DNA of 64,000 nucleotides from NCBI GenBank assembly GCA_964187785.1, contig OZ076409.1:8186001-8250000 (forward strand), read 5' to 3'. Position 1 is the stretch's first letter, and every line of letters begins with the position of its first letter. Origin of the DNA: Amphiscolops sp. MND2022 (Eukaryota). The notes beneath the pieces were generated by a model. The model made no database searches, was not told where the DNA came from, and saw nothing but the letters and a program-made list of their open reading frames with translations. Positions 1 through 64,000 of this stretch are shown here, one piece after another. The position numbers were made by a program, and so were the translations under genes.

Positions 1-130
1 GCAATAATTGTATCGTTCAGCGAAGTGCTGCCAAAGTTGAGGTGGAAATTTCAGATTTTGGCGTTTTGATAAAAATCTTATTGTTTTTGCGTGCAGCCCA
101 GAACTTAGACGGAACTGTTTTTGTCACCTT

Positions 131-1088
131 TGTTGGCGCCACAGATTAAACTTTTAACTCTCATCTAGTGATATTCAAGAAATTTTCTCTCTGACATACA
201 CCAGTGCTGGCATCCCTAATACTGCAGCACACAAACCCTATACCCAGCGCTATAATTTGTAGCAAGGGGAATTTCGTTATTCCTCTTCATTAGTGAGAAA
301 TATTTGATAATTCGAAATAAATTCTTCTATTTTGTACAATTTGTATCGTATTTTTCCAAGAAGTAAAAAGAGAGCGTTTCTTCCCGAAGATTGATTGACC
401 ACTCGTTATTCCCTTAATATATAGTGAACACCTAGCCCCACAAACCCATCGTGGCGGAATATTGATATAGCGCTTATTTCCTTAAAATTTCGACATTTAT
501 TGTTGTAAATTTTATATATTTCGTATCGCAGATTTTATGAAATTATTTTAATTCTTTGATCTCATATAAATTATCATATCATGTGCATTCCAACTTCATT
601 GCTGATAAGAAAGTGCTCGGTGAGACTCCAGTTCGGCGCGAAATTAGTATCTTATCTTAGTGCCAGTTTTGACTAACATTGTCATCAAAGATTGATGACC
701 CCCACTTTGCCATATTATCATCCTGATTCATAATGACCTTGTGAATTATTTTCATTTATCTAATGCAGGAATGCTTCACTCCCATTACTGATGCTAATTT
801 ATCCTAACTTTGAACTTTCACAGAATTACGAGTCATGTTCAACCTCTGATACTATTCAACTTTGAAGGTTTTACATTTAAATTCTGGAGAAGAAACAGAT
901 AGGAAACTTAACGAATATGCGGCATTGAAAATTCTTTCTCTGTCGAATAGTTTGTTCTCATCGAAAATATTGAACTGTTAGCTCAAAGTATTGTAAGCAG
1001 TTAAAATTTGCCAGTGCCTGCGTAAAGCTCAGCTTAGAGCAGATTGTTTCCTCGGACAGATTTGTCTTTGATTTGAGCAGTAGCTACA
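131..1088 (+). repeat. 5' LTR of element A (TG...CA), lacking ~140 bp present in the 3' LTR
   Basis: Direct repeat of 6507-7602 with many substitutions; the segment around 7260-7395 is missing here. Confidence 0.93.
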
Positions 1089-1149
1089 ATTGGTCCGCCG
1101 ACCCGGACACTATTCAATCTGGGTTTTACTAGAAAACTTTTTATGCATT

Positions 1150-4100
1150 ATGACGCAAAAATCAACAACTTTTCTTTTATCATCTGCAGTCACAGATGAT
1201 AGTTGGTACAGAGATTCTTCGAGAGAAAAGGATTTGAAGAAATCGAAAGATTTGATTAAATGGCAAACATTCGTGCATAACTTATTTTCCAATTTGAACG
1301 CTTTGAACACTCTTGCATTAGAAGATGGCTTCACTTTGGAAATGAACGACGGGGAGTTCCTTTGGGTTAATTTGGCTAAACTTCATGAAAGGTATCTCTT
1401 GTGTGCCGACCGAATCACTGATCTCTGCACTTACGGCTGGAATCTTTTGAAAACGAAGCCAGCTTCTCTTCTTAAATCAAAGTCACAACTAATGAAAGAA
1501 GGAGTATCTCATTTTCTGAGCAGATGAATCGAACTCAACAAGTGTGTTGATACAGTTATCGTCAGGCGAGAAGAACTCAAAGATCCAAGCAATGTTCTGC
1601 ACTTTATGAAAGTCACTGATGATGAAAGAAGAACTTCATCTCAAATGGAAACAATTCAGCTACAAATTCAAAATTGCATCAACTCAAATGACAGACCTCA
1701 GAAGGTAAATGCACTCATTGATTCTTGGCTCAAAGAAAGAGATCTGACAATGGCGTGTTCTAAAGAGCAAATGATTCTCCTGGAACCTGTGATGACAGCA
1801 AGGAAGCGCAAGGACCTGCATCATTTTTCTTTGAAAGCAACGAATATCCTTCAATCTTGGCATTCCTACTAGGACGGTGTGGAAGGCAACAGTAAAGCAT
1901 CTCACAGTAAAACAGTACACTTTGTTGATTCTTACCGGCCTTGTTTTGCTGAATCTCTGATGAGCCCTTCGGAGGCAGAAACAACATTGATGATGAGTGT
2001 AGGCGACGCGACTGCTCCATTGGAGATTAACGAAGAAGAGAGTGGACAAGAACCTCAAGCCCCACGATGCCTCCGAAATTATTAAATTTTCACATACTGT
2101 TTGCAGTTGCGTGAATGTGTTAACTCAGTTCGGATTTGAGAGTGACCTCAATTCAGAGTCTGTTTTGAACAGTGCAGTGAAAAAACTGCCAATTGATTTG
2201 AAAGCGAAGTGGTTGTCATATCTCCAGAGATACGACTCCAGCTTTGAAACCATGCGTGTTTTTAGCGCTTGGTTAAAAAATATTGCCGAAATTCAAGATA
2301 ATTTGAAGATGCAATTTGGAACAACCACTAAGAAAAATTCAAACCGTGACAAACAGAAACGACAGAATTTACTTCTGAAGTCGAGGACAAGAGAGAATTG
2401 CCCAAAGGCAAATGGCCATTGAGTGACGGTGATCACAAAATTGGGAACTGTCCTGCCTTCAAGAAGATGACTCTAGATCTAAGGGGTGACTCAGCCAGGA
2501 AATTCAAATTGTGCTTCTGTTGCTTGAATGGAGGTCACCGTGCAAATCAGTGCTCCTTGAAAAGAACTTGTGGCAGAGATGGTTGTGCAAAGAAGCACAA
2601 TCGACTGCTTCATAGAGATCAGAAGACAGTGTCCGAGCTTAAAACCTGTGATTGTTCCACGAACCCTCTTTTGACTGCAAATGCTTGCAGTGGTTTGCTT
2701 CAAGTGGTTTCAGTGCGACTGTCTAATGGCACCAAGAAGGTTGATATCTTCGCAGTTTCTGATACTGGATTTACTTTATCTTTTATTGATGATGATATCA
2801 GTAGACAACTCGATGTGGAAGGTGAAAAGCTGACCTTGAGTGTTGCCGGGATCAATGGGACAAAGGATATGGTCAGTGAAAGAGTGGCTGTCGAGTTGTT
2901 CACGAAGGATCATAATGAAGTTGTACACTTCCACGTGCATCCAAAAATGTATCTAGGGAATCGGAGGTATGATTACTCACACATAAAGGAGAAGTACCAC
3001 CACTTGTAAGTACTTCCGAATAACCAAATTGAATTAAAAGACGTGAAGGTTGTGAATGGTCAAGACAATTATCACTTACTATTTCCTGTAGATTATCGAA
3101 AAGGAAAGAAGAACGAGCCGTGGGCTATCAAGACGAAGCTCGGATGGACACTCAGTGGCCCGCTTCCAAAACATGAAATCGCTCAAATTGCGACAGTTCT
3201 TGCAACATGTGATAATGATGAGCTATCAGATCAAGTCAAATTTTGGTGGAGTATGGAGTCTTACTCTTGGACTTTCAATGTCAGCGGCAAATCACAGGAG
3301 GACAAAAAAGCTCTTGAGATTCTGGAAAAACGACCAGGCTGATTGAAGGAAGATATGAAGTTGGTCTGCTCTGGGCCGACAACAAAATTATTCCAAATAA
3401 TTATGTTTCCGCCTATACCTAACTTTGCTCACTGGAGTGGCGGCTGGAGAAGAACCCAGATCTCAAGAAACGATATGAAGCCACCATTAAAGTTGATCTG
3501 GAAAATGAACATGTCAGACGGCTTGAAGATGAGGAGCTGAGTTCATCTGGAAGTGACCCACATTGGTACGTTCCTCATCATCCAGTAATTAACCCTAACA
3601 AACCAGAAAAGGTTAGAAGAGTATGCAATGCTGCCTCTAAGTTCAAAGGAGTGTCACTCAACGACAAATTAGTGGCTGGAACCGATCTCTTGGAGAATCT
3701 GATTGGTATAATGTTCCGATTCCGGCGAAGCAGCATTGCTATGACAGCAGACATCGAAGCAGTGTTTCTCCAAGTGAAAGGGCCTTCCGCTGAATGCAAA
3801 GTTCTTCGATTTTTCTGGAGAGACGATTCTACGAAGCCAGTAGATGTAAACGAGTACACCCGACATGTCTTCGGAGCGAACAGTTCTCCAACAAGTGCGA
3901 ATTATGCGCTGCAGCAAACTGGGCGAGATAACAAAGACGTTTATCCTCTCGCTCCGAAGGTAATCGAAAGAAATTTCTTCATGGATGACTTCGCGAAGTC
4001 TGTTGACACAGAAAAAGAACCTATCGAGTTGTATATTCAACTATAAACAGCACTCATAAGTGGGAGTTTCAACCTGACCAAATGGATCACAAACATTCAT

Positions 4101-6525
4101 ATTGTGATGAATTCCTTCAAGGAGGGTGATCGAGCTGAATCAACCACCAAAATGTTTGAAGCCGAACATGCGGCTTCGTCCTTGCTCGGTCTCCAATGGA
4201 ATTTGGAAGAAGACACTTTGGAAGTTTGCAGAGGTGTTTCGAAAGAAATTCCCAGCAAAAAAGACTCGAAGAGTTGTGCTGTCACTTGTTGCTTCGGTGT
4301 TTGATCCCTTGGGAGTATTTACCCCTTTCACAATGCGAATGCGAATCCTGCTGTAGACTACTTGGGCTAAGTGCGGACACCATTGGGACGACAGGATAGC
4401 TGAAGACGATAAAAGCAGTTTCTTACAATGGGTATCAGAATTGCAGCAGCTCAAAGAAATGAAACTGGAGCGGAATTACTTCACCACTAAACCCAAGTGG
4501 TGGAATTGCACATCTTCTTTGACGCTTTTTTGGAAGCAATGTGCATGGTGGCCTATTTGAGAGCAGAAACTGCAAATGGCGTTCAGTTATGTTTTGTGGT
4601 CGGTAAATGTCGAATCGCTCCTATGAAACAACAAACTATTCCAAAACTGGAACTGCAAGCAGATTTATATGCAATTCGACTCCGGCAGCTCATTACACAG
4701 GGTCACGATATTGCGATTGCAAACGTTTATCATTGGACGGATTCGCTAACGGTTTTGCAATGGAAACATTCTGCGAGCAAAAAGCAGCAAGTTTTTGTAG
4801 CGAATCGAATAGAGAAATCCTTGACAGCTCAAGTCTTGACGAATGGCGACATGTGAAGGGCACAATGAATCACGCCGATTTTGGTACTCGCGGGATGACG
4901 GTCTCTCAGCTGATCGAGAGTGAATGGTTAACTGGACCGGCATGGCTTCGCGATTCAAAGGATTCTTGCGACGAGCAAATAATATTTGAAGAAGTTTCCG
5001 AGCTGGAAACTACGTGTTTGAGTCACGTACAGCCCTCGATTGTCGACTGGTCAAGGATCAGCAGCTACAGGAAAATGATTAATGTCATCGTGTATTGTTT
5101 GCGATTTTGGTCGACGCAAAAGGGACCGATCAGTGTGGAGGAAATGGACAGAGCTAAACTACTTCTTCTCCGGGCTGCTCAACGGGAAAGTTTTCCCGAA
5201 CTCGCCGGTTGTTTAGCGAAAGGTTCATTTGAGAAGCTTCCCCACAACTTGGGACGACTGTCACCATTTTTGGCTGAAGACGGGTCAATGCGTCTGCGTG
5301 ATCGTCTGAGGCGGTCTGAACTCAGTTTTCAAACGAAACATCCAATGTTGCTGTCAGCCAAACATCCACTTGTAATCTTGATGTTGGAACATGCTCATTC
5401 TGACAACCATCATGAAGGCACCGAATACGTTCGGAGTGTTCTTCAACAAGAATACTGGATTATGACTTTTCGGAACGCTTTGCGGAGCATCAAGCATCGG
5501 TGCATTCAATGCAGGTAGGTTTCGACTCGGCCATTGCAACCACAGATGGCTGATTTCCCGAAGGAAAGGTTAACTGGAACAAACCACCCATTCCAAAATA
5601 CTGGAATTGACTATTTTGGCCCCTTCGAAGACAAATTCTTGCAAAAGACTGTCAAGTATTGGCGTTGTTTACTCACATGCTTGACAACAGGAGCTGTTCA
5701 CATCGAAGTGGTTGACAGACTGGACACCGACGCTTGCATGATGGCTATCACGCGATTCATGGCCAGACGAGGAAGACCTTATATGTTTATTAGCGACAAT
5801 GGCACCAATTTCTTGGGTTCTGCTCGTGAATTCAGGGAACCAGCAATTGCGTGGATTCAGTCAGCTATTCATGATCAATTGCCTCACCAACGAATTGTCT
5901 GGAAGTTCAATCCTCCCGGGCACCTCATTTCGGTGGTGTTTGGGAACGACTAGTTCGCACTTGTAAGAAGGCGATGTATTCTACATTGGGTTCGAGAGGC
6001 CTGACTCTGCCAGTCTTGAAGACGACCATGTGTTTGGTGGAACAAACGTTGAACGGGCGACCACTTACTCAGGTCAGCCATGACCCTGGAGATTTGGAGG
6101 CATTAACGCCAAATCATTTCCTTCCGGGACCTCGAGTTATCGCACAGCCTCTAATCCCTGACGCCAGCAGGTATGTCGATTGCCGAAGATTGTATAAAGT
6201 GGCACAAGGGTACAATGAGATGATATGGAAGCGCTGGACGAACGAATATCTGCCTCAGTGCAATGTGCATTCAAAATGGCACAAGCCAGAGCACCGGGAG
6301 ATCAAAGTTGAAGACTTGGTATGGCTTGTGGATGAACCCATCAAGAAAATTTTCTTTCAAATGGCCAGAGTGTTGGAAGTGTATCTTGGGTCCGATGTAG
6401 TCAAATCTGCCAAAATCAGGACAAATATGGGTGAGCTGCAACTACCTGTGGTGGAATTGGCGCCTCTATTCTACGAGTGTTTTCCCAACGAAAACAGGGT
6501 CGGCAATGTTGGCGCCACAGATTAA
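1150..6525 (+). pseudogene. gag-pol pseudogene of element A
   Basis: Same-frame Gag N-terminal pieces (1090-2085), C-terminal part of DUF1759, Cys/His knuckles (CFCCLNGGHRANQC), protease DTG, RT FMDD, Pao RNase H (ELHIFFDA, PKLELQA), integrase (GIDYFGP, SDNGTNF). Many stops and frameshifts. Confidence 0.92.
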
Positions 6526-7602
6526 ACTTTTGAGTCTTATCTGGTGATATTCAAAAAGTTTTCTCTCTGACATACACCAGTGCTCGCATCCCTAATACTG
6601 CGGCACACAAACCCCATACCCAGCGCTATATTTTGTAGGAAGCGGAATATCGTTATTCCTCTTCATTAGGGAGAAATATTTGATAATTCGAAATAATTTC
6701 TCCTATTTTGTACAATTTGTATCGTATTTTTCCAAGAAGTAAAGTGAGAGCGTTTCTTCACGAAGATTGATATACCACTCGTTATTCCTTTAATATATAG
6801 TGAACACTTAGCCCCACAAACCCATCGTGGTGGAATTTTGATATAGCGCCTAATTTCTTAAAATTTCGACATTTATTGTTGTAAATTTTATATATTTCGA
6901 ATCGCAGATTTTATGAAATGATTTTAATTCTTTGACCTTATATAACTTATCATGTCATGTGCATTTCAACTTCATTGCTGATAAGAAAGTGCTCAGTGAG
7001 ACTCCAGTTAGGCGCGAAATTAGTATCTTATTTTAGTATCAGCTTTGACTAACATTGTCATCAATGATTGATGACCACCACTTTGCCATATTATCATCCT
7101 GATTCATATTGAGTTTGTGATATATTTTCACTTATGTAATGCAGGAATGCTTCAATCCCATTACTGATGCTAGTTTATCTTAACTTTGAACTTTGACAGA
7201 ATTACGAGCCATGTTCAACCTCTGATGAGGTACATTTCAACTTTGAAGATTTTACATTTATTGAATTCCAGATCAGAAAAAAAAATTTGAATAATTCATG
7301 TAATGTCGCTTGTTTCGTCAGGAATGTTTCTTCAATCAGTGTTGAGTAGAACAGATTCAGCAAAATTATTGGAGTAACAATTTTGATAGTTCTCCTGGAG
7401 AAGAAACAGATAGGAAACCTAAAGAACTTGCGGTATTGAAGAAAATTCTTTCTCTGTCGAATAGTTTGTTCTCATCGAATATATTGAACTGTTTGCGCAA
7501 AGTATTGTAAGCAGTTAAAAAGTACCAGGGCCCGCGTAAAGCTCAGATTAGAGCAGATTGTTTCCTCGGACAGGTTTGTCTTTGATTTGAGCAGCGGTTA
7601 CG
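6507..7602 (+). repeat. 3' LTR of element A
   Basis: Starts TGTTGGCGCC after a purine-rich tract, ends TTACG (mutated CA), followed by TSD ACCTT. Confidence 0.93.
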
Positions 7603-9569
7603 ACCTTCCTAGACCACCGGTTTAGTAAAAGCAGCTGAAAAGGCTGACTATACAATGTCTGTTAGGGCTTATTTGGCTTATTCGGTGTTTACTCAATAAA
7701 CGATACTTTTCACTACGTAAATATAAAGTAGAAGTGACGCTGGTGATGAAATTGGTCGAATTGGCTCCGACAAAATCGAAACCCCAAAGCTAACTTTACT
7801 AAGATTTTCGACTATGCGAAACATAGTAACTGTGCAATGTTACTCGTTTATGTATGAACACGGAATCAAGCCAAGCCCCCCAGTCCAGGGCTATTAGCGT
7901 TTGAAGTGACGTATGTCGGCCCATGAACTCGCCGGCCAATCACGCAAAAAGTCATATAATATATGGCATTGACAGCCCATAGGATACTCAGCCATTTGCG
8001 TAAATTATCAAAATTCTACGAAACCCTGCGCGTAGGAGAAGCACGGACTCTATGTAAACATACCCCGAATCTTATATAAATCGTCACCAGTCGACCCGAG
8101 GATCATGAAACTTACCTAAGATGTTCACCTACCAAACCTAAGTGAAGTACATGAAAGATACCTTATGCTGCCCAAGGCGCGCATAGTAATGTTTGTTCAA
8201 GGTACGCGGGACTGGATGTGCGGGCCCGACCGATAAAAAAATTGACCTTGGCTTGTAGTACCTCAAAGGAACCGCAATAACGAATGTAATCAATTACTAA
8301 AGCGAATGAAGCTGTAATTATTGCCCATACGGGGTTTATCGCCGTAAGTAAACAAAATATCTGCATAACATGTAACTCGAGAACCAATGACCTTAGAACC
8401 ATTTTAACTTGGCATGTAGCAATTTTAGATGATTACGATAACTTCAAAGTTACCGTTGAGTCTTAAGATCATTTTAGAGGCAACCCCAGAACATATGGAA
8501 TACGTAGATAAAACATGTGAAACAGCGTCGTTCGCTTGATAATTTATATTCTTCAGCTAGGCGAATAAACTCGCTGTGAACAGCAGTGATAAAGACGAAA
8601 AAGTGAAGAAGTTCCGCTCACGTGTAAAGAACACGTGAAAGAAGGTTGGTGGGTGATTTTCTCGACATTAGAAATATCTTGGGCGACTTGAATTTTATAT
8701 TGTGGACTTCGGACAAGATGGTCATTTTCGTTGGCGCCAAAGAATGTTTAGCGAATTACAACTAGTGGCGTTCGCCAGGCCGTGTAAGGAATAGATAAAC
8801 ATGAACGTAGAAGCATGCACTTAAGGTGCCATAAGTACATAAGTACAAACTCACATACATTTTGAGGTGCCTTCACCCAGTAATGTAAACGTCCAGTATG
8901 ATAGAAAGTGAAGTTGTGTCCACCAGAAACAAAATTGGGGCGGATTTGGGTTGTTCGCTAATAGACACAACCGATTTAGAAGTGCAAGCAAGTTGAGCCT
9001 CGAGACGGGTGCAAAAAACTTGTCTTAGCCAAACGAACTGGTTCGTCGCTAGCACTCTGAGCTAGAAATAGAAGTTCTACAAGTCAAGAACTCGCGTTTG
9101 CACTTCCACACAGTTGGTTGAAGCGCGAGTAATTGTTGTTCAGTGATTTTTGTTAAAGATCCAGACTTCACCTTCCTAATAGAAAGTATTTCGAATGTTA
9201 CTTCAACTTTCTTGGTCATTTCCAGAGAGCCGAATAATTTCAGCTACGGAAGAGATTTTGCACACACGATAGAAAGAGCCGAACTTACTCACCAACATTC
9301 CCTTTTTTCTGATAGAGTTAGATCCTTGGGAATTTTTCTCCGCCCTTGCAATCTAAGTTTTCTCCTCCCTCAATGCCAATTTTAGAGACATGAACATCTA
9401 AAAAATTCCATTGGCCTGACAAAACTAACGGTGGAGACGGACAAGTTGGAAATAAACTGGGGAGACTTTGGAGCTGAAATTTCCAGGAAAAAAACAAATC
9501 AGAGAGTGCCAAAAAATCGAGGGGTCCCATTAGTGTATTAGTGTTGTCCGGTATTGTATGTTTCCGGTT

Positions 9570-10169
9570 AAACAAGCCGGGAACGGCCCAAGTCGGCGTC
9601 ATATCTTAGGCTCAAAAACAGCAAAAGGACTTCCAAGTATTCTCTTCTACGGTACCAAAAAAACCCAAACGTTGAACCGAATTGGCACACCAGAGGCGAC
9701 ACTTTGAAACTTTTCATCCATTCTGTCGCAAGTCATCAAAAAAGTTGAAGGAGGGGCAATTTTGATGAAAAAAAATTTCTTTTAAAAGTCTCACAATGCC
9801 GAAAAAACTGAAAGGGTGACCCTTTGGGATTTTTCAACATCCGTTCTGTCGGAAAACTCCAAAAAAATTGAAGGGGGGACCCTTTGGGAAAAAAAAATTT
9901 TCGAAAAAAAAGTCTCACAGAGCCGAAAATACTCTAAGTCCCTTTGGTCCCTTTGAGTTTCTTAGATGATGTAAAAATCCTACTTCGCAAGCTTTCAAAG
10001 TATTTTATTTAAATTTGCTAAGTAAGAATTGTAAGATTTCAAGATTGTAAGAATTGTAAGAAAAGTGGACCGATCAGTGTGAGGATTGTAGTCTGAAGAA
10101 AAAAAGAAAAAAATAGTCACTGCTATAGTCGGGCATTTTTCCCTAAAAGGAAAACGCGCCGACTAAAAA
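9570..10169. mobile_element. Non-autonomous Helentron-associated (HINE/DINE-1-like) element, copy 1
   Basis: Starts AAACAAG, subterminal inverted repeat AGTCGGCG/CGCCGACT, terminal hairpin then an A-run, internal ~120-bp tandem units. Related copies at 18068 and 20443. Confidence 0.6.
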
Positions 10170-10662
10170 GGAACCATCACCGCATTACGACGCCAAACTG
10201 GGAACTTTGGTTTTTTCAAGAAATGAGGAAAATTGGCTTTTGCGACTACCAAAATGTGTTTTCAAGAAACGAGGAAAAAGTGCTTTTCAAAGTGCCGCCA
10301 ATTTGACCGAAGAATTCAGACAGTAATATTAGTAGTGTAGAAATGAAATTTTCAAGAAATGAGGAAAAGGTTTTGTGGATTCTTCACAATAATAATAATT
10401 TATGGCGTTCAGCTCTCTGGGCCAAATCGCACAAATTGGCCCTTGAAACTTGTAGAACTTTTTGAAGAACTATTTTGTTCAGGTCGTGTGAGAAGCAAAA
10501 AGTCACTATCATAGTCGCGTTTGACTTCATGACTGGAAATGAAGCGAAATAGAAATGTTGAAATCAACCACAACAATGATTTGGTGTACTTAGTTTTCTT
10601 AGTCAGTGCTCTTTTGGATACTACGCTATGATACCGAAGAATTGAAGCGAGTACTTCGTGGT

Positions 10663-10822
10663 AAAGAGAAAAGTCTGAAAAGTAAAAATATCTCTTTTAT
10701 TAGAGTTACAATGGTAATATTTGTTATAGAACTGATGTTACGCGTAACATCAGTTCTATAACAAATATTACCATTGTAACTCTAATAAAAGAGATATTTT
10801 TACTTTTCAGACTTTTCTCTTT
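10663..10822. repeat. Perfect spacerless 160-bp palindrome
   Basis: 80-bp arms are exact reverse complements, centred on GTTACG|CGTAAC (10742/10743). Confidence 0.97.
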
Positions 10823-12608
10823 TCGCGTTGCATTTTTTGCTACTTTGGATTAATTTACCTTTGTGACGCATTGGTGCGAGAACTAGTGTATCGAGATGAA
10901 AAAGAACAGCCAAAAAAGTTGTTATTGATTTAACGCTTGTTTAAAAAAAAAAACATTTTTGTGACCATTTGGAGTTTGAAAAATTCGGGAAGAACTTTTC
11001 AAAACACTTGTTGTTATCAAAACTTAAAAGAAGTCAATCGTGCAAATTTATCTCTTGCGCCCTTGGGATCGAACCAGATCCGATGAATTTCCAATTCCGT
11101 CACTGAACAGTATTAAGTTCAGACCGTGAAAGGTCATTTTTACGCATAGTCTGCAAAGTACCTTCCAACCTTTTTGTTAACCATTGAAGCTTGTTTATTT
11201 GTGCACAATAACAATATTCTGATTTAATCTACACGAAAGTATAATTTATTACATGAGAACTGTTTCGTATTGATATTCCATTCGATAGAATACAGCATGG
11301 CGCATGTGGCAAGATTTGATATGATTGCTGTAATTTTTTGGCGTTTTCAGAACGGAAAAGTAGTTTTAATTAATACGTGAAAAATTTTTTGTATATCAGG
11401 GTTTTCTGTTAAATAGATATAAAGAAACTTGTTACAATTTGCATTTTTAATCAGCAATATCGAGTGTTTATAGTTTATCAGTTGTGTCCTTTCTTAACCC
11501 TCCAGCAAACTATGCCACCTCATTTGCAACCAAGTGGTAACGCAAGGATTGGTTTGAAGTTGTGCATTCAAAGTTACTTGCTAAAGGACGCAAAGTTGTG
11601 ACTGCTCGCGCTGTTCCCTATTTGTTTTGTAAATTTTTGTCATTACATTGCAACAAATCTATGGATAAAAGACTAAGGCGAAGCAAAACAAGGTCTAGTT
11701 AAATTAAATATGAACCCGCTACTATGAAAACGAGACAAATGTTCTAACCGATACCCAATTTTGCTACTGGCTGGTCTTGACCTCACACTGATCGGGAACC
11801 TAGGTAGCCAGCCCCAAAAAACATATATGTGACCTTGCGACTTTTCAATAAAATTACAAGCAGCGCAGTGGCTATCTTTTTGTATACAGATACAACATAA
11901 AAGTTCAATTGGGACTTCTCATGTTTAAAACAATTCTCTTGATTGTTATTTTCACTGAAACCCGATCTTGCGAAAAATTGCACAATGCCGAAAATAACAA
12001 AAGGTGTGGCCCTTTGGGCTATAAAAACGCGTTTTTAAACTGAAAACTTCCAAGAAACATCCAAAAAAGCAGTGAAACTGTAGTGGAAAAACATCGTAAA
12101 TAGTTGAACATTCCGAAAAGCACGTATTTTCAAAATTTTGCGAGAAAACTCTCATGACATGAGCCAAGCAAGACCAGAAAAGTAACAAAGTAACCCTTAA
12201 CACTCGCTAAATGTTTTTCTTGCAACAGAAAAACCTCAAAAAACAAAAATTCTCTGGAATTTTTTTCAGTAGGTCGCTGCGATGATCTGAAACCACGTAC
12301 ACGCAAAGGAAGTCACTCACCACGTACGAAAATTCAGGTTAACTTCAAAACCAAGTAGGCGGTATATAATTTTCAACAGAAACGTGGAAGTGCGTAGTGC
12401 CAAACACAAAAGTTCAGGGGCTCTTTGGTCTTTCCTCTACCTTTACAAGCATATAATATTCTCGTTTAGCGCGGGGTTTAATCCCATGTACACGCAGAGG
12501 AACTAATTAACCGCGAACTTAAACTCACGTAACCTCAAAGCCAACAGACTTAGTAGGATATGAATTGAAGTTAGAGAAGTTGTGGAAGAAACTGGGGGAG
12601 GATAGAAA

Positions 12609-13015
12609 GGGTGACTATTCAAATCGTAGAATATTCAAACCGTCGAAAAAATCAAAGCTATTCAAAGCGTCGAAAGAATTCCATAGCAGAGATTATTTTC
12701 AGGTTATAATTTGAAGAGGTTAGCATATTTGTTGTATGGCTCAGTGGCTTCGCTCCCTTCGCCAAGTAGCAACATTGAGGCATAGCCATATGCACGTCGC
12801 TCCGCTTCGCTTCGCTCCTGCATTTAGTGCACTAGGAGTATGTGGACATAGCTGACTACGTTATCGTAATTAGTTCGTCGCTTATGCTGTATTCATTTCA
12901 CTGAATTTGATAGGTTCATTGAATGAAAGTTTGGTCACGTGACTATGACGCGCAGTATTTACTGCGTGTAAACTGCTTTCGACGCTTTGAATATTCTACG
13001 ATTTGAACCGTCCCC
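12609..13015. mobile_element. MITE with ~30-bp TIRs
   Basis: GGGTGACTATTCAAATCGTAGAATATTCAAA ... TTTGAATATTCTACGATTTGAACCGTCCCC, flanked by GATAGAA(A/G) on both sides. Confidence 0.75.
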
Positions 13016-16000
13016 GATAGAAGGTTTGAAATAAGAAAGTTTAAGAATTTCCAGGGTAAGAAAACGGAAACACAAAAACGGCTAATCCTAGTCTCAGTGC
13101 AAATGGTAGTATTAAAATTTGAATTGGATAATATAAATTACTTTCTTATACTGTTTCGCAAGGTTTCATTAAACATCTGAGTAATCAGAAGGAGTAGTAA
13201 AAACTGCGAGATATGGGGGCAATAAAATTGAAAGACACGAAAGTACAAAACATTGCAACAGACTTGGATGAGGTCGGTAGCTGTGATTTTAGCTGCTCGA
13301 TAATATAACCGAATGATAATATACCATACTGTAATAAATGAATTGGACCTCTGATTGTAAAAAATGAGTTGGACTCGATTAAACGAGACCAAAATCTTCT
13401 GAACGAAAAAATATTTTGGAAAACTGTAAAACTAAAACTTTAATCAATTTTAACGTTGATTACAAACATTTTCGTTTAAGATTCTGAGATTTCGTTTCTA
13501 ACCTATTTTAGTTCAAACTTCGAAAGCCTTGAGTGTAGAAAAAAAAATCATTTTCAATCTTTCGGACGCTTTTTCAACAAAAGTATCCACTAAAATATTT
13601 TTTTATTGCAAAACTTTGAAAAGAAACCTTCTTGAACAGGACATTTCAGAGAAAGAAACTTGAATGCAATGTATTAAGATAGGGCATGAAATTATTTTTG
13701 AACGAACCCTTATATAATTAAAGTTTTCTTCAAGTTTTATGTAAACAAAACATAATATCGTCATTAGTGAATGGATTAGTTTCTGTCAATATTCCAAAAT
13801 TGTAAGAAATGCGTCTGTGAGACGCCTAATTTTGCAAAAAATTGCTCCTAGATCGAAAATTAGTAGTAACTACTGTACTGTGATTAAGAAATCATCCCCC
13901 TATGCGCTGAGCGTCGTTATCAACCAATTAGAATTGCGTATTTGCTCTCACTTTCAATTCTGATTGGCGCATCAAGTGAAATCTCCGGCGCAGAAAGAAC
14001 ACTTCTGCTATTTTCCCAGTTTTTGGGCAGGTTTTTGAAATATTTTTCTGGAAATTTTAAATTCATCGAAGTCTGCAGATTGTATAGAATTCAATGATAT
14101 TTTCTTTGTTTCAAAAACATTCTAAATGAAAGAATAATCGCAGTTTTCCGTCGCGAAACGTTAATTTCCTATCTTAATACATGTAGATCGACGAAATTTT
14201 ACCTTTCGAGCATGATATTTCAAAAACGGTTGATAATTTTTGAAAACGAAAAACATCCATAGATTCAGTAGATTTGTGCCGATAAACATGTATTAGATTT
14301 GTGTAGATAAAACATGCCAAAAAACTGTGGATAAAACGGTCAAAAATTGGTAAAACGGAAAAAAGCCCCAAATTTGCTCAAACTCAGCTAATTGTAACTT
14401 TCTCAATTTTTGTCCTAGAAAAATTTAAAAAACACTAATGTAAACTAGATGAAATTCTAAGAAACTTTTATTTCTAATGTTTTTCAAAATTCTCTAACTA
14501 CGTTATCGTAATTAGTTCGTCGCTTATGCTGTATTCATTTCACTGAATTTGATTGGTTCATTGAATGAAAGTTTGGTCACGTGACTATGACGCGCAGTAT
14601 TTACTGCGTGTAAACTGCTTTCGACGCTTTGAATATTCTACGATTTGAACCGTCCCCGATAGAAGGTTTGAAATAAGAAAGTTTAAGAATTTCCAGGGTA
14701 AGAAAACGGAAACACAAAAACGGCTAATCCTAGTCTCAGTGCAAATGGTAGTATTAAAATTTGAATTGGATAATATAAATTACTTTCTTATACTGTTTCG
14801 CAAGGTTTCATTAAACATCTGAGTAATCAGAAGGAGTAGTAAAAACTGCGAGATATGGGGGCAATAAAATTGAAAGACACGAAAGTACAAAACATTGCAA
14901 CAGACTTGGATGAGGTCGGTAGCTGTGATTTTAGCTGCTCGATAATATAACCGAATGATAATATACCATACTGTAATAAATGAATTGGACCTCTGATTGT
15001 AAAAAATGAGTTGGACTCGATTAAACGAGACCAAAATCTTCTGAACGAAAAAATATTTTGGAAAACTGTAAAACTAAAACTTTAATCAATTTTAACGTTG
15101 ATTACAAACATTTTCGTTTAAGATTCTGAGATTTCGTTTCTAACCTATTTTAGTTCAAATTTCGAAAGCCTTGAGTGTAGAAAAAAAATTCATTTTCAAT
15201 CTTTCGGACGCTTTTTCAACAAAAGTATCCACTAAAATATTTTTTTATTGCAAAACTTTGAAAAGAAACCTTCTTGAACAGGACATTTCAGAGAAAGAAA
15301 CTTGAATGCAATGTATTAAGATGGGGCATGAAATTGTTTTTGAACGAACCCTTATATAATTATAGTTTTCTTCAAGTTTTATGTAAACAAAACATAATAT
15401 CGTCATTAGTGAATGGATTAGTTTCTGTCAATATTCCAAAAATGTAAGAAATGCGTCTGTGAGACGCCTAATTTTGCAAAAAATTGCTCCTAGATCGAAA
15501 ATTAGTAGTAACTACTGTACTGTGATTAAGAAATCATCCCCCTATGCGCTGAGCGTCGTTATCAACCAATTAGAATTGCGTATTTGCTCTCACTTTCAAT
15601 TCTGATTGGCGCATCAAGTGAAATCTCCGGCGCAGAAAGAACACTTCTGCTATTTTCCCAGTTTTTGGGCAGGTTTTTGAAATATTTTTCTGGAAATTTT
15701 AAATTCATCGAAGTCTGCAGATTGTATAGAATTCAATGATATTTTCTTTGTTTCAAAAACATTCTAAATGAAAAAATAATCGCAGTTTTCCGTCGCGAAA
15801 CGTTAATTTCCTATCTTAATACATGTAGATCGACGAAATTTTACCTTTCGAGCATGATATTTCAAAAACGGTTGATAATTTTTGAAAACGAAAAACATCC
15901 ATAGATTCAGTAGATTTGTGCCGATAAACATGTATTAGATTTGTGTAGATAAAACATGCCAAAAAACTGTGGATAAAACGGTCAAAAATTGGTAAAACGG

Positions 16001-16136
16001 AAAAAAGCCCCAAATTTGCTCAAACTCAGCTAATTGTAACTTTCTCAATTTTTGTCCTAGAAAAATTTAAAAAACACTAATGTAAACTAGATGAAATTCT
16101 AAGAAACTTTTATTTCTAATGTTTTTCAAAATTCTC
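12855..16136. repeat. Near-identical tandem duplication, 1642-bp period (12855-14494 / 14497-16136)
   Basis: Identical short ORFs offset by 1642; only scattered substitutions. Confidence 0.97.
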
Positions 16137-16197
16137 ATCTGATTTCGAGATAATCGAGTCTAAAATCGCTCCGGGGGACGTTTTCTTAATCACAGTA
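15518..16197. mobile_element. MITE with TIR TACTGTGATTAAGAAA; truncated duplicate at 13876-14494
   Basis: TACTGTGATTAAGAAA..CCCC and GGGG..TTTCTTAATCACAGTA. CTG flanks both ends; alternatively the TSD is TA. Confidence 0.75.
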
Positions 16198-16587
16198 CTG
16201 TACAAGTTTTGAAAGTGATATTACAATGCTCCAAAATTGTTTGCAAAACTGATTCTGAAGTGTTTTCACAAATTTAATAATGTTTGATCAAGCGTTTTTT
16301 GGTTACCTTGAAAGTCACTCGGGTTTCGAGCTAATTTATTTCCAGTCCAAATCTTTTTTACAATCAGGGGTCCAATTCATTTATTACAGTATGGTAGAAG
16401 ATTTTGCATGCATTGACTTTCGTTTACTCTACTCGGTTCCAAAGTTACATAATACTTTCATCATTCAAAGATCGGTGTCGACCAATCACTATTGAGAATT
16501 CAATTCGTTTCTGCTATAAATTGTTTCTGGAATATTATCAAGCGGCTACACTCCCTATCACCGGATGACATCTTGGATTACGTAATC

Positions 16588-16708
16588 TCAGGTCTCATTT
16601 TCTTCGTTACTATCATCCAAAGTTTGATTGGCTAACTTGCGCGCTTCTTCCCAGCTCATGTATTCTCCGTAATGTTCTTTTCTCTTTTGCTCGAAAGCTG
16701 TTGAACAA
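16588..16708 (-). CDS. PPP1R2: Last coding exon of a probable protein phosphatase 1 inhibitor-2 (IPP-2) family host gene
   Basis: AFEQKRKEHYGEYMSWEEARKLANQTLDDSNEENET* matches the inhibitor-2 C-terminal motif FExKRKxHYxE..AR.L plus acidic tail. Acceptor tttttag| in phase 2; AATAAA ~200-250 nt downstream. Confidence 0.6.
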
Positions 16709-17707
16709 CTAAAAAATAGTTGGAATTTCTTAAATGATCTTTTTTCGTTTCTGTGGCATATTTTTAGATGCAAGTAAAATAAATCTTGATTCTTTTCTGC
16801 TCCCCCTCCCACCACCATTTTTTTGGAAAATCAGTGAGAAAATTACAATAAAACAGACTAAAAACCGCACCAAAATCCTTCAACTTTAAACTTTACTTCA
16901 AGGTGTCAATTTAGGATCAAAATACAAACTTTGTTCACACTATTTCTTCTATGTAATCACAAATTTTTTATTGAGAAATCTACTGCTTCCTGTTTTGAGT
17001 AACGAAAAACAGTTAATTCGAACATAATCACAGTCAGAAAGTGTGAAAAATGTTTTGCTCCAGCGAAAAACTATTCCAATGAAAATTTTTTTTTAATTGA
17101 TGGTGTGGGGAGAAAATGCTTTGAACAGAAAAGAGGCTTTTTTGATGTTTTTTTTTGTTTCTGTGACATCTTTTTTATGTGAAAGTAAAATAAATCCTTT
17201 CTAATTTTACCATATTACTACCTGCTTTCCATTTTTTGCCTTCAAAACAAAATATTTCAAGTGCTGAACAAAATTTGTGAAGTATTTGTTTGTTGCTAAC
17301 AGGTCTTTTCGGAATCCAAACAGCAGATAAAACAATGCTTCAGGTTGTTAGTCAACAAACCCTTTTCGATGTTACGAACTACTTACATTGAGTCTGTTTT
17401 TTTGTTTCCCATTTTGAGGATTTTTCCATTGATGTTCTTATAACTGTTCAGCATCCAATTATATGCCAACCTTAGCATGAATTACTTGCTACCTTAGTAT
17501 TACATGCGATGCCTCAGTATTTCATCTCTTCAGAAATTAAGACCTTCTTTATCGTATGATTCAAGGTCAAATTCGGCATGTGGTATTTGTCAAGGTCACT
17601 TCCTAGACAGTTTACTGTGGCATAAATATAAAATACAAGCTTCAATACAACAATTTTGTTCATGCCATGACGAGATATAACTGTCTGTGCCTGGGGGGGC
17701 TTCTTAC

Positions 17708-17808
17708 CTGGTAGCGGTATCTGAATCTTTGACAGGTTCCACCTCCACGTCTAGAAGTAGCGATTCTGAGCCCCCTTCCGATCCCTTTTCCATCTCTCGG
17801 GGGGTTAT
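17708..17808 (-). CDS. PPP1R2: Penultimate exon of the same IPP-2-like gene
   Basis: tgctgtag| 101-nt exon |gtaag. Encodes acidic ITPREMEKGSEGGSESLLLDVEVEPVKDSDTAT and ends in phase 2, in frame with the 16708 exon. Confidence 0.55.
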
Positions 17809-18067
17809 CTACAGCAAATACAAAGCCCGTCTCCAAAAATCAAAAGAATGTTCACAATTGTCACCCAATTAGCCTCACCTTTTCATTCATTCACACCCTA
17901 CCACTCATTAAGTGTGGTCCCTACAGTTTAATTTGATCCTGTCTTTCGGGTGCTTCAGGGGATAATTTGAGGGTTAATTTGCATAAGGGCGAATTTTGGT
18001 GGGTTGCTTGACTTCCTTTGAATGAAAAGTGGAACAGCGACGCAGATACCCAGATTATGACAAAGTT

Positions 18068-18580
18068 AAACAAGACGGGAACGTCTAAAGTCGGCGCTAT
18101 ATCTAAGGCTCAAAAAGCGCAAAAGACTTTTTTTGAAAAAAAAACTTGAAATTTTTGAAATTTTTTCTTTCAGAAAATGTCGCATAGTGCCGAAAAATGT
18201 AAGAGGGGAGACCCTTTGGGCTTTATTAACATAAAATCTGTTGCAAAATATCAAAAAACTTGAGAAGGGGACTCTTTTGAGACATTAAAAAATTTTCGAA
18301 AAAAGTTGCACAATGCCGAAAAAAAATCGAAAGGGGGGACCCTTTAGTCTCGTCTGGTTTTGCAGATTACGTTTAAAAAAATAAAAAAATGGAAGGGGAG
18401 ACCCTTTTGCACTAATTTCCGCTGACGGGACTTGGCCTTATGGTAGTAGTTTTAGTAGTTTCGATTGTAAGAAAAGTGTGGCCCAATCAGAGTGAGATTG
18501 TAGTCTGACGAAAAAAAAGAAGAAAAAACTAGCCACTGTAATAGTCGGGCACTTTTCACTAGAAAAGCGCCGACTAAAAA
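18068..18580. mobile_element. HINE-like element, copy 2
   Basis: AAACAAGACGGGAACG..AGTCGGCG start; 3' hairpin TAGTCGGGCACTTTTC-ACTA-GAAAAGCGCCGACTA followed by an A-run. Confidence 0.65.
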
Positions 18581-19772
18581 CAAACGAACTGACTAACTGG
18601 TGGAAATTTTATTGGAGTTAAAGTATGGGAGTTTTAAACAAACAAATACAGTCCTGTGATAAAAGAATGGGACCCCTGTTTGCTAATTAAGTTTGGAACG
18701 CCTAATGAGTTTCCGAACTTCTAATAATAGAAATAATAATAATTCATTTCATCAGAGGGCATAAATAACAGACAATAAATTAAATTAAACAAAACGAATT
18801 AACAAAGAAGCGCCTGAAAAGGACCCCTAAAAGCACTTGGCTTTTCAAGAGGGATCCTTAAATGAATCCTTTCCAAAATATGATAGAAACAAAAGTTTCT
18901 TGGGCATTTGTCTAATTACCTTCCTCCAAATTTGAAACCCTTAAAACTAATATGAGTCAAGTTTGTAAAAATAATTTTCAAATAAAAAACTTGGAAATTC
19001 AGTTGCAGAGGCTAAATTAAGAGTGGAAGCTGGTTGTTAATTACTTTTTCATGTTGTTCAAGGTGCCCATCGTTCACTAATCACAACCTAGAGTGTAAAA
19101 AGGTGTAGAAAGATGATCACAAATCTACAGGTCTGGAAACTATACCCAACCTTAAATCATTAACCGGAAATAATTCGGTGGAGATTATCGGTATTCTTCG
19201 GACATGTGAAAATTAAGTGCCTCAAAGTTTGACAGTGCAATCAATGGATAGCAATGAACAGGTTTATAAACAAGAACTAAACAAAATTGTTTCTAAATTA
19301 GACAAAAACTAAAAACAGTTTCCGAACCAAAAATAACATAGATAGGTATTGAGAGCTAAATTCCTCGAATATTTGTCAGAGAAGTTTCAAACAAACACGA
19401 AAGTAAACTAGATTAGGTTTCGGGAAACTTTTAAAATTTCATTTCTCTGGAATATCAATAGTTTCAGAGAAATGGACAGAAAAATAAGTTTTCAAAACTT
19501 TCTTATCGATTAAGTAAAGTTTTCTTACATTACAGAAACGTTCACATTACACAAATAGTATAGGCTCATTGCGTTTTTGCAAAATATTTGGTTCACAGTT
19601 AGGACTGTATTTGCTCAGCCAGTTGTCTATTTCTGAAAGAAAAAACTCTGAATTTCCATCTAAAAATGAAACTTAAAAAGCCATTTAAGATATGTAGTGT
19701 ACACATGAATTAGGAATAATGAAAATCTTAAAAAGAAGAGCAACAAAATTTAATCTGGAATTAGGTGTATGA

Positions 19773-20370
19773 TTAGTGGAATCTGAATTGACGTGAACAT
19801 TTTTTCATTATTTCTGCTGAATAATCCAATTTTGATGCATATTTTCGGAGATAACAACTTTCTAGATCCTTCTTCAGTTTCTCGTAGTCAATTTCTTTTC
19901 TTATCTCATTAGGTAAGGCGTTCCACAAGACAGGTGCTCTATTGAAAAACGATTGTTTCACGCAGACAGTTTTGACTCTTAAGCTGAAAGCAAGTTTTTC
20001 TGTTCTTTCATTTTCAGTTATTCTACTAGATAACAATGATTGATTCCCGGTATAGGAAGGAGGAAAATAATTTTTGCAACTCCAAAAAAAGTAGCAGATC
20101 ATTTTCAAATCTAGTAAAGATTGTACCGATTTAACTTTGTGTTCTAGTTTTAGATCACTTGAAGACTCAAACTTGTTCTTGTGAAAATTGCTTTTATTCC
20201 CTAGTTCAGTTGTTTTTCAAGGGTGGTCTTCAAGTTTTCGGCAATTCCATCAATTAAAACAGATGAGTACTGTAGACTTATTACAAGAACATTGAGAAGT
20301 AAAATTCTAATTTTCTCAGGAAAATGACCCCTGATCGAATAAAAAGTTTTCATGCCGCAAGAGTTTTTAT
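19773..20370 (-). mobile_element. 3' fragment of a CR1/L2-type LINE ORF2
   Basis: LLLNVLVIS-LQYSS...LEKQLN, then SFFNRAPVLWNALP, a typical C-terminal motif of these ORF2 proteins. Contains stops and frameshifts. Confidence 0.8.
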
Positions 20371-20442
20371 CCATCTTTGTAACTGATGCGTGGCCTTGAT
20401 GTAACTTGACGATAATTGTCGTTCCCATTGCTTCCGGTATTA

Positions 20443-21099
20443 CAGTCGGCGCCATATCCAAGTCTCAAAAACAGAAAAAGGACTTCCAAGTGTCAATATA
20501 CAGTACACGAAAATCGCAAAAAGCAATATAAATGGACGGAGTGGCGCGCCGGGGCCCGGTAGGGCGCTCCCCTGGAGCGCTAAAAGGGGGACACTTCCGA
20601 AATTGTCAACATTTTAATCTCAGTTGAAGAGAGACCCTTTGGAGAAAAAACAAATTTTCGAAAAAAAAGTCTCACAATGCCAAAAAACTGAAAGGGGGAA
20701 TCTTTTGGGATTTATAAACAACCAATCTGTTGTAAAATATCAAAGAAATTGAAGGAGGGACCCTTCGGAGAGAAAAAAATCTCACAGTGCCGAAGAAAAC
20801 TGAAAGGGGGACCCTTTGGGATTTTCCATCATCCATTCTGACGCAGAACAGCAAAAAAATTGAAAAAAAAGTCTCGCAGTGCCAAACAAATTGAAAGAGG
20901 GACCGTTTGGTATGGTATGTTACGGGGAAAAACAAGAAAAACCTTTTTTTTGGTTCAGTTCGCTAGGTCAAATGGTGCAATTTGGTGCAATAAATATTTT
21001 GTAGAACTTTTGAGAACTATTTTGGTCAGTTCGTGTGGATAGAAAGAAAAGAGTCACTATAATAGTCGCATTTCACTTCATGAAGCGCCTACTAAAAAA
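20443..21099. mobile_element. HINE-like element, copy 3 (5' truncated)
   Basis: Same internal tandem units and the ATAGTCG...CGCCTACTAAAA end. Confidence 0.55.
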
Positions 21100-21896
21100 G
21101 GACGACTTCCGTTAGCGCATATACAATGTGTTACCTACCAAAAGTATGACCCTGTGACATTGTTAGTATTCGCTGCTTCCAAAACGCAATAACTTGCAGA
21201 AGGGATTTTGTTCTGCAAAACTTTTAGAATTGATTTCATTTAATTGTATGTGCCTTTAATGTTTACCAGAGACTGGTTGATGCGGTAACACTGACAGAGT
21301 TGCGAGAATAACAACAACAAAAAGGAGACGTCAAGGAAGAGCAACAGAGAAGTGTAAAGAATTTTATTCTGCATAGAGTAGGCAATCAAAACAACAATAA
21401 ACTAAAGTGTACATTATTATGTAAATGATTAATGCCGTTATTAGTGATATTCCCTGGATGAAGTTAAATGCAAATCTTTAAAGATTCTTGCCAATATCTT
21501 GCATTTGATGGCTATCTTGCAAGATTGTGGACCTAAATTCAAATCTTGCAAGATTTTTCAGAAGTATGCAAATCCTACAAGATATCTTACAAGATTCTTG
21601 AAAGAAAAACATTTTGCTGCAAATATCTGACTAAAAGAGTGTTATAGAATCCGGTCTCTACATCTCGTTTTTAGAGAGAAAGCAACTGAATATTGTATTG
21701 TTCTCGTGCCAATAATGAATATCAACTGGTGTCATATGAATTCAGAAAGCTACAATGGTATAAATGAAGAAACTGTCAAAATAACAAAAGTTGTTTACTA
21801 ATATAGACAATCAAATTAAAGTTTCGAGACAGCAAATTATCGAAAAGAGTATTTTAGTGGAAAACGGTATTTTAGTAATTTTTTACCAAAGACTCC

Positions 21897-21969
21897 GCCG
21901 GTTCTGAGAATCGAACTCTAGACCTTTGGAATAGAAACCGAACGCGCTAAGCTATTGTGCTAAAGTGCC
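21897..21969 (-). ncRNA. tRNA-derived Pol III A/B-box unit inside the LTR of B (also 30888-30960 and 31774-31846)
   Basis: GGCACTTTAGCACAATAGCTTAGCGCGTTCGGTTTCTATTCCAAAGGTCTAGAGTTCGATTCTCAG: A box, TCT at the anticodon position, B box. The acceptor stem does not pair. Confidence 0.7.
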
Positions 21970-22176
21970 TTGTTATTTGTTTATTTTAATCCAATCATAT
22001 TGTGTACACAACATCCTCCGGGCCCAAGAAGATGTGAATGCAAGAAACATTAGAATTGAAAAGGAAACTTTTTTTTCGGAAAACGGTTTACATGGATTTT
22101 CGATGATGTACATGTTACATTTTATTCATGTTAGGTACGATTACAAGCGAGAATAAAAACGGAGAGTTATTACAGA

Positions 22177-25100
22177 TTAAGTAAGATTGGGGGAATCGGG
22201 GGACGGAAGAACGGGTGCGAGTTTGACAACGGGTCGAATGAGGTTTCCTGTTGCGGTTTTCAGTTCTGCAGAACGAGCGATAGCGTCGGTACCGTAGTTC
22301 AGCTTGACCACACGTGCAAGTGGGTAATGTCCTCGTGGACTCGTAGGCTCCACAATCCAGACAAGGTCCCCGATCTTGAGATCTTGATCTGGTTGGGCTG
22401 ACCACTTCGAACGGCGGTTAAGCGACGGAACGTAATCTTTTAGCCAACGGTCCCAAAGAGCATCTGAGTACGCTTGCGCACGTGCGTAGCGTTTCCTGTG
22501 GTCGAAGTCGGCTCTTTGGTGTGATGGCATTGTGGAACCCGCGGTTCCCAACAGGAAGTGGTTTGGTTTCAAGGCGTCAAAATCCGTAGCGTCGGAGCTG
22601 ACGGGCACCAGTGGGCGGGAATTGAGACTCTGTTCTACAAGACAAAAAGTAGTTGTTAATATCTCGTCGGTTAGGCGACGGTTTCCAAGAATTGCGTAAA
22701 AAACGTGTTTGAAGCTCCTGACAATTCGTTCCCAGACACCTCCGTGGTGGGGAGCACTGGGAGGATTGAACTTCCAGTGGATCCGTTTTTTGACCAAAGC
22801 TTCAGACAGAATCTGTTGGTTCCACGCTGACACGTTTTGCAGTAACTCCTTTTCACTGGCGATGAAATTGGTTCCGTTGTCAGACCACAAAACTGATGGG
22901 ACGCCCCGACGGGCGGCAAATCTTTCGATTCCCATAACACAGCTACTAGTGTCCATTGACGGGACAACTTCAAAATGGACAGCTCTGGTTGTTAAGCAAG
23001 TAAATAGGAATCCCCATCGTTTTTCGGTTGATCTTTTCACAGCTACGTGAAACGGACCAAAATAGTCAATTACGGTGTTCGTAAATGGACGCTCTTGAAA
23101 TGCCAGTCTTTCGCGAGGAAGGTCGGACATTATCGGGTTGAGAGTTTCCGCTCGACGTTTGCGGCAAGTGACACATTTGGAGACAATTGACCTCAGGGCG
23201 GTTCTAAGCTTGACGATGGCGAACTGTTGCTGCACCAACGCCCTCATGTAGTCGACACCCTGATGGCAATGCGTTTCGTGGAGCTGCTCTAAGTACAAGC
23301 GTATGGCGGGGTGACGGCTGTCCAGTAAAATAGGGTGTTTTGCGTCGAAGTTGGAAACTGTTAGTTGTTTGGTCCGACCGGTTGCTCGCAGTAGGCCTTG
23401 AGGCCCAATGAAAGGGGAGAATTGGGAAAGTTTAGAAGAGTTGCTGACGGGGGATTTTTTCAGCAAGCACTTCAGTTCGACGGGAAATGACTCTTGTTGG
23501 ATGAGATAGAAAAGTCTCAATTCAGCATTTCGCATTTCATTTGGGTCAGTTACTAAACCAGAGTCGGATCGGTAACCTTCGTTTTTTGGCAGTAGGCGCA
23601 AAATGTAAGCAACAACGCGCAGAAGTTTCTCGTACGAGCTGTACTTCTGCCACTCGAAAGTTGTCGCGATGCTGATCACGGTTGCACTTAAAGCTGTCAA
23701 AAATTCCGAAGTTTCTTGTTCCGAAAGGGGAGTGTCCGACTTTTTCGCTTTCAATTTGACCTCAACTTCTTTTGGTGGTTTGAACGGCCAGTCGTGTGTT
23801 CGCAAGAATGAAGGACCTTTGAGCCAAGGACTGTCACGAAGTGAGTTGGCTGAAAGACCACGCGTTCCTGCATCAGCGGGGTTGTCACTTGATTTAACAT
23901 AGTTCCATTCATCCACTGTTGTTAGTTCCAAGATTTCGGCAACGCGGTTGGTTACAAACACCGGTTGCTTCTCTAATGAATGGAGCCACTGAAGGACCGT
24001 CGTGCTGTCCGTCCACATGAAAGTGTTAGCAACTCTGACCGTTAGCGCATTTTCAATTTCTTTTCGGAGTCGTGCAGCAAGCAACGAGGCTTGTAGTTCA
24101 AGCTTCGGGATCGTAAGGGCTTTCATGGGTGCTACTCTGGCTTTCCCAAAGACGAAAGCTAACTCTGTTGTATAACCAGTCGTGGTGTCAACTTTTCCTC
24201 GTAGAAAGGCGACGGCGCTGAAGACATCTTGAGAGCTGTCACCGAACATATGAAGCTCCAAGGTTTCAACTCGCACTTCGAAATAGCTCCGTGGGATTTG
24301 AATTTCGCTCAAAGTTGGCAGTTCCTTGCTCCATTCGTTGAACTTAGTTACGACTTCGTCTGGCAGATCGTCATCCCACTGTTGACCACTTAATCTCCAG
24401 ATGTCTTTCAACAACAGTCTTGCTTGGACGGTAAACGGAGCAACGAGTCCAATGGGATCGTAGACAGCTGAAACTACGCTTAGTACCACTCGTTGAGTAA
24501 GTTTCTTGTTCGTAGCAGGGCTCGTTCCCCGACTTACAACGAGAGTGTCACAGGCATGATTCCATTTAAGTCCCAAGACATGTGAGGACTCGTCTGGTTC
24601 CGGAATCACCTTCTCATCGGTCGGTGCTAGTTCGCCGCTTTGTTGCAGTTCGGCTGAAAGGTGATTAATGTTGGAAACAAACTTAGTTAGATTAAAGCCA
24701 CCTTTTGCAAGCAGTGCCACCAAGTCCTTTGCTTTGTTACTGGCTTCTTCGACCGTAGGGCTTGATTCCAAGTAGTCGTCCATGTAAAAATTGCGATAAA
24801 CGCTTTTCGCTGCTTCAGGGAAAGCGTCTTGGTTATCGCTACCAGTACGTTTCAGTGCGTAGTTCGCACATGTTGGTGAGTCCTTCGACCCGAAGATGTG
24901 CCGGACGTACTGATACACAGCGATTTCTGCAGCTGGGTCTTCCCGCCACAGAAAACGAAGTGAAGGTTGATCTTTTGGTATGACTCCAACTTGAAGAAAC
25001 ATACCTTCGATATCGGCAGAGACGGCGTACTTGTGTTGACGAAAGCGGATCAGTATGTGTATCAAACTTTGTAGCAAGTCCGGTCCGGTTAACAAGGCGT

Positions 25101-28100
25101 TGTTCAAAGATTGGCCCTGGAACCTTGCTGCGCCATTCAATACTCTGCGAACTTTGAAAGGTTTTTGCGGGTGCACTACAGGATGGTGTGGCAGGTACCA
25201 CTCGCGGGGTTGGTCTAAGTTGAAACAGTCGCTTTTGTCAACTTTGGTGATGTAACCTTTGTCGAAGTCGTCGTGAATTGTTTTGGCATAAAGTTGTTTC
25301 AATTCAGGATCTTTGTCGAGGCGACGTTCCAACGATTTTAGCTGCACGAGCGCGGAAAAGTAGTTATTCGGCAAACTACTGTCAGCTTCGGTCCACAACA
25401 TTCCCACATGGTATCGGTTACCATCGTGGTAAGTCGTTTCTTCAAGTATTTCCAACGCTCTCGCATCGGCAGCGGAACGCGAATCTACTTGCTTGTACGC
25501 TCCATACGATTCGATGTCGTACCAGCTTCGGAGTTGGTCGGCAAGTTCGGAGTCGAATTCCTTGTTAGAAGCAACAGCTTTAAAACAAGTTGAATAGAGA
25601 CCTGAGGACGAGGGGAGCGGTCCACTCAAAACCCAACCCAACGGTAAACGAACGGCAACTGGAGCATTTTTGCGGTCGGAATCAAAATACTCCAGCGGGC
25701 GGATCGAGTGGAAAACATCCTGACCTAGGATCATTTCAACATCGGCGTAGCTGTACTTTTTCAAAGAGATTGGTTGCAAATGGGGGTACTTTGTTTTCAA
25801 AAGTTCGACATCGATGGTGTCAGTTCCGACTTTGACGTCTTCTCTGACATACGGTTTAACAACAAAGGGAGAGCAAGAGCCACCCGAATGAACGGGTGTC
25901 AACTTAAGCTCCACCAGTTGCGTGTCTACGACTTGGTTGGAATTCATGCCATGGACAGTAAGCTTGGTCGGGGTGCCGTGTACGTTCAACTTCGTTGCCA
26001 GATTCGCTGAGATCCAGGAATGGCTGCAGGCAGAATCACACAGTTTTAGGACTTTTTCGCTTTTGCCGTTCGAGTGAAGTTCAACTTCCGTTACTTGTAA
26101 TAGGCCCTTGACTTCAGCAACGGAAGGCATGCCTGAGCTCTCGTCTGATCTTTCGTTTTTCACTGACGTTCCGATGCAACCAGATGTTTCAGCTTTGTCC
26201 GTGTTCACATCAGTGACTTTCTTGGCAAAAATTCTGTCGGCTCCGTGTAAGAAAGAGTTGTGTGAACTCCCGCATTCATCTTTAGTACACTTGCGGGGTT
26301 GCGGGCACTGGCGAAACGTGTGATTTTGATTGAAGCATGAAAAGCAAAGCTTGTTCTCAGCTACAAGTTTTGCTCTCTGTGTGGGAGATTTTCTTCTGAA
26401 TGCCGGACATCTCCACAAAGGATGTTTTTCTTTACAGGCGACGCAAGTGTTTGACGGTTTGTCGCTTTTACCTTTGGCGCTGACACTTTGTTGACTAGAC
26501 GTCGTAGCGGCGAAAACCTTAGAAGCAGTCTTGGTCTTAGTTACGGTCACGCTGTTACTTTCTTCAGGTTTCGCTTTGCTGGGTAGAGACTTCATGCGCT
26601 CATGCGCTTCGGCTTTGTCTTTAAGCCAGTCATTGAAGTCAATGAGTGTCGGTCTGTCCAAAATTCGCCTCACTGTGTGCAGCGACCATGCTTCTCTCAT
26701 GTTTGGCGGAAGCTTTTGAACGGCTTGTCCAAGCAATGACGCGCTCGAGAGATCTTGGACGTAGTTTAGAGATCGGAAGACCCCAACTAGAGAACAGATT
26801 GTTGCTGAGTAACTGATGATGCTCTCACTGTTGTGCATCTTCACGGGTGGAAAGTTTGCCAACTTATCCAGATAGGCAGTTACTACAGCCTGTGGCTGTC
26901 CAAACTTCCGTTCTAGTGCCTTTAGGGCGTCTCTATACATTGCTCCGCAGTAAGCAAATTCAGCGATAGCAGTTTTTGCTTTACCTGTAACAAGAGTCTT
27001 GAGGTATGTTAACTTGACGTCATCGGTGAGTGGGGCTGAGTCTATGGCACTTTTGAACTGGCCAAACCATTCATGCCATTGTATCGGGTCACCATTATAT
27101 TGTGCTAGTTTCCACTTTGGCAGATGGTCTTTCTTCGTTGAAGCTAACAACAAGGCAAGATCTTGTATCGTGAATCCGGTTGTACTTGGTTGCATAGTCG
27201 TTGACGTTCCGGCTGGCACAAAGGTAGCGGCTGTTGGACTAAGAGAAGTTGTGCTACTGTACTGTACACAATTGGCGTTGTAACTGTTGCTGGGGGTATA
27301 TAATAAACAGTTCCACCAGCGGTAACGGGTACGGTCGGAGCGGCATAGGTTGGCGCGTGAGCAAACGGCATGAAAGTAGGTGCCAACGGCTGTGTTGGGG
27401 GCGGAATCGTTGTTACAATCGGTGCGGTGGTGACAGTCGGGTTCGGGAAGGTCCATGCGGACAAGTTTGGGAGGATGTGGTTCACCGGCATTGTGAACGC
27501 GGGCATCCGTGCTGTCGTTTGTGACGGTAAAACTTGCGCATTGAAACTTCTAGTTTGGGTCGGGATGATTGTCGGTTGAACTTGTTGTTGTACTGTGACA
27601 TCCGAGGTTGAAGGTCCGATATTCCCAAAGTTTTGCGCTGTCAATGGGGGAGTCTGAATTTGTACCGCAGGAGTGTGATTTAAACTCATTGATGGAACGG
27701 TAGTTGTTGGTAGTTGTACTGCCACGTTTGTTTCATTGGGATCACCTGGTGCGAAAATCGGCTGAGAGACATTAACCGGAGGTTGCTGAGATGGAATCAA
27801 AGCGGTAGTATTTGCGGCAGAAGTCGCTAGACTTGCAGTCTCCGCTGTTACAGTCTCATGTTGAGTCGTGGTAACGATTGGCGAGTTGTTAACCCAGTCA
27901 CTAACTTGGCGCGTTTCGCTAGCGTCTGTTGTTCTGCTCAACCGCGAAAGAATCTCATGAGCATCTTCGTTAGCTTCAGATGGATCTTCTTGAAGTTCAA
28001 GTTCAATTAGATGCGCCTCTGCAAGTCGTTTGCGGTTCTCTTCTTGCAGTTGTTCAAGTTCCAGCTCTTGCTTTTGTTTAGCCAGTCGTAAAGCAGCTTC

Positions 28101-28577
28101 GTTTTGCCTTTCTACTTCTTCTCGCTTGTGTTTGGCAATAAGCAAGTCTCGTTGGCGCTGACTTGAAGTTTTCGACGCTTTGCTGCTTGAAACTTTGCTA
28201 GACTTAGTCTTCACGGTGGCAGCTTTGACTGAAGTTTGCGAAGAATTATCTGTTTTGGGACATTGATCGATATATTCCCTTGCGTTTCTAAAAATTTCAT
28301 CGTTTTGTATGCTCATGACGTTCAACCATTTTTCTAAGTCTGCTGTGACAGTTGCCGGGTCGTTGGTTTTCTTGGCAAGCTCGAGTAGCTGTTCGTTCTT
28401 AGCGAAAGCTTTAGTCATAGCTTCTTCGCAAGAAGTGACCAACCGTTCGACGCGGACGCGTCTATCGGCATTGGTTACTGCTTCTGTGACGTCGTTTTGA
28501 TATCTAATCAAGTCGGCTTCGGCTCTCGCGCGACTGTCATACAACTTTTGCAACTTTTCATGAATGGGGTCAGACAT
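22177..28577 (-). CDS. gag-pol: Gag-Pol polyprotein of B, broken by one 5-nt duplication near 27255-27265
   Basis: Starts MSDPIHEKLQK; coiled coil, Thr/Pro-rich linker, DUF1759, Cys/His knuckles, protease DSA, RT YMDD, Pao RNase H, HHCC and DDE integrase. ACTGT-ACTGT duplication lies at the frame switch. Confidence 0.93.
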
Positions 28578-28988
28578 TACGTTGTCAAAATTAGGGAATC
28601 GGGTTACTTTGCAGACGTCAACCAAACAATTAAGTTTGCACACAGTTCAGGAAAAAGTTTGGTGGCAGAAAGAACGGTGATTATCGGTGACAACACTGTT
28701 TCTACAGCGCTTCAACGAAGAAACTGGCAATTTTTTTGTTTTAAGTTAAAAGTAGTCACAGACTACGAGGACGGAACACGATAAACTCAAAGTCGCGTTG
28801 AAGAAACGCGGTGTCAGTTGACGATGGTGCGGGTGAGGGACGAAACGTTTTTTCAGAGTATCAACCAGTCAGTCAAGACTGGACACAACTCTGAAAAAAG
28901 AAGGAAGAGCTGAAGAAACTTCAACCGATCAGTGAAGTTCGGACACTGTCTCAACAGCTGGAAGGAGCGGGGGGGTTGTTAACTGAGA

Positions 28989-29597
28989 TTAAAAAGAGGC
29001 AGCGGCTCTCTTCGCAGCGTTACGGGCACGCTTACTTCGCCGTTTGGGTCGGCTCTTATCAGTTATTGAGGATAGTGCGTTCTCTTTACGGAGCAGAAAG
29101 TACAAATTTTTCAGTTCAAGCTCAGGGCTTTGATGCAAAGCTTTAAATTTTTTCAAAAGGTCGGCATCCTTCTGTTTTTTCGGAGAAATAAAGTCTTTGA
29201 CTATATTGAATACTTTGATATCAAGATCGGTTTCCAATGTTTTCAATGATTCAAAGATCTCGGGGGTACGAAAGCGGTGGCAATACACCAGAGCACTGAG
29301 TTTTTTCTGAATGCTTTTCAAAATTTCAATCATTTCGGACACTGATAATGCACAGAAGTTGTTACTATTATGACGAGAAATGCTGTTATTTAGGACATCA
29401 TGCCAAATAATAATGTTGTTTTTATCTTTCAGATCTTTCGAAAGCAAATTTTGGACAATTTTCTTCGGATTTTTCGTCAACGGATTAAGACTTAGGCCCG
29501 GGATGGTATAAATTTTGTCATTGAAATGTTCTTTTTCATCGGGAGTTAACGTTTCTATTGCATGGTGCAAAGAACTAGCAGCCAATATGAAAACCAT
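28989..29597 (-). CDS. ORF0 of B: 202-aa SGNH/GDSL-hydrolase-like protein with a basic tail
   Basis: Intact ATG ORF homologous to 59448-60089 and 62166-62702. Blocks FILAASSLHH, IPGLS, IIWHDVLNNSI and ALHQS. The fold is inferred by eye. Confidence 0.8.
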   Translation of the reverse strand: MVFILAASSLHHAIETLTPDEKEHFNDKIYTIPGLSLNPLTKNPKKIVQNLLSKDLKDKNNIIIWHDVLNNSISRHNSNNFCALSVSEMIEILKSIQKKLSALVYCHRFRTPEIFESLKTLETDLDIKVFNIVKDFISPKKQKDADLLKKFKALHQSPELELKNLYFLLRKENALSSITDKSRPKRRSKRARNAAKRAAASF

Positions 29598-30734
29598 ACG
29601 TGATTTGTTTACAACAATTTGCGCAAAATTGATTTTGTTTTCTCAAGATTTTTTCATTCGGCTACACGGATTATCAAAGGGCGGATACAACAATTTTTCA
29701 AACTGGAACAAGCTTACATGGAAAATTCGGGACAATTTTTTTTACAAGAAGCAAAAATGAAATTAGCATTCAGTTCTCCAACTTTTTTGCCGATTTTCAG
29801 TTGATAATTACGAATTGAACCTTTTTTTGAGTTCTCTTTGAAAGAAGAGTATCAAAATTTTGTGTCTTTTGGGAAATTGTTACTTTAATTTTTTTTTTCA
29901 ATCACCCTTTCCAAATTTCGTAAGAAACTGAAAGTTTTACATAACACAAAAAAGTGACTCGAATTTGACAAACTTCGCTGTCTCGAAGCTAGTAGCACAA
30001 TAATGTTTCTTCGGGTTATTGGTTTTTTCAAGAAACGCTTTGCAAAATAAATTAAAATTGAAGCGCAAAGCTTTTAAAGTTTTTTTTTCGGGTACTCACG
30101 ACCATGAATTCATCTTCGGGGGGTGGGTACATTCGGTGCTTCGGGTGGTTTATTCCGGGCTTCGGTGGAACCGATGATGAGGGTTCAGAGTTGACTGAAT
30201 ACTGAGGGTGAACATATGGAGGTAAATTTGGTAGGATTTGAGGACTCTTATCTTCAGTGACGATGCAAAATTACAACCAGAGTGACAACTTCTCAACGAA
30301 AATAACTCACTAAAGCTAATTTCGACATTTTCCAAGAGAAGATACTACCAAAGGTAAGTAGTTTTCTCAAAAGTAAGAGGTCCAGAAGTACTCATTGAAG
30401 AATTGCCCAGAACTGTTCTCATTCAGCAGCATTTTCCGTTCAACATTAAAGTGAATGTGTCAATTCAGTATTTGCAAAATATTGTTCTGTTACTGAAGAA
30501 ATTAGCCCAATAAGGGAGATGAAAGGTAGAAACAATGGAAAGTATTGGACTAAAACAACCAACAGGCGTCCAAAGAAAGTATCCGCCTTACCCAAAGAAG
30601 TCGTGCCTCTCTATGGCCACCATAAAAGAGTGTTATAGAATCCGGTCTCTACATCTCGTTTTTAGAGAGAAAGCAACTGAATATTGTATTGTTCTCGTGC
30701 CAATAATGAATATCAACTGGTGTCATATGAATTC

Positions 30735-32508
30735 AGAAAGCTACAATGGTATAAATGAAGAAACTGTCAAAATAACAAAAGTTGTTTACTAATAAAGACA
30801 ATCAAATTAAAGTTTCGAGACAGCAAATTATCGAAAAGAGTATTTTAGTGGAAAACGGTATTTTAGTAATTTTTTACCAAAGACTCCGCCGGTTCTGAGA
30901 ATCGAACTCTAGACCTTTGGAATAGAAACCGAACGCGCTAAGCTATTGTGCTAAAGTGCCTTGTTATTTGTTTATTTTAATCCAATCATATTGTGTACAC
31001 AACACTGACAATGCAAATCTTGCAAGATGATAAACTAGAATACCAGTCTTGCAAGAATCTTGCAAGACAATGCAAATCTTGCAAGACAACAAATGAGTTA
31101 TGATAACGTAGTCAACAGCTTCACCAATTGTCGAAAAAAGATTATTTTTCTCTTGTTTTTGCGTTTTTTTCCAAAAAATGTACGCCTATCATCAATTTAG
31201 GTTCGTTCGGCTTGATTTCGAAGTCTCCATCGTGTACGTGATAGAGGCTCATTTGTTTTCCAATGTACTTCATCAAAACTGAGTTTCAAATGTCAGTTTT
31301 TTTGCAAAAATTTGGCTTTCAGGGCGCATTACTAAAATCACAATTCTAGAGTTTTATTTTTTCTAGAGTTTGCATTTTTGGGTCCTTCACAATTTTAGAA
31401 GTGAGACTCTGGCTGTAATGGAGGTTGTCTTTGTAAATCGGATCCCTTAATTCCATGAATACTTTTGATTTGAAAATTCAATTCTTTCAAGATTCTTCGA
31501 GAAAATGTATATCTTGCAAGATTATCATTGAAAAAATGTTTATCTTGCAAGATTCTTGCAAGATGGCTTGAAGAAAAATGCATTTTCTTTAAAGATAAAA
31601 ATGTAAGAATCTTGCAAGATAGAAAGCGACAATGGTATAAATGAAGAAACTGTCAAAATAACAAAAGTTGTTTACTAATATAGACAATCAAATTAATGTT
31701 TCGAGACAGCAAATTATCGAAAAGAGTATTTTAGTGGAAAACGGTGTTTTAGTAATTTTTTACCAAAGACTCCGCCGGTTCTGAGAATCGAACTCTAGAC
31801 CTTTGGAATAGAAACCGAAGGCGCTAAGCTATTGTGCTAAAGTGCCTTGTTATTTGTTTATTTTAAACCAATCACATTGTGTACACAACACTGACAATGC
31901 AAATCTTGCAAGATGATAAACTAGAATACCAGTCTTGCAAGAATCTTGCAAGACAATGCAAATCTTGCAAGACAACAAATGAGTTATGATAACGTAGTCA
32001 ACAGCTTCACCAATTGTCGAAAAAAGATTATTTTTCTCTTGTTTTTGCGTTTTTTTCCAAAAAATGTACGCCTATCATCAATTTAGGTTCGTTCGGCTTG
32101 ATTTCGAAGTCTCCATCGTGTACGTGATAGAGGGTCATTTGTTTTCCAATGTACTTCATCAAAACTGAGTTTCAAATGTCAGTTTTTTTTTGCAAAAATT
32201 TGGCTTTCAGGGCGCATTACTAAAATCACAATTCTAGAGTTTTATTTTTTCTAGAGTTTGCATTTTTGGGTCCTTCACAATTTTAGAAGTGAGACTCTGG
32301 CTGTAATGGAGAGTGTCTTTATAAATCGGATCCCTTAATTCCATGAATACTTTTGATTTGAAAATTCAATTCTTTCAAGATTCTTCGAGAAAATGTATAT
32401 CTTGCAAGATTATCATTGAAAAAATGTTTATCTTGCAAGATTCTTGCAAGATGTCTTGAAGAAAAATGCATTTTCTTTAAAGATAAAAATGTAAGAATCT
32501 TGCAAGAT
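30735..32508. repeat. ~886-bp tandem duplication spanning the outer part of B's 5' LTR and its flank
   Basis: 30735-31620 is repeated at 31621-32508, including the LTR end and TSD. Confidence 0.95.
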
Positions 32509-33081
32509 ACGCATTTTTTTGGACTAGGGTTACCAATACGTAGTGTTCATACGGATACATGAAAACATGTTAATGAATACTGTAAAGTGAGGTGTTACAA
32601 AATCAAATACAAGCAGCTTGCGCATTGACCGAAATTAAACCGTAAACACACTGGCTGAAGTGTTGCCTCTAAGTATTGTCAAATTTAGTTGGATAACAAA
32701 CTGACTCATCAGAATCGAGCGCAGTTGAACGAATACAACTGAATGAATAGAGGTTCCAGGCACTCTATCAGGCAGCAAAGTTTTAGTGCAAAATGTGACC
32801 ATTTGACGTGTTACTTTGTTAATTTATCGATCGAAAATAGCCTGAGAAGATGATAGATGGTGAATTGCAGGAAAAGTTTCAATTTTAACACCTTCCAATG
32901 AACGTGTAGTTTTGAACCATTAAAATTTGAGTCTTCACCCCAAGCGGCATCTTGATATTTGTCAACAGATTAGCTGCCCCAGTCCCATAACCAGTCAGAT
33001 TTGTTAATTAGATAAAACCAATTTGTGCGAAAAATTCATCTTTGATGGAGTATCTGTTTCATCAATTTGTTAAATAGACTA

Positions 33082-34132
33082 CCCGGGTTGACCCTCTTAC
33101 TAGCATCTTGGCTGTCTTGGCAAGATCTTGCCAAATTCTTACTATATCTTGGCAACCATGGATCCCATGGCAAGATTCTTATTAAGATCTTACTAAGATA
33201 ATACTTATTCCAAGATCGTATCTTATCACGATGTACAAAATTTTAAGATTATAAAAAAACACTATACCTTCGGTACAAGCAGCCGAAACTCAATCTAAAG
33301 GCTCATTTCACTCAACAACGACTATTTCTACTCGTTTTCATAATCAAAATGCTTAAACCTGCTGAAAAAATTTTGCATGCAAAAATGCGTGAAAAATTAC
33401 GATAACGTAGTCTGGCTTCAGAAATTCTGACGAGAATCCTAATAATTCCTCACCTGTTTAAGACTAAAAAATGTCGAATGTACCAAAATGAAAGGAAATT
33501 TCAAGGCTTTTCAAAACTTGTAATTTATCATTCCTGTCGATTCCAGAGGCGGAGAAATATGCTCTCAAACGTCCAGACCCACTATCGAAAAGTTACAAAG
33601 GAAAGACCTTAAAATACTGAAATTTTTGTAAAAATCATATTCCCAGCTTTCTTTGAGCCTGTTTCAGCAGCCTTATTGCTGTTAGAAACGGCGGGCATTG
33701 CTCTAACTTGGGTAATGATTCAGCTCAAGGCTTTTCTGACGCCGTTGTTGGCGACAGTTTTGCAATAGAAAGAACAATATCGATATCGAAATCGTTGGAA
33801 AAAGTCATTCAGTAATTTTGTTTTGAGTGATGTATACATTATTTTTCCATAACTCTTAATTTAATGGTTTTCTGGTTCTACTTTTTCTCGATATCGAGCA
33901 GTTCGTAGCAATTTTTTTCTTTCCAAATTCGGCTTCTTAGTTAGATTTTTCTTGCCATATTGGGCTTCTTAGTAAGATTTTTCTTGGAAACATGGCTCTC
34001 TTGATAAGATCTTACCATGGCATCTTGCAATTCTTGGCAATATCTTGTCACGATCTTAGCTAAGATTTTTCCAAGATCTTGGCAAGATCTTGCCAAGATC
34101 TTACTAAGATATCCATGGAGGGTCGACCCGGG
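33082..34132. mobile_element. TIR DNA element (MITE) with TA TSD
   Basis: TA|CCCGGGTTGACCCTC ... GAGGGTCGACCCGGG|TA, with subterminal CAAGATCTTG repeats. Confidence 0.8.
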
Positions 34133-34230
34133 TACACCTTTTGGTGGTATTGACCTCTTGGCAGCTCATTTGTGGAACTCTACAATTGCTGTTTGTACTG
34201 GATGATTTATTCGGCATCCACAAACTAAGT

Positions 34231-35910
34231 TGTGATAATCCTCTCTTAAGGGTTCAGCGTCAGATTCTTCGTCAGAATGAATAGTCACATCTACATCAGA
34301 TTCAGCTCGAAACAATGGTTTCGCAGGATGCTTAAGGTCTTTCATCTTAGACGCTCTTAGAGGATAATCGTTGTTTTCAGAATCTGAGTTTTCATTATTA
34401 GATGCGTGAACTCTTATAGACGGGTCTATTCTGGATCCCGATGGTTGTGGTTCTTGTATTTCATATATATCAGATCTTGGGTTTGTTGCAATTGAAGTAT
34501 TTTTGTTGCATTTTATCTCTTTCAGAATTGCTTCTAGTTTACTATCCATTTCTTCTCTTATTCTCTCTATTCTTTCGGTATTTTTCTGCTCAACAATTTG
34601 TGTCCAAACTTGTATTTCATCACTAATTTGACTGGGTTCTCTTAGCTGGTTTTCCAAGTTTGGTTCACCTAAATTTTCTTGAACATTTAAGTTAGAATTA
34701 GTTAAAGTTATATTACCTGTTTCTGAAGAATCGATCCTAGTTTCGCTTGTTTCTCTCTCAGTAGATGGGGTTGCTAGTCTCCTCGATCTTCGACTTCTTT
34801 TATTTCCCATTTTGCTCAGTAGAAAACAAGTTATGTTTGCTGGGGAAGAATTTGAATTATGTTCTCAAATTGAAAATCCAAACTTGAAAGAGAACAATGA
34901 AGGCAGTGGAAATGTGGGTTAGAGCTTACAGGAATTGGATCAACTGCACTCGGTGAAAGTTATTTCAATTGTGTTTTTCTTACAAAATCCTTATTTTCAA
35001 AAATATAAAACAATGACAATCATTTTTGCGAGCATCATAGAATCCTGGAAAATCTAAAAATAGGATAACGTCAGATTGCGTAATTCTATTTATATCATCT
35101 CCATAATGACGTAAATGCTTCTAATCATCCTTAAACCCTAGGAAAATGCTGCAAAATGATATATTAAACATCGCAAATACTATCTGATACAGTATAATTG
35201 CATGACATTCAAAAACTGCACATTTAGCTGAAAACCGCATAACTCCGCATATACGTCAGCCTCGAAACCGTAGGGTGACGTATAACACACGTGAACATTT
35301 TCCTCACGTTTGCTTAGTATTGTATATACAGCACAACACGATCCGCATAATATTTGGTAGAAACCGTATGTTAACGTGTAATCGTCACTGCAAGAAACGC
35401 ATAGTGACGTATACTGCGAATGGTGAAATGGTATATTACCGCATACACTAATGATTCAAAACGTATGTTATCGCATATTCAAAAGCGTATAATGACGCAT
35501 ACTTGGAAATCATTTCACGCATAATGAAGTATATTCGTAAAGCTATTTCATGTATGATGACGCATCCTTATTAGTTGAAAAATGTCTAATGACGCATAAT
35601 CGCAATTCTAATTGTAGCATGATTACGCATAATGAAAGATCAAAAATCACAGATTTACCTTACTTATGTAGCTTTTAAGCACATGTTACTCTTATGAATG
35701 AATTTTAGATGAACTAGACGTCAATGAAAGGCTCAGAAAATATCTTAGAATGAAATTCATCCATGGAAATACACAAATAATTCCAAGACATTGTAGAATA
35801 ACATCAAAAAGGAGTTTCGAGAGAGTTTAAAATGTTTTATTGTTAAGTCTTTCCAGATGTTCCTTTTCATTGCTGCACCACGGAACCATCGTATCTCGAG
35901 GGATGCGACA
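34231..35910 (-). repeat. 3' LTR of the Gypsy element
   Basis: Direct repeat of 49193-50872. It includes a copy of the gag 5' end, which explains ORF 34166-34810. Confidence 0.97.
35235..35635 (+). repeat. Phased CGYAT-N5-CGYAT motif array in the LTR (second copy ~50197-50597)
   Basis: Examples: CGCATAGTGACGTAT, CGTATGTTATCGCAT, CGTATAATGACGCAT, mostly at ~32-bp spacing. Confidence 0.8.
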
Positions 35911-36895
35911 GTCCCGCATTTTTAAAAAGGAACAATGCTGCTTCAAATCCGTGGATGAATGCTCTAGATCTGATCGCCCTTTCTTTGACCGTCTCGCCTT
36001 CATACTCTGTCGCAACCAGGTATTCACCTAGGGTCTCCAGTGCAATCTGATCGTAACATTTGCCGCAGAGTTCACAGTACCCCGCAACATTCGCCATCAC
36101 TGTAGGACTCAGCCTGATGCTATTTCTCTCCTGTGCTGGGATCAATAGGGAATTGCTGCTATGAGTCGTATTGAACGGAAATCCTAGTTGGACTGTTGGT
36201 TGCATCGATTGTGCCAAATGTTGGGCACCATGGTCAATTCCACCAATGCTGAGCGGGAACAGCATCGGAGAGAGGTTGAATCCAGTGATATTTTCTTGTA
36301 ATGACCTTTGCTGTGGGACCGTATCATTACGTACCCCTTGCTCCATCGGCTCACTTATCTGCTGTTGCGTGGGAACCGCCGATTCCTGTCTGTGGTTTGG
36401 TGGGTACCTCGGGGTCGGACGGGGAAGAATTCCCCTGTCACTTGAATTTGCTCTTGGTGTTGGGGGGACTCGAGCTGTGGGGCGGCCATAGTTATTCGTT
36501 GTCCTTTGAGGCCCGTTGCCCATAGTCCACGGGAAAAGATTCCCCTCCTCAAATTCACTATCAATGAATGAACTCGGAGAGTCCGTTGTCTCATCTTGTG
36601 GGGCTCCGATTAGGTCCATTAGTTCTCTTTCCAACTGAGTCCCGGATGTGATTGTGGCAGCTTCATGTCCTGAAGATATCACTGTCTCAGGATACAGGGT
36701 GGCTGTTGCTGCTCCCATAAATGCCGACATTAAATTGCTCCCTGTTGTGTCTATTCGAAATCTTTCGTCGAGTTGGGCGACGTTTCCGGGTGCAATGGAG
36801 AATTCGCCTTCAGAACCGCTTGAGATGTCCACCACATCGGGAGATATGGGAGAATACAGCGAGTCTTCATCAATATCAAATTGAAGGTTGTTCAT
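35867..36895 (-). CDS. Gypsy sense ORF3, ~342-aa orphan protein ending inside the 3' LTR
   Basis: Uninterrupted ORF from MNNLQFDIDED. Acidic and Pro/Gln-rich, with a C-terminal CELCGKCY and helical segment. No signal peptide or TM segment seen. Confidence 0.75.
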   Translation of the reverse strand: MNNLQFDIDEDSLYSPISPDVVDISSGSEGEFSIAPGNVAQLDERFRIDTTGSNLMSAFMGAATATLYPETVISSGHEAATITSGTQLERELMDLIGAPQDETTDSPSSFIDSEFEEGNLFPWTMGNGPQRTTNNYGRPTARVPPTPRANSSDRGILPRPTPRYPPNHRQESAVPTQQQISEPMEQGVRNDTVPQQRSLQENITGFNLSPMLFPLSIGGIDHGAQHLAQSMQPTVQLGFPFNTTHSSNSLLIPAQERNSIRLSPTVMANVAGYCELCGKCYDQIALETLGEYLVATEYEGETVKERAIRSRAFIHGFEAALFLFKNAGLSHPSRYDGSVVQQ

Positions 36896-37754
36896 TTTGA
36901 TTAGCAAAAGATCATTTAGCGAGATAGATTTTCAAGAGTTTTACAAAGCAACTGATTTATGAAATCGCAAAGACCATATGGTGAATCTTCTTTTCAGTTT
37001 CTTCTGATTTTGACAAAACCCCGCTAAAATTCAGGTGTCATGGTTGCGTGGGCTTTGCAAAACCTTATATGGGACGGAGATGGCGGGTTCCCATATAATT
37101 GAGGGGTTAGGTTTTGATATCTTCCATAAATGTAAATAAACAAAATGATCATGGGTTCCTCTGCCTTATCTTTCATCGGCATCCCCCTTTTGATGTTTCT
37201 AGTTTCGTTTCAGTTACATTTAAATTTGATGTAAACAATTATCATCACCTAAGAATTCACCGGGATGGGTGAACTAATTGTCAAATATAATCTTATCTAA
37301 AAGCATCAATGAAATTCATATCAGGATAAAAAAACATATTACATGGACATCTAAATGTTTTATCAAGTCTGAAATCACATAAGTACACCACTGTGTATCA
37401 ATTGTCCCGCATTTGAAAATGCGCAAACTCCTGAAAGGTAGACCCAAGATGATTAGGTAGATTGTCAAGAGTCTGTTCATTTGTGCTAGCTCAGTGTATA
37501 TTACGTCTGTATGTATTACTTCTTTTGATGTCATGTTTTCTCCTTTCTTCAAAATAGGTAAAGTTGTCTATTCGTCAATGCCAGAATCCGCATATTGCCG
37601 CGTGTTCACCATCTCTCAATGTAATCATCGACGTATGTTTGTTTGTTTTAAGTCAATACTACTCATTCAATACCAATGATTACGTAACACACAATTTCTT
37701 CTCGCTTTCAATCTGTATGTTAGCACGTGCTCTTTTACTCTTAATTCCACACAG

Positions 37755-38150
37755 CGCCGCATAAACTGCACTCGTCTTTCCTCATGTTGGCGCATGTTTG
37801 TGAGTCACAATTACGTATGCCGCCGCATATTACTCACTTGTAGATCTGCATATTTACTCATACTTCCAGTTGCAAATCCGCATACTGCTGTGTATTGTCA
37901 ATCTGTAAACGCGCATAATCACTCATAATTACAATCGTGGATCCGCATGCTGTCGTATAATGTTCATCTGTAAATCCGCATAGTCACGCATAGTCACAAT
38001 TGTGAATCCGCGTGATGCTGCATATTGTTCATCTGTAAATCCGCATAATCACGTATGATTATTATAGTAGATCCGTATGTTGCTGCATGTTGAATACCAG
38101 TATTTCGCAGGTTACCGCATATACTAGTACAGTAATTCCGTAGGCTGTCG
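37755..38150 (+). repeat. CGYAT-N5-CGYAT array in the spacer between the divergent accessory genes
   Basis: TCCGCAT recurs every 32-33 bp (for example CCGCATAGTCACGCAT, CCGCATAATCACGTAT). Confidence 0.85.
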
Positions 38151-38513
38151 CCTATTTGATTGCTTTCACGCTATTGCATTGTATCGCACTGTCAATTACG
38201 TAATCAGACACTCTGGCAGAAGTGACTGACACATTAATTGGCCAATCAGAATAGAGTATACCATATACTTTGGTACTAAAGTTGTGCTCATTTGCTCTTT
38301 GCCTTTTGTTCTGTTAAGCCACGCCTTTCAACTTTGTTATATTGAAGATTTGCATTACATTATATATTCTTTACATTATTGTCCTTCAGTCAGTTTTACA
38401 GTCTACAGTATTCGTTCGTTCCTTCCTTTCCTAGGATTTCTTCCAGTCAGGTTCCCTTTTATTTATCTCCCCTTCACTCAACCGAGTTAACTGGTTTAGC
38501 ATTCAGTTCATCA

Positions 38514-41500
38514 ATGGAGAACAGCAGGAGTAGGAAAGTTGAACGTGAGGACGTCTCAAGGATGCGGACCAGGTCTTGGGGGTACAAATCCCCGACAACT
38601 TCTTCACCCCGTAAGTTCGAATTTTCGTTTATTAGTTTCGGTTAAGGATTTTTGTGAGTAAATAGCTGGCCAGGCTAAAAACTCGAGATTTGAAGATCAA
38701 TGCATGCTTTTGATCATAATTTGGGTTTTGAAAGTTTCCACACTTCCGGTTTCACTTTCATTCGACTTCCGCTTCTATGCATTTTGTTCAACGGTTGAAT
38801 GCGGATTTGTCAAACTGTTTAGTCACATTCGATTTATTACTTTATTGTTGAATAAAGCTCATGTTTTAGTCGAACTTGGGGCTACAAACAAGTCACCTGC
38901 CCGGTCGCCTACAAAAATTTATACTCCTTTGCGAGTCGTCTCACCTAGTCATTCTGAACCCTCAGTTTACAGTATTCCTGCACCAACTGATCTCTCACTC
39001 AATCAAGCGAGGGAAAGTATAGAACAGCTCTTCAATGAATCGGGTGATCTAACGATTGACACCACTGCTGATGAAGAAATGGAGTCTCATGCCTCACTTC
39101 TTAATCTCATGCAACTGGTTGAACAAGATCAGCCAACAGAGACGCCCTTAATTGCCAACGACGACTCCCCTATTGATGTTGCTGAACAAGAAGCTAACGA
39201 AAACGACGCCCCCTAATTGCCAGCACTTTCTCTCCTCGCTATAGTCAATTTTTGACTCCTGAGTTACCAGCTGCTGCTTCCCAGCCAGAAACATCTCCTG
39301 AGGCACAAGCTCAGACACTAGGAGGCGACCCTAAGCCAACACCACCGCGTCAAATTTTGAATGAGGAATTCGAGGAAATGCCAAGCAGTTCTGGACTTAA
39401 CATCAATTTGACACAAAATGAAGTGGCTATGCTGAGGAACGTTTTGGATCGAATACCTCAGTCCCTTTTGGCTAGGGAGAGGAATGAGCCCAATCCTGAG
39501 TTCTCGGTTTCTGTGGTCGCTAATCCCCCTGTTCCCGTTTTCGGTCCTCCACTAATTCCTGGACCAGGAGACACATCGGGCGAGAATCCACGCAGGGATA
39601 CTACCGAATATGAGGAGGAAAACGCCTCTAACCGGCCCTCCAAGCGTCCTAGACCTCGATACTATCTTACTGAGGCTATGTTCCGAAAACACCCTGTTCT
39701 GAAGTTTTTTTGCGACAGGGCCGATAGACAGAGAGAAAACGCCTTACAAGTGGTGGTGCAGGGTTTGTCGAGTTGAATTGTCCCTCATGAGTCGCGGCCC
39801 ACTTGAATTATTGTCTCATTACAAGACCGAAACCCACCTCTTGAAGGAGCACAGGATTAGAATGGAGACACCTGGTCTACCATTGTACGACAAAGAAGAG
39901 GTAGAATTACAAGGAATTGCTCTGCAGGAGGCGAAGCGGATAGTCAAAGATATGCATCCTATTTCTCCACAACATGACCCCTGTCGATTACTTGTTGGAC
40001 AGGACAAACTTCCTGAGATTAGGAGCGACTCTGCGCCAGTTGACCTTGTGTTATCTCAGATCAGAGTTCTTGAGCTTGGACTAAAACACGGAGCCATGTT
40101 GCAAGCTTAATAGCGATCCATGACGAAATATTACAACACTCAGCTGGAGGAAGTTCAATGCAAACTCTCAACTGGAGCGATTCACGAATCTTTGTTAGTA
40201 TACATTACTTTTATCATAAAATAACACCACTGACTCCATAAGATAAACCAATGATGCAAAAACTTCTGGATTCCGATCCGTACCGAATGGCACTCATTCG
40301 TTAGTTTCTGTTTCAGGGGATGTTGGTGTATATGTTTCGTGAGCTCGTCAATTATTGCGTTACTCACATTGGCTCATCTCAGGGTTACTCCCTTTCTCTA
40401 CACCGAACCCCAACAAGGACTCTGCTTTTTATTAGTTTCTGGTCTGGTAACGTTTACCAACGGGTTTGCATTGGAGCTGGGCCAAGAGGAGTGCTAATCC
40501 CAAGGAGACTCCTCGATTTATTGTGCTCCTTCATCACTCATTTCGAGACACCTCCAACTTGTGTGGCTCTTATCAACATGTGTGAGAGACTCAATGTGTG
40601 TCTAACTGCGACATTACCAGGCAATCTACGGCCTAATGCAGTCAACAGCTTTGGTCCAACTGAATTTGAGAGGTGTTTGTCACTTCCGACTGCCAAGATT
40701 ATAGAGAGGCACGACTTTCGGACCATCATTGATTTTTTACTGACAAAATTACGAACTGCACTTGATCGCGACTGGTTGCGGTCCTTGCCGTTACTTCATA
40801 AGGTAAAGTCTTTCTTGTCTCTTTTGTCGATTGGCCGGTATTTTGTTATTTTCACAACATAATAAAACCTTTTCACAGGCAGTACTCAACCTTGAGTATA
40901 CCCTAGTCGAAGCGTCTTCCCTGATCGAGTGTTTCTCCTCCAACTGGGACAGAATCAGAGATCATCTAACCCAAGTGTCCCGATTGCCAGCATATCGATT
41001 CCATATAAAAGAAGTTTGTATTCATCGTCATTAGATATTCTATTTGTTAGACTTTTGTTTCCAATTTCCATTTCTGTTCTAGCCCAGTGCACTCGATGAA
41101 TGTTTTCGCCTGGATACCGCGTATCTCGCTCGATTGTTTATCATCCGTTGCATCATCGACAATTATTAGTAATGTCCCATTATTTCACTTCTTTAGTGTC
41201 GTTTCAGTATTTCGTCCATTCTCCTTTTATATCCAGTTTCGAAAGGGATATTGTCTAAAAAGTTTGCTGGAAAGCTCTGGTTCCTGCTTATAACACCGAA
41301 TTTCCCTGTATTTCTTCCTTTTATAGGTCGTAAGAGATATTTCCACGTGTTTTTGATTATTTCCGCATAATCATGCATATACGGTTCATCACATTCCGCC
41401 TGTTGACGTATATATGTGGTATTACTGCACGTGCATTAACACGCAGTTTGGATTTGTAATCTGCGTAACAACGTATTTACGCCATTAGGAAATCCGCATA

Positions 41501-42981
41501 ACAACGTATTAATGCCATTAGGAAATCCGCATAACAACGTATTAACGTCATTAGGAAATCCGCATAGTACCGCATTGTCCATATCCAACTTCCGCATGTT
41601 GACGTAGTGCTTCATTCTTGATTCTGCATGATGACGTATTATTGAGAATCATTTTCTGCATAATAACGCATTACGTCCTGCTGAATTCCGCATGTTAGCG
41701 TATATCATTGATTCGATTTCTGTGTAACGACGTATATCCGTCACTTGGAGTTCTGCATTATTGCGTGTCTTTTGGTTTTAACTTCTGCATAATGACTTGT
41801 ACTCTCTATCACCAGCTCCGTATAGGAGTGTATTTTTCATTCAAAAGATGATTCATGCTTATGTGGTATGTTTTGTTTCAGACAATTCCGCGTTTTCCGA
41901 TTTGCAAGGTCATCTTGATCAAGGATTCAGGATCTTTAATCAATTTTCTGTATTCATATACAGCCAGTTACAGCTGATATTGCCTGATAGCTTCCTCGGG
42001 GATATTTCCGAATGGGATACCTACTTGAAAATTGACTTGGCGCAAGCAGATCTTCCCTTCAAAGCCCCTGCAGATTTCGTCCTGAACCCAGATTATCATC
42101 ATTTGGTTACATCCAGCCGTTTACCGCGTCCTAGCAAATTCGTGGAGCAGTCAATGGCTTTCTGCAAATCTTTTTGTGGTGTGTTATTGTCCCACAGTAT
42201 TCTGAAATCTGCTCTAATTCGTGGTTTATCCTGTTTCGACAGCGCCGTCATGTTAGACGGGCCTGAACGACATTACGTTGCTGCCATAGAGGATCTTACA
42301 AGTTACTTTGTGTCTTCCAGTTTGATTACGCCTGGAGACAAGACCAAGTGTGTGAGTCAGTATCGGTCGTTGGTGGCCAAGCTTCGTACTGTCAACGACA
42401 TCCCAAGAAGTAATTGGGTGCTGTTACTTGGGGCTCACTACGAATTGCAGAGTCGTCCCGAACTTTCCAAAGTGTTTCGATATGCTAGTTTGTGTTTGCC
42501 ACCAACCGTTACAATTCCTACCTCTTTCAAGATTTCGGTCCCGGATCTTGCATCTGACCATGAGACTTTCCAGTCTATTGTCAACAGTTTACAGCTCTCG
42601 TATGTCACCGTACCCAACGTTTCCAGTCTTTATCAGGATCCTCCATCTGTATGTCGTATCTTTCGTTTGTTGGGCCGGGGGCGAGAGTTGCTCAGTGACA
42701 AAAAGTTCTCTGTTTGGACCTTTTCACGTGGGAATGTGTCTAAACGGCTTGCCTTACGTGAAAAGATGGAGGCTGCGTACAAGAAGACAGTTTTGGATGG
42801 TGAAGGGTTGCCCATCTTTCTAGATGTATCTTCGCCAAGTGGTAGTGCTCCTTCTAGTAGCAACAGTTCTCCGCTTCCTGGGCCGTCTCTGGGACTCGTT
42901 TCTGTAAGTGTCTCTCGTTGTGTTGAGGCAGGGGTTAACAACGACAAGACCAAGAAGAAAACGAAGGCTAAGAAGTCTTGA
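38514..42981 (+). CDS. Antisense spliced gene inside the Gypsy element: zinc-finger, hAT-transposase-derived protein (~1050-1100 aa). Exons 38514-38610, 38870-40193, 40317-40802, 40879-41013, 41083-~41165, 41882-42981
   Basis: Four phase-compatible GT-AG introns; the fifth donor is unresolved. Zinc finger C-x2-C-x16-H-x5-H at 39757-39837. hAT-like segments NWDRIRDHL, LKSALIRGLSCFD and PELSKVFRYASL. Three 1-nt frameshifts (~39210, ~39708, ~40093). Confidence 0.72.
41360..41795 (+). repeat. CGYAT-N5-CGYAT array in the last intron of the antisense gene
   Basis: Includes three near-perfect 33-bp units TCCGCATAACAACGTATTAAYGYCATTAGGAAA (~41460-41565). Confidence 0.88.
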
Positions 42982-43179
42982 TCAAATGTGTTTGCTCCGC
43001 AACTTTTAGTATTATTTGAATTTCTCTTTGATGATTTGAAACTGTATCATCTCATGTTTTGTTTGTATTTATCTTTGTAGTTATGTTATTCGCTACCGCA
43101 GAGGTACTGTTTGGGAAAAGTTCTATAATACTCAATTCCCAGGAAGGAAGTTAGAAACAAAACTTGTAAAGGTTTGTCT

Positions 43180-46100
43180 TTAGTATCTGTAGGTGTCAGA
43201 GTAGTTTGGGTTAGGGTTGGGACGTAGGTTATATTTTTCACCACGAGTATTTATGGGTTCTTCTTGCAATGGAGTATTTTGTGAATTTTCTGGGGTTTTT
43301 TGGGAGTTTTCTGGGGTAATTTGAATGTCGTTCTCTGATGAATTTCCTATATCTTTTTGGGTTTTTGGGGTGTTTCTATCATCTTGACCATTTTGTTGTG
43401 ACTTTTCATTTTCGTGATTTTCATTCGGTTCAGTGGTCTGTTCCACTGGGCTCCCCCCACTATTTTTTGAAGTTCCAGGGGAGGGAGGGTGGTAATCATC
43501 AGGTATTTGGATCGGGGTGTATTCCGTGTCCTCAGTGTTTTGGGAACACTCGGAAATACCTTCATCAAAAGGGTTTGATCCAAAATTCGTGTTCCATGAT
43601 TGGGCATATAGGTCGTCATTTGCTATAGGCATCTGATCATCTTTTTGCCAGTCGGTTTCACGGACAAAAATGTCTGCTAATGGGGCCTGCGGGGTAAACT
43701 TTCGCAGACGAATCCTGTGTAATAATTGTGTTTTGTTTGTCCCAAGTCTCCTGACAATATAATTATTGTTAGGGAGTACCTTTTCGACTTTATAGGGACC
43801 ACACCATCTGAATTCTCTGAAGGGTATTTTCGTTGCTTGAGTTTCAGCCTTTGGGTTAAGAATATAGCAGTAGTCCGTCGTTTCGAGTGGAGCTGCTTTT
43901 GCTTTCCTATCGTAGTACGCCTTATACTTGAGATAAGATTGCATGATATTCTTCTTTGTCTGGTCTAGCAGAATTTTCATCCTTTTATGGATTTCTTCAG
44001 CTATGTCGGTTTGAGGTTGATATCTCGGATTAGGGTTGTATCCAAGTTTATAGTCTAAAATATTGTGTGGTATCCTGCCATGGAAAACTCGTGAAGGTTC
44101 ACAACCGAGTGATGCATGGTATGTGGTGTTGTGATTGAGGATTGCCAAAGGGAGATATTTATGCCAGTTGTTCCTGAATTCGCCTGTTGCGGCTTTCAGG
44201 TGTGTTTTTACTGATGCATGTGTCCTCTCGAGGAGTCCTATTGTTTGTGCATGCTTCATTGTTGCATGTTTTAGTTCGATTCCTAGCACTGCGGCGATCT
44301 CATGCGTTACTTGTGCATTGAATTGGGTTCCTAAGTCCGTTATTATTGTTGTTGGTAGGTATGTGTGTTTGCATAGTATATCCATTATGACTCTTGCTAC
44401 TGCTGTTGCGTTGATGCGAGTTACAGGATAAGCAAACAAGTATCTCGAGAAGACATCTATTGCAGTGATAATATGGTCATAGCCTCCGCTTGGGGGGAGG
44501 TTTGGCAAAATGTCCATTTGTAGTATGTCTTCTGGACCTAGATCCCATTCTGGACAATTAAGGAGTTCTGTCCTCAGGAGATCGTTATTGATGCGTTTGG
44601 TTTGGATGCAAATTTGACAATTACTGACCCATTTCTTGATGTATTTTGCCATACAAGGGTAGTAATATTTTTGTCTTGCTTCTTGTATCATTTTTGTGAT
44701 ACCTGGGTGGTTTGAATTATGTCCATGAAGGGCTTGAATGAACTCGTCTAGAAGTTGAATCGGAAGAAGGATTTGGTAATGAGATATTGTTCCAGTATCC
44801 GTATAATATTTCCTGGTGAGTACTTCTTGTTTGATTTCTATTCTTGTGATATTTTGTAGGTAATGGTGGTATCTGTAGTCTGATGCCAATTCATTTTCAT
44901 CGAAGGAATCGCCTTCGATTTTGGCTCGTAAGTTTCTGAGAACTATATCGTTATTTTGTTCCAGGCGTATCTTTGCATTGTCTCTGAAGTATCCTGATGA
45001 TATTGAAATTAATCCTGATGTAGGTTTGTGGAATTGTTGTAGTTCAGAGACAGCATTTTCTGGTTCATTGTGGGATTCGGTTTGAGCCTGTTTCCGTACA
45101 TTTTGCTTTTCTTCCCAGAGTTGATTTTCATCAATGTCATCGTCTGGGAGGATGTAAATTTGCTCTTCTTCGACTATGCCTGAGGATTGGATATTCACTT
45201 CAATTGCTTTTGTGTGGATATCGTTGCGGATAGTCATTTCGAGCTTTTCTGTTGGGTTTACCTCCGTTCTTGATAGAAAGTCTGCTGCTGTGTTCATTGA
45301 ACCAGCAACATGGGCGATTACAAAATTGTACTGCAATACATAATCGCAAGCGTTCCAGAGTGCTGGAGGGATCATTTTTGTTTGAAAAAATCTTGTTACC
45401 GAGCGATTGTCTGTGAACACGATTACTGGGAAGGTAGTACCCCACATAAGGTGTCCAAATTCGACAAACGCGAAATATATGGAAAGAAATTCTTTCGCAT
45501 ATATTGACATTTTGGTTTGGGTTGGATTAAACGTTTTGGATCCAAACGCTATGGGTGCATATGTTTTACGTTTGGATTGTAGTTTTTGGTTCGGGTCGTC
45601 TTCTATCATGATTGCATATCCAGCAGCTGTGAAGCTCGCGTCGGACATGACTATGAGTTGTTTATGCTTCAGCGGTTGTTTCAGGGCCAGTTGGCAGGAA
45701 TTTTCGAGTAGTTTGTTAAAGTTTGTGAATTCTTCGACCAAATTTGTTGGTACATAAAACTTGGATGTTTCCTTGAGGAGTTTGAAAAACGGGGTCAACC
45801 GTTCTGAAAGGCGTGGAATGTAGTTTCGGTAATAGTTCAAAAACCCGATATACCTTTGCAACGCCTTTTTCGATTTAGGGAAACGGAGCTTGGCGAGAAA
45901 ATCTTTCACTTTGTCGGCTTGTGGGGCGACTCCATCAGGTGTGATTGTGCGGCCCAGGAAGTCGACTTGTTTAACTCCGAAATGGCATTTCGACACGGAG
46001 AGTTTCAATCCTGCATTGCGTATGCATTGGAAGACTGTTCGTATGTTGGTACATAATTGTTTTGTATCGTTTGCTGCTATGCCGATGTCATCGACATTTT

Positions 46101-48081
46101 GAGCGCATTGATCTGCTTTAATTGCCTTGTCCAGGTAGTCTCTCATGAAGCTTGAGAATGCAGAAAGTGATCTGCTGAGACCCTGGGCTAGTCGTCTATA
46201 GGCGAATGTTCGGCTTGCAAAGTTAAATGCAAGCATCTGGATGGATTGGTAGTCTGCCATCTGTAGGCAGTGGTAAGCCTGGGAGCAATCCAATTTGCAG
46301 AAGAGTTTTTTCCCTGCCATGTGTTGGGCTGCATCCGATAAGGTGCTTACCGGGTGGTTGTTATTGACATAATCTTCAGTAATCAAGTTGTTAATTTTTC
46401 GTAGATCAACAAGAAGTCTGAGGCGCCCGTTGGGTTTGCGCTGTGCAAAGATTGGGCTTGCATATTTAGAGAAGGGTAAGGTTGTAATGATACCATATTT
46501 GTGTAGTAGTGCGAGTTCTACAGTGATATCATCTTTGAGGTTTATTGGGGTCGGCAGACTTTGGCTGTAAGCAGGTCTGTCGTCATTGGGTGTGAGTTTA
46601 ACTTTGAATTCCCGATTTATCCCAATGTCAAAACGATGTCTTGCAAAAATATCGTGGAACTCAATGAGAATTTCCTCAATTTCCTTTCGTTCATCTGGGG
46701 TGAGTGTTGTATCAGACCAATCAAAGTGTGAGAGAAATTCTGTTCTGGAAGTTTCACTATCGTGTGGGTTTAGTTTCTCAAGTTCTTTAAGTTCAAGGAG
46801 TTCGTTATATATACGTTGCTGGATTGGGGTATATGTTGTTGGATCTCCTGGTTCTTCTGGGGTTGGGAACCAGTATGTTTCCTGTTCTGGATTTGTTTGT
46901 GGAACTTTTAGGAGTTCATTTATGTAGACTTCCGTTGTCTCTTCATGTTGTATCATGAAGGATAGTAACGTTGGGTCCACTGGCTGAATATGTTTAATTT
47001 GTTCTGGGGTAAGTATCTTGAAGTCCGCTAGATGGGTGTCAAGAGTAATGGTGTAAGGTAGTTCCGAGAAGTTGATGATTTGGTATCCTATGGCGTTGTT
47101 GTTAACTGTACTTAACGATGCCGTTATAAAGATACTGTCGTGATTTTCAAATTGTTGCGATGGGGTGACTATTCCAGTAGCATTATGGTCCATCAAATGT
47201 GGCATTTTGCTTGCAATGGCGAGTGTTTCGCCCGGTCGTAAAGTGTATGTATTCTCTGCAAATAGTGGTGTTGTTGGTCGAATTGATGTTTGGGTGTCTG
47301 GTTTAAGCTGCATTGAAAGATATGGAAAAGTTAAGATGCCTTGCGTGACATCGAAAATTGCATTATTTCGTCGTAGGAAGCATAACCCTATTAGTGGGTT
47401 TGGTAGGTTTTTCATTATAATGAAATTTTCTTTTAACATGAAGTCAGCCACCTCGAATTCGAGGAGTACAGTGCCGATTGGGACTTCTAATTGTCCATTC
47501 GCCACCATGATTTGGAAGTTTGGTGGGGGACCGGTTTCTTTGATTGCTTCATTTGCAAGCAACTTAATTTTGTTGAGGTCTTGTTCGGAGATTGCACTCG
47601 TGAGGGCACCAGTGTCGATAAGACCGTCGAGTGTTAGCTTTTCGAAGTCCATCGGTATGTAATACATGTGGCGTTTTCGCTTCAGTGTTAATGATGTTGA
47701 GATTGGAAGGTATGATACATTTCTTTCGTGGTCGAATTGTATATGTTCAGAGAGGTCCTCGTTCAGAAGAGGTGGTTTTTGGTCATTGCAAGAAGTTTTA
47801 ATTGAAACATAATTTTTTGGTGAGTGTGGGGGTTCTGGGGTTAAGTCGGTTTTATGGCTAGTTGGCTGTTTTGTAAAGTAGTTGTCTGGTGCATCAGACA
47901 GAAGGTCATATATGTCTTCAGAGAGAGTTTCTTGTGTTGAATGTTGAAGATTTTGTGCTGGTAAGCCAGTTGTGGGTGTTATGGTTTTTGTTGGTTTTGG
48001 GCTCGGCGTATGCTGCCAGTCATCTGCAGAGTTTATTTTTTGTGGTGATTTTATGTAAAGGCGTGGCGATTCTAGTTTAAA
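43180..48081 (-). CDS. pol: Gypsy Pol (PR-RT-RNase H-IN)
   Basis: LIDTGA protease, RT with NVDD, RNase H (DAS...E...TDN...AADFLSR), integrase HHCC and D-D-E, GPY module. Lies in the -1 frame relative to gag. Confidence 0.97.
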   Translation of the reverse strand, partial: FKLESPRLYIKSPQKINSADDWQHTPSPKPTKTITPTTGLPAQNLQHSTQETLSEDIYDLLSDAPDNYFTKQPTSHKTDLTPEPPHSPKNYVSIKTSCNDQKPPLLNEDLSEHIQFDHERNVSYLPISTSLTLKRKRHMYYIPMDFEKLTLDGLIDTGALTSAISEQDLNKIKLLANEAIKETGPPPNFQIMVANGQLEVPIGTVLLEFEVADFMLKENFIIMKNLPNPLIGLCFLRRNNAIFDVTQGILTFPYLSMQLKPDTQTSIRPTTPLFAENTYTLRPGETLAIASKMPHLMDHNATGIVTPSQQFENHDSIFITASLSTVNNNAIGYQIINFSELPYTITLDTHLADFKILTPEQIKHIQPVDPTLLSFMIQHEETTEVYINELLKVPQTNPEQETYWFPTPEEPGDPTTYTPIQQRIYNELLELKELEKLNPHDSETSRTEFLSHFDWSDTTLTPDERKEIEEILIEFHDIFARHRFDIGINREFKVKLTPNDDRPAYSQSLPTPINLKDDITVELALLHKYGIITTLPFSKYASPIFAQRKPNGRLRLLVDLRKINNLITEDYVNNNHPVSTLSDAAQHMAGKKLFCKLDCSQAYHCLQMADYQSIQMLAFNFASRTFAYRRLAQGLSRSLSAFSSFMRDYLDKAIKADQCAQNVDDIGIAANDTKQLCTNIRTVFQCIRNAGLKLSVSKCHFGVKQVDFLGRTITPDGVAPQADKVKDFLAKLRFPKSKKALQRYIGFLNYYRNYIPRLSERLTPFFKLLKETSKFYVPTNLVEEFTNFNKLLENSCQLALKQPLKHKQLIVMSDASFTAAGYAIMIEDDPNQKLQSKRKTYAPIAFGSKTFNPTQTKMSIYAKEFLSIYFAFVEFGHLMWGTTFPVIVFTDNRSVTRFFQTKMIPPALWNACDYVLQYNFVIAHVAGSMNTAADFLSRTEVNPTEKLEMTIRNDIHTKAIEVNIQSSGIVEEEQIYILPDDDIDENQLWEEKQNVRKQAQTESHNEPENAVSELQQFHKPTSGLISISSGYFRDNAKIRLEQNNDIVLRNLRAKIEGDSFDENELASDYRYHHYLQNITRIEIKQEVLTRKYYTDTGTISHYQILLPIQLLDEFIQALHGHNSNHPGITKMIQEARQKYYYPCMAKYIKKWVSNCQICIQTKRINNDLLRTELLNCPEWDLGPEDILQMDILPNLPPSGGYDHIITAIDVFSRYLFAYPVTRINATAVARVIMDILCKHTYLPTTIITDLGTQFNAQVTHEIAAVLGIELKHATMKHAQTIGLLERTHASVKTHLKAATGEFRNNWHKYLPLAILNHNTTYHASLGCEPSRVFHGRIPHNILDYKLGYNPNPRYQPQTDIAEEIHKRMKILLDQTKKNIMQSYLKYKAYYDRKAKAAPLETTDYCYILNPKAETQATKIPFREFRWCGPYKVEKVLPNNNYIVRRLGTNKTQLLHRIRLRKFTPQAPLADIFVRETDWQKDDQMPIANDDLYAQSWNTNFGSNPFDEGISECSQNTEDTEYTPIQIPDDYHPPSPGTSKNSGGSPVEQTTEPNENHENEKSQQNGQDDRNTPKTQKDIGNSSENDIQITPENSQKTPENSQNTPLQEEPINTRGEKYNLRPNPNPNYSDTYRY

Positions 48082-49772
48082 TCCTTCGAAGAGGATTGTT
48101 GTGGACGTTCTGTTTTTGGTTTTATTGGTTTTCGCGCTTGTTTGTATGCTTCGATGATCTTTTGTTGGGCTTCCGTAAGATTCCACTTCGGTGGTCGATT
48201 TTCCATGTTGGCTCCGAAGTAGCAATTTTCTTCTTCATGACCTGGTGTATTGCAATTCTCACATTTTGCTGCATCCGGGTCTTCTTCGAGTTTTCTTCGT
48301 TTTGCCACAATCGTTTGTTTGGGACAATCGGCCATCATGTGGCCTGCCTCTTTGCAATAACGGCATTGGTTGTTTTTGAGCGTTTTGTCAGGCACTGTTT
48401 TTGGCGTTTGTTTTTTGGTTTTTTCGTTCGGTGTTTTGTTAGATTTTTCAGTACTTTGTTCTTTTTTAGTAACGGTCATCTGAGTTTTGACGAGGGGTTC
48501 ATCAGCCTCTAAACCGTTGAGTTCCATCTCTCTTTCAAGATGTTTGACTATTTGGTCGTAATTGCCATTTTCAAGGTATGCTTGATTTATGGACTTTTTG
48601 AGATGGGGAGGCATTTTAGCATAGAGTAAGTTCTCTATCATTTGATGAGCGTTGTCCCCAAATGCTTTTTCGGCACTTTCTTGGAGTTCTTCCAGGAAAT
48701 CCGGAAGTTTTTGATTCTCTGGGTCAAATGAGAGTCTGTTAAACCGGTGCTTGGCCGATGCACTAGACTCCGGTTTGACATACTTTCTACGAAAAACCTT
48801 TAGGATGTCTTCTAAGGTCGTAGTTGGAGTTCTTTGTATGTTTTTGAATGTTTTGAGAGCCAAACCCCTCAGGTGTGCGTGAAAATGGTTAATTTTCATT
48901 TCTTCTGTTAGGTTTGGCTGCATTCGCAGTGTTGTATGAAATAAGTCTTCGAAATATTCGAATTTTTCATTTTTCTCGTTTTTGCCATTGAATGTGAGTG
49001 TGTTTTTGGGATGAAATAAGGATTGTGGAGAGTTTTTGTTTGCCAGTTTTTCTATTGCTAATGCAATCTGGTTAACTGGGTCGACTTGTTTTGTTGTCGA
49101 ATTTGACAAATTTTGGTCTGCGCGGGATCCTATTGTGTCGTTGAAGTTTTGTGAGCTTTGTCTATAGAGTTGTCGGTTGGCTCCTGTCACCATGTGATAA
49201 TCCTCTCTTAAGGGTTCAGCGTCAGATTCTTCGTCAGAATGAATAGTCACATCTACATCAGATTCAGCTCGAAACAATGGTTTCGCAGGATGCTTAAGGT
49301 CTTTCATCTTAGACGCTCTTAGAGGATAATCGTTGTTTTCAGAATCTGAGTTTTCATTATTAGATGCGTGAACTCTTATAGACGGGTCTATTCTGGATCC
49401 CGATGGTTGTGGTTCTTGTATTTCATATATATCAGATCTTGGGTTTGTTGCAATTGAAGTATTTTTGTTGCATTTTATCTCTTTCAGAATTGCTTCTAGT
49501 TTACTATCCATTTCTTCTCTTATTCTCTCTATTCTTTCGGTATTTTTCTGCTCAACAATTTGTGTCCAAACTTGTATTTCATCACTAATTTGACTGGGTT
49601 CTCTTAGCTGGTTTTCCAAGTTTGGTTCACCTAAATTTTCTTGAACATTTAAGTTAGAATTAGTTAAAGTTATATTACCTGTTTCTGAAGAATCGATCCT
49701 AGTTTCGCTTGTTTCTCTCTCAGTAGATGGGGTTGCTAGTCTCCTCGATCTTCGACTTCTTTTATTTCCCAT
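48072..49772 (-). CDS. gag: Gypsy Gag, 566 aa, starting inside the 5' LTR
   Basis: MGNKRSRRSRR N-terminus, capsid-like core and two CCHC knuckles (CRYCKEAGHMMADC, CENCNTPGHEEENC). Confidence 0.93.
   Translation of the reverse strand: MGNKRSRRSRRLATPSTERETSETRIDSSETGNITLTNSNLNVQENLGEPNLENQLREPSQISDEIQVWTQIVEQKNTERIERIREEMDSKLEAILKEIKCNKNTSIATNPRSDIYEIQEPQPSGSRIDPSIRVHASNNENSDSENNDYPLRASKMKDLKHPAKPLFRAESDVDVTIHSDEESDAEPLREDYHMVTGANRQLYRQSSQNFNDTIGSRADQNLSNSTTKQVDPVNQIALAIEKLANKNSPQSLFHPKNTLTFNGKNEKNEKFEYFEDLFHTTLRMQPNLTEEMKINHFHAHLRGLALKTFKNIQRTPTTTLEDILKVFRRKYVKPESSASAKHRFNRLSFDPENQKLPDFLEELQESAEKAFGDNAHQMIENLLYAKMPPHLKKSINQAYLENGNYDQIVKHLEREMELNGLEADEPLVKTQMTVTKKEQSTEKSNKTPNEKTKKQTPKTVPDKTLKNNQCRYCKEAGHMMADCPKQTIVAKRRKLEEDPDAAKCENCNTPGHEEENCYFGANMENRPPKWNLTEAQQKIIEAYKQARKPIKPKTERPQQSSSKDLN
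48075..48081 (-). promoter_or_regulatory. -1 ribosomal frameshift slippery site T TTA AAC
   Basis: X XXY YYZ heptamer in the gag frame just before the gag stop; the -1 frame is pol. Confidence 0.8.
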
Positions 49773-50872
49773 TTTGCTCAGTAGAAAACAAGTTATGTTT
49801 GCTGGGGAAGAATTTGAATTATGTTCTCAAATTGAAAATCCAAACTTGAAAGAGAACAATGAAGGCAGTGGAAATGTGGGTTAGAGCTTACAGGAATTGG
49901 ATCAACTGCACTCGGTGAAAGTTATTTCAATTGTGTTTTTCTTACAAAATCCTTATTTTCAAAAATATAAAACAATGACAATCATTTTTGCGAGCATCAT
50001 AGAATCCTGGAAAATCTAAAAATAGGATAACGTCAGATTGCGTAATTCTATTTATATCATCTCCAAAATGACGTAAATGCTTCTAATCATCCTTAAATCC
50101 TAGGAAAATGCTGCAAAATGATATATTAAACATCGCAAATACTATCTGATACAGTATAATTGCATGACATTCAAAAACTGCACATTTAGCTGAAAACCGC
50201 ATAACTCCGCATATACGTCAGCCTCGAAACCGTAGGGTGACGTATAACACACGTGAACATTTTCCTCACGTTTGCTTAGTATTGTATATACAGCACAACA
50301 CGATCCGCATAATATTTGGTAGAAACCGTATGTTAACGTATAATCGTCACTGCAAGAAACGCATAGTGACGTATACTGCGAATGGTGAAATGGTATATTA
50401 CCGCATACACTAATGATTCAAAACGTATGTTATCGCATATTCAAAAGCGTATAATGACGCATACTTGAAAATCATTTCACGCATAATGAAGTATATTCGT
50501 AAAGCTATTTCATGTATGATGACGCATCCTTATTAGTTGAAAAATGTCTAATGACGCATAATCGCAATTCTAATTGTAGCATGATTACGCATAATGAAAG
50601 ATCAAAAATCACAGATTTACCTTACTTATGTAGCTTTTAAGCACATGTTACTCTTATGAATGAATTTTAGATGAACTAGACGTCAATGAAAGGCTCAGAA
50701 AATATCTTAGAATGAAATTCATCAATGGAAATACACAAATAATTCCAAGACATTGTAGAATAACATCAAAAAGGAGTTTCGAGAGAGTTTAAAATGTTTT
50801 ATTGTTAAGTCTTTCCAGATGTTCCTTTTCATTGCTGCACCACGGAACCATCGTATCTCGAGGGATGCGACA
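49193..50872 (-). repeat. 5' LTR of the Gypsy element
   Basis: Followed directly on the minus strand by PBS TGGTGACAGGAG. Confidence 0.97.
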
Positions 50873-51520
50873 TAAGTATGTGCGCCAGGGTCAAGACCTG
50901 AAACTTGTCCTTAATTGTGCACTGATTCCTATAGTTTATTGGAGAATTTATCCATCGTTTGTCATTATGTCTATCATAATCCTTTCCTAAACTGGTCATT
51001 GAAGAAGAAAGGATGCGAAATCGGGACATGTACAGGAGGTTTTCTCTCCGACGTTACTTGAAGTGTGATCAAAAGGAAAGGTAGAAAGTTTTCCTGTTCT
51101 AGTATTTCCTGACTCCGAAAGACGCCGAGCTGAAGAAGGTGTGAAGTACACGTGCGGGATTTTCGCGCCTAATTTGAAGTATTTTTACCTGATGATGGAT
51201 TAGGTAAATACACAATTCCTTGTTACATTTGTAACGTTCAGTACTTTCATTTTGATTTGTTTTACAGGATTTTCTGATTTTATCTCAACTACATCTTACA
51301 TCCGAACTTTGAGAACGTTATATCCAGAATTAGGTACAAGTTAGATTTTTTATGAAAAACGGTTTACCTAGCACATTTTACAACATTTAAAAATTCTCCA
51401 AGAAACGTTATATCCGGTATACGTTTTATCCAGAATTCGTTATATCCAGTTTGCGTTAAATCCGGTATGTTGACAAGCAAGCTATAAAATTAAAAGCAAA
51501 TAGTAATCGTTCCGTTTCAA

Positions 51521-51590
51521 GGCATTTTGGCAAAAAGGATGCGCGCTAGCTTTCGAGGCAAAAGACCGTGGGTTCGATTCCCGGACACGT
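51521..51590 (+). ncRNA. tRNA-derived A/B-box unit in the LTR of D
   Basis: GGCATTTTGGCAAAAAGG...TTTCGA...GTGGGTTCGATTCCCGGACACG. Confidence 0.65.
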
Positions 51591-52539
51591 AAAAATAATT
51601 CAAATTTTAGAAAAATTCCTCAATTTCGGTAGAATAACCTTGAAAAAGGGCCTTGCTATTTAGGTTTACTGTTGTTTTTTGTTGACAAACATCAATTTGT
51701 TCTTTTTGCAGTCCTTTCATATTACTACTTACATTGTATGAATAATTTTGCAACCGTATATAGCCAAACTCAATTCAATATTTTTCGACTCTCAAAAACG
51801 ATCTAAAGAATCGCCAGCTATAGTTAATTCATGGTGGCCATAGAGAGGCAAACTTATTATCCACACTGGAAGATTCATCTTTCAACCGTATCATCTTTCA
51901 ACCGCTTCAACCGCTTCCGTGCTTAGTTACTAAAAAATTCCTACTTATAATTATAAATTCTTTGGTCTTCTGAAACTTGACTCAGACATTTGACCAATTC
52001 TGATACCAGCTAATTAACTCTAGCTTATTGGTTGTTACATAATCATGTTGTCGGGTTTACCAAATCAAACGAATGACGTCCGAACAGTCACCAAAAGGTA
52101 GTACTTTACCAGAATCGAACAAAGCCCAGAAGACAAGCAGCACTCAAAGTCCTCGGAACATAAAGAAGAATCATGAACATGAGTGAAACTGGAGTGTATC
52201 TTTAATAATACCTTACCCCCCACCGTAAACCCGAAAATGTCCCGCTGTCACAAACTGGCGTGCCCCAAAAAGTGCTCTGCTTGACGAAGGTGACCTGCAC
52301 CCTCCTTCGCTAAGTGAATCCCCGATGTAAAATCTTTTAGACCAAAGATTTGTATGAGAAGAAACGTCTATTCAACTTTTTCAATGAGAAAGCCAAACAA
52401 GAGAATCATTACCGCCAACTCAAAGTTTGATCACCAAATTACAAAAGAATATGACTCACTTTTTGATCTGAATAGCAAGGCCATTTCGAGAGTATTTTTA
52501 CCGAAATCGGAGAAATATTTCCAAAATATAAAATATTTT

Positions 52540-52608
52540 GCATGTCCGGGAATCGAACCCACGCCGGTCAAATACCGGCCTTGTACTCTACCGCTGAGCC
52601 AAGCTGCC
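52540..52608 (-). ncRNA. tRNA-derived A/B-box unit in the LTR of C (also 61048-61116)
   Basis: GGCAGCTTGGCTCAGCGGTAGAGTACAAGGCCGGTATTTGACCGGCGTGGGTTCGATTCCCGGACATGC: consensus A box TGGCTCAGCGG and B box GGTTCGATTCC, followed by TTTT. Confidence 0.8.
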
Positions 52609-52816
52609 TTATAATTTGTTTGTTTTAAATTAACGATATTTGTATTGCTATCGCAACATCCTCCGGGCCCAAGAAGATGAAGAATGTTAAAATGTCAAAA
52701 ACAAACTTTTTTCTCGATTTTATTTTCATATTTTCCATAATCAGTTTGGAATGAAAATTCATGATACATATTTTGAAGATACATGTGGTTCAAAAGTTAA
52801 GTACAATTAAAATGGA

Positions 52817-55800
52817 TTATGATAAATCAATTAAATCAGGGGAAGGAAGGACTGGGGCTAGTTTCACGACCGGACGGACAAGGTTTCCAGACGTGGTTTT
52901 AACTTCGGCAGAGCGAGCGACAGCATCGCTGCCAAAATGGAGTTTGATGACACGTGCGAGAGGGTAGTAGCCTCTCGGGTTAGTGGGTTCTACAATCCAA
53001 ACGAGATCTCCGGTTTTCAATTGCCTGTTGGACTGTGTGCACCACTTTGAGCGACGATTCAAAGTCGGCACGTACTCTTTAAGCCACCTGTTCCAGATAG
53101 CGTCAGAATAAGCTTGGGCGCGTGCATATCGCTTGCGGTGGTCAAAATCACAGTTAGCATGGGACGGTAGAGACGATCCAGCTGTTCCAAGCAAGAAGTG
53201 GTTAGGTGTCAAAGCATCCAAGTCGGTTGCATCTGCGCTTGCTGGAATCAGCGGACGAGCGTTGAGGCTCTGCTCCACAAGACAAAACACCGTTGTTAGT
53301 ATTTCCTCTGTCAAGCGACGGTTGCCGAGTATCGCATAGAAAGTATGCTTAAAACTTCTCACTAGCCTTTCCCAGACACCGCCATGGTGTGGAGCACTAG
53401 GAGGATTAAACTTCCAGCTGACACCTTTCTTTACCATAGACTCAGCAATTGACTGTTGATTCCACTTGAGAACGTTCTGGAGGAGTTCTTTCTCTGACGC
53501 AACAAAATTAGTCCCATTGTCTGACAAGATAACAGAAGGGATGCCCCTACGGGAAACAAATCTCTCAATTCCCATGACGCAACTGCTAGTGTCCATTGAT
53601 GGCACAACTTCGAAATGGACAGCGCGAGTTGTAAGACATGTGAAGAGAAATCCCCACCGCTTCTCTGTGGAGCGTTTAACGGAGACGTAGAAGGGGCCAA
53701 AGTAGTCTAAGCCAGTATTTGTAAAGGGTCGCGATGAAAAGGCCAAGCGTTCTTTTGGTAGATCGGCCATAATCGGGGTCAGCGTTTCCGCTTTACGTTT
53801 GCGACATGTTACGCATCTGGTTTGAATCGTTCTCAATGTCGTTCGCAGTTTGACAATGGCAAACTTCTGTTGTATCAAGGCTCTCAAGTACTCTACGCCT
53901 TGATGGTAGTGCTTCTCATGAAGATGTTCTAAAAATAAACGAACTGCGGGGTGCCGGCTATCGAGTAAAATAGGGTGTTTGACGTCAAAGTTGGCAATTT
54001 CCAGATGTTTTGTTCGACCTTGAGCACGGAGAAGGCCGTTTGGACCGATAAAGGGGGAGAAATCTTTTATAACTGAAGGCTTGCTCAATGAACAAGTCTT
54101 CAGCAGATTTTTTGTTTCGTTCGGGAACGTTTCGGACTGTACCAAGAAGAACAATTTTTGTTCAGCACTTTCAAGCTCGACAGGATCAGTAATTGCTCCT
54201 GTTTTAGTTCTGTTACCAGAGAATCTCGGCAAAATACGCAAAATGAATGCAGCAATGCGCAAAAGTTTCTCGTACGAGCTGTACCTTTGCCATTCGAGAG
54301 TTAGGACATTAGGAGTTACACTTGCGGTATTTGCTGTTGTCTCTTGGTAGACTGAGTCGGCGTTAATTTTATTGGAATCATAGTTTTTCAATTTATTTTT
54401 CAAGATCTCTTCCGTCGGCTGAAAAGGCCAATCAGGAGTCATCAAGAACTTGGGACCTTTGAGCCAAGAACTGTCAAAAAGGGATTTTGCCGGCAGACCG
54501 CGCGTGCCCGCGTCTGCCGGGTTGTCGGCTGTTGGCACGTGGTTCCATTCATCAACTGTCGTCAACTCAAGAACTTCGGCAACTCTATTGGCGACAAATA
54601 CGGGTTTTTTGTCAATGGAATGGAGCCATTGGAGCACAGTTGTACTATCGGTCCACATGAACGTTCGCTCAACAGGTACCGTGAGTGCTTGTTGAACTTC
54701 ATCCTTTAGTCGGGCTGCTAAGAGTGCGGCTTGGAGTTCCAATTTCGGTATTGTGAGCGCTTTCATCGGGGCAACACGAGCTTTCCCAAAGACAAGGGCT
54801 AACTGGGTTTCAGTCCTCTCGTTGCGGCTCACTCGCGCACGGAGGAAAGCAACAGCGGCAAAGACATCTTGAGAGCTGTCGCCGAAAACGTGTAACTCAA
54901 CACTTCTCATGGTTCCACGAAAATAACATCTCGGAATGGTTATTTCGCTCAAATTGGGAAGCTCTGCGGCCCATTCAAGAAACTTTTTGCTAACGTTGTC
55001 AGGCAGATTGTTGTCCCATTGTTGCCCACTCAGGCGCCAAATGTCTTTCAACAAAAGGCGGGCTGTTACAGTATATGGTGCCGCAAGACCAATGGGATCA
55101 TAAACCGCGGACACTAAACTAAGGACAACACGCTGTGTTACTGGTCGATTCAAGTCAGGTGTAGTTCCTCTGCTGACAACCAAGGTGTCACGACTATGGT
55201 TCCATTTCAAACCCAAAACATGAAAAGTGTCTTCATCTGTTTCTAAGACTTTCTCGTTCGATTCGGCAGGCAGTTGATATTTGGGGTCGACGATTTTCAC
55301 CAATCCTGGAACATTACTGACAAACTTGGTTAGGTTGAAACCACCTTTGGCTAACATTTCGACAAGATCTTGAGCCTTCTTGGTTGCTTCGTTGATGGTG
55401 GGGCTTGATTCAAGATAATCGTCCATGTAAAAATTGTTTTCGACACTGTTGGTGGCTTCAAGAAATTGGATTCGGTTGTCACGAGCAGTCTGTTGCAAAG
55501 CGTAGTTGGCACACGTTGGCGAATCCTTCGAACCGAAGATGTGACGTACGTATTGGTACACAGCGACGTCTGTTGCAGGGTCCTCCCGCCACAGAAAACG
55601 AAGAGACGGTCGGTCTTCGGGGATCACACCAACTTGTAAAAACATTCCCTCGATGTCAGCGGATACAGCATAGGGATGTTGTCGGAATCGCATGAGCACA
55701 TGGATTAACGTTTGCAACAAGTCAGGACCAGTTAAAAGTGTGCTGTTCAGTGAAACACCATGAAATTTCGCTGCACCATTGAGTACACGGCGTACTTTTC

Positions 55801-58800
55801 CTGGCTTGTGAGGGTGGATCACTGGGTGGTGCGGTAGATACCACTCACGCGGGTTGTCAACTCTGAAACAGTCTGACTTGTCGACTTGAACGATGTATCC
55901 CTTGTCGAAGTCGTCCTTAATGGTCTGAGCGTAACTCGCTTTCTGTTCAGGAGTTTTTTCGAGTCGGCGTTCAAGGGATTTCAATTGCACTAAGGCTGAA
56001 AAGTAGTTGTTCGGGAGACTACTCTCGTCATCAGCCCACAACATACCGACCTGATATCGGCATCCGTCATGATATGTTGTTTCTTGCAAAATTTTCGACG
56101 CTCTAGCATCGTCAGCAGAGCGCGGGTCTATTTGTTTCATTGCAGCAAACGACTCCATTTCATACCAACTCCGAAGTTGATCGGCCAACTTGGAGTCAGT
56201 CTCGCTTTGCGTGACAGCTTTGAAGCAAGTCGAGACGAGTCCTGTAGTCGAAAGTAATGGTCCACTCAAAACCCAACCCAACGGTAATTGGACGGCAATT
56301 GGGGTATTTTTTCGGTCGGATTCAAAATACTCCAACGGGCGGATTGAGTGGAACACGTCTTGACCCAGTATCATTTCGACCTCTCCATAACTGTACTTGC
56401 TCAGAGCGACGGGCTCCAAATGAGGGTACTGTTGCTTCAATTGGTCAACATCAATGACATCGTTTCCAACATGCAAGTTTTTTTCTGACGTAAGGTTTGA
56501 CATCAAAGGTAGAGCAAGAGCCACCCGAATGAACAGGTGTCAACTTAAGCTCAACTATTTGAGTGTCAACAACTTGTTGAGAATTGATGCCATGAACAGT
56601 TAGTTTGGTCGGTAAGCCCTTTACGTTCAACTTGGTTGCGAGATCTTCGGAGATCCAAGAGTGACTGCAGGCTGAGTCACACAGTGCCATTACCTTGGCG
56701 GATTTAGTCGAAGTGTGAACTTCAACTTCAGTAATTTGGAGCAGTCCTTTCACATCGGTCACGGAACAGACTCCGGAGCTCTCTCCAGCTTTATTCACAG
56801 TTGTTTTGAGGCTACGCGATCCAGTTTCTTGGTTACTGGACGATTTCGGTGTCGTTTTTGGTTGGAAAACTCTCTCTGCGCCATGTAGCAGGGTGTTATG
56901 AGAGCTGTTACATCCATCTTTGTTGCACTTGCGTGGTTGTGGACATTGTCGGAAAGAATGGTTTCCTTTCAGGCAGGAGAAACAAAGTTTGTTTTCGGCA
57001 ACAATCTTTGCTCTGTCGGTCGGCGTTTTATCAAGGAACACGCGACAGCGCCACAGTGGATGGTAATCCTTGCACACGTTACAGTTTAATTGCATTTGAT
57101 TCGGTTTAGTTCTGGATTCTTTTGAAGATGCGCTAGAACTTGTTGCGGCAAAAACTTTCGTACCAGTCTTTGTTCGAGTAACTGATTGCGTACTTTCATC
57201 GCTCTTGGGCTTTGTGGTTGAGATTTTCATCCTCTCATGTGCTTCGGCTTTATCTTTCAACCATTCGTTAAAATTCCAAGAGGGTTGGTCGGCTCCAATC
57301 TTTCTTGACAGTGTGCATAGACCAAGCTTCCCTCATGTTTGGGGGTAGTTTCTGCACGGCTTGACCCAATAAGGCTGCACTTGACAAATCGTGTTCGTAT
57401 TTCAGCGAACGGAACACGCCAACCATAGCGGAAATTGTTGCAGAAAATGCTATCACATTCTCGCTGTTATGCATTTTCAATGGAGGGAAGCTATTCAGTT
57501 TGTCAAGATGAGCAGACACAACTGCCTGTGGTTGACCAAATTTCCGCTCGAGCGTCTTCAGTGCGTCTTGGTACATAGTCCCACAGTATGCAAATTCCAC
57601 AATTGCTGCCTTCGCTTTGCCTGTCACAAGCGTTTTTAAATACGTCAGCTTAACATCATTCGAGAGTGGTGCGGAGTCGATAGCACTCCTAAACTGACCT
57701 ATCCACTCGTGCCACTGCAATGGGTCTCCGCTATATTGCTCTAGTTTCCACTCAGGAAGATGGTCTTTTTTGGCAGCAGTCAGTAACTGCGCAAGGTCTT
57801 GGACAGCAACTGGAGTTAGCGTTGAAGGGGGAACGGTCGACTGGACTGTAGTCGGAAACGTTGAAACTGGAAAATTCGCGGCGGCTGCTGTAGTCTGTTG
57901 AATTGGTAAAGTTGTTGTTGGAAATGTTGTCGCAAGAGGGTTACAGTAGAAGGTTGTTCCTCCACTTTGGATTGGTACAACTGGTGTGAAAATCCCGCTT
58001 GTGGTCACTATTGGTGTTGTAGTTGTGCTCGTTAACGTAACTGGTCCTCTTACAGGCTGCGGAACTGTAGCATGTACTGTGGGGAGGTTACTCGGAGCCG
58101 GAAATGTCCAAGCAGACACGTTCGGTATGACATGGCTCGTTGGAATGTTGACTTGAGTCATTGTCGTAGTAGGAGTGACAGAGCGTTGTACTGGCGGGTA
58201 CATAGTCACTGGTACCGTCGCGGAGGAAACAGTATTCGTTGTAGTGTTCGCGGGTAGCGTACTGGTTAGCCTCGGATTGGTAGGAACAGACGAAATTCCG
58301 AATGAGGGACTCTGGTTTTGTCCCTGGTTTTCTCCCAGTCCAATATTGAAATTAGCTGACGATCTCATCGGTAGCATTGCTTGTTTCGTTTGAACAACAT
58401 TGGTTGAGTCGGTAATGACTGTGGGAGTGGACGATCCAGCGACATTGTTCAGATCAACGGTATTGGTCTGCAGTTGATTTGAAACATTGTCGGGTTCATT
58501 GACTTCATTGACCCAGTTGGACACTCTCAGTGACGTGGTTTGCTTGGAGTGATTACTAATCTGAGAGAGTGTATCATGAAGTTCGTCAGACGCCTGAGAA
58601 AAGTCGTCTGTCAACTCCAACTCAGTGAGCTTGGCTTCGGCAAGTTTTCGTCTATTTTCTTCTTCCAGTTCTTGTAATTGGAGAGCTTGTTCTTCTTCCA
58701 AACGCTCTCTTTCGCGTTCCAATTGTTTTCGTGCTACCTCTTGTTTCTGTTTAGCCAAACGAATGGCATTTGCATTTTGTCGTTCTAGTTCTTCTCGACG

Positions 58801-59247
58801 TTGGGTCGCCATAAGGAGATCCCTTTGTCTTTGACTAGACGTTTTTGTTTTGACAGAAGTTGATGATCTTCTGGAGGTGCTTTTATGGACAGTGCCGATT
58901 GATGGGTTGGAATTTACATCGGATCCAGTGCAACTGTCGATGTACTCACGAGCTTTTCTTAACACTTCGTCATTTTGCTCAGTGACTTCGCTAAACCACT
59001 TTTCTAAGTCGGCTTGAACTGTTTCCGAGTCAGATGTTTTAGATGCAAGCGTTTTCAACTGTTCGTTTTTGTTGAAAGCCTTCGTCATTGTATCTTCGGT
59101 TTCTTTAACAAGACGTTCGACTCGAACCCTTCGATCTCGACTTGTAATGGAATCGAGTATCTTTTGTTGAAGAGTAATCAAGTCAGTCTGTGCCTTTAGT
59201 CGGTTTTCGTGAAGTTTTTGAACCTTGTCTTGTTGCGAATCTGTCAT
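52817..59247 (-). CDS. gag-pol: Gag-Pol of C, with two single-base homopolymer frameshifts (~57270, ~56480)
   Basis: Three consecutive ORFs collinear with the B polyprotein: DUF1759, knuckles, DSA protease, YMDD, RNase H and DDE integrase. Confidence 0.93.
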
Positions 59248-59447
59248 TTTGTCTGTTTTGATTTTGTTTAGATTAAAAAAGGATAGTCGCGGAGCATGTT
59301 GCGGTTAGTTGAAAGATTAAGAAAAAGAAATCAACAAAACACGTTACTGTTTTCGAGAGAGTCCCTTCTGAGCATCAACCGAGCAGTGAAGCTCGGACAC
59401 AGCACAGAAAGGAAGGAAGGAAGCGGGTTGCAGCGTCAACCGGTCAG

Positions 59448-60089
59448 TTAAGTCCGGACGCGGCTACAACACGAAAAGTGGGTTAGTTTACTCGCTGGCA
59501 GCAGATAACGTGTTTTTAACGCCTTGCGGGCGCGTTTCGAATGACGTTTGGGGCGACTACGGGCAGTAATTTGAGACAAATCATCTTCATGTTTCAAAAT
59601 TGTATGCAAATGTTTCAATTCCAGATCGGGGCTCTGATGTAGTGCCTTCAAATTTTGCAAATAGTCTGAATCTTTTTGCTTTCGCAATGAAATGAGGTCT
59701 TTTCCAATACTCAAGACTAGGATGTTAGTTTTCTGCAATTCGGCAAAAATGTCTGGCGTTCGGTCACGTTGGCAGTACACTAGAGCCCTGATCCTGTTTT
59801 GATATGATTTCAATACTTCAATTAAAGTTGGAACGGGAAGAGCACGATAAAAGTTACTCTTGTGCTTGCAAATAGTATTGTTTATAACATCATGCCAAAT
59901 TATTAGGTCTTTTTCGTCTTTGAAATCGTTTTCAATCAAGTTCTGAACTACTTTTTTAGGATTTTTTGCGTTAATGTTCAAGCTCAGGCCCGGTATGGAA
60001 TAAACTTTTTCTTTTAGAGCGTTTTGATTTTCGGGGTTAATAGTTTCTATTGCATGATGCAACGAACTAGCAGCTAATATGAAAACCAT
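59448..60089 (-). CDS. ORF0 of C: 213-aa SGNH-like protein
   Basis: Intact homolog of 28989-29597 (MVFILAASSLHHAIET, IIWHDVINNTI, ALHQSP, RSRPKRHSKRARK). Confidence 0.8.
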   Translation of the reverse strand: MVFILAASSLHHAIETINPENQNALKEKVYSIPGLSLNINAKNPKKVVQNLIENDFKDEKDLIIWHDVINNTICKHKSNFYRALPVPTLIEVLKSYQNRIRALVYCQRDRTPDIFAELQKTNILVLSIGKDLISLRKQKDSDYLQNLKALHQSPDLELKHLHTILKHEDDLSQITARSRPKRHSKRARKALKTRYLLPASKLTHFSCCSRVRT

Positions 60090-60374
60090 TCAGCCTTTTG
60101 CTGTTTGTTTTTTGGAAAAGTTCCCGTTTTTTGCAGTAGTTCAGAAAAATTCACTATTTCACTTCAATTTCATAAAACAGTCTAGGGTACTTCACAGTAA
60201 ATCACGTTGTTTTACGGTTTATCACGATATTTTCCAACGATTGTTTTTTTCAATAAGGCCTTGCTATCGACTAGCACACATCAATGATATTCAATTAAAA
60301 TTGTTCAAACAGAGAGAAGTTTTCCAAAGTTTTCTCTCGAAAAAGTTCACACACAATCCCCCAGTTCACACACT

Positions 60375-60810
60375 CGAAAAGGTTCAGACACACAGAGGGC
60401 GTCAGCCGACACAGAAGAAGTCCACTGAAGAGGAGTGTGTACTCGTCGGTGTGATGGTGCGGGGACAGGTAATAGAAGTTGAGGAAGCGCACCCGGAACA
60501 CGGTCCAGTACACAGTGACACACATGTACAGCAGCAGCACCACACAGAGCGCTTGTATGAGAAAGTAGTCGCGGCCAGAAGCGAACACTTCAGTGCTTCT
60601 GGAAGAAGGTCACCTCGCTCCACACCAGCGTCAGCGAGAGAAAGGCCAGCAGGATGCCACTGGTCTGGTACACTTTGGGGGCAATGACACACTTCCAGTA
60701 GAACTCGAGTCTGGGATCGCAGCAGAGTGAAGAGCGCACGTGGGTTCCTTGGCTGTATCTCCTGTACTCACAGGTTCCGCTGCTTTTGCTCTTGACGATG
60801 TCTTCCAACG
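60375..60810 (-). pseudogene. LMBRD2: Captured intronless fragment of a host LMBR1-domain gene (LMBRD2-like) in the leader of C
   Basis: LEDIVK..EFYWKC..LVWSEVTFF, then VYWTVFRVRFLNFYYLSPHHHTDEYTLLFSGLLLCRLTPSVCLNL, closely paralleling the LMBRD2 transmembrane region. Has an internal deletion and frameshift, and is more GC-rich than its flanks. Confidence 0.88.
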
Positions 60811-61300
60811 TGAAAGCCTCTCAATGGCCATCATGTAAAATCTTTTTGACCAAAGATTTGTATGAGAAGAAACGTCTATTCAACTTTTTCAATGAGAAAG
60901 CCAAACAAGAGAATCATTACCGCCAACTCAAAGTTTGATCACCAAATTACAAAAGAATATGACTCACTTTTTGATCTGAATAGCAAGGCCATTTCGAGAG
61001 TATTTTTACCGAAATCGGAGAAATATTTCCAAAATATAAAAAATTTTGCATGTCCGGGAATCGAACCCACGCCGGTCAAATACCGGCCTTGTACTCTACC
61101 GCTGAGCCAAGCTGCCTTATAATTTGTTTGTTTTAAATTAACGATATTTGTATTGCTGCCGCAACACCCGAAGCCCCGACAACACCGCCGAATCCCCGAA
61201 GGTAGAATCCGAAACCTTGTGCCCCGAACCCCGTAAATCACCACTCAAACCCGACTACTACAAAAACTAGTTTTGTAACCAGAACCGCATATCCGGTAAA

Positions 61301-61857
61301 GGAGTCGGCTTAGGTCTTTTTCCTTCTGACTCGCTCCAATCCCAGAATCATACGAATTTAATGAAATTGCCCACATATGACCATACTATGTTGTAGAAAA
61401 TGACTGTAGAAATTTTTGGTTGAATCGTATGGAAAGTTTTTGAAAAAATCAAAAAAATGGCGGTTTCATGGCCATTTTTGGTTAATTTTGGCTATGTTTC
61501 TCACATCCCAGCCATACGATTTTGATGCCATTGCACATATAGGACTCTAGTATGGTGTAGAATGACTGCAGAAAATTCGTTCGAATCGTACAGACAGTTT
61601 TTGAGAAAATGGAAAAAAGTCCAAAAATGGCTGTTTTTTGGCCATTTTTGGGCTACTTTTGGCTATGTTTTTCACATCCCAGTCATACGATTTTGATGCC
61701 TTTGCACACGCAGGGGCCCCTTTTGGTGTAGAATGACTGTGCAAAATTTCGTGGAAATCGTATGGACAGGCTTTGATAAATTTGAAATTTCCATGAACAG
61801 GTCGGGAGAAAAAAAACAGCACGATTGCATAAGTAGTCGAAATTTTTTTCCGACCCC
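61301..61857. mobile_element. Small repeat-containing insertion (MITE/HINE-like) in D
   Basis: GGAGTCGG...CCGACCCC ends, TAAA on both sides, internal ~175-bp tandem units. Confidence 0.5.
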
Positions 61858-62165
61858 TAAAAAACCAAAAAAAACTTAACTGTATGATTGTTTTGGCGCT
61901 TCGTTCACAGCAAGGCTTTCAATGTAATCCGAAAGAACGTGAATTAGCATTTGCATTCGTTCCTAAAAAGCCACCCCAAGGGGTTATTTGAGATTTTTTG
62001 TGTCCATCCAATTGAAGAAATCGTTGATAAGACTTAACGTTTTTATCACTTAACAATAACAAAAAGATATCGTTAATGTATCTTCAATTTTTGAACCGTC
62101 CAATCTCAGACTTTCTCTTCTGTGTGAACTTCTTTGCTAGAAATTTTTTGTGAAAAAAAAACCCA

Positions 62166-62760
62166 ATGGAATTTATTGTAGCGGCAAGTTCCGTTGTCCA
62201 TGCCCTTGACACCGTAAACCCTGAAAGCCGAAAAAACTTTAACGAGAAAATTTTTTCAATTCCGGGCCTGAGGCTTAGTCCTTACACAAAAAATCCGGGA
62301 CAAATAGTGCAAATTTTGCTCTCCAAAGACTTAGATGAAAAAAACGACATTGTTATTTGGCACGATGTGCTGAATAATAGCATTTCTAAACACGAGAGCA
62401 ACAATTATCGAGCTTTAACAGTCCTCCAATCGTTAGAGATTTTGAAATCAATTGAAGACAAACTCCGGGCACTGGTGTACTGCCACCGATTTCCTACACC
62501 GAACGTTTATCAAAACTTGAAAGATTTAGAAAAATCCACGAACAACAAAGTGTTTAAAATTGTTGAACACTTCATTTCGCCAAGGAAAAAGAAAGATCCT
62601 GAGGATCTCACAACACTTAAGGCGTTACACCAGAGCACCGAAATTGAGTTAAAACACGTTAACTTTATTCTGCGCAAGGAGAGCGAGCTTGACGCTAAGT
62701 AGGACGCCATGCGGCCTAGTAAGTCCGCCCAAAGGCTATCAAGAGCGCAGCTGCCGTCTC
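62166..62760 (+). pseudogene. ORF0 homolog of D (SGNH-like), stop before the basic tail
   Basis: MEFIVAASSVVHAL..IVIWHDVLNNSISKH..ALHQS; stop at 62700-62702. Confidence 0.8.
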
Positions 62761-63329
62761 TGCTTCGTCCTAGACCCCCTCCATCCGTCTTTACAGTACT
62801 GTAGTTACGGTGTCCGGACTTCATTGTCTGGTTGAAGTTCCTACAGTAGTTAATCCGTCTTCTTGGGTTGTGTCCGGACTTAATTTTCCGGTTGATACTC
62901 AGAAGTCCACTCCCCGTCTTTACTCCTGCCGTTTAGACAGTGTCCAGACTTTATTGTCTGGTTGAAGTTCTATCGGCCTTCTTCAGCCCTTTGGGCATTC
63001 AGTATTGGACGAACCGTATTGGGAAGTGAATGTTTTTAAATCGCTGTCTAGTCCCATGTAACTTCCTCCCGTGTCTTGTAACTACTTTTAAAAAACAAAA
63101 AATCGTAAAATTTCTCCATCGTTGCTGTTTTTGTGAGATACAGTTTCCATCAACTCCACACCGTTACCGTCGACCGACATCTTTCTTCGTTCAGCTCTGT
63201 TTAAGCTTAATTGCTTGGTTGACGCTATCGAAGAGATCATTCCTCTATCTATTCTATCTATCTTGTTTAACTCATTTCTCGCTACCTTAATTCATTTCTA
63301 ACAGAAGTTCACGACAGAAAAATCAACAC

Positions 63330-64000
63330 TAGGCAAGACAAAGTTATAAAACGTTTTGAAAGCCGTGCCAAAGCCGACACCGAGTTACAGAGGTTGCAAG
63401 AGAAAGTTTGCAAGAAAACCACATAGACTGAGGATCGACCGAGTTGAGAAGGAACAAACACTTCGCGTTGAACAGTTAGAAGAAGAAAATCGAAAGAATC
63501 TAGCTGAAGCAACACTCACCGAGCTTGAACTGACTGAAGACTTGTCGGACTCTCAATCGGAGTTTCTAGACACCGTTTCACAACTAGGCGCTTCGACTAA
63601 AGCTGACGATAATGTCTGAGTCAGAGAGTTGGTTAACAATTCACCCGTTGCTACTGCAAGTGATCCCACAAAAACTGTAATTTTGGAACCGAACGCCGTT
63701 ATCTTCGCTACTACAGCACAAAATTTAGTCAACAGAAGAGCGCCTACAACAGCACCAACACCTTGCTTCCCAGTAGTGACTCTTGTAGCCCCTCCAACCG
63801 CACCAACGACTAAGAACATGCCACTAGCTACGGGACAAGGTTCAATAGTTTACCTACCATCTACTGGCCCGGTTCAAGGTTCCCAATCGACCACAACGCC
63901 TCAGGGGACAAATGCTCCATCGGTAACTGCAATAGCATCGGCCCCTTTGGCGACCGCCACGTCATTTTCAATTTCAACAGTCACCTTTCCTAAAAGTAAT
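63330..64000 (+). pseudogene. Internally deleted gag N-terminus of D
   Basis: QDKVIKRFESRAKADTEL.. jumps to EQLEEENRKNLAEATLTELELTED, homologous to B and C Gag; contains stops. Confidence 0.8.

Follow-up and report, generated by a model that had tools for sequence, protein, structure and literature searches.

tRNA-like units with Pol III-type promoter boxes in the LTRs of full-size Bel/Pao retrotransposons

Introduction

Wherever a small-RNA gene promoter has been described in LTR elements (Cassandra, Helenus and Ajax), it has, to our knowledge, been explained as making a short element RNA. The closest of these to the locus studied here is Helenus (TRIMp3; Kojima 2024), a non-coding element of 311–1263 bp with tRNA-like sequence in its TRIM LTRs, the whole RNA of which is proposed to be made by Pol III (PMC10886601). 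In the available text of the Helenus paper, Gypsy and Copia partners are named, 'BEL' occurs nowhere, and the autonomous partners are expected to rely on Pol II, without sharing the tRNA-like LTRs (PMC10886601). The same text mentions 'not a few' Repbase LTRs with tRNA-like parts and pursues TRIMs alone (PMC10886601), so that autonomous cases may sit unreported in Repbase.

We analyzed a 64-kb stretch of DNA (the window) from Amphiscolops sp. MND2022, in which the LTRs of three related families, B, C and D, contain a tRNA-like unit of 70–73 nt. The preliminary description of this DNA took the 5S unit of Cassandra as the nearest precedent, a place that belongs to Helenus (PMC10886601). As in Helenus, the tRNA-like sequence lies in the LTR, its conservation is centred on boxes A and B, it is not a functional tRNA and it lacks complementarity to the primer site; a SINE insertion into the LTR, the origin proposed for Helenus, was likewise considered here (PMC10886601). 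Unlike Helenus, the carriers are Bel/Pao elements of 8.8–9.4 kb with gag-pol, through which Pol III read-through is implausible, and since Helenus is defined as a short non-coding TRIM, B, C and D are not members of it. A Pol III promoter module inside the LTR is also found in Cassandra and Ajax, but Cassandra is a non-autonomous plant TRIM whose module is of the 5S type (type 1) and whose RNA is made by Pol III (PMC10886601). Foamy viruses are autonomous LTR elements and carry A/B-box Pol III units with T-run terminators in U3, apart from the Pol II genome RNA; these units, however, are expressed hairpin miRNA precursors with non-canonical boxes (PMC3993851), whereas the unit described here is tRNA-shaped, has no shared pre-miRNA-like hairpin and is known from sequence alone. 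In its decayed cloverleaf and preserved boxes it resembles SINE heads and tDNA barriers, and TFIIIC sites can stop the spread of repressive chromatin (PMC4584330, PMC11346459); unlike a SINE, it has no tail, target-site duplication of its own or free copy in the window, and travels inside the LTR. In a search of open papers, no tRNA-derived Pol III promoter was found reported for the LTR of a Bel/Pao or other autonomous element, and Repbase, subscription journals and the Helenus supplements may hold cases. It is likely that tRNA-type promoters in LTRs have so far been described only in tiny non-coding elements, and that the novelty here is their full-size, coding carriers.

Results

Bel/Pao elements in the window

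A nest of LTR retrotransposons makes up the window, with B and D on the minus strand and C and A on the plus strand (Table 1). Both B and D contain DUF1759 (gag), RT, Peptidase_A17, integrase and DUF5641, and both possess paired LTRs, a primer site, a 3' tract and a 5-bp target-site duplication; this domain set, the 5-bp duplications and the TGG-type primer site are those of Bel/Pao elements (Belpaoviridae). Element C is split by D, continues past 61166 and then leaves the window, within which it comprises a 5' LTR, a primer site and an upstream ORF (ORF0) and has no second LTR, pol or reverse transcriptase. It resembles B in its identical primer site and in an ORF0 that is 60% identical, with no RT for placement in a tree. 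The earlier assignment of all three families to Bel/Pao stands for B and D by gag-pol; C is provisionally grouped with them by primer site and upstream ORF.

Table 1. Coordinates of the elements, LTRs, tRNA-like units and associated features in the 64-kb window.
Feature	Position	Strand	Remarks
Element A, older Bel/Pao	131-7602	+	LTRs about 91% identical; control element
Element B	21632-31004	-	9.4 kb; Bel/Pao
3' LTR of B	21632..22013	-	382 nt; ends TG...TA; target-site duplication GTCAG
Unit in B 3' LTR	21896..21969	-	A box about 21952-21962, B box about 21907-21917; UCU at anticodon position
Sequence at polypurine-tract position, ahead of B 3' LTR	22014..22032	-	common to B and D (52659-52677)
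gag-pol of B (Bel/Pao), two overlapping frames	22177..28646	-	DUF1759, RT, Peptidase_A17, integrase, DUF5641
ORF0 of B (202 aa), upstream of gag	28989..29597	-	predicted SGNH/GDSL hydrolase fold
Primer-binding site of B	30605..30622	-	starts TGG; not complementary to unit
5' LTR of B	30623..31004	-	382 nt; 1 difference from 3' LTR of B
Unit in B 5' LTR	30887..30960	-	identical to unit in B 3' LTR
Unit, sixth copy, in truncated B LTR	31774..31846	-	1 difference
5' LTR of C	51468..51831	+	364 nt
Unit in C 5' LTR	51521..51592	+	weaker A box; internal T4 at +5
Primer-binding site of C	51832-51849	+	identical to that of B
Element D	52326-61166	-	8.8 kb; inserted in C
3' LTR of D	52326..52658	-	333 nt; target-site duplication TCGGG
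Unit in D 3' LTR	52538..52608	-	best A box; 6-bp hairpin in place of central arm
gag-pol of D (Bel/Pao), in pieces	52817..59304	-	
ORF0 homolog of D	59451-60089	-
Primer-binding site of D	60816-60833	-	two differences from that of B
5' LTR of D	60834..61166	-	333 nt; 4 differences from 3' LTR of D
Unit in D 5' LTR	61046..61116	-	then T6
ORF0 homolog of C	62166-62699	+

The LTR pairs are 99.7% (B) and 98.8% (D) identical; judged from their LTRs and coding sequences, B and D are young insertions of long-separated families, each retaining the boxes. The database cluster nearest to B (94% identical across 601 aa) counts 156 members, some of which have a single frame of 2130–2134 aa, so the B family includes members of intact length. 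Among named pol relatives, the closest belongs to the acoel Convolutriloba macropyga, at 56% across 592 aa. The distant Bel element A, whose pol is 30–45% identical to that of B, has neither the LTR unit nor the separate SGNH-fold ORF upstream of gag.

The LTRs of B show two peculiarities. Both end in TA (21632 and 30623, minus strand) rather than the usual CA, despite the recent insertion and the clean 5-bp duplication. An 886-nt tandem duplication at 30735–32509 spans the upstream flank of B and the first 270 nt of its LTR; between the truncated LTR copy and B's 5' LTR there are 7 differences in 270 sites, compared with 1 in 382 between the two LTRs of B itself. Either the merging of a second haplotype or gene conversion between the two LTRs of B might account for this mismatch.

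A tRNA-like unit in the LTRs of B, C and D

The five units reported previously were found where they had been placed, in the sense orientation of their elements and starting with GGCA after 44 (B), 53 (C) or 50 (D) nt of LTR; one further copy was detected in the truncated B LTR. A profile built from the three units gave six strong matches in 64 kb, all six inside LTRs, the next match having an E-value of 2.5. The LTR of each of the three families has an A core and a B core separated by 30–60 nt, compared with 5, 8 and 5 occurrences per 3000 dinucleotide shuffles, and the pair was not found in either LTR of element A or in the single Gypsy-type LTR tested. The A core precedes the B core by 43–46 nt, a workable spacing for a type 2 Pol III promoter. 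Against the Rfam whole-tRNA model the B unit scores 24.1 bits, short of the gathering score of 29 bits (E 0.0034 in a 156-nt search), and for the C and D units Rfam lists the T-loop hairpin alone; neither an Rfam scan of the whole window nor ARAGORN called a tRNA. A functional tRNA gene is ruled out by ARAGORN, by the sub-gathering Rfam score and by an acceptor stem that forms only four of seven pairs in all three families. By their letters, the units are tRNA-derived sequences and not tRNA genes. In B and C, the triplets at the anticodon position (UCU and UCG, respectively) are those of arginine tRNAs, and the unit may be akin to tRNA-Arg or tRNA-Gly.

The unit had been described as keeping its boxes but not its acceptor and anticodon arms. 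Conservation of the boxes holds, but the arms are partly retained: leaving aside positions that the B box fixes, 36 of 57 in the stems are paired under a hand-set register, against 22.0±3.5 in shuffles, and acceptor positions 1–4 are invariant across the three families. Per family, 13, 11 and 12 of 19 stem positions pair in the same hand-set register, each above shuffles (p 0.005, 0.04 and 0.03). The T-loop is invariant at seven of seven positions and the anticodon arm at 3 of 17 columns, and one T-stem pair is changed on both sides in B (A-T versus G-C). Folding revealed no stable shared RNA structure, no unit being more stable than shuffles in any of six folds (z −1.3 to +1.0). The A box is perfect in D only; that of B is without the GG pair and that of C departs from the consensus.

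A T-run does follow the unit, as previously noted, but it is weak. A first T4 run is found in four of the five full LTRs, 74–106 nt from the unit start, and T5 or longer solely in the 5' LTR of D (T6), the first T4–T6 across LTRs lying 74–124 nt from the unit start. T4s are frequent in these LTRs: 19–77% of downstream LTR positions have one within 15–35 nt, which is near chance, and the three family frequencies multiplied at about the observed distances give roughly 0.03, for distances picked post hoc.

Conservation against sequence age

Invariant columns are more frequent in the boxes (12 of 17) than in the other columns of the unit (15 of 43; Fisher p 0.013, three families), a count that omits the D loop and the variable loop, whose lengths differ. 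When the LTRs are aligned, only the 20-column segments covering the unit start with the A box (12 invariant) and the B box (14 invariant) reach at least 11 invariant columns; 60 shuffled alignments had a mean peak of 8.1 and a maximum of 11. A TATA-like or initiator-like block 45–75 nt past the B box, which seems conserved on visual inspection, has only 9 of 20 invariant columns, inside the shuffle range. The unit is the sole LTR segment similar in all three pairwise comparisons (z 8.2, 4.1 and 7.5), other segments being similar in at most one. The coding regions give a measure of age: between B and D the pol proteins are 72% identical and fourfold sites are identical at 119 of 402 positions (0.296, compared with 0.257 for random sequence; d about 2.2), and ORF0 fourfold sites are near random in all three pairs, over 27–36 sites only.

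Two earlier statements are borne out by these results. The boxes are better kept than the LTR sequence that flanks them, and, within the reach of three families, selection on them is supported, with synonymous sites near saturation. The boxes have probably outlasted the surrounding sequence through selection, to judge from these alignments.

LTR similarity and common origin of the unit

The claim that the LTRs of B, C and D are largely divergent holds in that the unit alone is similar in every pair, but single-pair similarity exists elsewhere. The C and D LTRs are about 80% identical over 99 nt from the T arm onward (downstream z 7.7), with 21 identical nt across the T arm, and their ORF0 proteins are 50% identical; B and D are alike at the 5' end (z 4.7), and B and C in the 3' part (z 5.5). 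This patchy similarity may reflect constraint or LTR pieces swapped between families after the coding regions had split. In the case of exchange, the unit would be younger than the coding split, and the argument from saturation would be weaker.

Several signs point to a common origin: B, C and D share the primer site and ORF0, no duplication abuts their units, and no free unit occurs in the 64 kb. An independent tRNA-derived SINE was rejected, having no target-site duplication of its own, body, tail or free copy within the window, and the idea that the units are separate SINE insertions meets no target-site duplication adjoining any of them. It is likely, from the sequences, that the unit was captured once by an ancestor of three related Bel/Pao families; with boxes conserved and synonymous sites near saturation, a single ancestral capture followed by selection on the boxes would be the simplest reading.

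In a pol tree of 115 segments, from which 7 of 122 full sequences and element A were dropped for short cover, B and D fall in a clade of 22 sequences (support 0.96) and bracket 20 other clusters, and all 123 tips of an ORF0 tree rooted at its midpoint lie within the span of B, C and D. The unit is therefore predicted across a large clade. As for relatives' DNA, protein queries in metagenome and viral contigs confirmed none of the pattern matches (0 of 90, 0 of 51 and 0 of 18). The motif formed by the 3' tract and LTR start matched 14 metagenome and 7 genome loci but no viral one, and 5 viral loci matched the primer-site motif; the 26 motif-matched loci comprised none like the window beyond the motif and none with the unit.

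Discussion

A candidate TFIIIC module at the outer end of the LTR

A and B boxes of type 2 promoters are TFIIIC sites, and 44–53 nt is about the space that TFIIIB requires. We propose that the unit is a TFIIIC/Pol III module at the outer LTR end, probably kept by selection as a predicted TFIIIC site that would hold the LTR open against silencing, while the genome RNA would be made by Pol II, a reading to which we give an even chance. Its starting points are a unit that agrees in place, orientation and length among B, C and D and that LTR copying carries to both element ends, and boxes kept in the three families while synonymous sites neared saturation. TFIIIC bound to the boxes would set TFIIIB on the 44–53 nt of upstream LTR, in keeping with the known positioning of TFIIIB upstream by TFIIIC (PMC3159450), and a Pol III assembly site would come with every new insertion. 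Should Pol III fire, it would end at the first T4–T6 and leave a short by-product RNA of 75–125 nt, and the internal region would not be crossed. By analogy with tRNA genes, SINEs and TFIIIC sites of yeast and animals, for which barrier or insulator activity is described (PMC4584330, PMC11346459), the bound module, lying between host flank and presumed Pol II promoter, could act as a barrier or a nucleosome-clearing site; its placement upstream of the promoter is assumed from the usual LTR anatomy. Counter to this reading, the residual stem pairing exceeds what DNA boxes need (36 of 57, compared with 22), the A boxes of B and C are imperfect, the terminators are near chance and the three families come from one window.

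Alternative explanations

Two uses of the unit at the level of the whole element were considered. Self-encoded primers and tRNA-like stretches occur in other elements, the former in Cer7 of C. elegans and the latter in HIV-1 U3-R. The unit resembles a tRNA, and the element around it requires a tRNA primer, yet in all three families the 3' end of the unit is unlike the complement of the primer site, the longest complementarity in the first 60 internal nt is 5–7 nt, and the primer site is of the normal TGG type and conserved in B and C; because complementarity is absent, the chance that the unit encodes the element's own reverse-transcription primer is virtually nil. An LTR module of the same kind as that of Helenus (PMC10886601) might suggest that Pol III transcribes the whole element, one LTR through to the other; such transcription has been shown for Cassandra, and for Helenus it is proposed. 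The internal regions of 8.2–8.6 kb, however, contain 48 (B) and 52 (D) sense-strand runs of T4 or longer, 12 and 11 of them T5 or longer, several further T4+ runs lie within the LTR itself, and the element RNA must be translated. Synthesis of a genome RNA of ~9 kb by Pol III is implausible on this sequence, and we regard the idea as hardly credible. With self-priming and Pol III genome RNA set aside, a local role remains; as the explanation given for the short elements fails here, the module has been kept for another reason or is a striking relic.

The residual stem pairing points to an RNA role or to a younger unit. If RNA is the product, it might be a tRNA-shaped Pol III transcript of 75–125 nt from each LTR, or the shape might act in the 3' U3 of the genome RNA, in either form countering the small-RNA defence of the host as a decoy or a regulator. 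Such a role would fit stem pairs above shuffles in each family, the two-sided T-stem change in B, the invariant T-loop and, as a parallel, the miRNA genes that Pol III transcribes within the U3 of simian foamy virus (PMC3993851). We nevertheless judge it unlikely: no fold beats shuffles, the acceptor stem is equally broken in the three families, they share no long downstream hairpin, the pairing register was set by hand, and the A-T pair also fits a B-box variant. We also doubt, to much the same degree, that the unit is a functionless SINE-head or tRNA-pseudogene relic that looks kept through LTR exchange or a capture younger than the coding divergence. The mosaic similarity among the three LTRs, the likeness of the C and D LTRs (21 identical nt, about 80% over 99 nt) although their ORF0 proteins are only 50% identical, the pairing typical of a young pseudogene and the damaged A boxes would all suit a relic, but it is the boxes, rather than the intervening arms, that show the conservation peaks, the anticodon arm is barely conserved, and young B and D insertions of long-separated families both hold the boxes. 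A landing pad, with an integrase that targets TFIIIB/TFIIIC sites in the manner of Dictyostelium TRE5-A and an element that brings its own targets, seems very improbable. TRE5-A inserts at isolated B boxes as well as about 50 bp upstream of tRNA genes (PMC3159450), D is nested in C, and a second piece of B LTR lies near B; D, though, sits about 730 nt downstream of the C unit rather than at a short fixed distance, no B-box core occurs from 17126 to the B 3' LTR or between the B 5' LTR and the truncated copy, and the insertion sites known are only two.

Wider implications

In its broadest form, a whole autonomous Bel/Pao clade (at least 20 pol clusters between B and D, 248 ORF0 relatives) would have domesticated a tRNA promoter as a portable U3 chromatin barrier or small-RNA gene, an idea advanced tentatively, as possible but on balance doubtful. 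If the unit binds TFIIIC, the clade would offer a natural test, in many families, of a transposon that carries its own silencing barrier; each element would defend itself against silencing, and insertions would seed hundreds of insulator-like sites through the host genome. LTR units of this kind would scatter TFIIIC sites and false tRNA calls through that genome. Deletion from an autonomous parent is also a possible route by which Helenus-type TRIMs arise.

ORF0 and other features

ORF0, for which 248 relatives were found, has no Pfam match, and Foldseek gave no match at E 0.001. The best match of its AlphaFold model (pLDDT 71) is to SGNH/GDSL hydrolases (Z 10.5, rmsd 3.2 over 143 residues), and Ser8, Asn70 and His155 are invariant or nearly so, so that an SGNH/GDSL hydrolase fold is predicted. 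GDSL esterases are known from rotifer LTR elements, where they form ORF3, and from non-LTR elements, where they form ORF1 (PMC5408684); in this Bel/Pao clade the ORF lies 5' of gag.

Just behind the primer site, D contains a fragment of an LMBR1-family membrane protein (60298–60820, minus strand; PF04791, E 4e-24 and 6e-11), apparently intron-less and frameshifted, which is likely, by its sequence, to be a captured piece of host mRNA. A T-rich stretch ending in CAG and resembling a splice acceptor is common to the LTRs of B (21770–21790, minus strand) and C (about 51695–51712, plus strand); D is without it. Between B and C lies a Gypsy-type element of 16.6 kb (34231–50872, minus strand) with 1680-nt LTRs that are 99.7% identical and an extra several kb between pol and the 3' LTR, containing unassigned ORFs and tandem repeats. 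A perfect 160-nt palindrome (10663–10822) and a 1643-nt tandem duplication (99.5%; 12852–16136), possibly assembly artefacts, were also observed.

Follow-up and report, generated by a model that had tools for sequence, protein, structure and literature searches.

A conserved accessory gene with a predicted SGNH fold precedes gag in nested Bel/Pao retrotransposons of Amphiscolops

The window considered in this study, 64,000 nucleotides of contig OZ076409.1 from Amphiscolops sp. MND2022 (positions 8,186,001 to 8,250,000), is a cluster of nested LTR elements. A preliminary description of this DNA had drawn attention to a stand-alone open reading frame before gag in a Bel/Pao lineage. Frames of this kind, which I will call ORF0, are indeed found where it placed them, inside LTRs and in company with genes carrying Pao-type Pfam domains. 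The main features are as follows, with positions counted from the first letter of the window.

21632-31004, minus strand: element A, bounded by an LTR pair and a 5-bp target duplication
30623..31004, minus strand: 5' LTR of element A
30606..30622, minus strand: primer-binding-site-like motif of element A, directly after the 5' LTR
28989..29597, minus strand: ORF0 of element A, 202 aa, with a predicted SGNH-fold core (about 1-177) and an Arg/Lys tail
27144..28577, minus strand: N-terminal part of gag of element A, with frame changes ahead of the capsid region
[quoted passage not shown]
21632..22013, minus strand: 3' LTR of element A
52326-61166, minus strand: element B, laid out like element A, with an ORF0-gag spacer of 200 nt
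60834..61166, minus strand: 5' LTR of element B, with a primer-site-like motif immediately after it
59448..60089, minus strand: ORF0 of element B, 213 aa, its tail extended across the first hairpin
52817..59247, minus strand: gag-pol of element B, in three ORFs (57268-59247, 56451-57230 and 52817-56503)
52326..52658, minus strand: 3' LTR of element B
51469..51848, plus strand: probable 5' LTR (51469-51831, with only an approximate start) and primer site of element C
62166..62702, plus strand: ORF0 of element C, 178 aa, with an early stop
63398..63655, plus strand: decayed gag remnant of element C

Element A is a young Bel/Pao element, the two LTRs of which are 99.7% identical over 382 bp. After the 5' LTR and the primer-site motif comes a leader of 1025 nt (to 29598) that contains 13 ATGs, then ORF0 (29597-28989), a 411-nt spacer, gag (ATG at 28577) and pol. 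The LTR pair of element B (52326-52658 and 60834-61166) is 98.8% identical. In both elements gag-pol is broken by frame changes, the sites of which differ between the two. The order of Pfam matches along gag-pol is DUF1759, Asp_protease_2 (weak), RVT_1, Peptidase_A17, Integrase_H2C2, rve (in B) and DUF5641, and it is the matches to Peptidase_A17, DUF1759 and DUF5641, found in both elements, that mark each gag-pol as Bel/Pao. The LTRs, the target duplication, the primer site and the order protease, RT, RNase H, integrase are likewise those of the group.

Element B is inserted in the leader of element C (the target duplication is at 52321-52325 and 61167-61171), and the LTR and primer site of C therefore lie some 10 kb from its ORF0. 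A fourth and more distant Bel/Pao, element D (131-7260; 30-45% to the pol of A), is without ORF0: the three copies described here are all that a profile of 95 relatives detects in the window.

Several other features of the window deserve mention. The LTRs at 30623-31004, 60834-61166 and 51469-51831 have in common a tRNA-like stretch near the 5' end, containing a B-box-like motif. The stretch may be a Pol III-type promoter; it was flagged neither by ARAGORN, which found no tRNA, nor by Rfam. An 888-bp tandem duplication (30735-32509, 98%) includes some of element A's 5' LTR, and a second, of 1642 bp, lies at 12852-16136 (99.5% identical). There is a perfect palindrome of 160 bp at 10663-10822. 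A Gypsy-type element (34231-50872) has LTRs of 1680 bp (99.7%) that hold the 5' part of gag, and its extra ORFs (35867-36895 and 38704-42981) gave no useful Pfam match.

All three copies of ORF0 sit between gag and an LTR with its primer-binding site, and to that extent three families keep the ORF, as had been claimed. The third copy needs a correction, being on the plus strand and ending at an early TAG ahead of the basic tail (homology carries on to 62747). ORF0-B and ORF0-C are respectively 58% and 60% identical to ORF0-A. Among the three pairs, pS is 0.74-0.75 and pN 0.23-0.29, giving pN/pS ratios of 0.31-0.39 (bootstrap 0.23-0.50). The ratio is thus well away from 1, in keeping with the conservation at the protein level that had been asserted. 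A corrected dN/dS, 0.10, can be given for the pair A-B, the other two pairs being synonymously saturated beyond correction. Since synonymous sites are near saturation while pN is low, ORF0 is under purifying selection. Between A and B, pN is 0.19 for pol, 0.30 for the N-terminus of gag and 0.25 for ORF0 (pS 0.74-0.81), and the leaders of the two elements no longer align with each other. ORF0 has thus diverged in step with gag and pol and has evolved with the element, under constraint, since the families split. I consider it practically certain that ORF0 is a real gene of the element, conserved in these Bel/Pao elements as an accessory to gag and pol.

A read-through fusion of ORF0 to gag was considered and rejected: the in-frame spacer of A has four stops, and in B, with 842 nt from one ATG to the other, the two frames are out of register, which leaves no common read-through into gag. 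Nor were splice-like signals common to A and B found. The 13 ATGs that ribosomes would have to pass in the leader of A before reaching ORF0 count against the model favored below. The protein has a pI of 9.8 with its tail (8.5-9.1 for the core) and no transmembrane segment (maximum 19-residue hydropathy 1.06).

The ORF had been described as resembling SGNH/GDSL hydrolases, a suggestion that structure prediction bears out. The AlphaFold2 model of ORF0 has a pLDDT of 85.7 when built with 34 sequences and of 95.4 (pTM 0.87) with 95. Compared with 48,161 chains, the model reaches a best Z of 11.7 (rmsd 3.7, 159 residues aligned), and its SGNH-type matches have rmsd values of 2.9-3.7 over 148-159 aligned residues, with identities of 10-13%. 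Most of the best 50 matches are titled GDSL/SGNH, carbohydrate esterase, PAF-AH or O-acetyltransferase; the remaining entries are presumably SGNH folds too. The best match by Foldseek is 3p94 (E 3.4e-4, TM 0.50), and a feature search of the Atlas returned, as a lead only, clusters with Lipase_GDSL_2 on 21-30% of their members. The structural scores are moderate (Z 11-12), and on the strength of the model I am highly confident that ORF0 has an SGNH fold. Sequence profiles give no sign of it: none of the three copies in the window matches a GDSL/SGNH profile of Pfam, no SGNH family is among the 25 listed of 47 Pfam families that match the 95 ORF0 members, and a sequence search of the PDB found no match. 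Pfam matches to TPR_ZFYVE26, KaiA_N and PADRE were set aside as below cut-off or weak. The ZfL2-1 structure (4C1B) is not among the 50 structure matches listed, which counts neither way.

The residues of the presumptive active site were followed through 95 sequences of the ORF0 family, most of which are 28-51% identical to ORF0-A. The preliminary description had aligned LAASSLHH, IPG, IWHDVLNN and ALHQS with the SGNH blocks by eye, and the alignment holds. Ser8 of block I (kept in 89 of 92), close upon a predicted strand (3-6) and at the start of a helix (8-15), is the likely nucleophile, an assignment that draws on the motif and on secondary structure rather than on superposition. Gly34 of block II is kept in 89/95, and His155 of block V in 89/94. 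In block III, N70 is kept in 80/95 (with Ser in 13) and N71 in 86/95, the Gly of GxN being replaced; H66, four residues ahead of N70, is kept in 91/95. C106, the likely equivalent of the transposon-specific S228 in ZfL2-1 by a register drawn from spacing, is Cys in 64/95. The Arg/Lys tail that had been noted is general as well: 81 of the 95 have at least nine Lys/Arg among their final 35 residues.

What does not hold is the pair of aspartates. The middle position of the GDS motif is Ala in 86/92 members, not Asp, and the place of the catalytic Asp in block V (position 152) is occupied by Asp or Glu in 2/95 only, a loss that the earlier alignment had passed over. With both missing family-wide, the name "esterase" is not assured. 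There is precedent for doing without: according to the available excerpts of PMC10792757, the acid is an Asp in 23 of 30 SGNH structures, and in several structures a main-chain oxygen stands in for it. By that analogy catalysis may still be possible, and the loss of Asp bars ORF0 from the canonical GDSL lipases, not from the SGNH superfamily. Other candidates for the acid role, to go by their conservation, are Asp67 (86/93) and Glu161 (86/95). I think it probable that the active site is still in use. ORF0 is, as modelled, a stand-alone family of the SGNH fold that lacks Asp at both places.

Past the end of ORF0 lies a second feature that the preliminary description did not mention, a motif of 24 nt that is predicted to fold as a hairpin with a 6-bp stem and a U-rich loop of six bases:

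28921..28944, minus strand: hairpin A1, in the ORF0-gag spacer
28861..28884, minus strand: hairpin A2, in the ORF0-gag spacer
28618..28641, minus strand: hairpin A3, just ahead of the gag ATG
59436..59459, minus strand: hairpin B1
59375..59398, minus strand: hairpin B2
62812..63222, plus strand: hairpins C1-C4 (at 62812, 62872, 62942 and 63199)

The nine copies in the 64 kb are all in the three ORF0-gag spacers (three in A, two in B, four in C), and element D, which lacks ORF0, has none. The pattern was drawn from seven of the nine, and the chance figure (0.01) is therefore circular for those seven; the two copies found with mismatches still pair. In an extended model, which adds a 5x5 internal loop and a 9-bp outer stem, 83.7% of 135 cells are paired, compared with 30-42% in slid controls. 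The copies covary: both sides are altered in 31 cells and at 10 of the 15 pairs, counts that are inflated by the relatedness of the nine copies and are not to be read as probabilities. Folding of the spacers gives z values of -2.8 and -3.9. Beyond the nine copies the model turns up no strong site in the window, the runner-up being at E 0.011, and Rfam has no match at gathering score in the window or in seven loci outside it, nor any in 50900-64000 at E<=1. I judge it very probable that the hairpins form as RNA.

Similar hairpins may follow ORF0 elsewhere. The strict 24-nt pattern occurs at none of 20 loci outside the window. A model built from the window hairpins alone matches one LINE locus (L003, 1030-1077) 41 nt past ORF0 (E 0.0075). 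Its best match among the loci (L006, 4182-4225; E 7e-6) lies inside RT coding sequence, is without the inner hairpin and is probably due to chance; the hairpins in the spacers of L006 and L002 it misses. A relaxed loop pattern, chosen after the loci had been viewed and applied with approximate ORF0 ends for broken copies, gives 19 matches in 4675 nt after ORF0 as against 2 in 4227 nt upstream; coding sequence has 1 in 5100 nt, and shuffles lead one to expect 2.15. The 19 include seven in the window, one overlap (L006), a duplicate pair (L010/L014) and two that are AT-rich (L004). Of 13 loci with downstream sequence, 8 have the relaxed pattern and 5 have none. In the 200 nt past ORF0, 10 of 16 sequences fold with z<=-2, as do none of 16 coding controls. 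Tandem repeats of other hairpins follow ORF0 in L005 and L012, and loop sequences differ among the LINE loci. The sharing with LINEs is thus partial, with weaker look-alikes in some of them.

The loci just mentioned belong to a large family. Of 567 candidate homologues of ORF0, 255 match at E<=0.001, and the family comprises 815 clusters at 50% identity. One member, P0340, is 48% identical to ORF0-A and stands for a 90% cluster of 432 sequences; it is sister to the group of L001 and L002 and represents an element of very high copy number. Close relatives are free-standing, beginning at the equivalent of Met1 in 114 of 117, and no longer fused form was found among 8000 candidates, which is weak evidence. 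A metagenome scan with ORF0 yielded 18 loci from 62 candidates, where an earlier metagenome scan (51 candidates) and a scan of genome contigs (37 candidates) confirmed none. Among the 18, an APE endonuclease ORF lies downstream in five (in three of these with RT), a PHD-like ORF1 in three more, an LTR end with primer site lies ahead in two, and GIY-YIG/PIF1 genes lie ahead in two. The contexts are these (L004, L009, L010 and L015 are left out of the classes):

L003, L006, L008: ORF0 relative, separate ORF1 of 300 aa that has a Cys-rich finger at its N-terminus, and then APE endonuclease-RT
L005, L011: ORF0 relative, ORF1, start of the endonuclease
L012, L013, L014: ORF0 relative and PHD-like ORF1 (L012 by near-identity to L013)
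L007: broken ORF0 relative and an endonuclease-like piece, recognized by eye only
L001, L002: ORF0 relative about 600 nt past what looks like an LTR end and a primer-site motif identical to that of element D; the contigs stop before any gag
L016 (2-3986): Helitron-like PIF1 helicase fused to a GIY-YIG nuclease, then a divergent SGNH-family member on the same strand
L017 (2-1766): divergent SGNH-family member after the end of a GIY-YIG gene, on the same strand

L001 (676-703) and L002 (661-691) also have in common a short hairpin 90-120 nt before the start of ORF0. Two marginal matches in viral contigs (L019 and L020, E 1e-3) and a 19-residue match among bacterial-looking genes (L018) were treated as chance, and the L003 ORF, when run against the Atlas, brought up no match with a usable name.

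In a tree of 39 rows, from which L007, L010 and L011 were omitted as partial or near-duplicate, the three copies of the window form one clade (support 100/99). A single clade of LINE-linked ORFs is not rejected by this tree (p-AU 0.43), and the LTR-linked groups are joined at 80/70 only; a quick tree of 115 rows spreads the LINE-linked ORFs over several deep branches. The backbone is weak, and the direction of transfer between element classes is not to be read from it. The occurrence of relatives ahead of LINE genes and beside Helitron-like ones, which the preliminary description missed, makes it likely that ORF0 is an accessory cassette and that mobile elements of very different kinds have exchanged it.

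What might such a cassette do? The reading I favor is modeled, by analogy, on the esterase of the ZfL2-1 LINE, for which the available excerpts of PMC3905857 (Schneider et al. 2013; PDB 4C1B) describe a slow enzyme that binds liposomes, with an arginine-rich motif proposed to bind structured RNA as the lambda N peptide does. ORF0 would be made as a small, soluble, free-standing protein of the SGNH fold. Its Arg/Lys tail would grip the predicted hairpins just past its own stop codon, while the core, with Ser and His and without the usual Asp, would bind or slowly hydrolyse acyl groups at membranes. The element's RNA would so be tethered to membranes, where the RNA-protein particle would be assembled or moved, and ORF0 and its hairpins would travel between element classes as one cassette. 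All of this, from catalysis without Asp and the grip of the tail on RNA to the tethering at membranes and the joint movement as a cassette, is inference, as was the membrane, lipid or RNP role in the preliminary description. The whole model, an accessory SGNH-fold protein that keeps a Ser-His or lipid site, holds its own RNA and brings it to membranes, comes to my mind close to an even chance but short of it. That ORF0 binds the hairpins at all is possible, with the balance tilting somewhat further the other way; the same excerpts report that the isolated ZfL2-1 esterase does not bind oligo-A RNA, which counts against this part. A bolder version, which I think rather unlikely, would make ORF0 and hairpins a portable switch of protein and RNA site built on an esterase fold, comparable to lambda N/boxB or Rev/RRE, exchanged among LINEs, Bel/Pao and Helitron-like elements of one animal group and controlling the translation, localisation or packaging of its carrier.

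The main rival accepts ORF0 as a real accessory esterase or deacylase and gives the hairpins to the next gene or to the genome: they would serve re-initiation or internal entry at gag/ORF1, or packaging and dimerisation read by Gag, without binding ORF0. Packaging hairpins ahead of gag are usual in LTR elements. Hairpins A3 and C4 are near the start of gag, which has to be translated with a long leader and an entire ORF ahead of it and no common read-through, and the variability of loop sequence among LINE loci fits such a role as well. Against this, element D is a Bel/Pao that lacks ORF0 and has no such hairpin, and LINEs have no Gag, yet some have look-alike hairpins past ORF0. I regard this rival as a real possibility, if a minority one.

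The protein itself might instead be a catalytically dead SGNH fold, RNA-binding or regulatory only, like the OSK domain of Oskar, which excerpts of PMC10792757 describe as an RNA-binding non-enzyme. Loss of both motif aspartates, the basic core and tail, and the presence of OSK (5a4a, Z 8.4) among the structure matches all speak for this. [quoted passage not shown] Finally, ORF0 might be carried along neutrally, having come, say, from a piece of a LINE inserted into the leader of a Bel/Pao. Its relatives are LINE genes, copy C stops early, and the gag-pol of A and B is itself broken; a passenger would nevertheless hardly have diverged in step with gag and pol while the leaders became unalignable, the window holds no LINE ORF1/ORF2 remnants, and the three copies are one strongly supported clade. 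This last alternative is highly improbable.

Why SGNH domains have repeatedly been picked up by many classes of transposon is an open question. The sole biochemical model found, the ZfL2-1 esterase, was, according to the excerpts available, studied without its arginine-rich motif. ORF0 is small and stands alone, still bears its basic tail and has a candidate RNA target beside it, which makes it possible to test catalysis and the binding of lipid and of RNA one at a time. Its family of 815 clusters is not flagged as SGNH by Pfam, among the families listed, and neither of its gene layouts (ORF0-gag-pol in Bel/Pao; esterase ORF, PHD-type ORF1 and ORF2 in LINEs) was found described.

SGNH cargo is already known in other transposons, as the preliminary description mentioned; for the position of ORF0 in Bel/Pao it knew of no report, and none was found in the literature searched. 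The listed titles and opening lines of abstracts name neither a Bel/Pao with an SGNH ORF (Repbase, GyDB, subscription journals and supplements may contain one) nor a LINE in which an esterase ORF of its own precedes a PHD-type ORF1. The words esterase, lipase, hydrolase and upstream are absent from the available portion of a survey of metazoan Bel/Pao (PMC3118150), as are esterase, SGNH, GDSL and lipase from that of a 2026 survey of envelope-carrying retrotransposons (PMC13524379). The ICTV profile for Bel/Pao (PMC8742986) names only gag, pol and env. In other respects, with LTRs of 333-382 bp, a primer site, a Pao-type gag-pol and lengths of 8.8-9.4 kb, the elements are like Belpaoviridae.

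Among the known carriers, excerpts of PMC4021074 report Texim SGNH genes in fish Helitrons, and those of PMC9210276 an SGNH ORF in amphibian Ngaro elements. Both are SGNH cargo in further classes of transposon, and L016 and L017 resemble the Helitron case; the Texim genes have introns, and the Ngaro ORF comes after the recombinase. The OSK domain (PDB 5A4A) has the SGNH fold in common with ORF0 and, in the excerpts of PMC10792757 and PMC7250577, provides a precedent for RNA binding by that fold; it is a germ-line domain of the host that has lost its triad, whereas ORF0 keeps Ser and His. The GDSL ORF3 of bdelloid Vesta LTR retrotransposons and of Athena/Terminon elements (Rodriguez et al. 2017, PMC5408684, in excerpt) is like ORF0 a stand-alone SGNH ORF in an LTR retrotransposon, common to unrelated retroelement classes of one host group. 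As far as the excerpts go, ORF3 is additional to gag and pol and, to judge from its number, downstream of them; it belongs to lineages specific to rotifers and has its invariant residues intact, whereas ORF0 lies ahead of gag in Bel/Pao, with hairpins downstream.

The closest comparison is with ZfL2-1, one of the CR1/L2/RTEX/Penelope ORF1 proteins in which excerpts of PMC3905857 and PMC4120745 describe an SGNH esterase. Both have the fold upstream of a polymerase gene, together with an arginine-rich segment (common descent is not implied), and both have the transposon-specific His four residues before the oxyanion Asn (H66/N70 in ORF0, H191/N195 in ZfL2-1). The spacing of blocks III and V is equal, as tabulated in the available part of PMC10792757, and a vertebrate L2 esterase has the same top structure match as ORF0, 3p94, according to excerpts of PMC4120745. 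In the ZfL2-1 type, however, the domain is within ORF1, behind a coiled coil, and has the full Asp-His-Ser triad, whereas ORF0 forms an ORF of its own, begins with the first strand of the fold and lacks both Asp. Its basic segment, unlike that of ZfL2-1, is C-terminal, and the ORF stands ahead of gag in an LTR element and, in LINEs, ahead of a separate PHD-type ORF1.
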